Positions 1 to 64,000 of a stretch of DNA of 64,000 nt are shown one piece after another. The notes below the pieces were generated by a model. It saw only the letters and a program-made list of their open reading frames with translations, was not told where the DNA came from and did not search any database. Each line of letters begins with the position of its first letter. Position 1 is the first letter of the stretch. The stretch is from an uncultured delta proteobacterium. GTDB lineage: Bacteria; Desulfobacterota; WTBG01; CAIYCZ01; CAIRTM01. A program made the translations under genes and the position numbers. The DNA lies in NCBI GenBank assembly GCA_963804955.1, contig CAWDSQ010000001.1, positions 32,001 through 96,000 of the forward strand. The letters run 5' to 3'.

Positions 1-803
1 GCCGGGAAATATCGTTATCATTCCCCGCATCTACACCAACAAGCCCCGCACAACGGGCGTAGGCTACAAGGGCATGGTGCACCAGCCTGACCCGCAGAAG
101 GAGCCCAATATCGCCGAGGGCATCAAGGCGATACGACAGATGCATCTGCGGGCGCTGCGCGAATCGCACCTGACATCGGCCGATGAGATGCTGTATCCCG
201 ACAATACGCCGTATCTTGAAGATCTGTTGAGCTATGTGGCCATCGGCGCACGATCGGTTGAAAATCAGCAGCACCGCCTCACGGCCAGCGGCATGGATAT
301 TCCCATCGGCATGAAGAACCCCACCAGCGGCGATGTCGGAGGTGATGCTGAACTCAATTTACGCTGCCCAGCGCTCCCATGTCTTCGTTTATCCCCATTG
401 GGAGGTCCGCACGTCCGGCAATCCCTATGCCCATGCCATTCTGCGTGGAGCGGTTGATTTTTACGGCCACAGTATACCCAACTATCACTATGAGAATCTC
501 ATGCGCGTTGCTGAGAACTATATTGAACGCAACCTTGCAAACCCGACAATTATCATTGATACGAATCATGCAAACTCCGACAAGCACTACCAGGAGCAGC
601 CCCGCATCGGCATGGAAGTTATGCAAAGCAGGCAGCATTCGCCGCTGCTGAAGGATATCGTCAGGGGGCTTATGGTGGAAAGCTATCTGGTGGACGGAGC
701 GCAGAAGGTCTATGAAAATGTGTATGGCAAGTCGATCACCGATCCGTGCATGGGATGGGATGCCACGGAGGCGTTTGTGAAGAATCTGGCCGATGTGGTG
801 TAA
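1..803 (+). CDS. 3-deoxy-7-phosphoheptulonate (DAHP) synthase, class I-alpha (AroF/G/H family); 5'-truncated by window, frameshift near 335
   Basis: Motifs PRIYTNKPRT.G.GYKG, AIGARS, GMKNPTSG, HAILRG, IIDTNHANS, GKSITDPC across two frames. Confidence 0.93.
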
Positions 804-839
804 AGCACGCGTTCAACTATAAACTGGACTTCGTCCTTT

Positions 840-1897
840 TCAAGGAATAAGTTTGTTGTCCACAAGATATCTGTAAAGCTGTTGGGCAATAACCATATAT
901 CCTTGAGGAGTACAATGTCCATCCTTCTCATAATACAAAGTCTTATTTCCCGAGGCTTCCATCATTCCAGGTAATATATCAAAAAACCCCGCATCATGTT
1001 CCATTGCAAATGAAGATAGTCTTTGAGCAGGATAAAAATGAGTTTTATCCCATGGCCCTTTTTGGGGAATATGAATAAACACAATTCGCGGGCTTTGAGC
1101 TCAGCCGCTATTTTAACCATTTTTTGATATTCTAATTCTACAGTCTGCCAATCCTTTTCATAAAATCCATTTGGTTTATATATTTCGTTCCAGTCTCCAC
1201 GAGGTCTGTTTTGCTTCAATGCTCGATATGAGATATATTTTTTCAATGCATATCGACATACATAAGAATTGCTATAAAGAAAAACCCCTATCCTTCCAAG
1301 AGATTTAGCCTCACGAGAGGTGAGAAATCCTGATGGGTCTACGGCCACGGCATCAATTCCTTCATGGGTGTCTGAAACATCATTTGGCAGAAACCCAACC
1401 AAAATAAGATCCGGGTTATATTTTTTTCCATAATGCTGCAGGAGAAGACGTTCTGTTTCCGGGAAATATCGTGGAACCCCCGCTTTGATAATTTCCACCT
1501 TTTTCTGCTTTTCAACACGTTGATTTAACATCGTTTCTAACGTATAGAGAAACGTCTCTTCTAGTTGCGCCCCTGCTCCAAAGGTGAAACTGTCACCCAA
1601 TCCAAGAATCCGAAAAACGTTGCCATTTTTTTCTTCAGTATGCTCAACATCGCGAAAACCAAAACTATTGGTTTCAATATCGTAAACAAATTCACCTGTT
1701 TCTGAACGCTGATGCAGTTTCAGAAACGGGTTCGTTTTATAGGGCAAGACAGGGTCTGATATAAAAATTTTATATAGATTAGTTATTGGCGGCACTAGAT
1801 GAAATACGCGCATTCCTATCTCACCGATGGAGAGTATGATGGTAAAAGTAAAAAAAAGCATGGCAGTGAAAAAAATAAACTTTTTAGATGATTTCAT
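840..1897 (-). CDS. SGNH/GDSL hydrolase-family membrane-anchored protein (frameshift near 1080)
   Basis: N-terminal TM helix, NSFGFRD, LGDSFTFG block I, LPND, C-terminal DGHCTPQG (DxH) in ORF 840..1082. Confidence 0.82.
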
Positions 1898-2374
1898 GTA
1901 ATGTCTTCTGCCTAACGATTAAGCTAAAAGGGTTCCATACTGCGGCTGTTTCAGAAGCCAATATACTTAATCAATTGAACGCCGTAAATGATAATATGGG
2001 TGATTAGACAATGGCGCAGATAGCTGGCCTGTTTATTCCGTGAATACCCCAGCATTTTCCTACTGGGGCGATGGAAGAAAGCGGACTATACAGATCCGAA
2101 CTATTCATTTGAAACCCGGATTTACTATGGCCGCGAACAATGATAAACGAACGTGGGCGGCGCTGTGCAACACCGCGGTTGGCTGATATATACCTCACCT
2201 GTCGGCCATAAAAGATATTTTTTTGTAAGCGGCTTGAGAGCGGCCGCACAACCGGTTCAAGTCATCTTGCCACAAGATGTTAGAGCTCTGACAGATTATC
2301 CTTAACAAAATGGCAATAGATGTTATTTCTTATCAATATTCTTTTGAAGATTAAAATTTGGACATTTAGTATGA

Positions 2375-3813
2375 ATGCTGAAAAGAAGGATTTTTAAAAT
2401 GTTTATATGCATTTTGTGTGGAACAGGTTTGTTGAAATTTTTATTTTTTTGCGGATTGTCATTCACGCTCTTGTCTTTAAATTTTTACACAAACTTTCTG
2501 CGCAGTGCAGAACAAAGCTGGTTTGCATTATTCGACAGGAGTTCCGACGCAGTATCATTGGGACGGCTCGTCAAATCAAAGCAGGATGGCATCTTTTCTT
2601 TTGGGGGGTTGTGCCTTGTTTGGCGTAACCGATGAAGCTACCTGAAAAGATTTGTTATGGTTTTTTAATGACAAATTTGATAACTATGATGCCTATATTA
2701 ACAGCAAAAGAGTAGAGTGTTTTATTCCACCCTATTATTCGCAGATTTGCGGCCAGGGGATTTTTTTCAGCATTTTGGAGAAAATCATTCCTTGTTCTCC
2801 TTCCATTTAACTTTGTATCGTTCATTGCACTGCGGCTGTCTGACGGCCTTAGTTGTTATGGTAATCATAGCTTGGTTCTATGTCGAATTTGGTCTTTTTG
2901 CCGGATTAACAGTCCTTGTTTTTTCGCTCCTCTCGCAATGGCTGACTGTTTTTGCCCGAAACTTATGGTGGTCTACATGGGCTTTTTATATACCCATGGC
3001 TATGGTAATGCTTTACTTCCTGCGCAGAACAAAAAACAGACATACACAGTATTTCAAGCTGGGGCGCGTAGTTTTTTTTTCAGTTCTCATAAAAACGATA
3101 TTTAATGGCTATGAATACATCACAACTACGCTGATTATGATGGTTGTGCCTTTTGTTTACTACAGCGTTTTCAATAAAGAGAGTTTTTCCTCATTTCTCA
3201 ATGGTTTGATAAAAATAACAATGGGCGCGTGTCTTGCCATTGCAGTAAGTATGTGCATTTTGAGTTTGCAAATCGCTTCTATTTCCGGAAATTTTTTAGA
3301 TGGTTACCGCCATTTGACATATACCTTCCAAAAAAGGACCCATGAAAATCTTGCATCTCCCCAAAACCAGTTTCTAGCTTCAAATATCGAAGGGATGCAG
3401 GCATCTACGATGTCTGTGGTTCGTAAATACCTGCATCAGGGGTTTTGCGGTTTTGATTTGAACACATTCAATTCCAGCTCTGGGGCTACTCATACCAGAT
3501 ATTACGTGAGTTATGCGCGTCTGATAGCGCTTTTTGTTTTGATGACATGCTTTTTGTACCTGTTCGCCAAACGAGGTGCAGCCCCGCATATCGCAGCGTT
3601 CCAGCATTAATTATTGCCACCTGGTTTTCCATTTTGGCGCCGCTCTCCTGGTTTGTTGTTTTTAAAGCGCATTCATATTCGCATCCTCAGCTGAATGCTA
3701 TCGTTTGGCAGATGCCGTTCACGTTTTTTGGTGCGGCCATTACGGGCCTTGCGGTAAGAAACGTCTTTTCATGGCTGTGGTCATCTATACGGGAAGCGCT
3801 GCCAACCGGGTGA
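2375..3813 (+). CDS. Polytopic membrane protein, possible GT-C-like glycosyltransferase (split over 3 frames)
   Basis: Consecutive hydrophobic ORFs 2375..2635, 2717..3610, 3547..3813; motifs FARNLWW, NGYEYITT, KAHSYSHPQLN. Confidence 0.6.
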
Positions 3814-3982
3814 TTGCAGACAGGCTCAATTTATTGTTTTCAAATAACCATCGCATCTACGGCCATGGTGGCTGAAAAAGGGAACATACACATACCGTCT
3901 TTTTAATTGCGCCCTTGCAGGATGAAATTCAGGCTGCCCACGTTGGGGGGCTGTTGAAACACCATTAACCAGCAGAGTTCAC

Positions 3983-5091
3983 ATGAAAACGCTATCGCTG
4001 AGAAGCATGAGCAGGCACTTCATCATACTGCTGACATATGCACTGACGGCTTTTTGCGTGCTGCACATTTTTATGCTCAATAATGGCTGGTTTCGCGAGC
4101 TGAAAGATTGGAGCTTCAGCTTTGATAGGATGGTATCATTTACTGCGGACAGGCCTTTTGCCTATCGTGTGCTGATGCCGGCGCTTGTGAATGCCGGCGC
4201 TTGTGTCTTCCCGAAAGACTTTCTCCGTGAGCACAGGCAGTGGCTGATCGAAGGTTCCCCGCTTGTGCGATATTCAAAAAATACATTATTCAGGTATGAA
4301 AGCCTTGCTTTAAAAGTCCATCTGCAATATTTTTACCTCTACCTGTCGCTCGTTTTTTTGTTGTATACCGTCAGATCCATTACAAAATATTTATACACCT
4401 TCCCGGCGGTTTTTGCTGACGCTGCCCCTGCACTTGCTTTATTGTTCCTGCCGCTGACTTTTGCATGGGGGGGCCATATCTACGACTTCCCCGAGTTGTT
4501 GCTTGCAGCGCTTTGCCTGCTGTGCATCATCAAAAAAAAATGGCTGTTTTATTACCCTGTGTTTGTTCTCGCCATCCTGAACAAGGAGGTTAATGTATTG
4601 CTGGTTCTGTTTTTTATTGCTTTTTGCAGGGACACCATGGCAAAAAAAGACCTGCTCAAACACGCTGCGGCACAGGTTTTGATCGGGGCTTTCCTGGTGC
4701 TCTGGATACGGTTTCTTTTTGCCGAAAACCCCGAGATTTTTAATTTAGGAAATTATTGGAAGCACAATATCAGGTATTGGCTGAACCCGAGATCATATGT
4801 TCTTTTTTGGGACGCTTATCACGTGGGGCTGCCGATTTTCCCTCGCGGCTCAAATTTTTTATTAATTGCCCTTACCGCTTTTTTTGTTTTTTATAAATGG
4901 AAAGACAAGCCCGCGCAGGTTAAGCGGCTGTTTATCTATACTTCAACCTTTATGATACCCCTTTTTTTTATGCCGGCTGGGCTGATGAATTAAGGGCGCT
5001 TTCATTAATGTTTCCTGCCATATACTTGCTCGCCGTGTATTCGGTTTATTGCCTGATGTATGCTTCCTATCCTGTCAAAAGGAAGTTTTAA
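3983..5091 (+). CDS. Polytopic membrane protein, GT-C-like (frameshift near 4970)
   Basis: Many TM segments; motifs RPFAYRVLMP, YDFPEL, LNKE; C-terminus continues in another frame as WADELRALSLMFPAIYL. Confidence 0.65.
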
Positions 5092-5113
5092 GCAGCAGGA
5101 AAAAGCGACCTAG

Positions 5114-5329
5114 TAGGCTGTTGAAAAACTCTTTGTTTGCACCAAACACTGCTCATATATTGGGAATGTGCAACAGTGAAAAATTTCATATGATAGACCA
5201 TAAGGACAGCTAAGATTTTCAAGGGGGCACTATGCTTATGCGGGGCAGAGAAAAAACGCAACAGGGTTTTTTAGCTATATATCTCATGAACAAAGCGTAC
5301 CGAAGGGTCATCCCCTCAGACCTATGCTG
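5114..5329 (+). mobile_element. IS5/IS1182-like insertion sequence remnant (left end plus transposase N-terminus)
   Basis: TAGGCTGTTGAAAAA end motif, then MRGREKTQQGF/SYISHEQSVPKGHPLRPM, which resembles IS5-type transposase N-termini; truncated. Confidence 0.7.
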
Positions 5330-5528
5330 GGGCGTTTAACTCAATTTTGTAACCGAAAATCAGAAAACAGTTGAATGCGATAGCTGTATGACTTCATCGC
5401 TTGTCATTCCCGCTTGACGGGAATCCCTTTTGGTGTGCGGAAAAATGATTCCGGGCAAGCCGGAATGATCAAGGTCTGTGTTGCTCGTAAAAACATAAAT
5501 AATGGGTAAAGTAATTTGTTAAATGCTC
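5330..5528. mobile_element. Putative MITE containing a REP-like palindrome
   Basis: Ends GGGCGTTTAAC / GTTAAATGCTC are imperfect inverted repeats; internal GTCATTCCCGCTTGACGGGAATC...GATTCCGGGCAAGCCGGAATGA at ~5403-5470. Confidence 0.5.
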
Positions 5529-5768
5529 AAGCGCACTGCATTCTTTACTGCTGCTGGCAGGAGTAAAAGCAGGGGCCGGTGGTTTTAGATTTAGAGGGGG
5601 CTAAACAAAGAGAGATACGGACTTGATGGCCAGAAAGGACGTCATCGGAAAAAAGCGGAACGATTCAAAAGCCCAATGGCAGGTAAAAAGGTCAGGGCGC
5701 CCAATAATTGCCTTTATCAGGAGCCTGCATCCAATGCCGCCCGGTGATGTATTTTTCTGCGCAACCAT

Positions 5769-6498
5769 TCAATGCTCAAGCTGATAGCCCGCCTTTCGGG
5801 CATCATCCCTGAACATTTTTACCGTTTCCAGAGAGAACTCGTTCAGATCTTTTCCTACGAGATGAAGCTTTCTGAGAATATCCATGGTGACGGTAATAAT
5901 ATGGCAGCCAATTTCGTCGGCTTGAAAAACGTTGAGAAGTTCACGCGGGCTGGCCCAGATCAGTTCCTGGCCGGGATGTTGCCGCAACAGTTCAGCGGCA
6001 GAACTCATGATCGGAACCGGATCACGGCCCGTATCGGCAACCCGCCCTGCAAACAGCGACAGAAAGGCAGGCGCCCCTCCCTGCAGGGATTTGCTCATTT
6101 CCGCAATCTGCTCAAAGGTCGTCATCGCGGTGATATTTAATTGAACTCCCGCCACGGGAGAGCTCGCGAACCAGTTCCGTTGTTGATTCCTTGCGCGTGT
6201 TCGTGACGGGAATCTTAACATACACATTCTTTCCCCAATCCCGGATCAAAAGGGCCTGGCGCTTCATTTCTTCAAGCTCATCGGAAAAAACCTCGAATGA
6301 AATGGGGCGGTCGCAAATAACCTGGAGCACATCAAGCGCAAAAGCCTTATAGTCGTTGATGCCGGCCTTGCCCATCAGGGTCGGATTTGTCGTAAACCCT
6401 TTGATCAGAGGGTTGCGGTACATTTCCACCATTTCGGATTTTACCGCTCCGTCGGCAAAGATTTTTACGCTCAACACTGAAAGTGGTTTCACTGACAT
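5769..6498 (-). CDS. tal: Transaldolase, small TalC/FSA family (frameshift near 6145)
   Basis: IFADGA, GFTTNPTL, ISFEV, VYVKIP (Schiff-base Lys), SLFAGRVAD, WASPRE. Confidence 0.88.
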
Positions 6499-7049
6499 GA
6501 TAGCCTCCCTAAATTTTCCTCAGCAGTTTCAAGAATAATGGAAGCGGCCTCCGCAAACGACCAGACTCGAAAATCAGACGATTCTGGTTGGCGCTCCGCA
6601 TACCCGTTGTCGATAAATATTGTCCGACAGCCGGCGTGCTGCCCGGCCTCGATATCCTTCCAGCGGTCGCCCACCATGTAACTTGAAGCAAGGTCAATAT
6701 CAAACTCCTGCGCCCCGGCAAGCAACATACCGGGACTGGGCTTCCGGCAGTCACAGCCATCACCGCTGTCGTGATAGCACATAATAAAACGATCTATGGG
6801 CATACGTTTTGCCAAATAACCGTTTATCTCCTCAACGACTGCTTGGGGCGTAGCGCCTCGTGCCACATCAGGCTGATTAGATACAACGATTAACACAAAG
6901 CCTGCATCTTTCAATCGCTGCACTGCTTCAACCACGCCCGGCGGAATTTCTACTTCATCAACGCATGAAGGCGGATAGGGTTTCCCTTCTTTTACTACCG
7001 CCCGATTGAGCACGCCGTCCCGGTCAATAAAAACCGCCCGTCTCTTCAT
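6489..7049 (-). CDS. gmhB: GmhB-family HAD sugar-bisphosphate phosphatase
   Basis: FIDRDGVLN, VSNQ, CYH...CDCRKP, MVGDRWKD. Confidence 0.9.
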   Translation of the reverse strand: MKRRAVFIDRDGVLNRAVVKEGKPYPPSCVDEVEIPPGVVEAVQRLKDAGFVLIVVSNQPDVARGATPQAVVEEINGYLAKRMPIDRFIMCYHDSGDGCDCRKPSPGMLLAGAQEFDIDLASSYMVGDRWKDIEAGQHAGCRTIFIDNGYAERQPESSDFRVWSFAEAASIILETAEENLGRLSCQ

Positions 7050-7646
7050 GGAACAGCCGACTCCCACTTGGTCTGATGTGCTTTCAGCTTCGGGTGCGAC
7101 ACTAGCAAATGCCAAATGACAGCTTGAAACGCCTCGGCATGGGGTGTGATGGATTCCGTATTAACCGTCGGCACGATGACACAGGCATCGGCCACCTGCG
7201 CCGTATAGCCGCCATCCCGACCAACGACACCGGCAATTTTGGCGCCAACCGTCTGGGCATACTGCAGCGCCATAACCAGGTTCGGACTGATGTTTTTTTC
7301 GAGGTTGCCGCCGCCAACGGAAAAAATGAACAGTGCATCCCTGGCAGCCAGCTTGCTGGTCTTCAGCCATTCGACAAAAATAGTTGCCCAGCCTTCGTCA
7401 TTGGTTCGCGCGGTCAATTCCGAAACATTGTCCGTCGGAGCATAACGATTCAATGCCGACGATCTTGCGAAAGTCATTCACAGCATGGGAGCAATTACCC
7501 GCGCTGCCGCCAACTCCCAAAAAGAAAATCCTGCCGCCATCGAGCTTTACCGTCGCCAGGATATCTGCCATTTTTTCAATGGCGGCCACGTCTATTTTCC
7601 CGATGATTTCAACAGCCTCATTCAAATGCTGCTGCGCATAACTCAT
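7046..7646 (-). CDS. gmhA: SIS-domain phosphosugar isomerase (GmhA family; frameshift near 7447)
   Basis: GVGGSAGNCSHAVNDFRK, TARTNDEG, SVGGG..SPNL, GRDGG, PHAEAFQ. Confidence 0.85.
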
Positions 7647-8347
7647 GCTTTCCCCCTTTTTCTAAAATAATCAATGGTTTCTTCCAGCCCCTTATGCGAG
7701 CCGATTTCATAAAACCGTTCAAACACCTCATAGCCCGCCAAAGCGCCCTGAACCGAAAGCTTGTGGTACATGTCCGCCAGATCAAAAGGATCATTGGCGG
7801 GCGCATCTTTCAGCACCGCAGCAGACAGAACCCCAAGCCCGTAATCAATGTGCGCCATTTCGGGCCGGGGCGTCTGTTTATTGTATTCTATAATGCATCT
7901 ATCACGAAACAGCACATTGCTCTTATCCCACTGATCATCATTTTTCATCACGGTCATCAACGCCGGCTTTCCGCTTATCAGGAAATCCCGCTCCACGGCC
8001 TGAAAATCGATGGGCAGATAAGAATCGCCGTAAAACACAAAAAATTGCTCACCCAGCAGAGGCAGGGCCTGCCGCAGGGCGCCGCCTGTTCCCAGCAGGC
8101 GCGGGCCATCCCATGAATAACGGACCTGCAATCCAAAGGCGGCACCATCACCCACCACCGCTTCAACTTGTTCACCCAGATAGCTGATACACAGCACCAC
8201 ATGTGTGACACCCTGCTGCTGCAGGTACTCCAGCTGGCGAACGACAAAAGGCTTGCCCGCCACATCGACCAGAGACTTGGGTGTTTTTTCAGTAACAGGG
8301 CGCAGTCTGGTAGCCAGCCCTCCAGCCAAAATGGCAACAGGAAACAT
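7643..8347 (-). CDS. hddC: Sugar-1-phosphate nucleotidyltransferase (HddC/LmbO-like)
   Basis: ILAGGLATRLRP...PKSL, GTGGAL, YGDSY, EIGS. Confidence 0.85.
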   Translation of the reverse strand: MFPVAILAGGLATRLRPVTEKTPKSLVDVAGKPFVVRQLEYLQQQGVTHVVLCISYLGEQVEAVVGDGAAFGLQVRYSWDGPRLLGTGGALRQALPLLGEQFFVFYGDSYLPIDFQAVERDFLISGKPALMTVMKNDDQWDKSNVLFRDRCIIEYNKQTPRPEMAHIDYGLGVLSAAVLKDAPANDPFDLADMYHKLSVQGALAGYEVFERFYEIGSHKGLEETIDYFRKRGKA

Positions 8348-9327
8348 TAGTTTAATACCACCTTCGTGCCTTCAAAGTCAAAGCGGAAGCGCACTTCTTC
8401 CAGCCCAGCTTTGCTCATGGCATGGCGCAGTTTGTTGCGGTCAGCCGCACAAAACATCAGGAAGCCGCCACCGCCGGCGCCCACCAGCTTACCGCCGACG
8501 GCACCGTTCTTTATGCCAAGTTCGTACCACTCGTCAATCGTAGGATTGCTCATGCTGCCGGAGCGCCGCCTCTTTTGTTCCCAGTGCTCGTGCATCAACT
8601 CACCAAACTGAGCCACTTGGCCGTCCTCCAGAGCTTGCCTGCTGCGATAGCCGAGCTCTTTCACAAAATGAAGATTTTCCAGCATTTCTTTATCGCTGCT
8701 CTGCGTTCTGTTTTTTTGATCTTTAAGAATATCGCTCGCGCTGCGGGAGTATCCCGTAAAAAACAAAAGGATATTGTCCTCAAGGTCAAACAGCGTGTCC
8801 ATGGATATTTTTAGAGGAACGGCGGTCACGCTGTCATCTTTATGGAAAGTAAAACAGGTCAAGCCGCCATAGGCTGAAATGTACTGGTCCTGTTTGCCGA
8901 TCGGCTCGCCCAGCCGGTCGATCTCGATGTGGCATGCCAGTTCGGCCAGTTCCTGGGGATGAATCAACCTGTGCCGATGAGCGTGCAAGGCCTCCAGCAG
9001 TGCCGTCGTAAAGCTTCCTGATGAGCCCAGGCCCGTCCCTGCGGGGATATCGGCCAAAGTTGTAATCTCAATCTGCGGGGTTCGCAGCTCCTGCATTCTG
9101 AAGGCTTCACGAATGATGCGGTGCCGTACTTCATCCACCGAAGTCACATGCTCAAGCTCTGAATACTTAAGATAGACACCTTCCGTGAACGGACGCGTCA
9201 CCGTCACATAGACATATTTATCAATGGCGCCAGCGATCAAAAACCCTTCATGTTCCCGGTAATAGGAGGGCAAATCGGTCCCGCCGCCGCCCAGAGTGAT
9301 CCGCAACGGACTACGCGCTATGATCAT
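8347..9327 (-). CDS. hddA: GHMP sugar-phosphate kinase (HddA/LmbP-like)
   Basis: PLRITLGGGGTD, PAGTGLGSSG, GKQDQY, GKLVGAGGGGF. Confidence 0.9.
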   Translation of the reverse strand: MIIARSPLRITLGGGGTDLPSYYREHEGFLIAGAIDKYVYVTVTRPFTEGVYLKYSELEHVTSVDEVRHRIIREAFRMQELRTPQIEITTLADIPAGTGLGSSGSFTTALLEALHAHRHRLIHPQELAELACHIEIDRLGEPIGKQDQYISAYGGLTCFTFHKDDSVTAVPLKISMDTLFDLEDNILLFFTGYSRSASDILKDQKNRTQSSDKEMLENLHFVKELGYRSRQALEDGQVAQFGELMHEHWEQKRRRSGSMSNPTIDEWYELGIKNGAVGGKLVGAGGGGFLMFCAADRNKLRHAMSKAGLEEVRFRFDFEGTKVVLN

Positions 9328-10323
9328 AGCCGGACTCCCTGTAAATTTTCTCCACCACTTTTAATGCTTCGTATGCATCATGCAACCCTGCCGCAGGGTG
9401 TTCTGTTTAACCTGATATCATCGTAGAACTCAGCGATCTCCACCTGCCAGGAATCATCCGCAGTCGGGTATTCCCAGATCGTCGTCTCCGGCGGCCCCAT
9501 CTGGGGCAGCATTTTATAATGCGTTAGCCGCTCTATACCGTAGCTCCCGCCCAAACCGGAAATTTCCAGCTTCCCGTCGCGGCCGTATATCTCCATGGAA
9601 AACAAATTTTTCCATTCCGTGCAGCTTGCATGCAAAAACGCAACCTGCTGTTTAGCTGTTTTTAGCAGCATGAAGCCGTTATCATCGACCGGCATGTCCC
9701 AATAGTATGTATGGGCAAAGCCGTGCACTTCCTCAAACTCTCCCAAAAACCAGCGCGAAAGATCAATCAGATGCGGGCCCTGGTCCATCAACTCGCCGCC
9801 GCCGGAAAGATCCGGGTTGGCCCGCCATTCTTTGTCATACCCGATGCGCCCCCCGTGGCCATAGCGCGCCCGGATGAACATCAGCTCACCTAATTGTCCG
9901 GTTTCAAACAGCTCCCGGGCTTTACGAAAAGCACGGTGATACCGGTGATTGAATCCCACATGCACCTTCACCCCGCTCCGCTCGGCCGCCGCCATGACAG
10001 GTTCAAGCTCCGCAAGACTGTCGCGCGGCCGGTTTTTCAACCAGCACATGCTTTCCTGCTTCAATCGCGGCCCGTGTGATTTCCGCCAGCGAATCATGCA
10101 GGGTGGCGACAAAAACAATTTCAACTTCCGGCACTGCCAAAAGCTCTCGCCAATCGCGCAACACCCTGGCCCCCGAAGCTTTTGCCACATTCCCGGCACG
10201 GACGGCATCAATATCGGCGCAAGCCACCAACCGCCCGCCAGGGTGAAGCGCCCATGCCCGTTTTTGCCCGATCAGGCCACAACCGACAATCCCGACTCCA
10301 AATGGTCTATCAGCAGTGATCAT
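9311..10323 (-). CDS. Gfo/Idh/MocA-family oxidoreductase (frameshifted)
   Basis: GIVGCGLIG, HVLVEKP, GFNHRY, GGGELMDQGPHLID. Confidence 0.85.
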
Positions 10324-11200
10324 TTGTCACCCCAGGTACAACCCCGGTCCCTGCCGGCAATGCGGCGAAGGGTATACATGTCGCTCGATGACAACTCCTC
10401 CAGATGTTCCGGCCAATGCTCCCAGTCGTCCCAAACCGCGCTGATGAGCTTGCCGGTAATCCCCTTGCTTGCATCGGTAGCAAGGAATAGTGCCAGATCC
10501 GCCACTCTGTCCATTGAGGCGCCGCCTTCCGCAAATACTTTTTTGGCAATGGCAAACTCACGTTCACCTGCTGCGTCAGCACCTTTTTTAATACTTCGCC
10601 CAACATTTCCGTCTTCATCGCCCCCGGCGCAATGCAGTTAACGCGAATCCCTAAAGGCCTGGTTTCCTCGGCAAGCGTCTCGCTGAAACGGATCAGTCCC
10701 GTCTTCGCCGTAGCATAGGCACTGAAATTGGCCCTTGGGCCGGTCGCACCACCACCGGAAAGATTGATGATTGACCCACCTCCGGTATCTCTCATCCACG
10801 AAACAAATGCACGGCACAAGGCAACCGGAGCAAGCAAATCAACCTGTATCACCTGCTGCCACAGCGAAAAATCGTTTTCCCACAAAGGGCCCATTGGGCC
10901 CTGAATTGAGGCGTTGTTCAACAGTACATCCAGACGAGGCAAACATGCCCTGACCTTGGCAGCCAATTCCACGACCAATTCGGGATTAGCCAGATCACAA
11001 ACAAAACATATAATCTGCTGCCCTTTCCTATCAGGAAGTGCATGCGCGATTGTATCCAGTCCAACCTTACTACGCGCAATGAGACAAAGATTAAACCCGG
11101 CATCCCAAAAACGGCGGGCCAGAAATTCGCCCAACCCCCTGGAAGCACCGGTAATAAAACATAGGATTTCAATGAGCAAACTGGGCAGCTGTGTTCGTTA
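10320..11200 (-). CDS. Short-chain dehydrogenase/reductase (frameshift near 10590)
   Basis: ITGASRGLG, NNAS, YATAK (YxxxK), VNCIAPG, GITGKLIS. Confidence 0.85.
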
Positions 11201-12159
11201 GTCACTCTCGTCGCCTCAAACACCCATTCATTGGCCCGCAGATACTCCACCGTTTTGATCACCCCATCGCGGATACTGCATTTTGGCTTCCATCCCAGGG
11301 ATTGAATTTTTTTCGTCTCCAGATAAATGAACGGATTGTCACCGATCCAGCCCCGGTCACTGCCCGAGTATTCCAGTTTCGGCTTGACGCCCAGCTCTTC
11401 GCAAATCCAGCCGATGGAGTCATTGACTTCACAGTATCCGTCAACTCCCAGGTTGAAGATATTGACCTTATCGCCCGCCTTGTCCATGGCCAGGAGGATC
11501 GCATCGATGCAGTCCTGAACATACAGATAAGATTTCCGCTGCTTGCCGTTGCCCAGCACCGGCAAGCGCGAGGGATCTGCCTTCAGTTTCTGGTAGAAGT
11601 CGAAAACATGACCGTGGGTATAGCGTTCACCAAGGATGGAAACGAAGCGGAAAATCCAGGACTGAAAGCCAAAACCCTCGCAGTAAGCCGCAATAAAGCC
11701 TTCGCACGCCGCCTTCGAAGCTCCGTAAAGCGAGGTCTGGATGGGGAATGGGCCGTCTTCAGGCGTCGGGACAACGGCTGCCTCGCCATAAACCGAGCCG
11801 GTCGATGAAAAGACGATTTTCCTTATGCTGTTGGCCCGCATGGCTTCCAGGACATTATAGGTAGCGATCGTGTTCTGTTCCAGATCCTTGCGCGGATGTT
11901 CAGTGCCGAAACGAACATCGGCATTGGCCGCAAGATGAAAAACCGCCTGACCACCGGCAAATGACTGCTTCAATGTATCCGGATCAAGCAGATCAATTTC
12001 GCAAAGTCGGAAATTCGATTGCGCCAGCGCCCCTTCCAGAAATCGGCGCTGGCCTGTGGAGAAATTGTCGATACCAACCACTTCATGCCCGCAGGCCAAT
12101 AACCGGTCAGTCAGGTTGCTGCCAATAAACCCCGCTACGCCAGTAACAATATATTTCAT
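11198..12159 (-). CDS. NAD-dependent nucleotide-sugar epimerase/dehydratase (extended SDR)
   Basis: TGVAGFIGS, HLAANADV, FSSTGSVYG, YGASK; ORF-track read-through past ~11200 is probably an indel. Confidence 0.88.
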
Positions 12160-12271
12160 AAAAGCAGCCCCTTTGTTGGAATCCGCATCGTCCTTTAAAG
12201 GCACTTCGGCATAAACGGAGGTTTACTGAACCTCCCAATTTTCAGCCGAAGCAGTACCCGAGCCGCCTTTG

Positions 12272-13674
12272 TCATGGAAGCCGCAAGAGCCTGGGATTTT
12301 CCAATGGCTCAGCAACCAACTGAATATCTTTTAGCATCCAAGTCATTCCATCCTTAAAAACAGAAACCTTCTTCCCCTCGGAGAAGGATCTGGCCTGATA
12401 GTTAACAGGAATTTCGGTGGGATGAAACCCCTTGCGGTATAACTTTATAACCAGCTCGTGGTCAAAATCAAAACGATTATATCGAAAATTCAGTCCATAA
12501 ACACAGTCTCGGTAAAAAACCTTGTACATTGTAAAGGGGTCTTTCATGTTTGACCCTAGTAAAAAGTTTATAATTCCAACAAAAAAGATATGCCCACAAT
12601 TAAAAAAACTAGCAATGATTGGCATATCGTTGAACTTGCGCATCTTCCAATCACCCACATGGCGAGAGCCCAGAACGAACGAGGCACGCCATGAGATCAG
12701 CTCATCAATGAGTACGTCATAGTCGTTAACATCGTATTCGAGATCCGCATCTTGAATAAGAATAATGTCCCCTGTAGCCGCAGCAAAACCCTCGCGGACC
12801 GCATGTCCCTTGCCCTTGGGCTTTTCCTGCCAAATAATGTCAATTTTTTCATGGCCTTCGTATTTTGCCACGAGTTCCCTCGTGCCATCAGTAGAGTTGC
12901 TTTCTACAATTATGACCTGAATATCAACTCCGGTAATATCCTTTGCCAGAACACGATTAATTGCTTCATTAAAGGTGCTAAACTCATTGAACACCGGCAT
13001 GATTACAGAAACCATAGGTCGCTCACGCTTCGCGCCAATCCGTGCGGAAACCACAGCAAGCTGCGATCCATTCTGGTCGGTCTCCGGGTTGCTCAGCCAG
13101 ATTTGATTAAAATTTGAAGCCAGGAGCAATTTGTGAAATGCGCACCAGTCCGGCCAAAATCTTGCAGGCGTTTCACGCATTAAGAGCGATTTACGAAGCC
13201 ACCTGTGATTCCCACCCACCAGCTCAACCAAAAATACTATAGGCTGAGATTCACTCAGTCGCTCTCGCAGCAAGCGCAGTGCTGCAAGGGGATCAACCTG
13301 ATCCAGTAGGTGATCATCCACAATGAAACTGCCACTGCCCCCGGGATACGCAGCAAGCGATCCGAAATCGACAACCTTTAGGCGATCTTCACCGCATACT
13401 TTCTCAAGCAATGCCTGCAATGACTTATTACCGCCCTTAGTGGTAACAAGAGTAACCATATCCTTTGATTGGTTTAGAAGGTTATTTACAAGCGATATGG
13501 ATTTTTTCAAATAGTTCCTGAGCCTGCTTATGCTGCGGAATAAAGTCAATATCTTCTAGTAATCCACAATTCAGTGCAGTGAACAACACGGGTATTATTC
13601 TTTGAAAAAACATACGCTCGATGCTCGCATCTGCACAATGGGCATGGGGCAATATTTTTGGTTTCAGGTATCAT
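12272..13674 (-). CDS. GT2 polyprenol-phosphate glycosyltransferase (DPM1-like) with N-terminal Zn-ribbon/methyltransferase-like domain (frameshifted)
   Basis: C-terminal VSVIMPVFNE, ESNSTDGT, GKGHAV, QDADLEY; upstream frames read MIPETKNIAPCPLC...HCTE/CG from ATG 13674. Confidence 0.8.
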
Positions 13675-13910
13675 CCCTTAACTCCCTGCTCGCCAGGAGC
13701 ATACGTTGTTCGCGCAATTGTAAAAAGATCGCGAAATATTGATATATATCGGCGCAGCCAGCTTCTCTTGTGTCCGATCTTTACACCATTTGAAGAGAAA
13801 ATTATATAAAAAACCGGGGCAAAGATAGCCAATGCACTGAGCTGGTAATTTTGATTGTATGTCTGATAACGATTGCATTGCATTTTCCAATATGTTGGAC
13901 GTAAAAACAA
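13671..13910 (-). pseudogene. Probable 3' remnant of the gene formerly upstream in the sugar operon
   Basis: Stop overlaps the GT2 start (ATGA coupling); GT2-like tail KIGHKRSWLRRYISIFRDLFTI; no intact N-terminus. Confidence 0.35.
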
Positions 13911-14160
13911 ATGCTATTTTTCCGTGAAAGCACGCCTGCTGTTTTTGGTATACCCCCTCGCCCTGTTGTTTTATTCCGACATTTTTATATTGAAGGTACA
14001 TGCCTCTTTTGTTTTTAGAGACCCGGGTTTTTATTGGCGCTGGTACCCAACAAATGCAACTTTCGTTTTTGCTATAATCATAAAATGTATTATGCCTATA
14101 GAGGCGAGGAATTTATAAATCCCAATATGCAATTTGCATGGAACAAGTTTTTTGAAACTT

Positions 14161-14325
14161 TTATTTTTTAGAAACGGAAAGACATGCCATTGCGGGTTCA
14201 GCAGGAGCTGCTCTCTTCCTCACGATACCTCTTTTTTTATGGCGGCATGGCTGATGAGATGCGGGCTCTGTCATTACTGTTTCCTGCCATAGACCTGCTT
14301 GGCGTCTATTCGCTCTATCCTGTGA
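14161..14325 (+). pseudogene. Diverged copy of the 3' end of the 3983-5091 membrane protein gene
   Basis: LFFYGGMADEMRALSLLFPAIDLLGVYSLYPV aligns with FFYAGWADELRALSLMFPAIYLLAVYS at ~4955-5080; clear nucleotide similarity. Confidence 0.75.
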
Positions 14326-14439
14326 GAGCGACCCTGCGGGTTATCAGGAAAAAAATAAACCGGGGCCAAAAGCGGCCGGCTGGTTCACAAGTGCAAAGTG
14401 GTTTTGAAAATCGGCTTGGAGATGGTCATCGTTTGCTGT

Positions 14440-16465
14440 TCATTCCGAAAAGATTTCTTTAATGCTGTCACCTTGCGCTATAAAATACCGGTACCCTGGA
14501 TAGAGCGCCATCATTTCTTTGTTGCGGTCTCCGGAATCCACCACGTAGAGGACCTCGTTGTCCAGAAAAGGAGAATTGGCCATCAAAAGGCAGCCAAAGA
14601 TATGACGTGTAAAAATAATTGCTTTTCCAACCTTCTGATGTTCGACCTCGCGGAGCAGTGGCGGGTTGACTCCCCAATAGTTGCTGCTGTAGACCTTGTA
14701 GAGGGCCGGTACGTTTGACGCCAGGGCGTACAGCGTGCAGAAAACCAGTACGGCCGTTGTGAGCCCATACAGGCGCCTGACAGATACTGCTCTTTTTAGC
14801 ACCATTCTGGTGAGGTGCGGCAGGTTATGAATGCCGCGGGCGGTGAGCAGAATCATGATGCCCGCGGCTTCATACAAAAAGCGGGGGCCGAAGCACCAAT
14901 CTTGAAACCAGTAAAACAGGTAGCCGCCGGCAAGGCAGAGGAAAGAGAAAAACAGCAGACGGTCCCAGCGATTTGTTTTCCCTGATGCAAACAGGATAAA
15001 AACGAATATGAGCGAAGGTATCGGCCACTCGAACAGATACTTGTTCAAACCAACGAAATTGTTCAGGGTATTGCGTATGCCGCGCCCCAGCGTATGGGCC
15101 TCCCCCCAGCCTGCGTGACCAAAACCCGGCAGGTGACCATCGCCGTGGAGCATCTGATACCCGAAAATCAGGGGGCTGCCGTTGGTGAGATAATTAAAGG
15201 CCAGCAACAGAGCTACGAACACCGATGCCGCAAGCGACAGCGCGAGAAACGGCTTTCTGTAGTGCTTGAACTGCCGCCATAAAAGACAGCTGGCGTGGAG
15301 GGCAAACGGCAGCGCAAGAGCCGCCGCCGTCAAGGGACGTATATTGACGATCCAGCCAAGGCAGGCTCCTGCAAGAATTGCAGACAGCGTACTTTTCAGG
15401 CGCACTGTCCGGGCATAAAAAAGCAGGAATACTGTGAACAGGAACAGAGTGGTCACGTGGTTCATGAATTCCGATGACATAAAAAGAATGAACGGAGAGA
15501 AAAGGCTGAGCAACGCAGCCAGTCGCCCGATGGCTTCGCCATAGAACTCCCTGCCCAAAAAGTACAGAAGAACGATTGTAGCAGACCCCAGCAGCGGATT
15601 GATGAACCATGGCGCGCCCGCCAGAACCCCTAGCATCATCAGGAATGAGTGCCCCGGCGGATATTGAGAGTACCATCGGCCATTGTTGATGATATTATCG
15701 TAGTAGAAAAAATCTGAGAGCGGCGGAGACGGGGCTGTCAGGTGACCTGCGGCGAAATATTTTTCCGTGGAACACCTGTGCGACGCTGTCCTGAATATGG
15801 GGGATATGGTCAAAGGCAAACAAGGATACCATGTTTGTCAAAATGAACTCTGTCAGAAAAACAGCCATCAGAAACCACGGCAGCGGTGAGGCGAAAACGA
15901 AATCCCGCAGGCGACGCCAAACGTTCAGATCGATGATATAGGCCGAGATGCCGATAAAGAAAAAGACGATGCCGTAGAGGCCAAGAGTCAGGTAGAGCGC
16001 TGCAGAGCGAACAAACAGCGGCGCGGGGTATCGTTTTTCCTCGAGAAAAAACCCCGAGAAAAAGCTGATCAGGAAGCATAACAGTGTCAGCGATGCAGCC
16101 CACAACGCGGGTTTGTTTTTAAAGAGAGCAGCAACCGCTTCTCTTGCGCCCCGAAACAGGCATGCCACCGCCGGAAGCACCACGAGCGAGAGGACGATAA
16201 AATATTCCCAGGGTATGCGCAGGTGGCCCGTGAAAAGAACATGACGGAATTCAACAAAACTTTCAGGGCCGGAATGCAGGGGGATATAACACATGTGCCA
16301 TGGCTCGCAGCGCCTGAACATCGCCGCCAGAACCAATGCTCCCAGCACTCCCAGGATGCTTTTTAAGGGGAACTTAAAAGGTCGGGTACAACTAAACACG
16401 TGATTGATTCCAAATAGTGATAAACCTGTTAGAATTAATTTTACTGCATTAATACAACTTTTCAA
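14440..16465 (-). CDS. ArnT/PMT-family (GT-C) glycosyltransferase (frameshift near 15750)
   Basis: PHIQD, SQYPPG, SPFILFMS..MNH, FGPRFLYE; many TM helices. Confidence 0.8.
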
Positions 16466-16722
16466 TAGAAGTGGGCGGCAGAGGCCGGATACACATAATC
16501 ATTTCATGAAACCCATTTACCTGAGTCTGTAGACCCTTACAACGAGAGATGTTTGGCTCAAGGGTAACATGTATCGAATTTTTCGTCCATTGTCTGATCA
16601 GCCACAAGCGCGACGGATCCCGCAGCCACTGATTTGGGACAGCTGCGGCACCGGCTTATTTATGCCGCACATTGCAAGTGCGGCGGCCGCGACAGTATGC
16701 GGAGTTTTGTATATTTACTCCT

Positions 16723-16893
16723 TTAGAGCTCAGCCATGAGCCGATGCAGCAACTTCAGGTACAGGCGGAGACCGACCGGCTGATACAGATCCACCGTGTG
16801 TCCCCGCTCGGCAATTACACCGAACAGGCAGGCAATTCCATAGTTGATCCCTCGTTCAAGATTGACGGTCGGATAGATAAAAAATATGTCCAT
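16723..16893 (-). pseudogene. N-terminal fragment of a B12-binding radical SAM protein
   Basis: Translates MDIFFIYPTVNLERGINYGIACLFGVIAERGHTVDLY, then stops after 56 aa. Confidence 0.5.
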
Positions 16894-17212
16894 GTGACGC
16901 GGCGGCTCTCTGAACCGGGCACGGCATTAACAAGATGCATTTTTGGATGGGCTGACTATAAAACGAAGGCGACTGTGAGTCAAGGCAAATGCAGGTATAC
17001 GAGGTGCAGCAGCTGTTTTGAGGGCAGTCTGAGCGGAGGCTAAAGGAGGTTATCTGCACCGAGCGGGTTGTTTCGTTGTACCCCTTTCACCCTAAAGCTC
17101 GCATTAAATACTATTTATCAAGGGAGTAGTTCAGATCATGTGGCGGCACGGCATGCTGTGTTCCGGTTGTCACAAAGTGCGGGAAGTTTTTATCGCAAGC
17201 GAAAATAAGTAA

Positions 17213-17241
17213 TTGACATGAAATATTAAAACATATACGTT
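17213..17241 (+). promoter_or_regulatory. Candidate sigma70 promoter of the por-bfu operon
   Basis: TTGACA-17 bp-TACGTT upstream of porC. Confidence 0.45.
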
Positions 17242-17276
17242 GCAAGAAAAATCTGCTAAAACCGGGGGCATATTTC

Positions 17277-17825
17277 ATGATTGAAATAAGATTGCACGGG
17301 CGGGGCGGGGCAGGCGCGGTGACATCGGCGGAGCTGATGGCCATTACAGCCATTAATCTGGGAAAATATGCCCAGGCATTTCCGAGCTTCGGCCCCGAGC
17401 GCCGGGGCGCGCCGGTCGTGGCCTTCTGCCGCATCGATGACAAGCAGATAAAACTGCGCACCAATATCAATAAGCCAAATATCGTTCTGGTTCTTGATCC
17501 CTCCCTTCTTACTATCGTCAATGTAGTGGCAGGACTCAGGCAGGGGGGCATGCTGGTCATAAACAGCCGGCACTCCTGTGAGGACATACGCAAAGAGTTC
17601 GGCTTCACGTGCAGCATTGCCGCGGTGGACGCCACAAAAATCGCCCGCGAGGCAACGGGCCTTCCCATCACCAATGTCGCCATGCTGGGCGCGCTGCTGA
17701 AAGCCCGTGAAATTTTTGCGCCCGACGCCCTGACCGGCCCGGTCAACAAGCGGTTCGGCCGTATTGCCGAAAAAAATCTCATAGCCTTTCATCGCGCTTT
17801 TGCAGAAACCAGCGTCTTAACTTAA
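17277..17825 (+). CDS. porC: Pyruvate/2-oxoacid:ferredoxin oxidoreductase gamma subunit
   Basis: EIRLHGRGGAGAVT, FPSFGPERRGAPV, ITNVAMLGA. Confidence 0.92.
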   Translation: MIEIRLHGRGGAGAVTSAELMAITAINLGKYAQAFPSFGPERRGAPVVAFCRIDDKQIKLRTNINKPNIVLVLDPSLLTIVNVVAGLRQGGMLVINSRHSCEDIRKEFGFTCSIAAVDATKIAREATGLPITNVAMLGALLKAREIFAPDALTGPVNKRFGRIAEKNLIAFHRAFAETSVLT

Positions 17826-17848
17826 TAGACAGCAGGAAGGAGACAGCT

Positions 17849-18151
17849 TTGGCAAAAACACCAAAGTCTGAACTGGAACTTACCTGGAAAGACCTTGAAG
17901 TGGGTTGCGTGATCAGCAATCCCGGCAATGCCTGCCAGTATAAAACCGGCGATTGGCGCTCAATGAAGCCGGTAGTCGACAAAACACACTGCATCCGCTG
18001 CGGCGTATGCTATATCTTCTGCCCCGACATGGCGGTTCACAAGACCGATGACGGGTATTTTGAGGCTGACCTCTACTATTGCAAGGGATGCGGCATCTGC
18101 GCCCGCGAGTGTTTTACCGGCTGCATAACCATGATACCGGAGGTGGAATAA
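17849..18151 (+). CDS. porD: POR delta subunit, 2x[4Fe-4S]
   Basis: TGDWRS.KP, CIRCGVCYIFCPD, YCKGCGICAREC. Confidence 0.92.
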   Translation: MAKTPKSELELTWKDLEVGCVISNPGNACQYKTGDWRSMKPVVDKTHCIRCGVCYIFCPDMAVHKTDDGYFEADLYYCKGCGICARECFTGCITMIPEVE

Positions 18152-19329
18152 TGGGGGAGAGAGTAGGCATTGAAGTTTCGATTGCCGCAGCCGAAGCCGT
18201 GAAGATGGCCAATGTTGATGTGATTGCAGCCTACCCCATAACTCCGCAGACCCACATCGTGGAGCACCTGGCGGAGGTCGTGGCCGATGGCGAACTGGAT
18301 GCCGAGTTCATTCCTGTCGAGAGCGAGCATTCTGCCATGAGCGTGTGCTGCGGCTCATCGGCAGTGGGCGCCAGGACATTTACCTGCACAAGCTCCCAGG
18401 GCCTTGCCCTGATGAACGAGATAGTTTTTATCACGGCCTCGATGCGGCTGCCGGTGGTCATGGTGCTTGCCAACCGGTCGCTCTCGGGCCCCTTAAGCAT
18501 CTGGAACGATCACTCCGATGTCATGTCCATCCGCGATTGCGGCTGGGTTCAGGTTTTTGTGGAAAACGGCCAGGAGGTGTTCGACCATATCATGTTCGCT
18601 TTCCGCGTTGCCGAAAGCCAGAATGTTTCCCTGCCCGTAATCGTCAATCTCGACGGGTTCATCCTCACCCATGTGATTGAGCCTGTTGAGTTCTGGGACA
18701 GTGAAACCGTCAAGAAATACCTTCCCCCTTTCAAGCCCGTAAACCGCCTGCACCCGGACAACCCGGTCACCATGGGCGCCTTCGGCATGCCCGGCATTTA
18801 TACCGAAACCCGAAAGGCGCAGGACAGCGCCCTCATAGAGGCAAAGCCGGAAATTCTGAAAGCCTGGCAGGAGATGGCGGATCTCACGGGCAGGCACTAC
18901 AAGCCTGTTGAGTCCTATCACGCCGAAGGGGCAGAAACCCTGTTTCTTACCATGGGCAGCATCGGCGAAACCGTGTCCGTTGCCGTTGACGAGCTGCGGG
19001 CCGAAGGTAAATCAGTCGGCCAGCTGAGCCTGCGGCTGTGGCGGCCCTTTCCCTTTGAAGAGTTCCGGCAGGCGGCAGCCGGCGCTAAAAGAATCATTGT
19101 TCTTGACCGCGCGGTTTCCATGGGCGGCCAGGGCGGCCCCGTGGCAACGGAAATACGCTCGGTGCTGTACAAGGAGAAGAACATGCCCGTGGTCACCAAT
19201 TTCCTGTGCGGTTTTGCCGGCCGGGATGTCACGGTTGAGGATTACAAGGCCATGTTTGAAAAGGCGACAAAGATGTCAAAGCGCAGGGTGCGCGAAGAAG
19301 ACTATATCATATACGGGGTGAGAGAATAG
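18151..19329 (+). CDS. porA: POR alpha subunit
   Basis: AAYPITPQTHIVE, VESEHSA, TSSQGL, ANRSLSGPLSIWNDH. Confidence 0.93.
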   Translation: MGERVGIEVSIAAAEAVKMANVDVIAAYPITPQTHIVEHLAEVVADGELDAEFIPVESEHSAMSVCCGSSAVGARTFTCTSSQGLALMNEIVFITASMRLPVVMVLANRSLSGPLSIWNDHSDVMSIRDCGWVQVFVENGQEVFDHIMFAFRVAESQNVSLPVIVNLDGFILTHVIEPVEFWDSETVKKYLPPFKPVNRLHPDNPVTMGAFGMPGIYTETRKAQDSALIEAKPEILKAWQEMADLTGRHYKPVESYHAEGAETLFLTMGSIGETVSVAVDELRAEGKSVGQLSLRLWRPFPFEEFRQAAAGAKRIIVLDRAVSMGGQGGPVATEIRSVLYKEKNMPVVTNFLCGFAGRDVTVEDYKAMFEKATKMSKRRVREEDYIIYGVRE

Positions 19330-20267
19330 TGGAACAGCTCAATGTCTACGCGTCACGCCTGATTTCCAAAAAAGAATACTTTTGCGCCGGGCCACCGGGC
19401 CTGCCAGGGATGCGCCGAGGCCCTTGCCGTGCGCAATGTGGCAAAGGCCCTGGGCAGCAATGTGGTTGTTGCAAGCGCTACAGGCTGCATGGAGATCATC
19501 TCCTCGCCCCTGCCGTTTACCAACTGGCGGGTTCCCTGGATACATGTGGCCTTTGAAAATGCCGCCGCGGTAATATCCGGGGCCGAGGCAGGCACCAAGG
19601 CGCTGGTGCGCAAGGGAATGCTTCCCGATATCAAAACGGTATTTCTCGGCATGGGCGGCGACGGCGCCACCAGCGATATCGGGCTGCAGGCCCTGTCGGG
19701 CGCTTTTGAGCGGCGGCATAATTTCGTCTATGTCTGCTATGACAATGAAGCATACATGAACACGGGCATTCAGCGCTCATCGGCCACGCCCTTCGGCGCG
19801 TCAACCACCACGTCGCCGGCGGGCAAGGTCAAGAAGGGCCAGTTTACCTGGAAAAAGAACATGCCCGAAATCGCCGTCGCCCACAATGTTCCCTATGTGG
19901 CCACGGCCTGCTCAAGCTACCCTTTTGATCTTATCGAAAAAGTGCAGAAGGCGCGCAAGAATGGAAGGGCCCGGCCTATGTGCATATTCTTTCCATTTGC
20001 CCCACAGGCTGGCGCATCCCGCCGGACCGCGCCATCTGGATCGGCCGGCTTGCCGTTGAGACCGGGGTGTTCCCCCTGTATGAAGTGGTCAACGGCAAAT
20101 ACCGCATAACACATGAACTGCCCGAGCGCCGGCCCGTTGAGGAATATCTCAAGGCCCAGGGAAGATTCCGGCACCTGACCCCTGATATGATAGAACGGAT
20201 TCAAAAGCGGGTAGACAAAGAATACAAAAGGCTCAAAACAAAAGAAATCCTTGAAGAAATATGGTGA
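19329..20267 (+). CDS. porB: POR beta subunit, TPP-binding (frameshifted)
   Basis: GH.ACQGC (after indel), [29 protein letters not shown]. Confidence 0.92.
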
Positions 20268-20753
20268 GGCAGAGCATGCAGGCAAAGATACTGGAGATCA
20301 TTTCCCGCTACGGCTCGGACAAAGGCTTCCTGGTTCCCATACTGCAGGATGTGCAGAAGGAGTTGAATTACCTGCCCGAAGACGCGCTGGTCATGGTGAG
20401 CACGCTTCTGGAGATTCCCGTCAGCCGCATCTTCGAGGTTGCGACCTTTTACAAGGCCTTCAGCCTTACCCCGCGAGGCCGTCATCAGCTGAGCCTGTGT
20501 CTGGGCACGGCCTGCCATGTGCGCGGCGCGCCCCTTATTTCGGGCCATATCGAGCGGGCGCTGGGCATCAGCGCAGGAGAGACATCACCCGATCTTGAGT
20601 TCACTTTTGAGACGGTCAACTGCCTCGGGGCCTGCGCCCTCGGGCCCGGTTATGGTGGTTGACGGCGACTATCACGGCCAGCTCACCATAGCAAAAACCA
20701 ATGCGATCCTGCGGGATCTTGGCAGGAAGGTGCCCTCTGATGAAGAAGCTTAA
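20261..20753 (+). CDS. NuoE/HydC/BfuC-like [2Fe-2S] subunit (frameshift near 20648)
   Basis: ATFYKAF, CLGTACHVRG, NCLGACALGP. Confidence 0.9.
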
Positions 20754-22607
20754 ATCACCCGGTGAGCTTGCAGCCCTGCAGGAGGAAATCCGCAAGGGGC
20801 GCGACCCGAACAAACCCTGCATCACCATCTGCGCGGGCACGGGCTGCCTTGCCTACGGCACGCAGAAGATTATCGAATGCTTCAGGCAGGAGATTGAAAA
20901 GCAGCAGCTGCAGGACAAGGTGCAGCTGCGCACCAGCGGCTGTCACGGTTTCTGCGAGCGCGGACCCATGGTGGTCATCCACCCGCAGAAGATTTTCTAC
21001 CAGCGAATCAAAGCCGAGGATGTTCCCGATATTATCACAAAGACCGTTCTTGCCGGCGAGATCATCGACCGCCTGGCCTATGTCGACCCCGCCACAAAGC
21101 AGAAGATCGTCTATGAGCATGACGTGCCTTTCTATAAGCTCCAGACGCGCTATGTGCTGGGCATGAACGGCGATATCGACCCGGCAAGCTCTTGACGACT
21201 ACCTTGCCATCGGCGGGTACAGCGGCCTTGCCAAGGCCCTCTCCGGCATGAAGCCCGAGGCCGTTATCGAGGAGGTGAAAAAGGCCAATCTTCGCGGCCG
21301 CGGCGGCGGCGGTTTTCCGGCCGGCTGGAAGTGGGACTCCACCCGCAAGGCGGCGGGTGAGCCCAAGTACGTTATCTGTAATGCCGATGAGGGCGACCCC
21401 GGCGCCTATATGGACAGAAGCCTGCTTGAGGGCAATCCGCATCTGGTGCTTGAGGGCATGATTATCGGCGCCTATGCCATCGGCTCAAGCAGGGCTACAT
21501 CTACGTGCGCAATGAATATCCCGCTGGCCGTGCACAATGTCACCCTTGCGATTGAAAAGGCGCGGGAGGCCGGGCTTCTGGGTGAAAATATTCTGGGCTC
21601 CGGGTTCAGCTTCGATATCAAGATCAACCGCGGCGGCGGGGCTTTTGTGTGCGGCGAATCATCGGCCCTGTTTGCCTCCATCGAAGGCCGCAGCGGCGAG
21701 CCCCGGGCAAAATATGTGCATGCAACCGACCAGGGCCTTTACAACAAGCCCACCAACCTCAACAATGTTGAGACCTGGGGCAATGTGCCCCTCATCATCA
21801 ACCGGGGCGCAGACTGGTACGCAAGCATCGGCACCGCAGAACAGCACGGGAACGAAAATATTTTCGCTGGTCGGCAAGATCAACAATACGGGCCTGGTGG
21901 AAGTGCCCATGGGCATTACGCTGCGGGAGATCGTCTATGACATCGGCGGCGGCATCCCCAAAGGCCGCAAATTCAAGGCCGTGCAGACCGGCGGCCCTTC
22001 GGGCGGCTGCATCCCCGAGCAGTTTCTCGACATGCCCGTTGATTTCGACGAGCTGACCAAGATCGGCTCCATGATGGGCTCGGGCGGCATGATCGTCATG
22101 GATGACCGCACCTGCATGGTCGACGTGGCAAAGTATTTTCTGAAATTTCTCGAGGAAGAGTCCTGCGGCAAGTGCACGCCCTGCCGCGAAGGCGTCCTGC
22201 AGATGCGCCTTATACTTGACCGCATCTGCGAGGGCCAGGGAAAGGAAGAAGACATCGACACCCTTGAGTGGATGGGCCAGGCGATCAATGACGGCTCCCT
22301 GTGCGCCCTGGGCGGCTCAGCGCCCAATCCCGTGCTCACCACCATCAAGTATTTCCGCAATGAGTACGAGGCGCATATAAAAGATAAAAAGTGCCCGGCA
22401 GGCGTGTGCAAGGCCCTCATCACCTACAGCGTGGATCCGGTAACATGCACGGGCTGTCATGCCTGCGCCCGGGTGTGCCCCACGCAGGCGGCAACAGGCG
22501 AGAAAAAGCAGACCCACACGATCAGCCTTGAAAAGTGCATTAAGTGCGGCGCCTGCTATGAGGCCTGCAAGTTTGATGCGATAGTGGTACAGTTAGGGCA
22601 GGGTTAA
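20740..22607 (+). CDS. NuoF/HydB/BfuB-like FMN/NADH subunit with N-terminal [2Fe-2S] and C-terminal 2x[4Fe-4S] domains (frameshifted)
   Basis: [94 protein letters not shown]. Confidence 0.92.
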
Positions 22608-22830
22608 AGTTCAGTGTTAGGTTGCAAGGTTTAAAGTTTGAAGTTAAAGTCCAAGGTTAAGAGTTCAGGGTTCGGGGTTCAGTTTTTGTGGGTTGGGTTA
22701 AGCCCGGATAAAACCTTTGTTTTTGAATAAGTTCATAAAAAGCCGTCACCCCGGTGAAAACCGGGGTCCAGAATAAATGCCTGATTCGTTAAAGGCTCTG
22801 GATACGCGAAGCATGTCCGCCGGTATGACG
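22607..22830. repeat. Heptamer tandem run followed by REP-like palindromes
   Basis: AAGTTCA/AGGTTTA/GGGTTCA-like 7-mers at 22607-22685; GTCACCCCGGTGAAAACCGGGGTCCAG...CTGGAT...CCGGTATGAC at ~22746-22830. Confidence 0.6.
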
Positions 22831-22862
22831 AAAACGACACAACGACTGAAAAGGATGCTGCG

Positions 22863-23581
22863 ATGTCTGACACAGTCACACTGACAATAGACGGCAGAAA
22901 AATAAGCGTTCACGCGGGAACGACGATCATGGAGGCTGCGCGGAGCGTCAATATCGACATTCCCAATCTCTGCAGCAATGAAGAGCTTGCGCCCTACGGC
23001 GCCTGCAGGCTCTGCATGGTTGAAATAGTCCATGGCAAAAGGACCCGCACTGGTGACCTCCTGCATCTATGAGGTGGCAGAGGGCCTTGAGGTGACAGAC
23101 CGTTACCGAGCGCGTGCTCAATGTGCGCAAACTGGTCATCGAGCTGCTGCTTGCCCGCAACCCCTATCATCCCCGGCTGCTCGACATTGCCGGCGGAGAT
23201 CGGCGTGGCGGGCTCGCGCTTTAAGGAGGATGTACAAGGGCTGCATCCTGTGCGGCCAGTGCGTGCGCACCTGCCGCGAGGTGGTGGGCGTTGCCGCCAT
23301 CGGCTTTAAAGGCCGCGGCAGCACCCGCATGGTTGTTACGCCTTTTGACAAGGCGCCGCCCGACTGCATCGCCTGCGGCTCCTGCTCCTATATTTGCCCG
23401 GTCAACGTCATTCCGCTGGAAGATAAGCCAGCCGTGCGCACGATCTGGAAGACCGAGTTTCCCATGGCAGTCGTGCAAAAAGTGCGGCCGCCCCTTTGCT
23501 CCGGAAAAGCAGCTGGCCTACTTCCGTAAAATCGCCAACCTGCCCGAGAATCATTTCGATACCTGTATTCAGTGCAGGTAA
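22863..23581 (+). CDS. HoxU/BfuA-like Fe-S subunit (HydA N-terminal-like, no H-cluster; frameshifted)
   Basis: IPNLC...GACRLC..TSC; CILCGQCVRTC; CIACGSCSYICP; C-terminal CKKC...CIQC. Confidence 0.85.
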
Positions 23582-23934
23582 GCGCCGGAATGGCCGACCT
23601 GCAGCAGCCAACCGCAGGTTGCTTGCGTGGGCCTGCTTTGCGCCTCCTGCGCTCAAGGGATAGGTGCAAAACCTGTTTCCTTGTGCTATCCTTAACCCTG
23701 TTTGGGTCTTTTGACAGCGCTCCCTATCGCCTTTTTATGCTGAAAATTTTTCCGGATGGAACCCTGCATGAGCATATCCGGGCGTTGACTCCCGGCAAAG
23801 GATCCGTGCCTTCAGAGTATCTACACGCAACACATGCCTGCGAAGAAGCACAGGCATCCGGGCTAACCCAACAGATGATTGGTTCCGGGGTTTTCGTTGA
23901 CTCACCAAACAGACTTTGCGGGGGTATACATTCC

Positions 23935-25413
23935 ATGAGTGCGGTCGACACGGATGTCGTCATCATCGGCTCGGGTTTGGGCGGCCTTACCAGCGCAATT
24001 CTTTTGGGAGAGATGGGGCTCAGGGCGATGATCATTGAACGCAACCCCCTTCCCGGCGGGTTGTTGCGCAGTTATACGCGGCAGGGCATTGACTGCGCCG
24101 TCGGGCTCCATTATTTCGGCCCTGCAGGTGAGGGCGAGCTGCTGAGGCAGATGTTTGATGTTCTTGGCGTAACCGACAAGCTGAAGCTGCGGCGTCTGGG
24201 CACAGGCGGAATTCTTGAGCGCTATATTTTTGATGATCTGACCTTTGATCTCCCCCCAACTTTCACGGGTTTTGATCAGGCTCTTCGCAGCATGTGCCCC
24301 AATGAGAGCGATGCAATTGACACTATTGTTTCCGTTGTGCGCTCACTTGCTCATGGCCTGCACTTCGACGCCACAGGCCGGCTGCAGTCAAACCTCTTTT
24401 CCTTTGTGGGCTTCAACCAGAGCATGGAGGATTTTCTGCAAGCCGCGGGATGTTCAAAAAAGCTTCACGATATTCTCACGGTGCACGGGTTCTGGACCGG
24501 GCTGCCCATGGATACATGTCCCGCCTATCTTCTTCTCTACACGCTGGGAGCGCTGCTCCGGTCGGCATGGGAGCTTGGCTGTACCGGCGCGCAGATGGTG
24601 GAGGCCTATGTCGAGCGCAGCCGTGCAACAGGGGCGGACCTGCTGCTGGGCGATCCTGTTGAGCATATTTTTGTTCGCGATGGCCGCGCATGCGGCGTCG
24701 GGCTGAAGTCAGGCCGCACCATGTCATGCCGGAAAATTATCGCGGGCATTCATCCCAAGCTCGTGCTGCCCATGCTTCCCGACGGCGCTATCCCTGCAGA
24801 GTATCGCCAGGGGCTTATGAATCTTGAGGAAACGCCGGGCGCGGTCTGCGTTCGTCTGCTGGTGAGTCAGAAACAGCATGAAGCCCCCGGCTATAACCTG
24901 TTTCGCATTCATAAGGTGGACAGGGTCACTATAGACGGAACTTTTTTTCAGCTGCGGCAGAGTGAACGTGCCGGATGGAATGTGCTCACCATGATCCGGG
25001 GGTCGGACTGCGCGGACTGGAAAAAGTGGCAGGACACGCATACCGGCAGCCGGGGCCCGGACTATGAGCAGGCGAAGATGCGCGCTGCCGAGTCGATGAT
25101 CAAGACGGCCCGCACCGTGCTGGGAACCCTTGAGGATTACCTGATTCTTGATATTTCAACACCCCTTACAACTCGCGACCGGGTTGCAAGTCCCGAGGGC
25201 TCCATGTACGGGCTTCTGCATTCAGTAAAAAACGCTCTGCAATATGCTGTGCTGACACGCCTGCCGGTCCGCTCCCTCTACCTCGTGGGCCAGAGCGCAA
25301 TAGCGCCGGGGCTGCTGGGCGTAACCCTGAGCGTTCTGCGCGGTGTGGGCGAAGTGGCCGGCCGTGCAAATTTTCAGAAATTTCTTGCCGGCAGGCTGGC
25401 GGGGCAGGAGTAG
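23935..25413 (+). CDS. FAD-dependent oxidoreductase, phytoene desaturase/retinol saturase-like
   Basis: IIGSGLGGL..A, ERN..PGG, VGLHY, STPLT, GSMYG, LYLVGQS; start inferred at ATG 23935. Confidence 0.85.
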   Translation: MSAVDTDVVIIGSGLGGLTSAILLGEMGLRAMIIERNPLPGGLLRSYTRQGIDCAVGLHYFGPAGEGELLRQMFDVLGVTDKLKLRRLGTGGILERYIFDDLTFDLPPTFTGFDQALRSMCPNESDAIDTIVSVVRSLAHGLHFDATGRLQSNLFSFVGFNQSMEDFLQAAGCSKKLHDILTVHGFWTGLPMDTCPAYLLLYTLGALLRSAWELGCTGAQMVEAYVERSRATGADLLLGDPVEHIFVRDGRACGVGLKSGRTMSCRKIIAGIHPKLVLPMLPDGAIPAEYRQGLMNLEETPGAVCVRLLVSQKQHEAPGYNLFRIHKVDRVTIDGTFFQLRQSERAGWNVLTMIRGSDCADWKKWQDTHTGSRGPDYEQAKMRAAESMIKTARTVLGTLEDYLILDISTPLTTRDRVASPEGSMYGLLHSVKNALQYAVLTRLPVRSLYLVGQSAIAPGLLGVTLSVLRGVGEVAGRANFQKFLAGRLAGQE

Positions 25414-25467
25414 CTGCCGGCGTCTACAGATGGAATTAGCTTGGTCCTCACCGGGCACCGATAATAA

Positions 25468-25863
25468 CTACCAGACAATCTCTAGTCCTGGAACGGCATG
25501 CAGGCGTTTATCGCTGGTCACCAGTTTTGCTTTGTAATGCAATGCCGCTGCCGCGATAATACGGTCGGCAGGGTCAAAATGGGCGAAGCCCGCATGGGAT
25601 ACCGAGATTGATGCTATTTCAGATGTGATGGGCAGTACCGTTATTTTGCGGGCGTCAAGGATGAGTTGAAGAAATGTTTGGCCGTCGGTTCCCGGATTGA
25701 TGCGATTTTTTTGTACAAGCATAGCAATTTCCCACAGCGAAATATCGCTGCAGGCAAGTTGCCCCGCATCCTCGGCTTGCTTAATCGCCCGGGCGGCCCG
25801 AGCAGTCAGCTTTTCCGGCTGCAGGGCATCAAAAATCAGGGCGCAGGTATCAAGAACCAGCAT
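25468..25863 (-). CDS. vapC: VapC/PIN-domain toxin
   Basis: LVLDTCAL, ISLWEI, DPADRII, LVTSD. Confidence 0.9.
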   Translation of the reverse strand: MLVLDTCALIFDALQPEKLTARAARAIKQAEDAGQLACSDISLWEIAMLVQKNRINPGTDGQTFLQLILDARKITVLPITSEIASISVSHAGFAHFDPADRIIAAAALHYKAKLVTSDKRLHAVPGLEIVW

Positions 25864-26089
25864 TATCGGCTTCCCAGTTTTCACCAATCGGGGAGACAAC
25901 ATCCCCAACCGTGCAGCAGGCGCGAAGCTCGGCCAAGCGCTTGCGCGCGGCCTCACGCTCGTCGCGCACCGGCACGAGGCTTGCCACCACTTTGCCGCGT
26001 GATGTCACCAAAAGCTGTTCTCCTTTTTTTACCTTGCCGATATAGGCGGGCAGATGGCTTCGCAATTCGGTAATATTTATCTGACGCAT
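25850..26089 (-). CDS. Phd/YefM-family antitoxin
   Basis: INITELRSHLPAY...GEQLLVTSRGKVVA; overlaps the toxin start. Confidence 0.9.
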   Translation of the reverse strand: MRQINITELRSHLPAYIGKVKKGEQLLVTSRGKVVASLVPVRDEREAARKRLAELRACCTVGDVVSPIGENWEADNAGS

Positions 26090-26098
26090 AAGACCTCT

Positions 26099-26146
26099 CC
26101 TTTAACCGTACACTTACAATGTACAGTTAAAGGTTCAATAAGTCAA
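26099..26146 (-). promoter_or_regulatory. Promoter and palindromic operator of phd-vapC
   Basis: Minus strand TTGACT-17-TACATT; inverted repeat CCTTTAACCGTACA-N7-TGTACAGTTAAAGG overlapping it; RBS AAGGAG. Confidence 0.7.
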
Positions 26147-27602
26147 TTCTTTTGCCGCTGGGAATCCGGGGTTTTATCCGGCTCAAAATGCTGTTTGGCC
26201 GCAAGAAAAGACGGCAGATGCCGCAGGAGATGGAACATGCTCCACCGGTGCTGCCAGATGCGCCGGGCGAATGTGCGGCGCCAGGTGGGGTCGGTAGTAG
26301 AAGCGCTTGACATGGCTGTTGTACAGGTAAGTCGAGCTTTTCTTTTGATTCAATGGCCTTCGGGACGAACACGAAATTCAGGCAGTTCATCAGCTTCCAG
26401 TTTTCCTCAAAGGTCCCTTCATCGCGCAGCTCCTGCCAGACAGGCGCGCCCGGGAAGGGCGTAAATTTCGACATGTTCATGTCATCCAGCCCCAGGGACA
26501 TCACAAAGTCGCTCGTTGCCTGAATCGATGCTTCCGTCTCGCCCGGCAGGCCCATCATGAAAAGCCCCTTTGCCCTGAGGCCGCAGGCTTTGATCCGGGC
26601 AACGGTGTCGCGGACCTCATCAAGCGTTACCCCTGCCTTATGGCGCTCAAGCATCGCCGGATCTGCCGATTCGATACCAACCGATACCATGAGGCAGCCT
26701 GCTGCTTTGAGCGTTTTCAGAAGATCATTGTCTGCATGCCCGACCCGCACAGCGCAGTTGAACTGTATGCCCGAGAGGCTTTGCGGTCAAAAGGCGGCAC
26801 AGCTCGAAAATGCGGGGCCTGTTCAGGGTAAATAAATCATCATAAATATTTATATGCCGCACGCCGAAGCGCTGGCGCAGGTGCTTCATATGCTCATAGA
26901 TGTATTCAGGCGAGTTGTACCGGTACGAGCGCTTAAAGACAGAGCGGTCGCAGTATGAGCACTCATAGGGGCAGCCGCGGCTGGTTGACATGGTTGCGCC
27001 GGGAATTTCGATGAAGCTGAACAGGGGCAGGTTGTATGAACGGGGAAAACCTTTCAGGCCTTCATAGTCAGGAAAAGGCAGCTGGTCCAGATCCGGCAGG
27101 GGCGCGCGGGGAGCATTGGTAACAATCTTTTCACCATCGCGCCAGATGAGGCCGTTGATATGCTGCGGGGTTTGACCTGATGCAAGCTCTGAAAGGGTTG
27201 CCTCTCCTTCTCCGGGAGATCAGATAATCAATGCCGGGAAAGTCCTGCAGCAGAGTCGCACCAAGGGCTGACACATGCACGCCGCCAAAGACGGTTTTGA
27301 CCTGCGGGCGGGCTTGTTTGATCATGTCTGCCATATCATTGCCGTCGAGAAAACTTGACGTGGTCGTTGAAAAGCCGACCAGATCGGGAGTCTGCGGCAA
27401 GCACGGCCTGTACATTTTCTGCAATGCTCTGAGGCGCTTCCGGGCCGAGGCAGTCATGAATGAAAACCTGATGACCGTTGCGCTTCAGATAGGCGGATAT
27501 TGACAGCAGTCCCAGAGGCGCCATCCTGTTTGCCGTGGCGGTAATATCCTTTTTACCGGGGACCCAGTTTGATCCGGCCGGATGGACAAGCATGATGCGC
27601 AT
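26143..27602 (-). CDS. B12-binding radical SAM protein (several frameshifts)
   Basis: APLGLLSI, VFGGVH, TSRGCPYECSYC, YDDLFT, VGIES, MGLPGET, TPFPG. Confidence 0.88.
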
Positions 27603-27630
27603 GGCAATTTAAAGATGAAGGATTTAAAAA

Positions 27631-27770
27631 GAAGTCAGAATTCAGTAGCCGGAATTCAGAATAGAAGATTCACAGCAAACCTAAGCATCGGGAACCGTGC
27701 ACCTGCATGAATTTTTCGAATCTTGAATTGTTTTCCTTCTGACTTCTGGATTCTGAATTCTGGCTACTTC
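27631..27770. repeat. Heptamer-repeat element with inverted arms, copy 1
   Basis: GTCAGAATTCAGTAGCCGGAATTCAGAA ... TTCTGACTTCTGGATTCTGAATTCTGGCTAC. Confidence 0.7.
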
Positions 27771-27776
27771 CCGCTG

Positions 27777-29113
27777 CCTATCGAAAAACTTTTCAATCCT
27801 TTCCCGGTCATGTTTCCCTGTTGGAAGCACGGGAATGGAATCAACGATTTTGATATGGCGGGGGATGGCATAGGGTTCGCATAGTTTTTGACAAGCCCGG
27901 CCCTTATTGCTGGTGCATCGCATGCTGCCTACAACAAGGGCAGCAATATCGCTGCCCCTGCCGGTGCGGGCTGCATTGCAAAGACCGACGGCATCACAAA
28001 CGCCCGAGAGCGTTTTTAATTTATCGCACACTTCAGCAAGATCTACCCGCCTGCCGCCGACTTTTACAATATTGTCGGCCCGGCCATGAAGGGTAAAGCT
28101 GTCGGCCCCGCATGGGTTCTGCGCGGTCGGCAGTGGTAAAAAAGCCATCCTGATCGCGGGGCAGCTCGGGCGAGAGAAAATCCGAGCGCACCAGCAGCTG
28201 CCCATTGAGTATCTTCCAGTCAATGCCTTGAAACGCGCGGCATACATGCCTGTCGGCCGGGGAAGCTGTCCATGCAATGCCTCCTGTTTCCGTGGAGCCG
28301 TAAATTTCGGTGACGGCAATACCGGTTTTTTCATAAAAATACTCGGCATCAGGCCGTGGAGCATGCCGGCAGATGAAAAAGCCAGCCTGAGGGTATAGCG
28401 CTGCAGGTTTTCGGTTTTCAGCACATGATACTGCGACGGGAACGCTTACTAAAATTGTAGCCTCCGAATCTCTGGCTGCGGCAAGAATTTCTTGCGGAAA
28501 TGAATACACGGGCTCAAGCACGGTGCAGCCCGACATGAGCGGCACCAGAACGGAAAAAAGCAGCCCGTAAATGTGCTGTGGCGGCACGGTTGAAAGAATA
28601 CAATCATCGGGGGCCTATGCCAAATGTTTCTGCAAGAAGCTGCGCTTCGCCAAAAAGGTTCCGTGCGGTTTTAGACCACAGCTTTGGTTTGCCGGTTGAG
28701 CCGCCGGTAAAGAGCATGACTCGCGGCGCATCGGCATCACCTGCAGTATACACAAGAGGCGCAGGCAGAATGCCACGCTCTCTGGCGTGATAACCGTGTA
28801 GCCTGTGGGCGGGCATCTTTGCTGCTGGAGAGGATTTTTGAAAAAGGGATGCTTGACTCGCGCATCGTCGAGAGCCTGCTGGAAAAGGCATAGGGAATAA
28901 TGATGCGCGGCCCGCCGCACGCAGCGGCAAGCAGGGCAGCGGCCATACGGGTTTTGTCCTGCGTCCAGAGGCAGAGGGGCTCATCCGGTGAACTAAGGCT
29001 GCACAGGCCTGCAGCTAAAGGCCACATCAGCCCGGTTTGGCCACCGGCAATGAACGGGCTTGAAGGCGGCTGCCGGTACTACGATTAAGGCAATCAGTCA
29101 GTTTGTCTTTCAT
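27777..29113 (-). CDS. AMP-binding acyl-CoA/acyl-ACP synthetase-like protein (several frameshifts; ends approximate)
   Basis: LFTGGSTGKPK, PPQHIYG, EIYGSTETGG, TADR, GRADNIVKVGG, LPTGK. Confidence 0.82.
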
Positions 29114-29264
29114 GGTTTTAAAAAAGCAATTTCTGGATAGGCCCGTAGAGCAGGGGGTATTTCTTGACTTTTCGGGCTGTTTATATTCTATTCACATAAT
29201 CCTGCTGCTATCAGCACATGCTTTAAGTAGCATGATTTTGTCCAATTGCCAATTACAGTGTTCT

Positions 29265-29686
29265 ATGCCCGACAGAGCTATTGATGATTTGATACCGCAT
29301 CGCGGCCGAATGAAGCTGATCGGGTCGATTGTGCAGGTCAGCAATGATATCGCCGTTACCTCGGCAGTTGTGGCCGATACCTGGCCCCTGTGTGCACGGG
29401 GCTTCAGTGAACCCGATCGTGCTCATAGAGGTAGCTGCGCAGACGGCGGGCGTGCTCTCCTGCTGGAAAAAGGGCGAGAGCAGATCGGCCTTCACAGCCG
29501 GAATGCTTACGGGCATCAAAAGCGCTGAATTTTTTGTCGACCAGGTGCCTCTGCACGCAGAGCTGATCACCACGGCCACGATCATGTACAGCCTTGATGA
29601 TTATGAGGCAATTGAGGCAACGGTCATGCTGGGACGAGCAGTGCCTCTGCAAAGTGCAGCTGCAGATATTCGGGGTGCGGGGATAA
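29265..29686 (+). CDS. Hotdog-fold 3-hydroxyacyl-ACP dehydratase-like protein (ApeP/FabZ-like; frameshifted)
   Basis: LIPHRGRMKLI; LIEVAAQTAG; GMLTGIK. Confidence 0.78.
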
Positions 29687-29692
29687 AAACAG

Positions 29693-29871
29693 GATTCAGA
29701 AGCCAGAATCCAGAGTCCAGGAATTCAGAAGAAAAAAATTCAAACTGCAGGGCAGGATCCTGGCCTGCATGGGTTCGGAGTTCGTAGTATGGGCATCCGC
29801 CGTGGCGAATCCTTGCCCAAGTGTGCTTTGTATCTTCTATTCTGAATTCTGACTACTGGATTCTGGATTCT
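29693..29871. repeat. Heptamer-repeat element with inverted arms, copy 2
   Basis: TTCAGAAGCCAGAATCCAGAGTCCAGGAATTCAGAA ... TTCTGAATTCTGACTACTGGATTCTGGATTCT. Confidence 0.7.
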
Positions 29872-29907
29872 AAAGATTATTGCTAAACTTTACAGACCGG
29901 GAGCTGT

Positions 29908-30636
29908 ATGGACAATCAGAAGATCGCCATCGTCACCGGCGGCAGCCGCGGCATAGGCCGTGCTATTGCCTGTGAGCTTGCCGCTGCGGGCTATTATGTC
30001 ATCATAACCTACAAGACAAATGACGCGCAGGCGCAGGAGACGGTTGCAGGCATTCAGGCACAGGGCGGCGCAGCAGAGGCTGTGAAGTTTGACGTGGCTG
30101 ATGCTGCAGAGGCCGCCCTGCAGATGAATGCCATCTGCAGCCGGTTTCAAAACATACAGGTGCTGGTCAATAATGCCGGCATTACCGCAGACGGCTTGTT
30201 CATGCTCATGACCGAGACAGAGTGGAACTCGGTGATCGATACATCGCTCAAAGGCTTTTACAATGTCACGCAGCCGGTGCTGAAAAAAATGGCCGTGAAT
30301 CACAGCGGGTCGATTGTGGCTATTTCCTCTGTGTCGGCGCTTATGGGCAATCGCGGCCAGTCAAATTATGCAGCTGCCAAGGCGGGCATAATTGCCGCAT
30401 CCAAAGCCCTTGCCTGCGAAGTGGCGCGCACGGGCATCAGGGTCAATGTCGTGGCGCCGGGGCTCATCGATACGGAAATGATCAAGGATGTTCCCGTGCT
30501 GAAAATCAAAGAGATAATACCCATGGCGCGCATTGGCAAACCGGAGGAGGTGGCAAAGGTTGTGCGCTTTCTCTGCTCCGATGATGCCTCCTATGTTACC
30601 GGCCAGGTCATCTCGGTCAATGGGGGCATGTTTTAG
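29908..30636 (+). CDS. fabG: 3-oxoacyl-ACP reductase
   Basis: TGGSRGIG, LVNNAGITAD, GNRGQSNYAAAK, VNVVAPG, YVTGQVISVNGG. Confidence 0.92.
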   Translation: MDNQKIAIVTGGSRGIGRAIACELAAAGYYVIITYKTNDAQAQETVAGIQAQGGAAEAVKFDVADAAEAALQMNAICSRFQNIQVLVNNAGITADGLFMLMTETEWNSVIDTSLKGFYNVTQPVLKKMAVNHSGSIVAISSVSALMGNRGQSNYAAAKAGIIAASKALACEVARTGIRVNVVAPGLIDTEMIKDVPVLKIKEIIPMARIGKPEEVAKVVRFLCSDDASYVTGQVISVNGGMF

Positions 30637-30637
30637 G

Positions 30638-31261
30638 ATGAAAAGGGCAAAGCCGATGCGCCGGCTGCTTTCTCTTGGCTGTATGCGCGACTGCTGCTGT
30701 CCGGCTGGTCAGGCTCATGGGAAACCCTACAGAAGGAGTCTGAAAAGATTACCTCCGTGAGCGCCCGTTTCACGCAGTCAAAAAATATGCGCATACTTTC
30801 TAAACCCCTCGTTTCGACCGGCAGCTTTTATTTTAAAGCGCCGGACTCCGTGCGCTGGGAATATGAAGCGCCGGTGAAGAGCATTCTGCTGATGCATGAG
30901 GGTTCAGTCAAGCGGTATACGCAGGGAGCCAGGGGACTTACCGAGGATGCAGGGGCGGCTCTGCAGTCGATGAATGTGATGCTGCAGGAAATAGCCCTGT
31001 GGAGCAAGGGGCGGTTTACTGAAAGCCCGGGCTTTGCAGCCGTGCTGAAAGCGGGCGACGGGCCGGCAATTCTGCTGACGCCCCGGGACGAAGGGCTTGG
31101 CAAAAATTATAACCGGTATCGAAATTGCGCTTGCACCGGACAGGCCCGGCGTGATTTCAACTATCACCATTCGCGAGGGCGAAGGGGGCACAACGGTCTT
31201 GCAGTTCAGCGATGTGCAGATCAATGCAGCGCTGAGCGACAGCGTGTTTCGGAGCCCGTGA
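30638..31261 (+). CDS. LolA-like lipoprotein/lipid carrier (frameshifted)
   Basis: Signal-like N-terminus; SARFTQSK.MRILSKPLVSTG.FYF..PD.VRWEY..P. Confidence 0.78.
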
Positions 31262-31925
31262 TGAAAAAATGCAGGTCCATTATTCTTTTGTGCGCGCTGG
31301 CTGCGGCGCTGCTGCCGGCATGCGCAGGCCCCCGGCATATACGGCCCGAGCCGGTAAATCCTGCGCTGTGCAGGCTGCCTTTCACCAGCACGAGCTGCCG
31401 CTATATTCACGCTCTTGATGCCGAACTGCCCGGCGGCACGCGCATGACGGTTATGGGCATTTCGGTTATTGATCCTGGGGCTGATACGATACAGGCCGCC
31501 ATTATGACGCTGGAAGGGCTGCTGCTTTTTGATGCCACGGCATCGGCCGGCAGCATGCAGGTGCATCGCGCTTTGCCGCCTTTTGACGGGCCGCAGTTTG
31601 CCGAAGGGCTTATGCGGGATGTGCGGTTTATTTTTATGTTTCCTGCCGGTGCGCCTGCAATGACCGGCAGGCTTGATGACGGTTCATCCGTCTGCCGGTA
31701 TCAGGACACATTCGGTATGACGGTTGATGTGATCGTTCATCCTGGCCGGGGCTGGGAGGTTGAGCAGTATTCAACCTTCGGTAAAAAGCTGCGCAGCTTA
31801 AAAATTGATGCACTGCAGAACGGCATTCCCGGCATGCTGGAGTTTGAGGCCTTCAGCCCGAAGCCCTATGCCCTGCACCTGAAGCTGATCAGCGCCGAGC
31901 CGGTCACGCCGGATGACAAAAGTAA
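31261..31925 (+). CDS. Lipoprotein (DUF3261-like); apparent fusion with neighbours is probably an indel artefact
   Basis: MKK...LLPAC lipobox; IMTLEGLLLFD, GLMRDVRFIF. Confidence 0.6.
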
Positions 31926-31944
31926 AATTGCTGGCGTGCACTGT

Positions 31945-33290
31945 ATGAAATTCAAACTCATCTACCCGCAATGGAAAAAGCTTGAACGGCAGACCGAATT
32001 TCATCTGCCGCCGCATGGCCCGGTTGTGTTTGCCGCAACGCTGCCGCCGCATGTGGAGGTGGAGTTTGTGGATGAAAACGTGCAGGCCCTTGAGCTTGAC
32101 GATGCCCCCGATTTTGTCGGCATTTCCATGATGCTCACCGCGCAGGTCAGGCGCGGCTGGCAGATTGCCGATCACTATCGCAGCCGGGGCATCAAGGTCA
32201 TCTGCGGCGGCATTGCCACCATGCTGCATGCGCAGGAAACGATGGAGCATGCCGATTCGGTATTTCTCGGAGAGGCCGAAGGCAGGATGGCCGGTGTCTG
32301 GATGATTTTAAAAACAACAGGCTCAAGCCCTGCTATGACTATATGACCGACTATCCTGCCGTGGAGCTCATCGGCCCGGCCCGCAGAAGCATTCTGCAGC
32401 GCGATCTCTACAATTACCGGGGCGTGCAGATGGTTGATCTCGTGCATGCCTCGCGCGGGTGCCGGTTCAACTGCTATCCCTGCTGCGTTAATTTTCTGGG
32501 CGGCCGGCAGTTCAGGCCCCGGCCCTATGATAAGGTTATAGAGGAGATGGCAGGCATCGACAATAACCGGCTTTTCATCGTGGACAATTCTCTTGCGCAG
32601 AACAAGCAGTGGGAGCTGGGCCTGTTCCGGGAAATGGAGGGGCTGAAAAAAAAGTGGTGCTGCCATCCCATCGAAGAAGATGATGAGGTTCTGGAAGCCG
32701 CGGCCCGGGCAGGGGCCTGGTATGTGTATCAGGCCGTCTTTGACACTTCAGACCATATCAGCAACAGGATAAAGCGTTATCACGACTATGGCATAGCCGT
32801 TGAGGGCACCATACTGCTTGGCCTTGACAATCACACCGAGGACTATATCAAGCGGCTCATCGATTTTTTGCTTGAGGTAGAGCTTGATATGGCGGAGTTT
32901 ACCGTGCTGACACCGTTTCCGCACACGCAGGCATTTGATGATATGCACGGGCAGGGCCGCATCACGAGCTATGACTGGAATGATTACACCTGCGACAGGG
33001 TTGTGTTTCAGCCCCGGCACATACAAGCCGAGCGCCTGCAGGAGCTGTACTATTATGCCTGGGACATGTTCTACCGCGACGAGCCGCAGAACTATAAGAT
33101 GTTCAGCCTTTTCAAGAAAGTTGTAGAAAAGGAAAAGGCTGATGAGACTTTTATTCCCCGGCGGCGCGACCTTGCCGGCAGAGTGTTCGGCAGGAAGAAT
33201 AGCAGGAGCAGACCGTGTGTCTGCCGTAGGGGCGCAGTGCCTGCGCCCAAAATAACGATACCGCAGGGGCAGACCAGCGTGTCTGCCTGA
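31945..33290 (+). CDS. B12-binding radical SAM protein (frameshift near 32305)
   Basis: PPHGP, FVDENV, ICGG, LGEAEG, SRGCRFNCYPC, LTPFPHT. Confidence 0.88.
33226..33288. repeat. GTAG-type REP-like doublet (related copy at 57042-57068)
   Basis: GTAGGGGCGCAGTGCCTGCGCCC and GGGGCAGACCAGCGTGTCTGCC; partner GGGCAGACACGCAGGTCTGCCCCTAC. Confidence 0.55.
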
Positions 33291-33301
33291 AGAGGCAATA
33301 C

Positions 33302-34858
33302 ATGACAAAAAAAAATAGTGTTATAGTCGGGCAGGGGCCGGTGTCCTGCGAGCAGATCGTGGCGGTTGCCCGCGGTCAGGCCCGGGTAAAGCTCAGCGCT
33401 CAAAAGACTTTCCTTGCACGCATGAACCGTTCGCAGGTCCATGCTGCAAAAAGCACTGAGAGAAGGCGTCGCGGTGTATGGCGTCAACACAGGTTTCGGC
33501 AAAGCCTGCGGCAAGCGCATGCAGGCTGATGCAGCGCTGCAAAAAATCGCCAATCCCCTGCCGTTTCACGGCTGCGGCACGGGCGAGCCCATCGGCATTG
33601 AAGAGACGCGGGCTGCCATGCTCTGCCGCATGCTCTGCCTTGCAACCGGCTACTCGGGCGTGTCCATCGGCCTGCTGCGGCAGCTTGAAGCATTTTTGAA
33701 TCTTGGCATTACGCCTGTTGTGCCCTGCCAGGGATCGGTGGGCGCATCGGGCGATCTGACGCCCATGTCCTATATCGCTGCCTGCCTTGCCGGCGAGCGG
33801 GATGTTTTTTATACAGGCAGGCGCATGAGCGCACGGCAGGCCCTGAAAAAAACCGGCCTGACAACCCTATGTCTTTGAGCCGAAAGAGCCCCTTGCCATG
33901 GTCAACGGCACATCGACCATGACCGGCATTGCCGTCATGGCTGTGGAGCGCAGCCGCAGCTATTCTTCATGCCGCCGTGTGCGCCGCAGCCCTGACCGTG
34001 CATGCTTTCAGGGGCAAGTCGCATCACTTCCATCCTGTCATCAGCAAGGCAAAGCCTTTTGCCGGGCAGGACGCTGTGGCCCGAAGCCTGACCCTGCTTC
34101 TGCAGGCAAAGGGCTCTACGGCGCATCTCGAGGAAGACGGGCCCGAAGCGCTGCAGGATCCCTATTCCGTGCGCTGCACGCCGCAGATCGCAGGCGTGCT
34201 GTCGGACGCGCTCGCCTGGATATCCCAATGGGTCGAGACCGAGGCCAACAGCTCAAACGACAATCCGATTTTTGATCCGGCCACAGGCGAGCCGCTTATG
34301 AGCGGCAATTTCTATGGCGGCCATATCGCTTTTGCCATGGACAGTCTGAAGGCTGCCCTGGCATCGGTTGCCGATATGGCTGACCGCCAGATCATGCTGC
34401 TGGTGAACCCGCAGCTCAGCCGGGGGCTGCCTGAAGATCTTGTGGGTGTAGCAGGACGCGAGCACTTTTTTCATCACGGGTTCAAGGCAATGTCGATAAC
34501 AGCCTCTGCCCTTGCCGCCGAAGCGCTTAAATTGACCATGCCTGCGGCATCGTTTTCACGGTCCAGCGAATCGCATAATCAGGACAAGGTGAGCATGGGC
34601 ACCATCGCGGCCCGCGATGCCGAGCAGGTATGCACCATTGTTGAGCGCACAGTGGCCATCCACCTGCTTGCGGCAGCGCAGGCCTGTGATCTTCGGGGCC
34701 GGGTTGAGGCGCGGCCGCGGCTTGCAGCGCTTGTCAGAAGCATCAGGAAGCTTTCACCGCGCCTGGTGGCGGACCGGCCCCTTGACCGCGACATTGAGGC
34801 TGTTGCGCAGGCAATTGCCGACGGCAGCCTGTTTCTCAACCCTTACGAGGATACATGA
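33302..34858 (+). CDS. MIO-dependent aromatic amino acid ammonia-lyase (HAL/TAL/PAL family; frameshifted)
   Basis: YGVNTGFG, FHGCG, GSVGASGDL (MIO), VNGT, QDPYSVRC, NDNP, HNQDKVSMG. Confidence 0.92.
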
Positions 34859-34862
34859 CGCC

Positions 34863-35285
34863 ATGACCCGCGAGCATCATGCAAGCTTTGAAATTGAGCG
34901 CAAGGTCGCCTTCTATGAGCTTGACCCCATGCAGATCGTGTGGCACGGCAACTACTATAAGTATTTTGAAGACGCCCGTTCGGGCCTGCTGCGCCAGGCG
35001 GGCATAGACCTGCACGACTTTTATGTAAAAAGCAATTGCGTTTTTCCCATCATCAAAACCGCCACCAAGCATATCTATCCCCTGCGCTACGGCGATGAAT
35101 TCATCTGCAGGGCCACTGTTGCCGAATGCAAAGAAAAGCTCGTTGTTGATTTCGAGATACGGCTCAAGGAGGGCGGCAGGGTCTGCGTTAAAGGCCGGAC
35201 CGAGCAGGTGGCTGTGCAGATGCCCGAAGGCGAGATGCAGTTTGAGCTGCCTGCTGCAATCCGCTCTGCCCTGGGGATGCTGTGA
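34863..35285 (+). CDS. Acyl-CoA/ACP thioesterase (4HBT/YbgC family)
   Basis: FYELDPMQIVWHGNYYKYFEDAR, PLRYGD. Confidence 0.88.
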   Translation: MTREHHASFEIERKVAFYELDPMQIVWHGNYYKYFEDARSGLLRQAGIDLHDFYVKSNCVFPIIKTATKHIYPLRYGDEFICRATVAECKEKLVVDFEIRLKEGGRVCVKGRTEQVAVQMPEGEMQFELPAAIRSALGML

Positions 35286-36989
35286 CGGGGCCGCTTTTTC
35301 ACGAAGCCCTTGCCTCGGGCGCTGAGCAGGTAGCGGTCTGGTCGCAGCTTCTGGACCGGATCAATGTCTTTCCCGTTGCCGATGGCGACACGGGCCGCAA
35401 TCTTGTCATAAGCCTTGCCCCGCTGCGGCAGCAGGTGAGCAGCCCGGAAAAACTCTGCCGGAGCCTGCTGCTTGCCGCCCGCGGCAATTCCGGCAATATT
35501 GCAGCCCGTTTCCTGCAGGAGTTCGCGCTCTTGCCCTCGCTTAAGGATCTGGCGGCCACGGTGCAGCGAGGCCGTGATATGGCATACGGGGCTGTGAGCG
35601 AGCCCAAGCCCGGCACCATGCTCAGCCTTTTCGACAGGCTTGCCGATCTTTGCAGTGAAATCCCGGCAGACATGAATGCCGCGTGGACGGCCTGGCTTCT
35701 CTCCTCGCTTGAACATGCCGTTGCCGATACCGTGCACGGGCAGCAGGTTTTGCAGCAGGCCGGGGTGGTTGATGCCGGGGCCCTGGGCATGTATCTTTTT
35801 TTTGACGGTTTTTTCAGCCGGCTTGCCGGCACTGAGTATTTCTTCTCACCGGCCCGTGCCTGCTTTAAAGATAATCTTCGCATTGCCGACTCGTTCAGCC
35901 GGGAGACAACAGCCGGTTTCTGCATCGATGCCGTGGTGGAATCGGCAGGCAGCCTGCAATCAGCCCTGGGGAGCGATCCTGACAGCGCTCGTTGTCATGC
36001 GCAGCGGGGAGTATGTCAAGGTGCATCTCCATGCCCCTGATAGGGAAAAGGCAAAGTCGGATCTGGCAGCGCTGGGTAAAATTATTTCGTGGGCAGACGA
36101 TGATCTGGCTAGCCAGACCGCGGTTTTTTCACGGCCCGCTGCAGCCTCAGCGGTCCATATCATGACCGATGCCGCAGGCTCCATTACCCGCGAAGATGCC
36201 GCAGCGCTCGGGCTTACCCTGCTTGACAGCTATATAAACATGGGCGATACAAGCCTGCCGGAGACCTGCTGTTCGCCTGCTGATATATATAAAGCCATGC
36301 GCGAAGGCTGCCGCTGCTCAACTGCGCAGGCTTCAATGGATGAGCGCTGCCAGCACTACCTGAGCGTGCTTGGACTCAATAAAAACGTGCTCTATCTGTG
36401 CGTGGGCTCGGTATATACGGGCAATTATCAGGCCGCCTCCGGCTGGAAACAGAAGCATGATCACGATAGCCGTTTCAGCATTATAGATACGGGCACAGCT
36501 TCGGGCAGGCTTGCCGTGGCCGTGCATCTCACGGCGCGTTTCGCCCGGCAGGCGGCAGGGGCGGCCGAGGTTGAAGCTTTTGCGCGCAAGGCGCTTTCAA
36601 ACTGTCATGAATATATATTTGTCGACACTTTGGGCTATCTTGCCGCCGGCGGCAGGCTTTCTAAAACCGGTGCCTTTTTCGGGGATATGCTAAAGTTTAA
36701 ACCCGTCATCAGCCCGCAGCCTGACGGCGCGCAAAAGGTCGGCATGGTCAGAAACCGCGATGAGCAGGTGCGGTTTGCCCTTGAAAAGCTCTCAGAGGTT
36801 TTCACGCCTGAGGCAAAGGGCCTGATACTTCTTGAGTATACCGACAACCGCAGCTTTGTTGAGGAAACAGCCGCAACCGTGCAGCGCCGTTTCCCGAAGA
36901 CAGAACTGCTTGTGCGGCCTTTGTCGCTCACAACAGGCGTGCATACGGGGCCGGGCACCTGGGCCGTGGCGTTTGCAGCGGAGGAATAA
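35282..36989 (+). CDS. DAK2 (FakA-like) plus DegV (FakB-like) fusion, fatty-acid kinase family (frameshift near 35965)
   Basis: INVFPVADGDTG.N, ARGNSG, PKPGTML, VVDAGA; then KVHLH, IMTDAA, STAQAS, YLAAGGRL, KPVI, GVHTGPG. Confidence 0.85.
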
Positions 36990-36994
36990 AGAAG

Positions 36995-37114
36995 GAATTC
37001 AGTATCCAGTAGTCAGTAGCCAGAAGAAAAAATTTAAATCATTTCGGAGGCCAGATACATTTTTGGAATCTCAGTATCTTTTATTCTGAATTCTGGCTGC
37101 TGAATTCTGGCTTC
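36995..37114. repeat. Heptamer-repeat element with inverted arms, copy 3
   Basis: GAATTCAGTATCCAGTAGTCAGTAGCCAGAAG ... TTCTGAATTCTGGCTGCTGAATTCTGGCTTC. Confidence 0.7.
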
Positions 37115-37155
37115 CTTTTGAAGGACAAAATTGTTTACTGCCTGATTGTTAAAAT

Positions 37156-37880
37156 ATGCGCTGTGCCATTGTCATTCCCGTCTATAATCATGAAGCCACG
37201 GTCGCCGAAGTGGTGCGGCAAAGCCTCGCACTGGGCTATCCCGTAATTGTCGTTGATGACGGTTCAACAGACAGCACCTATGAACGGATCAGGGATATTC
37301 CGTGCCGTCACCATTCTGCGGCATGCGCAGAACCGGGGCAAGGGAGCAGCGCTGCTTACGGGGTTTGCTCGAAGCAGCAAAAAACGCCGACTGGGCTGCA
37401 ACCCTGGATGCCGATGGCCAGCACCGGCCCGAAGACCTGCCGCTACTGCTTGCCGCGGTGCCTGAAGGCAAGCGGCCCATCGTGGTGGGCCGGCGCGAGG
37501 GCATGCAGGCTGAGCATGTGCCCTGGGCAAGCAGGTTCGGCAGAAAATTTTCAAATTTCTGGGTGCAGGCATCGGGCGGCCCTGCCATTTCCGATACGCA
37601 GAGCGGCATGCGCCTCTACCCGCTGCCGGAAACGATTAACCTGCCGGTGCGGGCGCGCCGGTTTCAGTTCGAGGTTGAGGTCCTGGTAAAGGCGCGCTGG
37701 TACGGCGTGCCTGTGGTGGAAGCGCCTATTCATGTCTCCTATGCCCCGAAAGGCGAGCGCATTTCCCATTACCGTGGCTTTGTCGATTCCATGAGAAACT
37801 CGGCAGCATTTACGCGTCTTATTTTCGGGCGGTTTTTCTTTCTGCCTTTTATCCGCTTCAGGCGGAAGGCTTCATGGTGA
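37156..37880 (+). CDS. GT2 glycosyltransferase (frameshifted)
   Basis: VIPVYNH, VDDGSTD, NRGKGAAL, LDADGQH, DTQSGMRLYP, ISHYR. Confidence 0.88.
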
Positions 37881-37884
37881 GGGT

Positions 37885-40800
37885 ATGAAGAAACGCTATG
37901 CTCTGCGCTGGTCACTGGCCGGGCTGATACTGCTTTCAGTCACAGGGTTTTTTATTGCAGGTATCTATCGCCTTCAGTTTTCAACCGATATGCTTGCAGC
38001 GCTGCCGCAGGATGATCCCGTGCTGGCAGATGCCCGCTATGTGCTCATGCACAATCCGGCACTGGAAAAAATTGTCATCGACATAAGCCTTGCCCGTGAG
38101 GATATGGCGCTGCTGACCGAATGCGCTGCTTTTGTTGAAGCGCGGCTGCGGAAAAGCGGCCTTTTCAAACAGGTAGGCTTAGAGCATATGACCAAGCTCA
38201 TGCCCGGTTTTTTGCAGTATGCCGCGGAGGGTCTGCCGGTGCTGTTCAGCGAGCGCGAGCTGACAGAAGAAGTGGCGCCCCTGCTGTCACCCGACAAGGT
38301 GCGCGCGGCGCTGGCTGCCCATCTTGCCGGTTTAAGCGGCCTTGAGGGTATCGGTCAGGCAGAGCTTATGGCGGGCGACCCTTTGAACCTGCGAAATCTT
38401 GTGCTGAGCCGCATGGCCGGTTTAATTCCTGTCAAGAATGCCCGGTTCGTGAAGGGGCAGCTCATGTCAGGCGACGGCAGGCACCTGCTTATCATTGCCG
38501 AGCCCGCAGGCCCGGGCACTGATACGGCCTTTGCCCGCAGGCTTGATGCTTTGATGCAGCAGACCGCCGGTGAGGTTGAGGCCCGCTATGGCGCTGAAAA
38601 TGCCGTGACGCTGACCCCGGTCGGCTCCTACCGAACGTCCCTTGACAATGAGGAGAATGCAAAGCGCACTGTGCAGCGGGCCACGCTCTTTTCAACCGTG
38701 GCCGTTGCACTGTTGCTGCTGTGCGCATTTCCCCGGCCTTTGATCGGGCTTCTGGCGCTGCTGCCCGCTTTTGCCGGAACCATGTTTGCGGTTTTTGTCT
38801 ATTCTCTTTTCAATACTTCCATCTCTCTTCTGGCTGTGGGTTTCGGCGGCGCCATCGTTTCATTTACCGTTGATTACGGCATTGCCTATCTGCTTTTTCT
38901 CGACCGTTGTCACGAGACCAAGGGCTTCGAAGCATCCCGCGAGGTCTGGTCCCTCGGTCTTATCGCCATGCTCACCACTGCCGTCAGCTTTGCGGCTCTC
39001 AGTCTGAGCGGTTTCCCGGCCCTTGCCGAGATAGGGCTGTTCAGCGCCCTGGGCGTAGTTTTTACCTATATTTTCGTCCACGCCATATTCCCCCTCGTAT
39101 TTGCCCGCATGCCTGCCGCAGGCCATGAGCCTTTCGTGCCTCTGCAGGCTTTTGTGAACATACTCGCTTCATCCCGCACCAGCTGGAAAGCACCTGCAGC
39201 AATCGCCTTCGGCATCGCTATGCTTTTTTTTGCCCGGCCTGATTTTCATATTGATCTCACCGCGCTCAATGCAGCGACCCCGCAAACACGTGCAGCGGAA
39301 AAGCTTGTGCAGCAGGTCTGGGGCGATGTTACCGGCAGCATGCAGCTCATGCTGGAGGCAGGCTCCAGGGATGAGCTTGCCCGCCGCGGCGACCGGGTAT
39401 CTCGCATGCTGCAGGCCGAGATAGCCGGCGGCGCGGTGCAGCCCTGCTTCCTTCCTTCGTCGCTGCTTCCCGGGGCGGAGGTTCGCCGGGAAAATTTTGC
39501 CGCCTGGCAGCGCTTCTGGAGCACAGAGCGCATTGCCGGCCTTGAAGCAGCCGTCGGTGCGGCATCGCGCGATCTCGGGTTTGCTCCCGATGCTTTTGCG
39601 CCTTTTTTTGCCATGCTTGCCAGCCCCGCCATGCCGCAGGCTTCAATGCCCGATGAGCTTTGCGCTTTGCTTGGCATAGCACAGGATGCAGAGGCCGGCA
39701 TCTGGCGGCAGGTGCTCACGCTTGCGCCCGGTTCATCATATGCCGCAGATGATTTCTACAGCCGCATTTCCGCTGACGCTGCAGCGCGGCTGTTTGACCC
39801 TGCTCTTTTCAGCCAGAGACTGGGGACGGTGCTCCTGTCGGGGTTTCTAAAAATGGCGCTCATTGTCGGCCTGGTAACGGTACTGGTCGCGCTTTTATTT
39901 TTTATGGACTGGCAGCTTACCCTGCTTGGTATTGCGCCGACGGTGTTTGCCCTCATCTGCACACTGGGCACTCTTGAAACTTATGGGCCAGCCTCTGGGC
40001 ATCCCCACGCTCATGGTGGCTGTCGTGGTTATCGGCATGGGCACGGACTATGCGCTGTATTTAATCCGCGCCTATCAGCGCTATTGTGATGAAGCCAATG
40101 CCTCCCTCGGTCTTATCCGCCTGTCGGTTTTTCTCTCGTTTGCCACCACGCTGCTTGGCTTTGGCGTGCTTGCCGTGTGCGATAATCCCATGCTCAAAAG
40201 CGCCGGCCTCGGGCTTGCCCTTGGCATCGGCTATTCATTCATCGGCGCTGTCACCATTGTGCCGCCGGTATTAAAGCGGCTGTTTGCGCCTGCGCGTTTT
40301 CCTGACGAAACGGTTCAGGCCGGCTCGCGGCGGCACTTTCAGAGGTTTATCAGCCATTACCGGCATATGGAGTCATACCCTCGGTTCTTTGCCCGCTTCA
40401 AGGTCCTGTGTGATCCCATGTTCCCCCGGCTTGCGGATTTTTTGCATGCACCGCGCACAGTCATTGATATCGGCACCGGCTATGGCGTGCCTGCGGTCTG
40501 GCTGCTTGAGCTGTTTCCGGATTTAAAAGTATATGGCATCGAGCCGGATGCACGAAGGGTGCGCTTTGCCAGCCGCGCCATTGGCGGGCGCGGGCTCGGT
40601 ACAGGTGGGCCGGGCGCCTGATGTCCCCGATGCGCCAGGGCCTGCCGATGCAGCGCTGCTGCTTGATATGCTCCACTATATAACCGATGATGAAGTGCGG
40701 CTCACGCTTTCGCGCCTGCGTGAAAAGCTGCGCCCCGGCGCACAGCTCATTGTGCGGGTAACCATTCCCCTGCATGAGCGCGCATCAGTGCTGCGCTTTG

Positions 40801-40955
40801 TTGAAACAACACGCCTGAAGATACTGGGCATTGCGTCGTATTTGCGCACGGCGCAGCAGGTGCGCGCACTTATTACGGATGCGGGCTTTACCATCACCTG
40901 TGAAGAGCCAACTGCCCAGGGTAGTGAAATTATCTGGTTTATTGCTGAAAAATAA
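37885..40955 (+). CDS. MMPL/RND-like exporter with C-terminal SAM methyltransferase domain (frameshifted)
   Basis: Two TM repeats with VDYGI and GMGTDYA; followed in-frame by VIDIGTGYG, GIEPD; then DMLHY, LRPG. Confidence 0.82.
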
Positions 40956-40960
40956 AAGAT

Positions 40961-41265
40961 TCACCGCAGAGACGCAAAGAGCGCAAAGGGTTAATGCTTT
41001 TTGTTTTTCGCTGAGAGAGCAAAAAACAAAAAAAGTGCACTTTTCGGCAAATGAGGCGATGTCTTTCCCTTTGTGCCTTCTCAGCAAAAAAGGAAAGACA
41101 TATCTTCACTCTGCGGCCTCCGCGCCTCTGCGGTGAATTTATGCGTAAGAAAATTTTTTGAGGTTGGGTTAAGCCCGGGAAATCCGTTGGGTTTCGTACC
41201 TCAATCCATACAGATAACGGTCTTATTAAAACCCATATTCTTAAGGGCGAACCCAACAAATCAAC
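40961..41265. repeat. REP-like inverted repeat cluster
   Basis: TTCACCGCAGAGACGCAAAGAGCGCAAAG ... CTCTGCGGCCTCCGCGCCTCTGCGGTGAA; then GGTTGGGTTAAGCCCGG (also at ~22691) ... AACCCAAC. Confidence 0.6.
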
Positions 41266-41275
41266 GTATGAGATT

Positions 41276-42174
41276 ATGACAGACCTTTTCTACCGCTGCC
41301 TGATGTTTGTCTCCGGCTTCACCGGCGCCTGGCTGTTTAAAGCCGGGGCCTGGTGGGTTGCAACGGGCTATTTCTTTCTGTTTCCGCAGCGGGTTCGGCA
41401 CGAGCATCAATTTCTATAAAGCGCTTTTCCCTGTGCGCGGATTTTTCTATCATCTCTTCTGCGCCTGGCGTCAGTTTCACAATTTCACCACGATCTTTCT
41501 CGACCGCTGGCTTGCCCGCAACCCGGGCAGCATCACCTTTTCGCAGGAGGGCCGGGAGCATATTGAAAAGATCGCATGTGACGGAACCGGCGGCATTATG
41601 CTCATGTCGCATCTTGGCAACTGGGAGCTTGGGGCGAGCTATCTTGGGAGCCGCACTGACGGGCCTGCCATAAAACTTCTTCTGTATCTGGGGGAAAAGC
41701 AGGGCGAGCAGATCGAGGGGCTGCAGAAAAAGGACCTTGCCCTGCAGGGCGTGAAGATCATCGCCACAAAGCAGGGCGAAGCCTCACCCTTTGACCTTGT
41801 GGAGGGAGTGCGCTTTATAAAAGAAGGCGGCTTTGTCTCCATGACCGGCGACCGCCTGTGGAGCGCTGCCCAGCGCTCGGTTGCAGTGAAGTTTTTAGGC
41901 CGCGAGGCCCGCATACCCGAGGCACCGTTTCAGTTTGCCCTGCTCTCAGGCGCACCGCTCATTATCTTTTTTGTGAACCGCCTGGGCAACGGCAGATACC
42001 ATTCCACGCTCTTCCCGCCGTATTGCGGTTGCGGCAGCATCCCGCAGCGAGCGCGCGGAAGCCATTCGCAAGGCTGCGCAGCAGTATGCCGATATCCTGG
42101 AGACCATGGTGCGGCGGTATCCCTTTGAGTGGTATCACTTCGAGCGGTTTATTGAGCCGGGGGGTAGTGAATAA
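41276..42174 (+). CDS. LpxL/lysophospholipid-type acyltransferase (frameshifted)
   Basis: SHLGNWE, MTGDR, F.G.....P.APF, YPFEWYHF. Confidence 0.85.
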
Positions 42175-42232
42175 CGGCGCCCTTGAGTTTTTCCGTTTTT
42201 TGGGTTAGTGGCCTTCACATTTGATTTTGCAG

Positions 42233-42735
42233 GCCCCCTCACCCCAACCCTCTCCCACCAGAGGCTGTGTCACAATACCGTTTTTGGTAGTCGCAAGCTT
42301 CAGCTTGCGTTTGTTGGCACATGGAATGTCAATACGTTACGCAGGCTGAAGCCTGCGGCTACCTCCACAATTATGCACTGCGACACAGTCTCCCAGGGGA
42401 GAGGGAGCCAACAATTTTCCCCTCCCACCAGAGGCTGTGTCATAATTAGTTTTGTACTGTCATTTCGAATCCGCCGCAGGCGGTGAGAAATCTTAAGGCT
42501 TTGATTTTGCTTCAGGCAAAGATCTCTCCCTTTGGTCGAGATGACATCATTTTTTAATTGCGATACAATCTCTGAGAGGAGGGTGATCGCAACTGATAAT
42601 TTTAAATGTGATGATCCACTAGTGAGCCTTCACATTTAAAAGCATCAGTTGCAGGCACTTTCCATCTAATACCCAATACTTGTGAATTAAGGATTCCTTC
42701 TCTCCTTGAGGGGAGAAGGTCAGGATGAGGGGTGA
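42233..42735. mobile_element. Two MITE-like elements nested in CCCTCTCCC-type REPs, each carrying an internal REP
   Basis: TIRs GAGGCTGTGTCACAA (42261)...GCGACACAGTCTC (42392) flanked by CCA duplication; GAGGCTGTGTCATAA (42431)...TTGCGATACAATCTC (42572). Confidence 0.7.
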
Positions 42736-42773
42736 TATAAATCAAAGGTGAAACCCCTGTAGGTTTCAGGGGG

Positions 42774-42809
42774 TTGACAAAAATAGTGTAACCATATATA
42801 GTTACACTA
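42774..42809 (+). promoter_or_regulatory. sigma70 promoter and palindromic operator of hicAB
   Basis: TTGACA (42774)-17-TATAGT (42797); palindrome TAGTGTAAC-N8-GTTACACTA at 42784-42809. Confidence 0.8.
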
Positions 42810-43060
42810 TGAGCATAGAAGAAAAACTGCTGGCAAAAATTCGCAATAATCCTGATGGCATATCATTTAAAGAGCTGTGTTCGGCCCTCGGACATTGCGG
42901 CTGGGTGCTCGATCATCAAACCGGAAGTCATTTAATATGGCATTCGCCCGCCGGGTTCAGATTGCCGTTGCAAAAGCGGCCCGACGGCAAGGCCAAGGGT
43001 TATCAGGTGAAGCAATTTATCGACCAGTACGCAAGGGAGACAGGTAATGAAAAAAAGTAG
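42809..43060 (+). CDS. hicA: HicA-family toxin
   Basis: 83 aa; ISFKELC..L...GW...GSH, GKAKGYQVKQF. Confidence 0.88.
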   Translation: MSIEEKLLAKIRNNPDGISFKELCSALGHCGWVLDHQTGSHLIWHSPAGFRLPLQKRPDGKAKGYQVKQFIDQYARETGNEKK

Positions 43061-43394
43061 ATTCGACGGCTACAGTGTAAACCTTTACCAGGATGAGGAC
43101 GACGACTGGCTGGCGCATTTCATAGAGCTGCCCAATGTGTCAGCCTTTGCGGATTCCCCGGAAGGCGCATTGAAAGAGCTTGAAACGGCATGGGAAGGCG
43201 TCAAAAAAAGCTACCGCAAGCATGGTGAGCCTGTGCCTGTTGCGCCATCACGCAGAAAGTACAGTGGGCAGTTTAATGTACGGATCAACAAGACGCTGCA
43301 TCGGGCTCTGGCTGTGGAGGCTGTACGTGAGGGCGTGAGCCTGAATGCACTGGTAGCGAAAAAGCTAGAGCTGGCTGCGATGACGCCGCGGTAA
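43047..43394 (+). CDS. hicB: HicB-family antitoxin with RHH domain
   Basis: ELPNVSAFADSPEGAL; YSGQFNVRI..LHRALA.EA..EGVSLN. Confidence 0.9.
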   Translation: MKKSRFDGYSVNLYQDEDDDWLAHFIELPNVSAFADSPEGALKELETAWEGVKKSYRKHGEPVPVAPSRRKYSGQFNVRINKTLHRALAVEAVREGVSLNALVAKKLELAAMTPR

Positions 43395-43443
43395 TAACAG
43401 TCAGGCATACGCGGGGTAGGTGGAACCCAACACTACAGAATAT

Positions 43444-43713
43444 ATGAAAAAGAAAAAACCGGCACGAACCAGCCGTGAGTTCGATCAACGCTTTGATGAT
43501 GGCGAAGATATTCACGATCTTCTGAACATGTCAAAGGCCGCCAACATCAATCATGGCAAAAAGGTCAGAATCACCCTTGATATGGCCGAATCGCTTGTCA
43601 AAGAGATTGACGAAATTCGGGCACGAATCGGCGTTGACCGTGGTGCCCTTATAAAGATATGGCTGTACGAAAAGATACAGTCTGAAAAAGCCCTGAAGTC
43701 TGCCGGGTTGTAG
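43444..43713 (+). CDS. BrnA/CopG-like antitoxin, orphan
   Basis: EFDQRFDDGEDI...RITLD...LVKEID..ARIGVDR.ALIKIWL.EK. Confidence 0.78.
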   Translation: MKKKKPARTSREFDQRFDDGEDIHDLLNMSKAANINHGKKVRITLDMAESLVKEIDEIRARIGVDRGALIKIWLYEKIQSEKALKSAGL

Positions 43714-43734
43714 GGCCGGGAGGGTGGTGAGGAT

Positions 43735-43978
43735 CATCCCCGAGGCACCGTTTCAGTTTGCCCTGCTCTCAGGCGCACCGCTCATTATCTTTTTTGTGAA
43801 CCGCCTGGGCAACGGCAGATACCATTCCACGCTCTTCCCGCCATATTCGGTTGCGGCAGCATCCCGCAGCGCGCGCGCGGAAGCCATCCGCCAGGCCGCG
43901 CAGCAGTATGCCGATATCCTGGAGACCATGGTGAGGCGGTATCCCTTTGAGTGGTATCACTTTGAGCGGCTTATTGAG
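43735..43978 (+). repeat. Near-identical direct repeat of the acyltransferase 3' end (41912-42156)
   Basis: CCCGAGGCACCGTTTCAGTTTGCCCTGCTCTCAGGCGCACCGCTCATT...GAGTGGTATCACTT.GAGCGG.TTATTGAG present twice. Confidence 0.92.
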
Positions 43979-44380
43979 GTAAGCGGCGGACATACTTCGT
44001 GAATCCACATCACGATCTGTCATGCCGCGCAAAAAAGTAAAAATTTTTTAACGCCAAAACAGGCACTTGAATTTTTTGTAGACAAGCACTGGCGCAAAAT
44101 GTAGTTATCAAGAGAACAAAGAGGAACAGCGCTTTAATCTTAAAGTTCCCTAGCATATACCACCATTTTACCCGGCACCGTTTGTTATGGTTTCCAGATT
44201 GAGGTTAAGGAAATCAGGTTTTTTAAAAAGGAACTGGTCTCATAAACTTGATTAGTGATTGAAAGCTTAGAGGGAAGACAAAAGTCGGAAGGGGGAACTT
44301 CACGGCATACTCTCCTCAGGTCGTAGGGCAATTGTTGCTTTAAGGATAACAAAACTTGCTGGGATTGGAGCAGTTTAGGC

Positions 44381-46281
44381 ATGCAAATTTTTTTTACAGC
44401 CTTTTTTTTCTGTTTTTATTCTCGGCCTGCTGGCTCCTGGCCCACCGCATGTGGCGCCGAAATTTTTTGTTGTGTGGCCCCTTGGCGATGGGAATCCTTG
44501 TTGGCCTCCAATCCGTTTTGCTTAACCTTCTCTCTCCGTTCTGTGCCGTGTCCCAACTCTCGCTGTTGGGCGGCAACATGCTTTTCATCATGGCCGTCAT
44601 TTTTGCCGAGATCCGTCGCGTAGGAGCAAAAGGCGTGTTGCAGAAATACGGCGACCTTCTTAAATGCCAGGTGGATCTGTGGACCGGCCGGTCCAACCCA
44701 TTAGCCTTGTTCGTTGCACCGCTTTTGATCATACTGCTTTGCACGGCCTTAGTGTATCCGCCCAACAACTTTGATAGTATGACCTATCACATGGCCCGCG
44801 TCGTCTACTGGATCCAAAATGGTTCCGTGGCCTATTACCCAACACCGTATGACCCGCAGAATCTAATGAGTCCCGGCGCGGAGTACGTTATCCTGCTTTT
44901 GCAATTGCTTTCCGATACTGACGTCTTCGCCAATTTGGTTCAGTTTTTATCGTTTTATTTACTCATTTCGGCCATGCCATCCTTTTTGCGTCTCCTTGGA
45001 ATACGCAGACGCATCGCCAACTGGGGCCTCATTCTTGCCGCTACTCTGCCCATGGGCGTTTTACAAGCGACCAGCACTCAAACGGATCTAGTTGCAGCCT
45101 GTTTGGGCCTGGCCCTGTGTGCCGGGGCTCTGCGGCTATGGCATAAAACTTTGCGTGAGAAAAGGTCGAAGCTCGATATCATGGCTCTGGCGCTCATGCT
45201 GGCAACGGGCTTTCTTGTTAAGCCGACATCGATCGTGGCGGCATTTCCCTTTCTGATAATGGCAGCCATGTGTTACGGAATGAACTTGATCCGCCGGCCG
45301 AAATTGTGGGGCAGGCAGGTCATAAATCTGCTGTTGGGAGTGCTTGTGGTCTCGGCCATCGCCGGACCTGATCTGTATCGGAAAAAAGAGGCCTCTGGTT
45401 CGTTTACGGGGTCTCGTGGGGAGGCGTTTCCGTTGATTGGAGAATGGAAACAGAAAGTTTTGAACCCGGTGGAATGTATTACATTCCATGTTATCCCCAC
45501 GGAATGGTTTTATAAAAATATCGTAAAGCCGTTCGGCGGTTTCTTGAAATGCCCGACTTTTCCTCAACCTGCGCATATGTTTCGTCTTCATGAAGATTTT
45601 GTTGGCAATTGTTTCCACATGATTTTTGCGGGGGTTGCAATTCTGCTGTTTTTATTCCGTTTTCCGTGGATTCCGCGTCCGGCAAGATGGAGTGTTTGTT
45701 TTGTGTGCGTCTCCTGGATTTTTCTGCACGTCACGGTTCGTTACCAGCCGTTTATTCCCCGCCTGGAAACGCCGGTTTTTATGCTGTTCCCCTGCTTTTT
45801 AGCCGCTTGGGCCCCAATCCCAAAAGTTCGACTGGTTCGTTTCTTTTTTGCGGCTATTTTAATCGTCAGCACCATGGCCTGTCTTTCTTACGGGATTATA
45901 GCGGCAGTCCGCAACGAAACTCGTCCTTTGAAATTGACCGACTTTTGGCTGCTTGACCGAGATTCTTCTTATTATGCGAACCTGACAGCTTGGAAGCCGA
46001 AGCATGATGCGGTCATTGAAGCGGTGCAACAAATGAAGGTTAAAAAGGTTGGCTTGCTAATCGGCCCGGATTATGATTATCCTTTAACCTGGCGCCTATA
46101 TCGCATAAGCGTTGAGGTGCGGCACGTAGCCGGATATTGGGATCTGGAGTGGGCAGATATAGTGTTTGCCCCTAAAAGCAGGCCGCCGGCGACAAAAGAG
46201 TGGCCAGTGTATAGGGGAAATTATTCAATACTGATTAACCCGCAATTCGAGAAAAAAGCATTGAAGGAAAATGCACCATAA
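44381..46281 (+). CDS. GT-C-fold (ArnT/PMT-like) membrane glycosyltransferase; start approximate
   Basis: PPNNFDSMTYHMARV..W, QATSTQTDL, KPTS; many TM helices. Confidence 0.75.
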
Positions 46282-46911
46282 AATCCAATAACGTCCGGCT
46301 GCGGCGGATGTGGTCAAAAAGCCTGCACGCAGAAGTTGTTTCTGAAAATGACGGTATGAGAATAAAATAGGGGGACAAACAGTCCCAACGCCTTCGGCAA
46401 CGGCAAAGAGATTGCAGAGCAGAAACCTTTCGTATCAGAACCGAAGACTGACATCTACTTCGTCAATGCTGCCATTTCTGTGAACTGGGGGGGAACCAGA
46501 ACAGCAATAGGTTGCTGCAGCAGGTCAAGGCCACTCTCTGACGCCAAAACAGCCGCTTAAATTTCTTCAATATTCGTTAGGCTCAAACAGCCCCCGATTT
46601 TCATGGGTTCTTCCGGGAACACGCTGCGGGGTCAGGGAATGTCTGCCGGGGCAAAAAAAACAGTTTGGAGTCAAAAATAAAATTGCTAATTGAGTTTTTT
46701 CAGGATATTAATTAAATAGTTGAATTGTTTCAGTTTCTAACCAAAAGCCATCAGGCAAGAACTGTTTATGAACGTGCATAAGCTTGTTCACAACGGCCTG
46801 CTGTTTTTTATTTATTTGTAATCGGTTAATCGAAGGCAGGACCTTCAATTAACCGTTGGGATAAGCACACACCAAACCATAATGTAATGCCACACACACC
46901 GGGAGGTACGT

Positions 46912-48661
46912 ATGAGAGAGAGACAAATGCTTTCGTCTGCTTATGACCGCAGTCATTTTTACTTGGTGCCTCAGCGGTTTGCTGATTACTACGCAGGCCC
47001 GGGCCACAACCGACCCATGGCTTTCATGGAGGCATGATCTGCAAAATACCGCAGCAGTGCCTGACCGGGGCTATCCGATCAGCGCAAAACTGCTGTGGGA
47101 CCGCCCCCGTGGCAATGAGGCCGCCACAACTATGCGCGCGCGCTGTTCGACACCCGTAGTTGTGGGCAACGATATCGTATTTACAACAGGCAACGGAGGA
47201 GTTGTTGAAGCCCTCGATCAAAAAACCGGGGCGTTAATCTGGACAAAAACATATACCTGGATCCCCACACCACCCGAACCAGAGGATGCGAAGCCGGACT
47301 GGTGCCAGGGTTCTACCCCCAATCTCGAGACCAACCTGGGCGTCTGCGCCAACATAAGCGGGGACTGCCCGGACTGGTGCTATGAGTGCAAGTCAACACC
47401 AAACGATTGCACAGCCACATCCTTAGTAAACCCGCTGCAGTTTCCTCCTACTGCCGGGGTTTTTGTTGCAGGCGCCACCATTGATGCCGAAGGTGACCGT
47501 GTTTATTATGGAACCATGGATGGCAGGTTTATTGCTACGAAGCTATCTACTGGAGATCAGGTATGGGAAAAGCAGCCCTGGAAAGAGCCGGGCGGGCCAA
47601 ACGAAGGCAGGAAATGGTATGATCAGAAATTTGCCTGGCATCTGTCTCCGCCGTCCGTATCCGATGGCAAGCTGTTCTTCGGGTCTTTTCTGCCGAGCTT
47701 TTACTGGGTGTTCAAGGCATTCCCGTTTATCCTCGATGCCAACGGCCACAGCATTCCCGGCTGGCCGTCATTTGAAAAAGACTACAAGATGTACTGGGTA
47801 GGCCGCGACGGCTTTACCTACGCTGCCGACAAAAACACCGGCGATATTCTGTGGACCTGGGACCCCGGCGGATGCGGTGTAACCAACATTCCCCCGGTTG
47901 CTGACGGCAAAGTATTTTTCAATGCTGATACCGTTATTGACTATCACTATGGCCAGATGGCGGCCTGTGATGTGAACACCGGCGAAAAGCTCTGGCATGT
48001 GGGCCCGATCCCCCTGGCGCAGGGCGGCAACCCGTCCATTTCAGTGCCGCATAATACTATCTTTTATCCTGAAGGAGATGGCGCAATATGGGCTGTAGAC
48101 CTGACCACGGGCCAGGTCAAATGGACCTATCACGGCGGGTTCAGCGTCAAGGGCGCCACCGGCTGCGCCTCCTCTCTGGCAATTGATGAGCGCCGCGGCT
48201 GGGTGCTCGGGGCTTCCGATACGGGGCACATATTCGTGCTGTGTATGAAGACCGGCCGGTTGATCAGAGAAACGTATATGGGCTTGCCGAACTGGAAGCC
48301 CAAAGACGGGCAGCCAAGAGACGGCTACTGGTTCCCCGGCGCCAGCGCCATGGCGATAGTTCCAGCCCAGGGGCTGCTCTACATAAGCGGCACCGACTTT
48401 GCTCAGGCATGGCAGGAGAGCGGCACCAAAGGCAGGGAAAAGCTTTTCTGCTTCAACTATGCTGCATGGGCTAACACCATAAAGCAGGTCTGGGATTATC
48501 AGTTTATAGCCGACGATGGCAGCGAGCTTATCGTCAAGGGGCATTCTCCGTACCAGGTATCTTTCTACACCCTGGGCTCGGTTGCCCTGGCAGACGGCCA
48601 TGTCTACTACGGTTCCTATAACGGACACGTCTACTGCTTTGGCAACGGTTTCAGGAACTAA
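46912..48661 (+). CDS. Secreted PQQ-like/BamB-like beta-propeller protein with Cys-rich insert
   Basis: RBS GGAGG before ATG 46912 (indel before 46943); signal peptide; repeated ALDQKTGALIW, DVNTGEKLW, DLTTGQVKW motifs. Confidence 0.8.
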
Positions 48662-48735
48662 GCAGCAGCGAATGCTTCGCAGACTGCGCGATGGGGCTGC
48701 GTCGAGGGTCTGATAGTTAACCAGAGGTTTTATAG

Positions 48736-48787
48736 AAAAGTCGGCTTTCAGGTCAATACGTCACCCGGCAGGGAAGCCGACTTTTTT
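48736..48787 (+). terminator. Intrinsic terminator-like hairpin
   Basis: AAAAGTCGGCTTTC...GAAGCCGACTTTTTT. Confidence 0.6.
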
Positions 48788-48806
48788 ACTTGAACGGACC
48801 ATTACC

Positions 48807-49598
48807 ATGCACAGAGTTTTTTATTGCACCTGCGTTCTTGCCCTGCTGATAAACGGGTGCAAACTCCTTCCGGCGACTGAAGGCAGAAAAGATTTCAATG
48901 AAGCAGTAATCCTTTACAAAAAAGGTGACTGCGAAAATGCTTCCTTGAAATTTACCGAAGCCCTGCAGAAGGATGCTGATCTCCGGGAGTGCTATGTGTA
49001 TCTGGCAGAGTGCAGCCTGAAACAGGGGAACCCGGAAGCTGCTTTAAAATCAGCTGAGCAGGCCATGGCCGGCGGGGCAAAGGATGCCGACGTCAGCAGC
49101 AGGCTGAAAACTGTTTTGACTGCCGGCGGCCAGAGCGCCATTGACAAGAAGCAGAGTGACCTTGCGGTCCGGTTTTTCCAGGACGCAGTAACCCTTGATC
49201 AAAACGACTGTCGACTGCACCTCTGGCTGGGCAAAGCGCTGCTGGAGCGGGGCAATAAAGAGGACATGAAGGCGGCCATCATAGAATTTAAAACTGCCGT
49301 AAGCGCATCGGCCAGTCCCGCGCAGACTACGGCGCTGATACGCAGCGCCCTGTTCGCGCGAGCTGAACAGTATGCCGCTCAGGGCGATACGTATACGCAA
49401 TCCCGGTGCTACCTTGCCTATACGGAAAACTTCAACAAGGATGATGTCGAGGCCTGCGTAAATCTCGGAAAACTGTTTTACCAGACGGACAACCCGATAG
49501 GGGCTCTGCACTATGCGAAAAAGGCCTATGCCCTGGACCCTGAAAATAAAGCGGCCATGGAGCTCATATATGAGTTGAACACCCCCATGCAGCATTAA
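48807..49598 (+). CDS. TPR-repeat lipoprotein
   Basis: Lipobox LINGC; TPR-like helices (YVYLAE..LKQG, LWLGKALL, NLGKLFYQ...ALDPEN). Confidence 0.8.
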   Translation: MHRVFYCTCVLALLINGCKLLPATEGRKDFNEAVILYKKGDCENASLKFTEALQKDADLRECYVYLAECSLKQGNPEAALKSAEQAMAGGAKDADVSSRLKTVLTAGGQSAIDKKQSDLAVRFFQDAVTLDQNDCRLHLWLGKALLERGNKEDMKAAIIEFKTAVSASASPAQTTALIRSALFARAEQYAAQGDTYTQSRCYLAYTENFNKDDVEACVNLGKLFYQTDNPIGALHYAKKAYALDPENKAAMELIYELNTPMQH

Positions 49599-49734
49599 GG
49601 GGTATTGCTGTTGCGCAGATGACGCGTGACCTTGATCCCTCTTTAGTTTTTTTGTTGGTGGAATCAGCAAGTGCTTACATCCCGGAAGCGGGGACGCAAC
49701 AATAAAACAATGCTGTAATGAAAGGGAAAATACC

Positions 49735-50461
49735 ATGAAAAAAAAATCGGCACTAACGGCGATAGCGCTCTGTACGCTTTTGTTTATTCCCTGCCTGGCA
49801 TCGGCAGCCCCCAACTGTCCGCTCTGGCTTGGAACATGGGAGGTGAAATACGCCGACAACAGCACGCGAATCTGGAAAATTTATGAAGCAGATAATGATA
49901 CGGGGAGCTCCTATGTCCTGTGCGAGGCCTTAGGCTACAGTGAAACACCAGCCGGAACCGATCAAGTTCTTTTTAAGATTATTTATATGACTTTTACCAA
50001 CACGTATTCCTATACCGAGGCAACAGAGTTTAGTTCAAGCATGCCAAGCAGGGAAATGGATGTGAACGGCGCAGGTGATAATTTTACATCGCAAGCGGGT
50101 GGACAATATCCTGTGGAAAGCGGAATAAAGACCAGCTCCGTGGTTCCTCCCCCTCCAATTATCACGACAACGACAACACAACACCACACCAGTGACCTGC
50201 GCACTGGAAATTTTTCCAGAATCAATTCACAGCAGGCGCCTGGGACGTTTGGGTATGTTTATCGTGAGTGAAGGGGAAGATGCGGAATTTGAAAGAGGTA
50301 ATCGGGTTGATTGGGGAACCGACGATATCAATACAATTTTGCAATTCAGACTCCCGCGGCGCATCTTCTCGCTTGCATGGATACAAGCAAATGCTGCAAT
50401 TGGAGAGTATCAAGTTACGGTTGGCGATGATAACTGCACGGGTACGCTTGAGATAAAATAA
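49735..50461 (+). CDS. Secreted protein with Pro/Thr linker and small C-terminal beta domain (frameshift near 50182)
   Basis: Signal peptide MKKKS...ASA; PPPPIITTTTT linker; continuation CALEIFP...GEYQVTVG..CTGTLEIK. Confidence 0.6.
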
Positions 50462-50687
50462 GCAACCTCGGTACGGAGGCTTTAAAAGGAACGCAAAAAG
50501 AGCGTTCGGGCCCCCTGCTTTTTTCCATTTTTGCAATGTACTATTACCCCAACGCCGGCAGCCTCAATGCAGCCCTTGATAGGAGACCGACGCTGGGGGC
50601 AGTGACTCGCAGGGTGCGTGAAGGGATTGCGCCGATGGGAGGAAAGAAGGAAGAGTAAGTCTGAAGAAACATCTTTTAAAACAAGAA

Positions 50688-50727
50688 GAGCCTGACTGCT
50701 CGATATGGCGGCCAGGCTTTTTTATTG
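50688..50727 (+). terminator. Intrinsic terminator
   Basis: AGCCTGACTGC-loop-GCGGCCAGGCT followed by T-run. Confidence 0.55.
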
Positions 50728-50999
50728 TCTTCAGAAAAACATCGCCTGTGGGGATGGTTCCTGATGAAGGCAAAACAAACACTGCGTGTTTTTGCTTACG
50801 CCCTTTGAGGGCGAAATCAGGCCGCCCGCTATGCGGTTGGTTGTTGACTTAAAGACACCAGCACGTGACGTACCTGTGAAATGTCACCACTGGTGATGAC
50901 ACTGATTGCATTTCCCGGGAGGCCATTAAAAATTTCGTACACAGAGTATGCGCTTTGTTTACCTGCGTATGGTACAAGCAAAAAGGAACATGCTCTGGT

Positions 51000-51830
51000 T
51001 CAAATTGGCTTGAGCAGAAGAGCCAGAGCCGGCCCGTTCGGGTGCAATGGCTCATCGAAAGCCACGTCCTCAATCCAGTATCCTGCAGATTCCGCCGCCG
51101 CTATCAAATCCTCGCGTGACAGCCACTCCGAGTAGGGAGCGTTGCCGCCCCAGAATCCTGCAGAGAGAATCGACCGTTTGTACTCGTGGCGATGCAAGAC
51201 GATTGTTTTGCCCGAGGGAAGAGAGATTTGCCGGGTTGAAGAAAAATTCCTGTGCAATTCGAGATGATCAATGCGAATCCGATCCGACCAGATCATTGTC
51301 CAGACCATCACGGGTCCGCGGCAGGCCCTTCGCAACAGCGGAAATAATTGATGTGGATCGCGAAGGTGGTACAGGACCCCACAGGCAAGACTGAAGTCGA
51401 AAACTTCCTGCGTCTCCTCCAGATAACGGACGAAGTCACCCAGCAGAAAATGTACCTTTGACAGGCCAAGGGTTTCCTTGACCGCGAGGCACTTGAGCCA
51501 GGCGCGCCCATTGGACTCAACCGCAACAACCTGTCTGGCGCCGGCCTGCTCCAGCATGCAGGAATGCCCGCCCTCCAGGGGCCCCAACTCCAGAACCCTG
51601 GCGTTTCGCACACCGGAGATGCTTTTCAGGAACCAGTGGATGCGGTCATCATCAAACAGGCTGCTTGCACCGGACTTAACGCCGGGAATGGGGAGTTCGG
51701 ATGCCCATCCGCCTTCGAAAAGACTGACCATATGCCTGGGTGAGGGGGCACTCGTCACGAAATGATCGGGAACCGCAGTGCCTGACACTCTCTGGACAAT
51801 ACGCTTGCCGAGGTTGCTCACGAGACGCAT
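51000..51830 (-). CDS. Class I SAM-dependent methyltransferase
   Basis: VLELGPLEGG, VAVES, LGDF, CGVLYHLRDP. Confidence 0.82.
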   Translation of the reverse strand: MRLVSNLGKRIVQRVSGTAVPDHFVTSAPSPRHMVSLFEGGWASELPIPGVKSGASSLFDDDRIHWFLKSISGVRNARVLELGPLEGGHSCMLEQAGARQVVAVESNGRAWLKCLAVKETLGLSKVHFLLGDFVRYLEETQEVFDFSLACGVLYHLRDPHQLFPLLRRACRGPVMVWTMIWSDRIRIDHLELHRNFSSTRQISLPSGKTIVLHRHEYKRSILSAGFWGGNAPYSEWLSREDLIAAAESAGYWIEDVAFDEPLHPNGPALALLLKPI

Positions 51831-51922
51831 ACAAGCTCCTTGTTGTATAACGGAGAAAAGCGGGGCATACGCCCGGTATTTGTTTTGCTGACAGCACCGT
51901 AGTGAAAGTGAAGCGGCATCGC

Positions 51923-52789
51923 CTAGCGTATACTATGCTTCATCAGGGCAGACATATATCCCCGCAGGGCGTTCCAGTTTTTGAACCGGATTGTGCGCAC
52001 GCATGCCCGCAGAAAAAGCACCGGCTGCTTTATACAGAGCGCAGCCAGTTGTGCGGGTGCATACCCGAACAGTTTTCGCGCAAGCAGCAGATGCCCCCGG
52101 TTGACCTGCATTTCGTAAAACAAAGAATTCTGTACCGATGCAGCCCCCGTCTTATGATAGATAAGCGCTTCGGGTACTGTGCCGATACGAAAACCGCCCT
52201 GTGCCGCACGATGGCAGAACTCCACATCCTCGCCGTACATGAAAAAAGCTTGATCAAAAAGCCCGATACTTTCAAAAACGCGCCGACGGACCAACAGGCA
52301 GCAGCCGGGCAGATAAAAAATACTGCCCGGGATTCTTCCGGCGCCGAGTATTCCTGTCCAGGCATTATAATAATTGCCCTGGGACCAAAGTATGTGCTGC
52401 TCCGGATAGCGGTAGATAACCGGAGAGGCGAGGTCAAGGGCTCTGTCTTCAGCGCCTTTGATAAGGTTCTGCATGAGATCGGGCGGCAGCACCGTGTCAT
52501 TGTTCAGAATAACGAAGCCATCAAAGCCAAGGGGCAGCATGCTGCGCAGCGCAAAATTTACCCCTCCGGCAAAACCAAGATTTTCCCCGGTTTGCACAAT
52601 CTCAACTTGTACCTGCCCGCCCAGGGCATCCTGCAGATTTTTCAGCTCTGCAGGATCGCCGGAGTTCTCAACGACGCATATCCGGTCAAGGGGCTGGCCA
52701 AGAAGGCTTTTCACGCAGGGGACAGTGTCTTTGCAGCCGAAATAATTCAGGACAATGGCACACAGCTTCACAGTCTTTGAACTTTGCAT
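51923..52789 (-). CDS. GT2 glycosyltransferase (rhamnosyltransferase-like)
   Basis: IVLNY, ENLGFAGGVN, LNNDT, GCCLL, FFMYGEDVEFC. Confidence 0.88.
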   Translation of the reverse strand: MQSSKTVKLCAIVLNYFGCKDTVPCVKSLLGQPLDRICVVENSGDPAELKNLQDALGGQVQVEIVQTGENLGFAGGVNFALRSMLPLGFDGFVILNNDTVLPPDLMQNLIKGAEDRALDLASPVIYRYPEQHILWSQGNYYNAWTGILGAGRIPGSIFYLPGCCLLVRRRVFESIGLFDQAFFMYGEDVEFCHRAAQGGFRIGTVPEALIYHKTGAASVQNSLFYEMQVNRGHLLLARKLFGYAPAQLAALCIKQPVLFLRACVRTIRFKNWNALRGYMSALMKHSIR

Positions 52790-52794
52790 AGGTA

Positions 52795-53814
52795 TTATTC
52801 TGCTTCCTGAAGAATGCCATGCTCCCTGATGGCCTGCCAGATATTTTCAACGGTTATGCTTTTTATGCATTTTGCCCGGTAGAAAGGAATGGCGCAGGTA
52901 TAGCTGTTGCAGGCACGGCTGCAGGCTGCAGAAGTAATGTTTTTTACCCATGGATACGGAGGCTGCCAGTAGCGGGCTGATGAACCTGTAATGCAGACTG
53001 TTTTTTTGCCCAGAAACGTGGCCAGATGCAAAATGCCTGAATTATGGCAGATGACGCCGCTGCTGGCGCTGATGAGACGGGCCGTATCCCGCACGGGCCA
53101 GGAGATGCATTGTCGTATCCGCGCCTGTGCGGCAGCGGGCAGGCCGGCCGCAATCTGAGCAATGATCGGCTCCTCTGAGGCCACGCCGACGAAACAGACG
53201 CCGCAGGGCGTTTCATCAATAATTCTGTTTGTAAGAAGCGCCCAGTTTTCAGCCGGCCACCTGGTCGTTTCCCAGCGCTGCTTGGCCCCGGCATGCATCA
53301 CAATGAAAGGCTGTTTATCGGGAAACGGATGCACCGCGCTGTCTGCGGGCCAGGGGAGAAAGGATATAAAATCCGTTGCCGCAGTCTGACTGAGCAGCCC
53401 AAGTGCGGCACAGTCGCATAAAACCTGTTCCAGCATAAAGGGGTGAGCCTGCCCGTGCCGCCTGCTCCAGATTTTTTCGGGCTGCAGCAGCCGGGCCAGC
53501 AGTCGTGTCTTTACGTTCGGATACGGCCCAAGATACAGCAGGTCGAAAAAATGCCGCCACTTTTTTATTACGGGCAGCAGGTCGCAGATTTTTCGCGGAA
53601 GCGGCACCACCGTGGTGGGAGCGCAGAATTCCTGAAACAGCCCGGTTGCATGCGATGCCGTCGTGCAGAGATACGTTTCAAGATGTGCATCTGCATGGGC
53701 AGCGGCTAAAAGAGGTCTGATCATCAGCAGATCCCCAAGCCCCCCGCCCCACAGTATGCCGATTTTTTTTGTTTGATCTGCCATGGTGCCTTGCAAGCGT
53801 ACGAACAGTTTCAC
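52795..53814 (-). CDS. GT9 heptosyltransferase-like protein
   Basis: GGLGDLLM, MHAGA....RWP, CHNSGILHLA, C..C...C. Confidence 0.85.
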   Translation of the reverse strand: MKLFVRLQGTMADQTKKIGILWGGGLGDLLMIRPLLAAAHADAHLETYLCTTASHATGLFQEFCAPTTVVPLPRKICDLLPVIKKWRHFFDLLYLGPYPNVKTRLLARLLQPEKIWSRRHGQAHPFMLEQVLCDCAALGLLSQTAATDFISFLPWPADSAVHPFPDKQPFIVMHAGAKQRWETTRWPAENWALLTNRIIDETPCGVCFVGVASEEPIIAQIAAGLPAAAQARIRQCISWPVRDTARLISASSGVICHNSGILHLATFLGKKTVCITGSSARYWQPPYPWVKNITSAACSRACNSYTCAIPFYRAKCIKSITVENIWQAIREHGILQEAE

Positions 53815-54587
53815 GACGGGTTTTTATACATCAAAAAACAAATATGGCCTGCAAACTGAATTTTGAGAAAATTGCACGTTTTGCTGTCCAGGCTGCATAG
53901 GCATCCGAGCGCTCGTACCGCAGCGCTCACGGGTGATATTCGTCGCAAAAATCTGCTGATCCGGGGGCTGCCGCCGACCATCTGGCGGAGAATGACGCTC
54001 CAGCAGTCGGGGCCCGGCCTGAGCTCTGCAACATGAAACCCCGCATCGCGTACCACAGTTAGCAGCCCGTAGGGAGTATAGTTAAAAAGACTCAGCGAGT
54101 GATAGGGCTCAAGGTAGGAAACCGAGCCCGCCAGCGCGCCGCCGGGCTTAAGCACGCGAAACACTTCGGCCAGCAGGGCCTCGGGCCTGCGCACATGCTC
54201 AAGAACCTGGTTTGAATAGACCAGGTCAAAAGAGCCGTCATCCCAGGGCAGGTTGACGCCATCAAAAAAAGTAATGGCGCTGCTGTGAGCACCTGCCGCC
54301 CGCAACTCGGGCGATTCTTCAACTTCTGCACCGTGCCAGCTGCACTGCGCATTGATGCTGCAAAAAAAATCACGGGAATGGCCTGCTCCGCAGCCAAGAT
54401 CAAGCACGCGCACGGGGCTTTGCCGGCTTTCAAGCAGGCTTCGTGCATAGTCCGCAGCGGTCCAGGTTCTGTGGTGGTCCGCGGGAATAAACGGCTCGAA
54501 AAGCTGAAAAATTTTGTTTTGCTGAATCCGGTTTTGCAGTTTGCTCATAGCTTTTTGACGCGACCCGTGGTTATGTCTGCGGCTCAT
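53811..54587 (-). CDS. Class I SAM-dependent methyltransferase
   Basis: VLDLGCGAG, LPWDDGSFDLV, QVLEHV, RVLKPGG. Confidence 0.87.
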   Translation of the reverse strand: MSRRHNHGSRQKAMSKLQNRIQQNKIFQLFEPFIPADHHRTWTAADYARSLLESRQSPVRVLDLGCGAGHSRDFFCSINAQCSWHGAEVEESPELRAAGAHSSAITFFDGVNLPWDDGSFDLVYSNQVLEHVRRPEALLAEVFRVLKPGGALAGSVSYLEPYHSLSLFNYTPYGLLTVVRDAGFHVAELRPGPDCWSVILRQMVGGSPRISRFLRRISPVSAAVRALGCLCSLDSKTCNFLKIQFAGHICFLMYKNPS

Positions 54588-54672
54588 AAAAGTGTTTGGC
54601 TGCCGGGGGCTTGGCGCTATGCAGGCTTTAGACGGCTGTTAACCAAAAGCCATCGGGCCTTCCGGCAGGGCC

Positions 54673-54701
54673 ATTATCGGGAAAAGCCCGGGGAGTGTCA
54701 A
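54673..54701 (-). promoter_or_regulatory. sigma70 promoter of the MT-GT9-GT2 operon
   Basis: Minus strand TTGACA-17-GATAAT. Confidence 0.65.
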
Positions 54702-54841
54702 GCAAAAGCGGGCCGCAGTAAACGATGCCGGCATGGCCGGCAAAAAAGTACCGCTGACATATCGCAAGCGGGGCCAGGCACAGCATCTGTCTGCAGACGA
54801 AGTTTGTCCGGCGGGAATAAACCGCGCTGACCGGCTGACAG

Positions 54842-56826
54842 TTAGTCGAGACTGTCGGATGAGTCCTTTATAAGCTCTTCAATGGCAGGTTGCTCGGTAT
54901 CCGACAGCCTGTTATGGCGCGCCAGATCTTCTGCAACATCCGCCATGCCGATTTCCTGCAGCCTCTTGCGCGTGGGAAGCCCGTTCTGCGAGCAGCCCCG
55001 GTACACATAATACTCATCCAGCATGCCCGGAAGGTCGATGGGGTTTTCTTCTCCGCGCAGGGTTCCCTGTCTCGTGTCATCTTTTCGATCTAATGCCCTG
55101 CAGAGCATTGAAGCAGCGCTCAATCTGATAGGCCCGCTCGGCAGAGGCGAACAGATCATGCGCATTCCGGCCGGTTATGGTCTGGTACATCTCGCGCATT
55201 TCTTTGATCATGATCAGCGGATCGCACCAGACATTGGAATTAATGACGGGCAGGAAACACAGCCCGAGGCAGTCCAGCACCATCTTATAGTTTTCCTGCC
55301 ACCAGACAACTCTGCCTTTTGCCACGGGGCTTGTATGATCGCCGGCTTCGGGCGGCACATCCTTGCCGAACATTTTTTCCAGCATTTCCGTGTGGCCGAT
55401 GATAGAGGCAAAGGGATGGCCCTTCAGATGGTCGCCGCCGCGGGCGGCAACAGATGATGCAAGGCTCATTGGCAGGGCATAGGTGCAGCTGAAGGGAAAC
55501 GACATGCCCTTGGTATGCGATCCGTACGGCACGGCCTCAGGGCCTATTTTTTCCCCCATCTCGCGGGCGCTTTCGGCAAGCAGGTTGCCGAAGCCCTCGC
55601 GCCGCGCCGTCTGCAACGAGCAGCTTTTCAATTGCCGCTGCATCGCCCCAGCCAAGCTGTATCCCGCCGAGTTCCTCAGAGCTTAAAATGCCGCGCTGAA
55701 AGCATTCCATGGCTGTTGCCATATTGTAGCCGAACTGTATGCAGTCCAGGCCCAGCCGGTTGCAGATATCGGCAACATGAAGCATCGTAGCAAAATCAAA
55801 AACGCCGATACAGGGGCCCAGGCTGAGCAGGTGCCCGTATTCGACCTTATCGCCTGTATCGCCCTTGTACGGACCTTCTTTTATTTCCCATTTCTGGCTG
55901 CAGGCAACCGGGCAGCCGTAGCAGGCGGTCTGGCCGGTTTTAAACGTCCCGGTGAACAGGTCAAGATCATAGGCGTCAAGCTGCTCTTTGGTCAGGGGCT
56001 CCTGCTCGTTTTTAACGCGGGTGTGCTCGGCTATCTGGGAGAAGTTCGTAAGCGTGCCGTACTGCCGCTTGAGCGTGGTGCCCGGCCCTTTAAGCCAGAC
56101 GTCGCGATAATATTTTGCAAGCTTCTTTGTTGCCTGTTCGTCGGCTGTCGGCACCGCGCTCAGATGTTCGCCGACCTTGATGATAATGGCCTTCAGATTC
56201 TTGGAGCCCATGACGCAGCCCATGCCGGTACGGCCGTTGGTGCTCGTGCGCCTGGTGCCCGAAAGGATATTGGCGTAGCGCACCAGGTTTTCCCCGGCCG
56301 GACCGATCCTCAGTGTTTCGCAGTCGCCATAGAGTTCATGGAGCTTTGTATCGGTTGCATAGGTATCGAGGCCCCAGACATCACGGGCATCGACTATGCG
56401 GGGTATGTGCCCCGGCTCGATCAGCAGAGCCGAGGGCTTGTCCGCCCTGCCCTGAATAATGATATGGTCATAGCCTGCCTGCTTGAGCCGCACCGGAAAC
56501 CAGCCTCCTGCATTGCTGTCGCCGAAAATGCCGGTAAGCGGGCTTTTTGCCGTTACCGTGAAACGGCTGGCGCAGGGAAACCGCGTGCCCACCAGCGGAC
56601 CGCAGCCGATAATGAGCGGGTTGCCGGGAGCCAGGGCATCGGCACGGGGATCGTCAATCATGAGATCGTAGAGCAGCCGCGCATTGATGCCCGAGCCGCC
56701 TATATAGCCGTCCATATACTTTGCGGATAATTCTTCTTCCCATATCCGCGATGTCGAAAGATCAGCCCGCAGAATTTTTCCTCTCCAGCCGAAAACTTTT
56801 TTATTTTCATCGTGGTGCTGATTCAT
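54842..56826 (-). CDS. aor: Aldehyde:ferredoxin oxidoreductase (AOR/WOR family; frameshifted)
   Basis: GKILRADLS, AKSPLTG, IGPAGE, GRTGMGCVMGSKNLKAI, CYGCPVAC, RGGDHL, DCLGLC, YY..RG...G.P. Confidence 0.9.
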
Positions 56827-56991
56827 CGGTTCCTCCTGCGCTGATCTATAGCGCCGCGTGGTGTTTGATTACGCATATAAGATTACCACATATTTCATGC
56901 GGGTATAAGAAAAAACCGGGGCTCTACTGACGGTGCTGTTTCGCAGGAGATTTCTACCTGTGGCAGGTTGAGAACGATACGGTCAGGCCGA

Positions 56992-57033
56992 TAAAAAAGC
57001 CCTGCACGGATTTTGTCCGTGCAGGGCTTTTTA
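56992..57033. terminator. Bidirectional intrinsic terminator downstream of ppdK
   Basis: AAAAAAGCCCTGCACGGA-TTTTG-TCCGTGCAGGGCTTTTT. Confidence 0.85.
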
Positions 57034-57071
57034 TTTTTAACAGGGCAGACACGCAGGTCTGCCCCTACAAA

Positions 57072-59826
57072 TTACTTCTTTTTTGCTTTCGGGGCTGCCT
57101 TTTTCACCGCACCCGCCTTGATGGCGGCCTGGGCCGCGGCAAGGCGCGCGATAGGCACGCGGAAAGGCGAGCAGCTCACATAGTTGAGGCCCACCTTGTT
57201 GCAGAAGGCAACCGATGCGGGCTCGCCGCCCTGCTCGCCGCAGATGCCGACCTTCAGGTCCTTGCGGGTGGAGCGGCCTTTCTCGACGGCCATTTTGATA
57301 AGCTGGCCAACGCCGTCCTGATCGATGGTCTGAAACGGGTCGGCCGGGAGCAGCTTCTTGTCGAGATAGTCGGGCAGGAATCCGCCGATGTCATCGCGGC
57401 TGAAGCCGAAGCTCATCTGCGTGAGGTCATTGGTGCCGAAGGAGAAGAATTCGGACTCAACCGCCAGACGGTCTGCGAGCAGGGCCGCCCGCGGAATTTC
57501 GATCATGGTGCCGACCATGTGCGGTATTTCCTTCACGCCCATTTTTTTGCAGACTTCTGCATGCACGCGGGCGATGATCTGCTTCTGATGCTTGATCTCG
57601 CTTGCATCGCAGGTGACCGGAACCATAATTTCCGGCTTGCACTTCTTTTTAGCCTTATTGAGCTCGGCCGCAGCCTCAAGAATGGCGCGCACCTGCATTT
57701 CGGTAACTTCAGGAAAGGTGACGCCCAGGCGCACGCCGCGGTGGCCCATCATGGGGTTTGACTCGTGGAGTGCTTCGCCGCGCTTGCGCACGTCCTCGAC
57801 CTTGATGCTCGAGTGCTTTTGCAAGCTCTGCCTGCTTGTCGGCGCTCTGGGGCACAAACTCATGCAGGGGCGGATCAAGCAGCCGGATGGTCACGGGCAG
57901 ACCTTCCATGGCGTTCATCGTATTCTTGATATCGCGCTTCACGAAAACGGACAGCTCATTTAAGGCTTTGCGGCGCTCTGCCTCGGTTGAGCTTAAAATC
58001 ATTTTCCGGAGCAGAAACAGGGGCTTCTCCGACCCGACGCCGTAGAACATATGCTCGGTGCGGAACAGGCCGATGCCTTCGGCGCCGAAGGCGCGGGCGA
58101 TTTTGGCATCTGCCGGCGTATCGGCATTGGTGCGCACGCCCAGGGTGCGGTACTTATCGACAATCTGCATGAACTTTTGAAAGCGGGGATTTTCCGAGGC
58201 ATCGATCATGGGCAGCTGGCCCTGATAGGCGACTGCCCAGCGTGCCGTTCAGGGTAATCCAGTCGCCTTCCTTGAAGGTCATGCCCTTGACGGTCATTTT
58301 CTTTGCCGATACCGAGGCATGCACTTCTCCTGCGCCGACAATGCAGCACTTGCCCCAGCCGCGGGCAACAAGGGCCGCATGGCTGGTCATGCCGCCGCGG
58401 GCCGTTAGAACGCCCTGGGCCGCGCGCATGCCTTCAACGTCTTCGGGGTTGGTCTCTTCGCGCACAAGAATCACCTTTTTGCCCTGCTTGTGCATCTTCA
58501 CCGCCTCTTCTGCCGTGAACACGATATGGCCGGTAGCGCCGCCGGGACCTGCGGGAAGGCCGCGGGTAATGACCTTGGCCTTTTTCTCGGCAGCCGGATC
58601 GACAAAGGGGTGCAGCAGCTGGTCAAGATGCGCGGGCTCGACGCGGCCGATGAGCGGTCTTCTCATCAATCAGTTTTTCAGCCAGCATGTCCATGGCCAT
58701 GTTGAGCGCCGCGGTGCCCGTGCGCTTGCCGTCGCGGCACTGCAGCATGTAGAGCCTGCCTTCCTGAATGGTGAACTCGATGTCCTGCATGTCGCTGTAA
58801 TGCTTTTCAAGCCTTGCCCGGAATCCCATGAGCTGCTTGTATATCGCGGGCATGACCTGCTGCAGCGACGGCAGGTGCTTGTTCTGTTCGTTTTTGGTCT
58901 CATTGTTCAGGGGGTTGGGGGTGCGGATGCCGGCCACCACGTCCTCGCCCTGGGCATTCACGAGCCACTCGCCGTAGAACTTGTTTTCGCCCGTTGCCGG
59001 GTTGCGGGTAAATGCAACGCCGGTTGCCGATGAATCGCCCATATTGCCGAACACCATGGACTGGACATTGACCGCCGTGCCCCAGTCATCGGGAATGTTT
59101 TCAATGCGGCGGTAGGAGATGGCGCGCTTGCCGTTCCAGCTTTTGAACACCGCGCCGATGCCGCCCCAGAGCTGCTTCCAGGGATCATCCGGGAAGTCTT
59201 TCTTGAGCACCTGCTTGACTTTTTTCTTGAAAGCTTCCACCAGCTTCTGCAAGATCATCGGCAGTGAGATCGGTGTCCAGCTTATAGCCCTTTTTCTTTT
59301 TATACTCGCCAAGCATTTCATCAAGCTGCTTGCGGATGCCCTTGCCTTCTCCAGGCTCGATGCCTTCGGCCTTTTCCATGACCACATCGGCATACATCAT
59401 GATGAGGCGGCGGTAGGCGTCATACACAAAGCGCGCATTGCCGGTCTTTTTGATCATGCCGGGAATGGTTTTTGAGGACAGGCCGACATTCAGCACCGTT
59501 TCCATCATGCCGGGCATGGAGGAGCGCGCGCCGGAGCGGCAGGAGATGAGCAGCGGGTTTTTCGGATCGCCGAACCCCATGCCCATGTCTCGCTCAACCT
59601 TCTTCAGAGCGGCCTTCACTTCGGCGTCAAGGCTGCCGGCATATTTGCCGCCTGCCTTGAAATAGTCGACACAGCACTCGGTGGTGATGGTGAACCCCGC
59701 GGGCACGGGCAGCCCGATCAGGCACATCTCGGCAAGGTTTGCGCCCTTGCCGCCAAGCAGTTCTTTCATCTGGGCCTTGCCTTCGGCCTTCCCCGAACCG
59801 AAATAATACACATACTTTTTAGCCAT
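57072..59826 (-). CDS. ppdK: Pyruvate, phosphate dikinase (frameshifted)
   Basis: [68 protein letters not shown]. Confidence 0.96.
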
Positions 59827-59854
59827 AATCCTGTTCCTCCTTCAATTTATGCAT

Positions 59855-61935
59855 TCATTCGATTGCTATTTTTGAAAAGTCGGCAAAATTGGTAAACAGC
59901 GAATTTATTTCGCTCAGCAGCGCAAGCCTGTTCTGCCGCACCTTCAAATCCTCGGCCATCACCAGGACATTATCAAAAAAACCGTCAACCGTTTCACGAA
60001 TGGTGGAGATAAGTCTGAGGGCGTCAAGGTACATTTTCTGGGCCATGAGCTCAAGCACCTTGTCGCGGATTTCCAGATATTTCTGGTAGAGCTTGCGCTC
60101 TGCATCATGCTCAAACACCGAGGGGTCGACGCCGGCCTCGGGCCTGCCTGATTTCAGAATATTCACAACCCGCTTGAACGACACGGACAGGGCCTCGAAG
60201 TTGGCATCCGTCTTCATCTGCTGCAGGGCTTCGATGCGGTTGCAGCTGTCGGTCAGATTGTCGATCCCGAGGGAGAGCACCGCATCCACCGCGTCATAGG
60301 AGCGAGCCCTGCGCAGTGAGCTGATTTGAAAGCCTGCCGCTGAAAAAAGCAAGCACGTCATGTATAATATCCTCTTGTGATCGCGTGATCTTTGCCGCAA
60401 GCAACTCCACGGCTGTTGCCACCAGGTCCGCCAGCGAGACAGTATATTTCTTCTGCAAAATGATATTGATGATGCCAAGACACTGCCGCCGCAGGGCATA
60501 GGGATCGGCGGCGCCGGTGGGGATAAGGCCGATGCCGAAACAGCCCGGCGATGGTGTCAAGCTTGTCTGCGATGCTCACCACGGCCCCCACATCGGTTCC
60601 GGGCAGGCCGTCGCCTGCGAACCGCGGCAGGTAATGCTCACATATTGCCTGGTAAATCGGTTCGGGCTCGCCGGCAAGGCGGGCATACTCGCGGCCCATG
60701 ATGCCCTGCAGCTCGGGAAATTCGCCGACCATTTCGCTCACGAGGTCGGCCTTGCACAGATAGGCCGCCCGCTCGACCTTGGGCTTGATCGTGGGGTTCA
60801 TGAGGGCTTCGGCCATATGCACGGCGAGAGCGCCGGAACCGCTCCATCTTTTCATAGGAGGTGCCCAGCTGCTTCTGGTAGAGCACGTTTTTCAAGGATT
60901 CGGTCATTGCCGCAAGCGACTTTTTCTGATCTTCGGCGAAAAAGAACCGGGCATCCGACAGGCGCGCCCGCAGCACCCGCTCATGGCCTTCCACGACCAC
61001 GGCAGGATTTATCACATCGGTATTATTGACGGCGATAAAGTAATTGAGCGGGCTGCCTGCAGCGTCAAGCACGGGAAAATATTTCTGGTGCTTTTTCATG
61101 GTGGTGACAAGCACCTCTTTGGGAAGCTCGAGAAACTCTTTTTCAAAGCTGCAGAGCACGGGAAAAGGCGCCTCGATGAGAAACATTACTTCCTGCAGGA
61201 GCTTGTCATCGGCATCAGGTATGCCGCCCGCCTTTTTTGGCAAGCTCGTGAAGCTTCTCGATGATCATTTTTTTGCGCTGGTTCTGATCGATGACCACCC
61301 GGGCCTTTTTCAGAGCATCCAGATACGAAGCTCTATCCGTGACCCTGACGGGCGCGGGCGCCATGAAACGGTGACCGCGCGTGGTGTCGCCGGAGTCGAT
61401 ATTGCCGTAGGTGAAGGGTACGACTGCGCCATTGAAGAGGGCCACAATCCAGTGAATGGGCCGGGCAAAGCGCGTGTCGAGATCCTTCCAGCGCATGGAT
61501 TTGGGGAAAGGCAGCTGGCTTATCACCTTCACAAAAATTTCAGGCAGCAGGCTCTGGGTCGCCACGCCCTTTTCATGCTTTTTTGCGCAGATATACTCGC
61601 CCTTGTCCGAGCTGACGATGGTCACATCATTGATATCGATGCCCTGGCCTTTGGCAAAACCAATGGCCGACTTGGTGGGCTTGCCGTTCTGCGTCAAAGG
61701 CGATATTTTTTGCAGGCCCGAGCTTTTCTGACACAAGATCCGTCTGCATCAGCGCAACCCTGGAAGCCATGAGCGCAAGGCGCCGGGGCGTGCCGAAGGT
61801 TTCGATTTCCCTGAACGCAATGCGCCGGGCGGCCAGCTCTTTTTCCATGAGCGATTTCAGGGCCGCAAGGGCATCGGGCATAAATGCCGCGGGTATTTCT
61901 TCGGTGCCGATTTCAAGCAGTATTTCTTCGGTCAT
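59855..61935 (-). CDS. glyS: Glycine--tRNA ligase beta subunit (frameshifted)
   Basis: [51 protein letters not shown]. Confidence 0.95.
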
Positions 61936-62884
61936 ACAGGGATCCTTATATAACAAAAAATAAATTTTTCCCGGTTTTTATGCAGGCCGGCCAGACCAGC
62001 CCTTGTTAAGCTTACTTGTTTGATCAGCGGAAAACCGAGCGCCTCGCGCTGGGCAAGATAGGCCTCGGCCGCAGCGCGCGCCAGATTGCGCACGCGGGCG
62101 ATATAGCCCGTGCGCTCGGTCACGCTGATGGCGCCGCGGGCATCAAGCAAATTGAACACATGGGAGCATTTCAGGCAGTAGTCATAGGCCGGCATCACCA
62201 GGCCCTTTGCTATGGTGTCTTTAAATTCCTGCTCATAGAGATTAAACAGGCGTAAACAGCATCGAGGCATTGGAGGTCTCAAAATTGTATTTGGAGTAGT
62301 CGACTTCGTTCTGGTGAAACACATCGCCATAGGTGACGCCCGGCGCCCACTCGATGTCATAGACGCTGTTCTTCTGCTGCAGGTACATGGCGATGCGCTC
62401 GATGCCGTAGGTGATCTCGGCGCATACGGGCTTTAAGTCGATGCCGCCCGCCTGCTGAAAATAGGTGAACTGGGTTATCTCCATGCCGTCGAGCCACACT
62501 TCCCAGTCCAAGGCCCCAGGCGCCAAGCGTGGGCGATTCCCAGTCGTCTTCCACGAAGCGGATATCATGCTCCAGCGGATTGATGCTCAGGCTCCGGAGG
62601 CTGTCGAGGTAAAGATCCTGAATGTCCATGGGCGAGGGCTTCATGATAACCTGGAACTGGTAGTAATGCTGCAGCCGGTTGGGATTTTCGCCGTAGCGGC
62701 CATCCTTGGGGCGGCGCGAGGGCTGTACATAGGCCACATTCCAAGGCTCGGGCCCGAGGCACCGGAGAAAGGTTGCCTGGTGAAATGTGCCCGCCCCGAC
62801 TTCCATGTCATAGGGCTGCTGCAGCACGCAGTTTTTATTGGCCCAGTAGGTTTGAAGGGCCAGTATCATTTCCTGAAGCGTCAC
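61932..62884 (-). CDS. glyQ: Glycine--tRNA ligase alpha subunit (frameshifted; true stop probably near 62012)
   Basis: [63 protein letters not shown]. Confidence 0.96.
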
Positions 62885-62914
62885 AAAAAATCCTCCTGCA
62901 ATGCATATATATAC

Positions 62915-63667
62915 TTAAGAAAGCTGCCCCAGTATTTCAAGCGACCGGGGCCGGTGGCCGATGTGAAACTCGAGAAACCTGCCGAAAATACGCCTGCTCT
63001 CATCGTGGGCAATCTGCGAAAAATAAAGCCTCGAGAGCTGTGCGAAATCAAGACCCTGGGCATGCTGAAAAAGCCGGATGGTGCCGTTTGACAGCGGCAG
63101 CAGTTCGGGCACCTGCCCCTGGCAGCGCGGGCAGACGATGCCGCCGCGATGTACGGAAAACTTGTAGCACTCCTGCAGGTTGAACTGCCCCCGGCACAGC
63201 ATGCACTGCTGAAACTGGGGCTGGTACCCGAGGTAGCAAAAGAGCCGCAGCTCAAAAAGCCGCAGCAGCTCTTCGCGAAAACCCTTCCCGATTAAAAGCC
63301 CGGTAAAAAACTGCAGCAGGTCAAAGATCTCGGGATGCGTCTCCTTCTCCGCCGTAAGCGTGTCAACCAGCTCCAGAAGGTAGCTTCCCAGCACAAGTTT
63401 TTTTACATCGGCGGCTATCTCGGGATAGGCCCGCACGATCTGACACCGCTCGAGCCGTACCAGGCCGTGCGAGTCCCTGTCGAAGAACGTCACCTGGTTA
63501 TGCGTAAACGGCTCAAGCGAGCTTCCGAACCGGCGCAGGCTTTTTTTCGCGCCCTTTGCAATACCCCGCAGCTTGCCGAAATCTCTGGAATACAGCGATA
63601 CGATCCTGTCAGATTCAGCATAATCAGTCGTGTGCAGGACAATGGCCTGTGTTGCGTGCTGCGGCAT
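62915..63667 (-). CDS. recO: DNA repair protein RecO
   Basis: DYAESDRIV..Y....GK..GIAKGAKKS, LEPF, C..C and CPRC Zn site; upstream of glyQS. Confidence 0.92.
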   Translation of the reverse strand: MPQHATQAIVLHTTDYAESDRIVSLYSRDFGKLRGIAKGAKKSLRRFGSSLEPFTHNQVTFFDRDSHGLVRLERCQIVRAYPEIAADVKKLVLGSYLLELVDTLTAEKETHPEIFDLLQFFTGLLIGKGFREELLRLFELRLFCYLGYQPQFQQCMLCRGQFNLQECYKFSVHRGGIVCPRCQGQVPELLPLSNGTIRLFQHAQGLDFAQLSRLYFSQIAHDESRRIFGRFLEFHIGHRPRSLEILGQLS

Positions 63668-63767
63668 GAAGATTTTAGAACCGCACAAGGGTTTGCGAAA
63701 TGTAATAAATTTTTATATTCCTTCTTTACACAAAAATCAATAAGATAAATCAAGTACCTGAAAAGGA

Positions 63768-63796
63768 TTGACCTTTTCATGCCAAGCGGATATTAT
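63768..63796 (+). promoter_or_regulatory. sigma70 promoter of ahcY
   Basis: TTGACC-17-TATTAT. Confidence 0.55.
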
Positions 63797-63877
63797 CATG
63801 CTGATAAGAAAGGGCGCGGTTTTAGACCTCTTTTTTCAGCCCGTTTTTTAATACATTTCTAGCATAAGGGAGATACA

Positions 63878-64000
63878 ATGAGCACATCAGGGGTTATGCA
63901 ACTGGACCTCAAACTGAAAAGCAAGGTGAAGGACATGTCTCTTGCCGGCTGGGGCCGCAGGGAGATGCAGCTTGCCGAAAAAGAAATGCCGGGCCTCATG
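63878..64000 (+). CDS. ahcY: Adenosylhomocysteinase, 5' part
   Basis: KVKDMSLAGWGRREMQLAEKEMPGLM; RBS GGGAG. Confidence 0.88.
   Translation, partial: MSTSGVMQLDLKLKSKVKDMSLAGWGRREMQLAEKEMPGLM

Follow-up and report, generated by a model that had tools for sequence, protein, structure and literature searches.

Introduction

In the published accounts of its sugar steps, the lincosamide GDP-octose route, hosted by Streptomyces lincolnensis and S. caelestis, stands as the only characterised pathway with the enzyme set considered here (PMC12945683, PMC4351081, PMC7014725). As outlined in those accounts, the route employs the transaldolase LmbR, the isomerase LmbN, the kinase LmbP, the phosphatase LmbK and the nucleotidyltransferase LmbO, with later steps assigned to the epimerase LmbM, the dehydrogenase LmbL, the oxidoreductase LmbZ and the aminotransferase LmbS (PMC12945683, PMC4351081). 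The gene order is described as lmbR-S-O-P-Z and lmbN-M-L (PMC7014725).

Organization of the operon

The stretch analysed here, 64,000 nucleotides in full length, is referred to as the window. Pfam and NCBIfam searches place nine gene families on its minus strand between positions 5769 and 13674, in agreement with the initial annotation. The tight coupling described there is also evident, as adjacent genes overlap or abut, with ATGA overlaps at the nucleotidyltransferase/SIS and SDR/Gfo junctions.

Distribution and origin of the cassette

The GHMP sugar-phosphate kinase gene (8347-9327, minus strand) is intact and HddA-like, possessing both the N and C Pfam GHMP domains. Its relatives are encoded in at least 588 stretches of species-representative genomes (588 of 600 among the matches listed). 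In the best 80 of these loci, kinase identity is 60-88%, and most share both gene content and gene order, namely epimerase, SDR, Gfo/Idh/MocA oxidoreductase, GHMP kinase, nucleotidyltransferase, SIS isomerase, HAD phosphatase and transaldolase. As this order recurs in most of the 80 loci, it is far beyond chance. The cassette ranges over ten or more bacterial phyla and one archaeon. Where at least 4.5 kb follows the kinase (53 of the best 80 loci), the nucleotidyltransferase is present in 48, the SIS isomerase in 51, the HAD phosphatase in 39 and the transaldolase in 46, the last not being seen in seven loci with enough flank.

No orthologue of the kinase was found in the 30 nearest genomes, and this absence marks the operon as horizontal in origin, one copy of a widespread and uncharacterised cassette. 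A literature search found no paper describing it. The initial annotation had correctly read the genes as an operon but had not recognised how widely they occur together.

Frameshifts

Nine single-base frameshifts break six of the nine operon genes and the upstream GT-C gene in this assembly, a feature left unmentioned by the initial annotation. The frame changes were located by tblastn with intact orthologues from two related loci (L001 and L003) as queries and, for the GT-C gene, with homologues P0004-P0006. They lie in the transaldolase (~6153), SIS (~7447), Gfo/Idh/MocA (~9395 and ~10021) and SDR (~10588) genes, at the 3′ end of the epimerase gene (~11205), at the 5′ end of the GT2 gene (~13572 and ~13505) and in the GT-C gene (~15745).

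At four of these sites, contigs of close relatives from public sequencing runs are shorter by one base than the assembly: at 6152-6155 in three runs, at 7447 in all covering contigs of four out of four runs, at 9395 in two of three covering runs and at 10021 in three of three. These contigs come from other samples and show intact frames for near relatives, not for this organism. On the basis of these four sites, the nine frameshifts are very probably assembly artefacts. The operon is therefore probably functional in the organism.

The alternative is a decaying pseudogene array in which all nine frameshifts are real and there is no product. Such decay would fit nine breaks within 10.7 kb, a foreign island whose kinase, as noted, has no orthologue in the nearest genomes, and the finding of no run with this exact sequence, the largest share of words being 0.14. 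It is nevertheless improbable, as every break examined is a single extra base and the aligned gene pieces, 60-88% identical to intact orthologues, contain no in-frame stop and no larger deletion. Unrelated genes of the genome are likewise split, such as a NuoF-like gene (21248-22607) and an RfaE-like gene on contig C19 (in three pieces), and the 36 long contigs of the genome would be typical of a long-read assembly.

Sugar assembly and chain length

The last gene of the operon (5769-6498, minus strand; one frameshift at ~6152-6155) encodes a short-type transaldolase of the TIGR02134 family. The NCBI name of this family is simply transaldolase. The two pieces of the gene score 168.7 and 150.3 bits against the family model (cut-off 282) and both match Pfam TAL_FSA; the intact L001 orthologue scores 331.8 bits. 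Asp, Glu, the Schiff-base Lys, Phe-Gly-Arg and Ser/Arg-x-Arg align with the transaldolases of T. acidophilum and T. maritima, and these residues presumably have the same catalytic and phosphate-binding roles as in ordinary transaldolases.

The SIS sugar-phosphate isomerase (7046-7646, minus strand; one frameshift at ~7447) is a distant relative of GmhA, scoring 38 bits against the gmhA model (intact L001 orthologue 46 bits, cut-off 209), with GmhA of B. pseudomallei as its best solved relative (42 bits, PDB). Its phosphate loop has a six-residue insertion. Extra residues in the SxSGxS loop are present in all 64 cassette-clade SIS proteins aligned (six residues, with four in L076 and the loop masked in L043), and the insertion is absent from SIS proteins of transaldolase-less modules and from the genome's own GmhA. 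The phosphate-binding loop of the cassette isomerase is, by this alignment, remodelled. Because the insertion is the mark of a single clade, its association with the transaldolase may reflect shared descent and not function.

The kinase scores 166.5 bits against the HddA model (cut-off 600) and its PDB matches are heptose kinases (3K85, WcbL and 4N3O, 136-171 bits), those nearest to it acting on heptose-7-phosphate. Similar modules without any transaldolase are present in relatives of the organism (L094-L097) and on Rhizobium leguminosarum plasmids (L169), their kinases being only 36-44% identical. The kinases of the relatives' modules reach 175 bits on the HddA model against 166 for the cassette kinase; as these modules score just as poorly, the failure of the latter to reach the cut-off says little.

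The GmhB-like HAD-IIIA phosphatase (6489-7115, minus strand; Pfam HAD families) is 65% identical to its L001 orthologue and scores 82-118 bits against the NCBIfam GmhB models, all under the cut-offs; its true start is likely the ATG at 7049. The sugar-1-phosphate nucleotidyltransferase (7643-8347, minus strand; Pfam NTP_transferase) is also under the NCBIfam cut-offs for MurU (123.5 bits) and HddC (87 bits), and among solved structures it matches MurU (90.8 bits) and Yersinia HddC 6JQ8 (80 bits).

Together these enzymes point to a likely scheme in which an NDP higher-carbon sugar would be formed and passed to a lipid carrier, all steps being drawn from homology. The transaldolase would transfer a dihydroxyacetone unit from fructose-6-phosphate or sedoheptulose-7-phosphate to an aldose phosphate, and the acceptor leaned towards is ribose-5-phosphate, which would give octulose-8-phosphate as with LmbR in lincomycin synthesis. 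The remodelled GmhA-like SIS protein would then convert the ketose phosphate to an aldose phosphate, the HddA-like kinase would phosphorylate C1, the GmhB-like phosphatase would remove the distal phosphate and the nucleotidyltransferase would form the NDP-sugar. The best explanation of the locus, offered tentatively, is an acquired cassette that may supply the cell envelope with such a higher-carbon sugar in nucleotide-activated form.

With respect to chain length, we lean towards an octose (C8), itself a tentative assignment, over a heptose (C7), which is possible but somewhat doubtful. For a heptose, the transaldolase would only boost sedoheptulose-7-phosphate from fructose-6-phosphate and erythrose-4-phosphate, making a mobile cassette self-sufficient, with divergent GmhA, HddA, GmhB and HddC enzymes and three oxidoreductases yielding an epimer of NDP-D-glycero-D-manno-heptose. 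The best solved relatives of the kinase, isomerase and nucleotidyltransferase are consistent with this, as are the canonical active-site residues and TIGR02134 membership of the transaldolase and the equally poor HddA scores of transaldolase-less kinases. Heptoses are also common in bacterial glycans, and straight-chain aldo-octoses are, to our knowledge, unreported in bacterial surface glycans.

However, the genome already encodes a housekeeping transaldolase of the long type (257 bits), besides a canonical GmhA (197 bits, adjoining fabF/fabZ/pgpA) and an HldE-like gene (327 bits), and therefore the cassette transaldolase is not needed merely for sedoheptulose-7-phosphate. Related lineages run their modules without it. 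It is kept in 46 of the 53 cassette loci across many phyla, and only the clade bearing the transaldolase shows the remodelled SIS loop. We know of no GDP- or ADP-heptose cluster carrying a transaldolase, and a literature search turned up no paper that connects the two.

Tailoring enzymes

The octose scheme would continue with three oxidoreductases, which may change the stereochemistry via keto intermediates. The extended-SDR, NAD-dependent epimerase-type enzyme (~11200-12204, minus strand; Pfam Epimerase 165 bits) scores ~127 bits against the GalE and RmlB models and is 84% identical to its L003 orthologue over residues 2-325. Its stop codon is lost by the frameshift at ~11205, which extends the reading frame to 10918. 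The motif SSTGSVYG is present, which we take to lack the acidic pair of 4,6-dehydratases.

The classical SDR (10320-11179, minus strand; Pfam adh_short 152 bits) is probably a ketoreductase, and two frames, changing at a T run at ~10588, align to the SDRs of L001 and L003. Its N-terminal part is 63-68% identical to SDRs of two loci that lack an NDP-sugar dehydrogenase (L006 and L031) and 38-44% identical to those of most other loci. Such a dehydrogenase lies between epimerase and SDR in ~30 of the best 80 of the at least 588 related loci. The Gfo/Idh/MocA NAD(P) sugar oxidoreductase (9311-10323, minus strand) has its N and C Pfam domains on separate pieces, and with two frameshifts (~9395 and ~10021) it matches the L001 orthologue in three frames. 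The tailoring variant found here would operate without an NDP-sugar dehydrogenase, a dehydration partner or an amination step.

Glycosyltransferases and island flank

The first gene of the operon (12272-13674, minus strand; frameshifts at ~13572 and ~13505) encodes a GT2 of the DPM1/ArnC type (Pfam Glycos_transf_2 93 bits), 74% identical to a 466-aa L003 orthologue. The protein also carries a zinc ribbon at its N-terminus and a methyltransferase-like domain that is degenerate; in relatives a full methyltransferase domain is fused to the GT2. The GT2 would transfer the sugar to a polyprenyl phosphate, from which a GT-C enzyme at the external face of the membrane would use it. The GT-C membrane glycosyltransferase upstream (14440-16465, minus strand), of the PMT_2/GT39 kind, aligns to P0004-P0006 in two frames (frameshift ~15745) and has ~12 hydrophobic segments. 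It scores 24.7 bits for PMT_2 and 55.7 bits for the LA_3751/LA_3752 family, and its 447 homologues are mostly ~650 aa with PF13231, several being named glycosyltransferase family 39.

Alternatively, cytoplasmic glycosyltransferases, the GT2 among them, might use the NDP-sugar as in O-antigen or capsule assembly, the GT-C belonging to an unrelated system. No clear transmembrane helices were found in the GT2, its NCBIfam scores (AglJ 81.8 bits, dolichyl-phosphate hexose transferase 45 bits) are far under curated cut-offs, ArnC matches at just 33 bits, and no GtrA gene was found within the window. This alternative is still considered unlikely: the best solved match, the dolichol-phosphate-mannose synthase DPMS 5MLZ (54.8 bits), spans the whole catalytic domain with ArnC following shortly after, and in other genomes the cassette is adjoined by GtrA-like genes (10 of the best 80 of at least 588 cassette loci) and, in several cases, by large polytopic membrane proteins. 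Enzymes of the polyprenyl-phosphate sugar synthase class without transmembrane helices are also known, human DPM1 being an example.

Loading on polyprenol phosphate, as first proposed, is thus in keeping with a GT2 closest to DPMS and ArnC, but the further suggestion of transfer to the neighbouring GT-C finds no conserved synteny. A GT-C relative is present in none of the best 80 of the at least 588 cassette loci, and the cassette in none of 68 loci with GT-C relatives. The two genes are separated by a ~766-base AT-rich spacer (13675-14439) without a convincing gene, its 107-aa ORF (13678-14001) having no Pfam match. A consensus scan identified a terminator-like hairpin in the spacer (14377-14364, minus strand), which is weak evidence since 28 such sites were seen against 14.7 expected.

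On the other side of the operon, the flank at 840-4993 belongs to the same island and has a GC content of 42-45%, compared with 50-59% elsewhere in the window. It contains a broken GDSL/SGNH-like gene (840-1897, minus strand) and two or three genes for polytopic membrane proteins (2375-3813 and 3983-4993, plus strand) with 5-6 hydrophobic segments, none having a Pfam match. For 3983-4993, the language-model neighbours are unnamed clusters (0.98), the nearest named being PMT_2, PIG-V and DUF2079 (0.93), a lead only. These may be accessory genes of the island.

Comparison with known systems

The locus resembles three-component lipid-carrier systems (GtrA/GtrB/GtrC; ArnC/ArnE-F/ArnT; DPM1 with a PMT-type GT-C) in that the GT2 adjoins sugar-nucleotide genes, a PMT_2 GT-C lies upstream and other cassette copies have GtrA-like genes. 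It differs in the window's lack of GtrA, in a GT2 that lacks transmembrane helices and carries a zinc ribbon and a degenerate methyltransferase domain, and in a GT-C that is not a conserved partner.

With the GDP-D-glycero-alpha-D-manno-heptose pathway, compared for Campylobacter, Burkholderia, Yersinia and Aneurinibacillus, it shares the GmhA, HddA/WcbL, GmhB and HddC families and the closest solved structures. However, all four cassette proteins are far under the curated equivalog cut-offs and the SIS protein has its six-residue loop insertion. The tailoring enzymes also differ from the Campylobacter set.

The likeness to the lincosamide octose route, compared by described functions, lies in the five-enzyme logic with a dedicated transaldolase first, to which both add an epimerase and an NAD(P) oxidoreductase. 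The NDP-sugar dehydrogenase of the ~30 related loci presumably corresponds to LmbL, judging by the LmbL family. The initial match of the families to the octose set agrees with the table of a review of the pathway (PMC12945683). As the initial annotation also stated, an aminotransferase and an LmbL-type dehydrogenase are missing from the window, and the latter is absent from the rest of the genome as well; there is an extra classical SDR and the gene order is different. An antibiotic product is unlikely, as had been supposed, because the operon is part of a surface-glycan island. A DPM1-like GT2 accompanies it there, the setting is not that of an antibiotic cluster, and the cassette spans many phyla. 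Beside these systems, the cassette stands as a widespread but unstudied operon whose own transaldolase would open the route to an activated sugar of seven or eight carbons, and this sugar is probably attached to a lipid carrier in the membrane and used in the cell envelope.

Operon organization and gene families

The sugar operon at 5769-13674 (reverse strand) has nine genes, and the family of each was verified with both Pfam and NCBIfam, in agreement with the initial annotation. From the 5′ end, these encode a GT2 glycosyltransferase of the DPM1/ArnC type (12272-13674), an extended-SDR epimerase (about 11200-12204), a classical SDR (10320-11179), a Gfo/Idh/MocA oxidoreductase (9311-10323), a GHMP kinase (8347-9327), a sugar-phosphate nucleotidyltransferase (7643-8347), a SIS isomerase (7046-7646), a HAD-IIIA phosphatase (6489-7115) and, at the 3′ end, a short-type transaldolase (5769-6498). 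Adjacent genes of the operon abut or overlap. Upstream lies a GT-C gene of the PMT_2 type (14440-16465, also reverse strand), assigned with Pfam, NCBIfam and its homologues.

The two transaldolase pieces in the window score 168.7 and 150.3 bits against TIGR02134, and the intact orthologue of L001, a locus which, like L003, has every cassette gene intact, scores 331.8 bits (cut-off 281.95). The cassette enzyme is a genuine member of this family of short-type transaldolases. When the L001 orthologue is aligned with 1VPX and 3S0C, the catalytic Asp and Glu, the Schiff-base Lys, a Phe (not Tyr) before the Gly-Arg site, and a phosphate site of Arg and Ser/Arg-x-Arg are all seen to be retained, and the window pieces display the motifs KIFADGA, ISFEV, YVKIP, LFAGRV and ASPRE. 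The roles of the aligned residues are those we presume from transaldolases in general, the Phe being taken as a mark of transaldolases as against fructose-6-P aldolases.

Among solved structures, the top relatives of the kinase are heptose-7-P kinases (136-171 bits). The nucleotidyltransferase is about equally close to MurU and HddC by NCBIfam models and solved structures alike, and for this reason no nucleotide is named for it. The SIS protein has only a distant likeness to GmhA (42 bits with its best solved relative), and the GmhA model TIGR00441 (cut-off 209) scores the window piece at 38 bits and the intact L001 protein at 46. Scores with the HddA, GmhB and HddC models of the GDP-heptose route are 166.5, 82.4 and 87.3 bits against cut-offs of 600, 250 and 300, respectively. 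These cut-offs are narrow, since the kinase of a transaldolase-less module found in relatives of the host also falls under that for HddA (175 bits); their use as an argument against a heptose product was dropped, as transaldolase-less modules fail them too. The epimerase carries the motif SSTGSVYG, and together with the Gfo/Idh/MocA oxidoreductase and the SDR it would most simply invert stereocentres by way of keto intermediates.

Frame breaks in the operon

Alignment with the intact orthologues of L001 and L003 indicates that only three of the nine operon genes have open frames. Single-base changes of frame occur in the genes for the transaldolase (about 6153), the SIS isomerase (about 7447), the Gfo/Idh/MocA oxidoreductase (about 9395 and 10021), the SDR (about 10588, within a T run) and the GT-C (about 15745). 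The epimerase has a change at its 3′ end (about 11205) with loss of the stop, and the GT2 has two (about 13572 and 13505), both within its first 60 codons. This amounts to nine breaks in 10.7 kb, and in-frame stops are absent from all of the aligned pieces.

The frames were also compared with contigs from four public sequencing runs, which derive from other samples and represent relatives 85-99% alike to the stretch. Among the matches listed, one base is missing at 7447 in all covering contigs (four of four runs) and likewise at 10021 (three of three), at 6152-6155 in one contig of each of the three covering runs, and at 9395 in contigs of two of three covering runs. Split genes also occur beyond the operon. 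A NuoF-like gene of the window (21248-22607) is broken into a pair of overlapping ORFs and, on contig 19 of the host genome (37087-38039), an RfaE-like gene is frame-split into three pieces; these cases point to indel errors throughout the assembly. Because the aligned pieces are free of stops, the contigs of relatives are one base shorter and other host genes are split in the same way, the breaks in the operon are very probably assembly errors. They may instead represent real decay in the host, in that no run with this exact DNA was found, the highest share of its sampled words in any public run being 0.14. Read as assembly errors, the breaks mean that the assembly carries many single-base insertions and that its gene calls are untrustworthy as they stand.

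Distribution and gene order of the cassette

A kinase scan of one genome per prokaryotic species matched at least 600 stretches, 588 of those listed encoding relatives of the kinase. The best 80 of these at least 588 relatives are 60-88% identical to the window kinase, and their record titles name Gamma-, Beta- and Alphaproteobacteria, Acidobacteriota, Chlorobiaceae, Leptospiraceae and other spirochaetes, Chloroflexota, Planctomycetota, Verrucomicrobiota, Desulfobacterota-type lineages, Margulisiibacteriota, Rokubacteria, Clostridia and the archaeon Methanoregula. The gene order that recurs in these 80 loci (tblastn) is epimerase, an optional NDP-sugar dehydrogenase, SDR, Gfo, kinase, nucleotidyltransferase, SIS, HAD and transaldolase. 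Presence of the genes was scored with thresholds of 40% identity and 60 bits (55% identity for the epimerase). Of the best 80 loci, 53 extend 4.5 kb or more past the kinase, and among these the nucleotidyltransferase is present in 48, SIS in 51, HAD in 39 and transaldolase in 46. On the 5′ side, 58 loci have 4.5 kb or more ahead of the kinase, and Gfo is present in 39 and a close epimerase in 42 of them.

In about 30 of the best 80 loci, an NDP-sugar dehydrogenase (TIGR03026, 294 bits) sits between the epimerase and the SDR. A cassette-type enzyme of this kind was found neither in the window nor elsewhere in the host genome, which bears out the earlier statement that an LmbL equivalent is absent; the comparison relies on the protein family to which we take LmbL to belong. 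An aminotransferase, also said to be absent, is not among the Pfam families of the window, and none was noticed in the cassette gene order of the three loci read closely (L001, L003 and the Lawsonia locus L167). The dehydrogenase is missing from several other loci (for example L012, L031 and L060), and the first 200 residues of the window SDR are closest to the SDRs of L031 and L006; the dehydrogenase-less cassette is therefore a naturally occurring form, as opposed to the result of a deletion in this host. The possibility that epimerase and dehydrogenase form a separate unit for UDP-glucuronate/galacturonate was set aside, as the epimerase stays in loci lacking the dehydrogenase, including the window.

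A cultivable carrier is Rhizobium jaguaris CCGE525, which has the full cassette on plasmid pRCCGE525c in the order GtrA, epimerase, dehydrogenase, SDR, Gfo, kinase, nucleotidyltransferase, SIS, HAD and transaldolase. The pig pathogen Lawsonia intracellularis has a rearranged copy on its plasmid 3 (L167, NC_008014.1 6280-25257). There the RefSeq labels are SIS domain protein, HAD-IIIA hydrolase, transaldolase, nucleotide sugar dehydrogenase, SDR, Gfo/Idh/MocA, galactokinase (the kinase) and nucleotidyltransferase. The cassette was unmatched in complete genomes of E. coli searched in distant DNA mode, and full-text literature searches, covering few subscription journals, returned no description of it.

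The GT2 and the proposed lipid-carrier step

The best match of the GT2 among solved structures is the Pyrococcus DPMS 5MLZ (54.8 bits over residues 220-434, the whole catalytic domain), followed by the archaeal GT2 6YV7 (47.2 bits) and ArnC (33.4 bits). Its NCBIfam matches are AglJ (81.8 bits) and dolichyl-P hexose transferase (45 bits), both under the cut-off. The catalytic domain is of the DPM1/ArnC type, an assignment at family level only. The N-terminus of the GT2 has a CxxC...CxxC zinc ribbon followed by a domain of some 170 residues that matches no Pfam family. In four loci (L043:985-2679, L031:5109-6779, L055:4814-6478 and L023:13538-15334) a zinc ribbon, a class I SAM methyltransferase and a DPM1-like GT2 are fused, while L038 and L025 have half a methyltransferase domain at that position of the GT2, and L001, L006 and L007 encode the methyltransferase separately, in a gene adjoining GtrA. 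As a full methyltransferase occupies the same position in other loci, the domain in the GT2 of the window, and in that of L003, is a degenerate methyltransferase remnant. Sugar methylation has probably been lost in the window cassette.

GtrA-like genes, which code for small membrane proteins that are candidate flippases, are found in 10 of the best 80 cassette loci and in Rhizobium jaguaris. There is none in the window, and the sole PF04138 match of the host genome is on its contig 14. A few kb from that match (contig 14, 146664-151108) is a second DPM1-like GT2, 36% identical to the one in the cassette, and the two probably form a separate lipid-carrier glycosylation system.

Several cassettes are flanked by genes for large polytopic proteins of 753-1285 aa with 12-17 hydrophobic segments (L003:420-4277, L001:2419-4680 and L167:10696-13965). 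Those of L001 and L003 have no Pfam family and that of Lawsonia is annotated as hypothetical; they are candidate transferases for the lipid-linked sugar. The window has no large polytopic membrane protein of that kind.

The neighbouring GT-C

The GT-C is of the PMT_2/GT39 kind, with 447 homologues, mostly of about 650 residues, several of which are named glycosyltransferase family 39. Enzymes of this type accept polyprenyl-phosphate sugars, and hand-over of the lipid-linked sugar to the adjacent GT-C, as had been proposed, is possible. A survey of co-occurrence gave the proposal no support, as relatives of the GT-C are present in none of the best 80 cassette loci and the cassette in none of 68 metagenome loci that hold GT-C relatives (33-81% identical). 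In 10 of these 68 loci a short, plain DPM1-like GT2 lies within a few kb of the GT-C relative, mostly adjoining it. In the window, the GT-C is 766 bases upstream of the GT2 on the same strand, separated by an AT-rich gap with a terminator-like hairpin. The two absences and this hairpin-bearing gap argue against a link, and the pairing of GT-C and cassette looks like a local mosaic. In a consensus scan, terminator-like sites numbered 28 against 14.7 expected, which is weak evidence, and an uninformative promoter scan gave 10 sites against 12.3 expected. Searched against solved structures, the sequence of the GT-C piece had no match. Overall, the gene set described in the initial annotation is confirmed, and the interpretation given to it is supported in part.

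Foreign origin and host background

An orthologous kinase is present in none of the 30 nearest genomes, including the four of the same genus, and six of the 30 have kinases that are just 39-43% identical. The island at about 840-16465 has a GC content of 42-54%, against 50-59% elsewhere in the window. On these comparisons of sequence, the cassette is judged to be foreign to its host. The low-GC flank also has a broken GDSL/SGNH-like gene (840-1897) and two or three genes for family-less membrane proteins (2375-4993), and one of these proteins (3983-4993) has distant language-model neighbours in GT-C-like families (0.93), a lead only. Further along, the window has a forward-strand operon (17277-25413) for 2-oxoacid:ferredoxin oxidoreductase subunits, NuoE/NuoF-like proteins, ferredoxins and an FAD oxidoreductase.

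Elsewhere in the host genome, contig 7 encodes a housekeeping transaldolase of the long type (257 bits), contig 5 a canonical GmhA (197 bits) in the company of fabF, fabZ and pgpA, and contig 8 an HldE-like protein (327 bits). Ordinary ADP-heptose synthesis and pentose-phosphate chemistry therefore coexist with the cassette, and the host would have no need of the cassette transaldolase for supply.

The surroundings of the distant kinases, fetched for four of the six relatives (L094-L097, 8-19 kb each), have a different module of an epimerase-type gene, nucleotidyltransferase, kinase and SIS, with no transaldolase in the stretches fetched. L095 (4198-13098) has a heptose-like module in which the nucleotidyltransferase is fused to HAD, and L097 has HAD, nucleotidyltransferase and kinase only. 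The L095 module has as neighbours genes for a DPM1-like GT2 (196 bits with the dolichyl-P hexose transferase model), for a methyltransferase and for a B12 radical-SAM protein. A similar module, again with no transaldolase, occurs on Rhizobium leguminosarum plasmids (one record, L169; kinase 44% identical). In the loci examined, kinases at least 60% identical to that of the window accompany a transaldolase and those at most 44% identical do not.

The phosphate loop of the isomerase

The SIS alignment comprised 70 proteins from the loci and the GmhA of the host, with 64 of the 70 forming the cassette clade. All 64 have extra residues in the phosphate loop, which reads SVGGG-N-L-E-K-N-I-S-P-N with six additional positions, the exceptions in length being L076 (four extra) and L043 (loop masked). 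The corresponding sequence is SCSGN-SxN in the transaldolase-less SIS proteins (six rows, representing three distinct proteins each fetched twice) and STSGR-SAN in the host GmhA. From GmhA and other SIS structures, this loop is presumed to hold the phosphate of the sugar. The cassette clade also lacks six residues after the His-x3-Asp motif and has four added before the second metal or acid-base site, and the His, Asp, Glu and His that align with the metal site of Burkholderia pseudomallei GmhA are conserved. This remodelling would fit the same chemistry on a sugar phosphate of other size or shape. The loop is a feature of one clade, so shared descent alone could explain it.

Chain length of the sugar and comparison with the lincosamide route

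The only studied pathway known to place a transaldolase ahead of enzymes like GmhA, HddA, GmhB and HddC is the lincosamide GDP-octose route, in which LmbR adds a C3 unit to ribose-5-P with fructose-6-P or sedoheptulose-7-P as donor (PMC7014725, PMC12945683, PMC4351081). An eight-carbon sugar is favoured for the cassette, at a confidence a little short of even, because of this precedent, because the transaldolase is kept across phyla and would be redundant in the host if it served for supply, and because the SIS loop is remodelled. A seven-carbon sugar, a possibility we hold in more doubt, would agree with the closest solved enzymes being heptose enzymes and with the ordinary appearance of the cassette transaldolase; in its favour too, straight-chain aldo-octoses are not known to occur in the surface glycans of bacteria. 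A different acceptor or chain length is unlikely.

The system as a whole, probably a higher-sugar nucleotide pathway with lipid-carrier glycosylation, is of kinds already known. It is tentatively proposed that an NDP-aldo-octose or an epimer of it could be made by an LmbR-type route, and carried on a lipid to the envelope, in some archaea and in hundreds of bacterial species from ten or more phyla, the SIS insertion being an adaptation to a longer substrate. Were the octose true, a pathway known only from lincosamide antibiotics would have a structural role, bacterial glycobiology would gain a new class of surface sugar, genes now labelled transaldolase, SIS protein, galactokinase and HAD hydrolase would be its makers, and the origin of the lincomycin sugar pathway would come to light. 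Should the product be a heptose, the sugar cassette would still be an unstudied one that is mobile, very widely distributed and present in cultivable carriers. The window cassette differs from the lincosamide route in having neither an LmbL-type dehydrogenase nor an LmbS-type aminotransferase, and resembles it in that transaldolase, isomerase, kinase, phosphatase and nucleotidyltransferase are present together as one unit.
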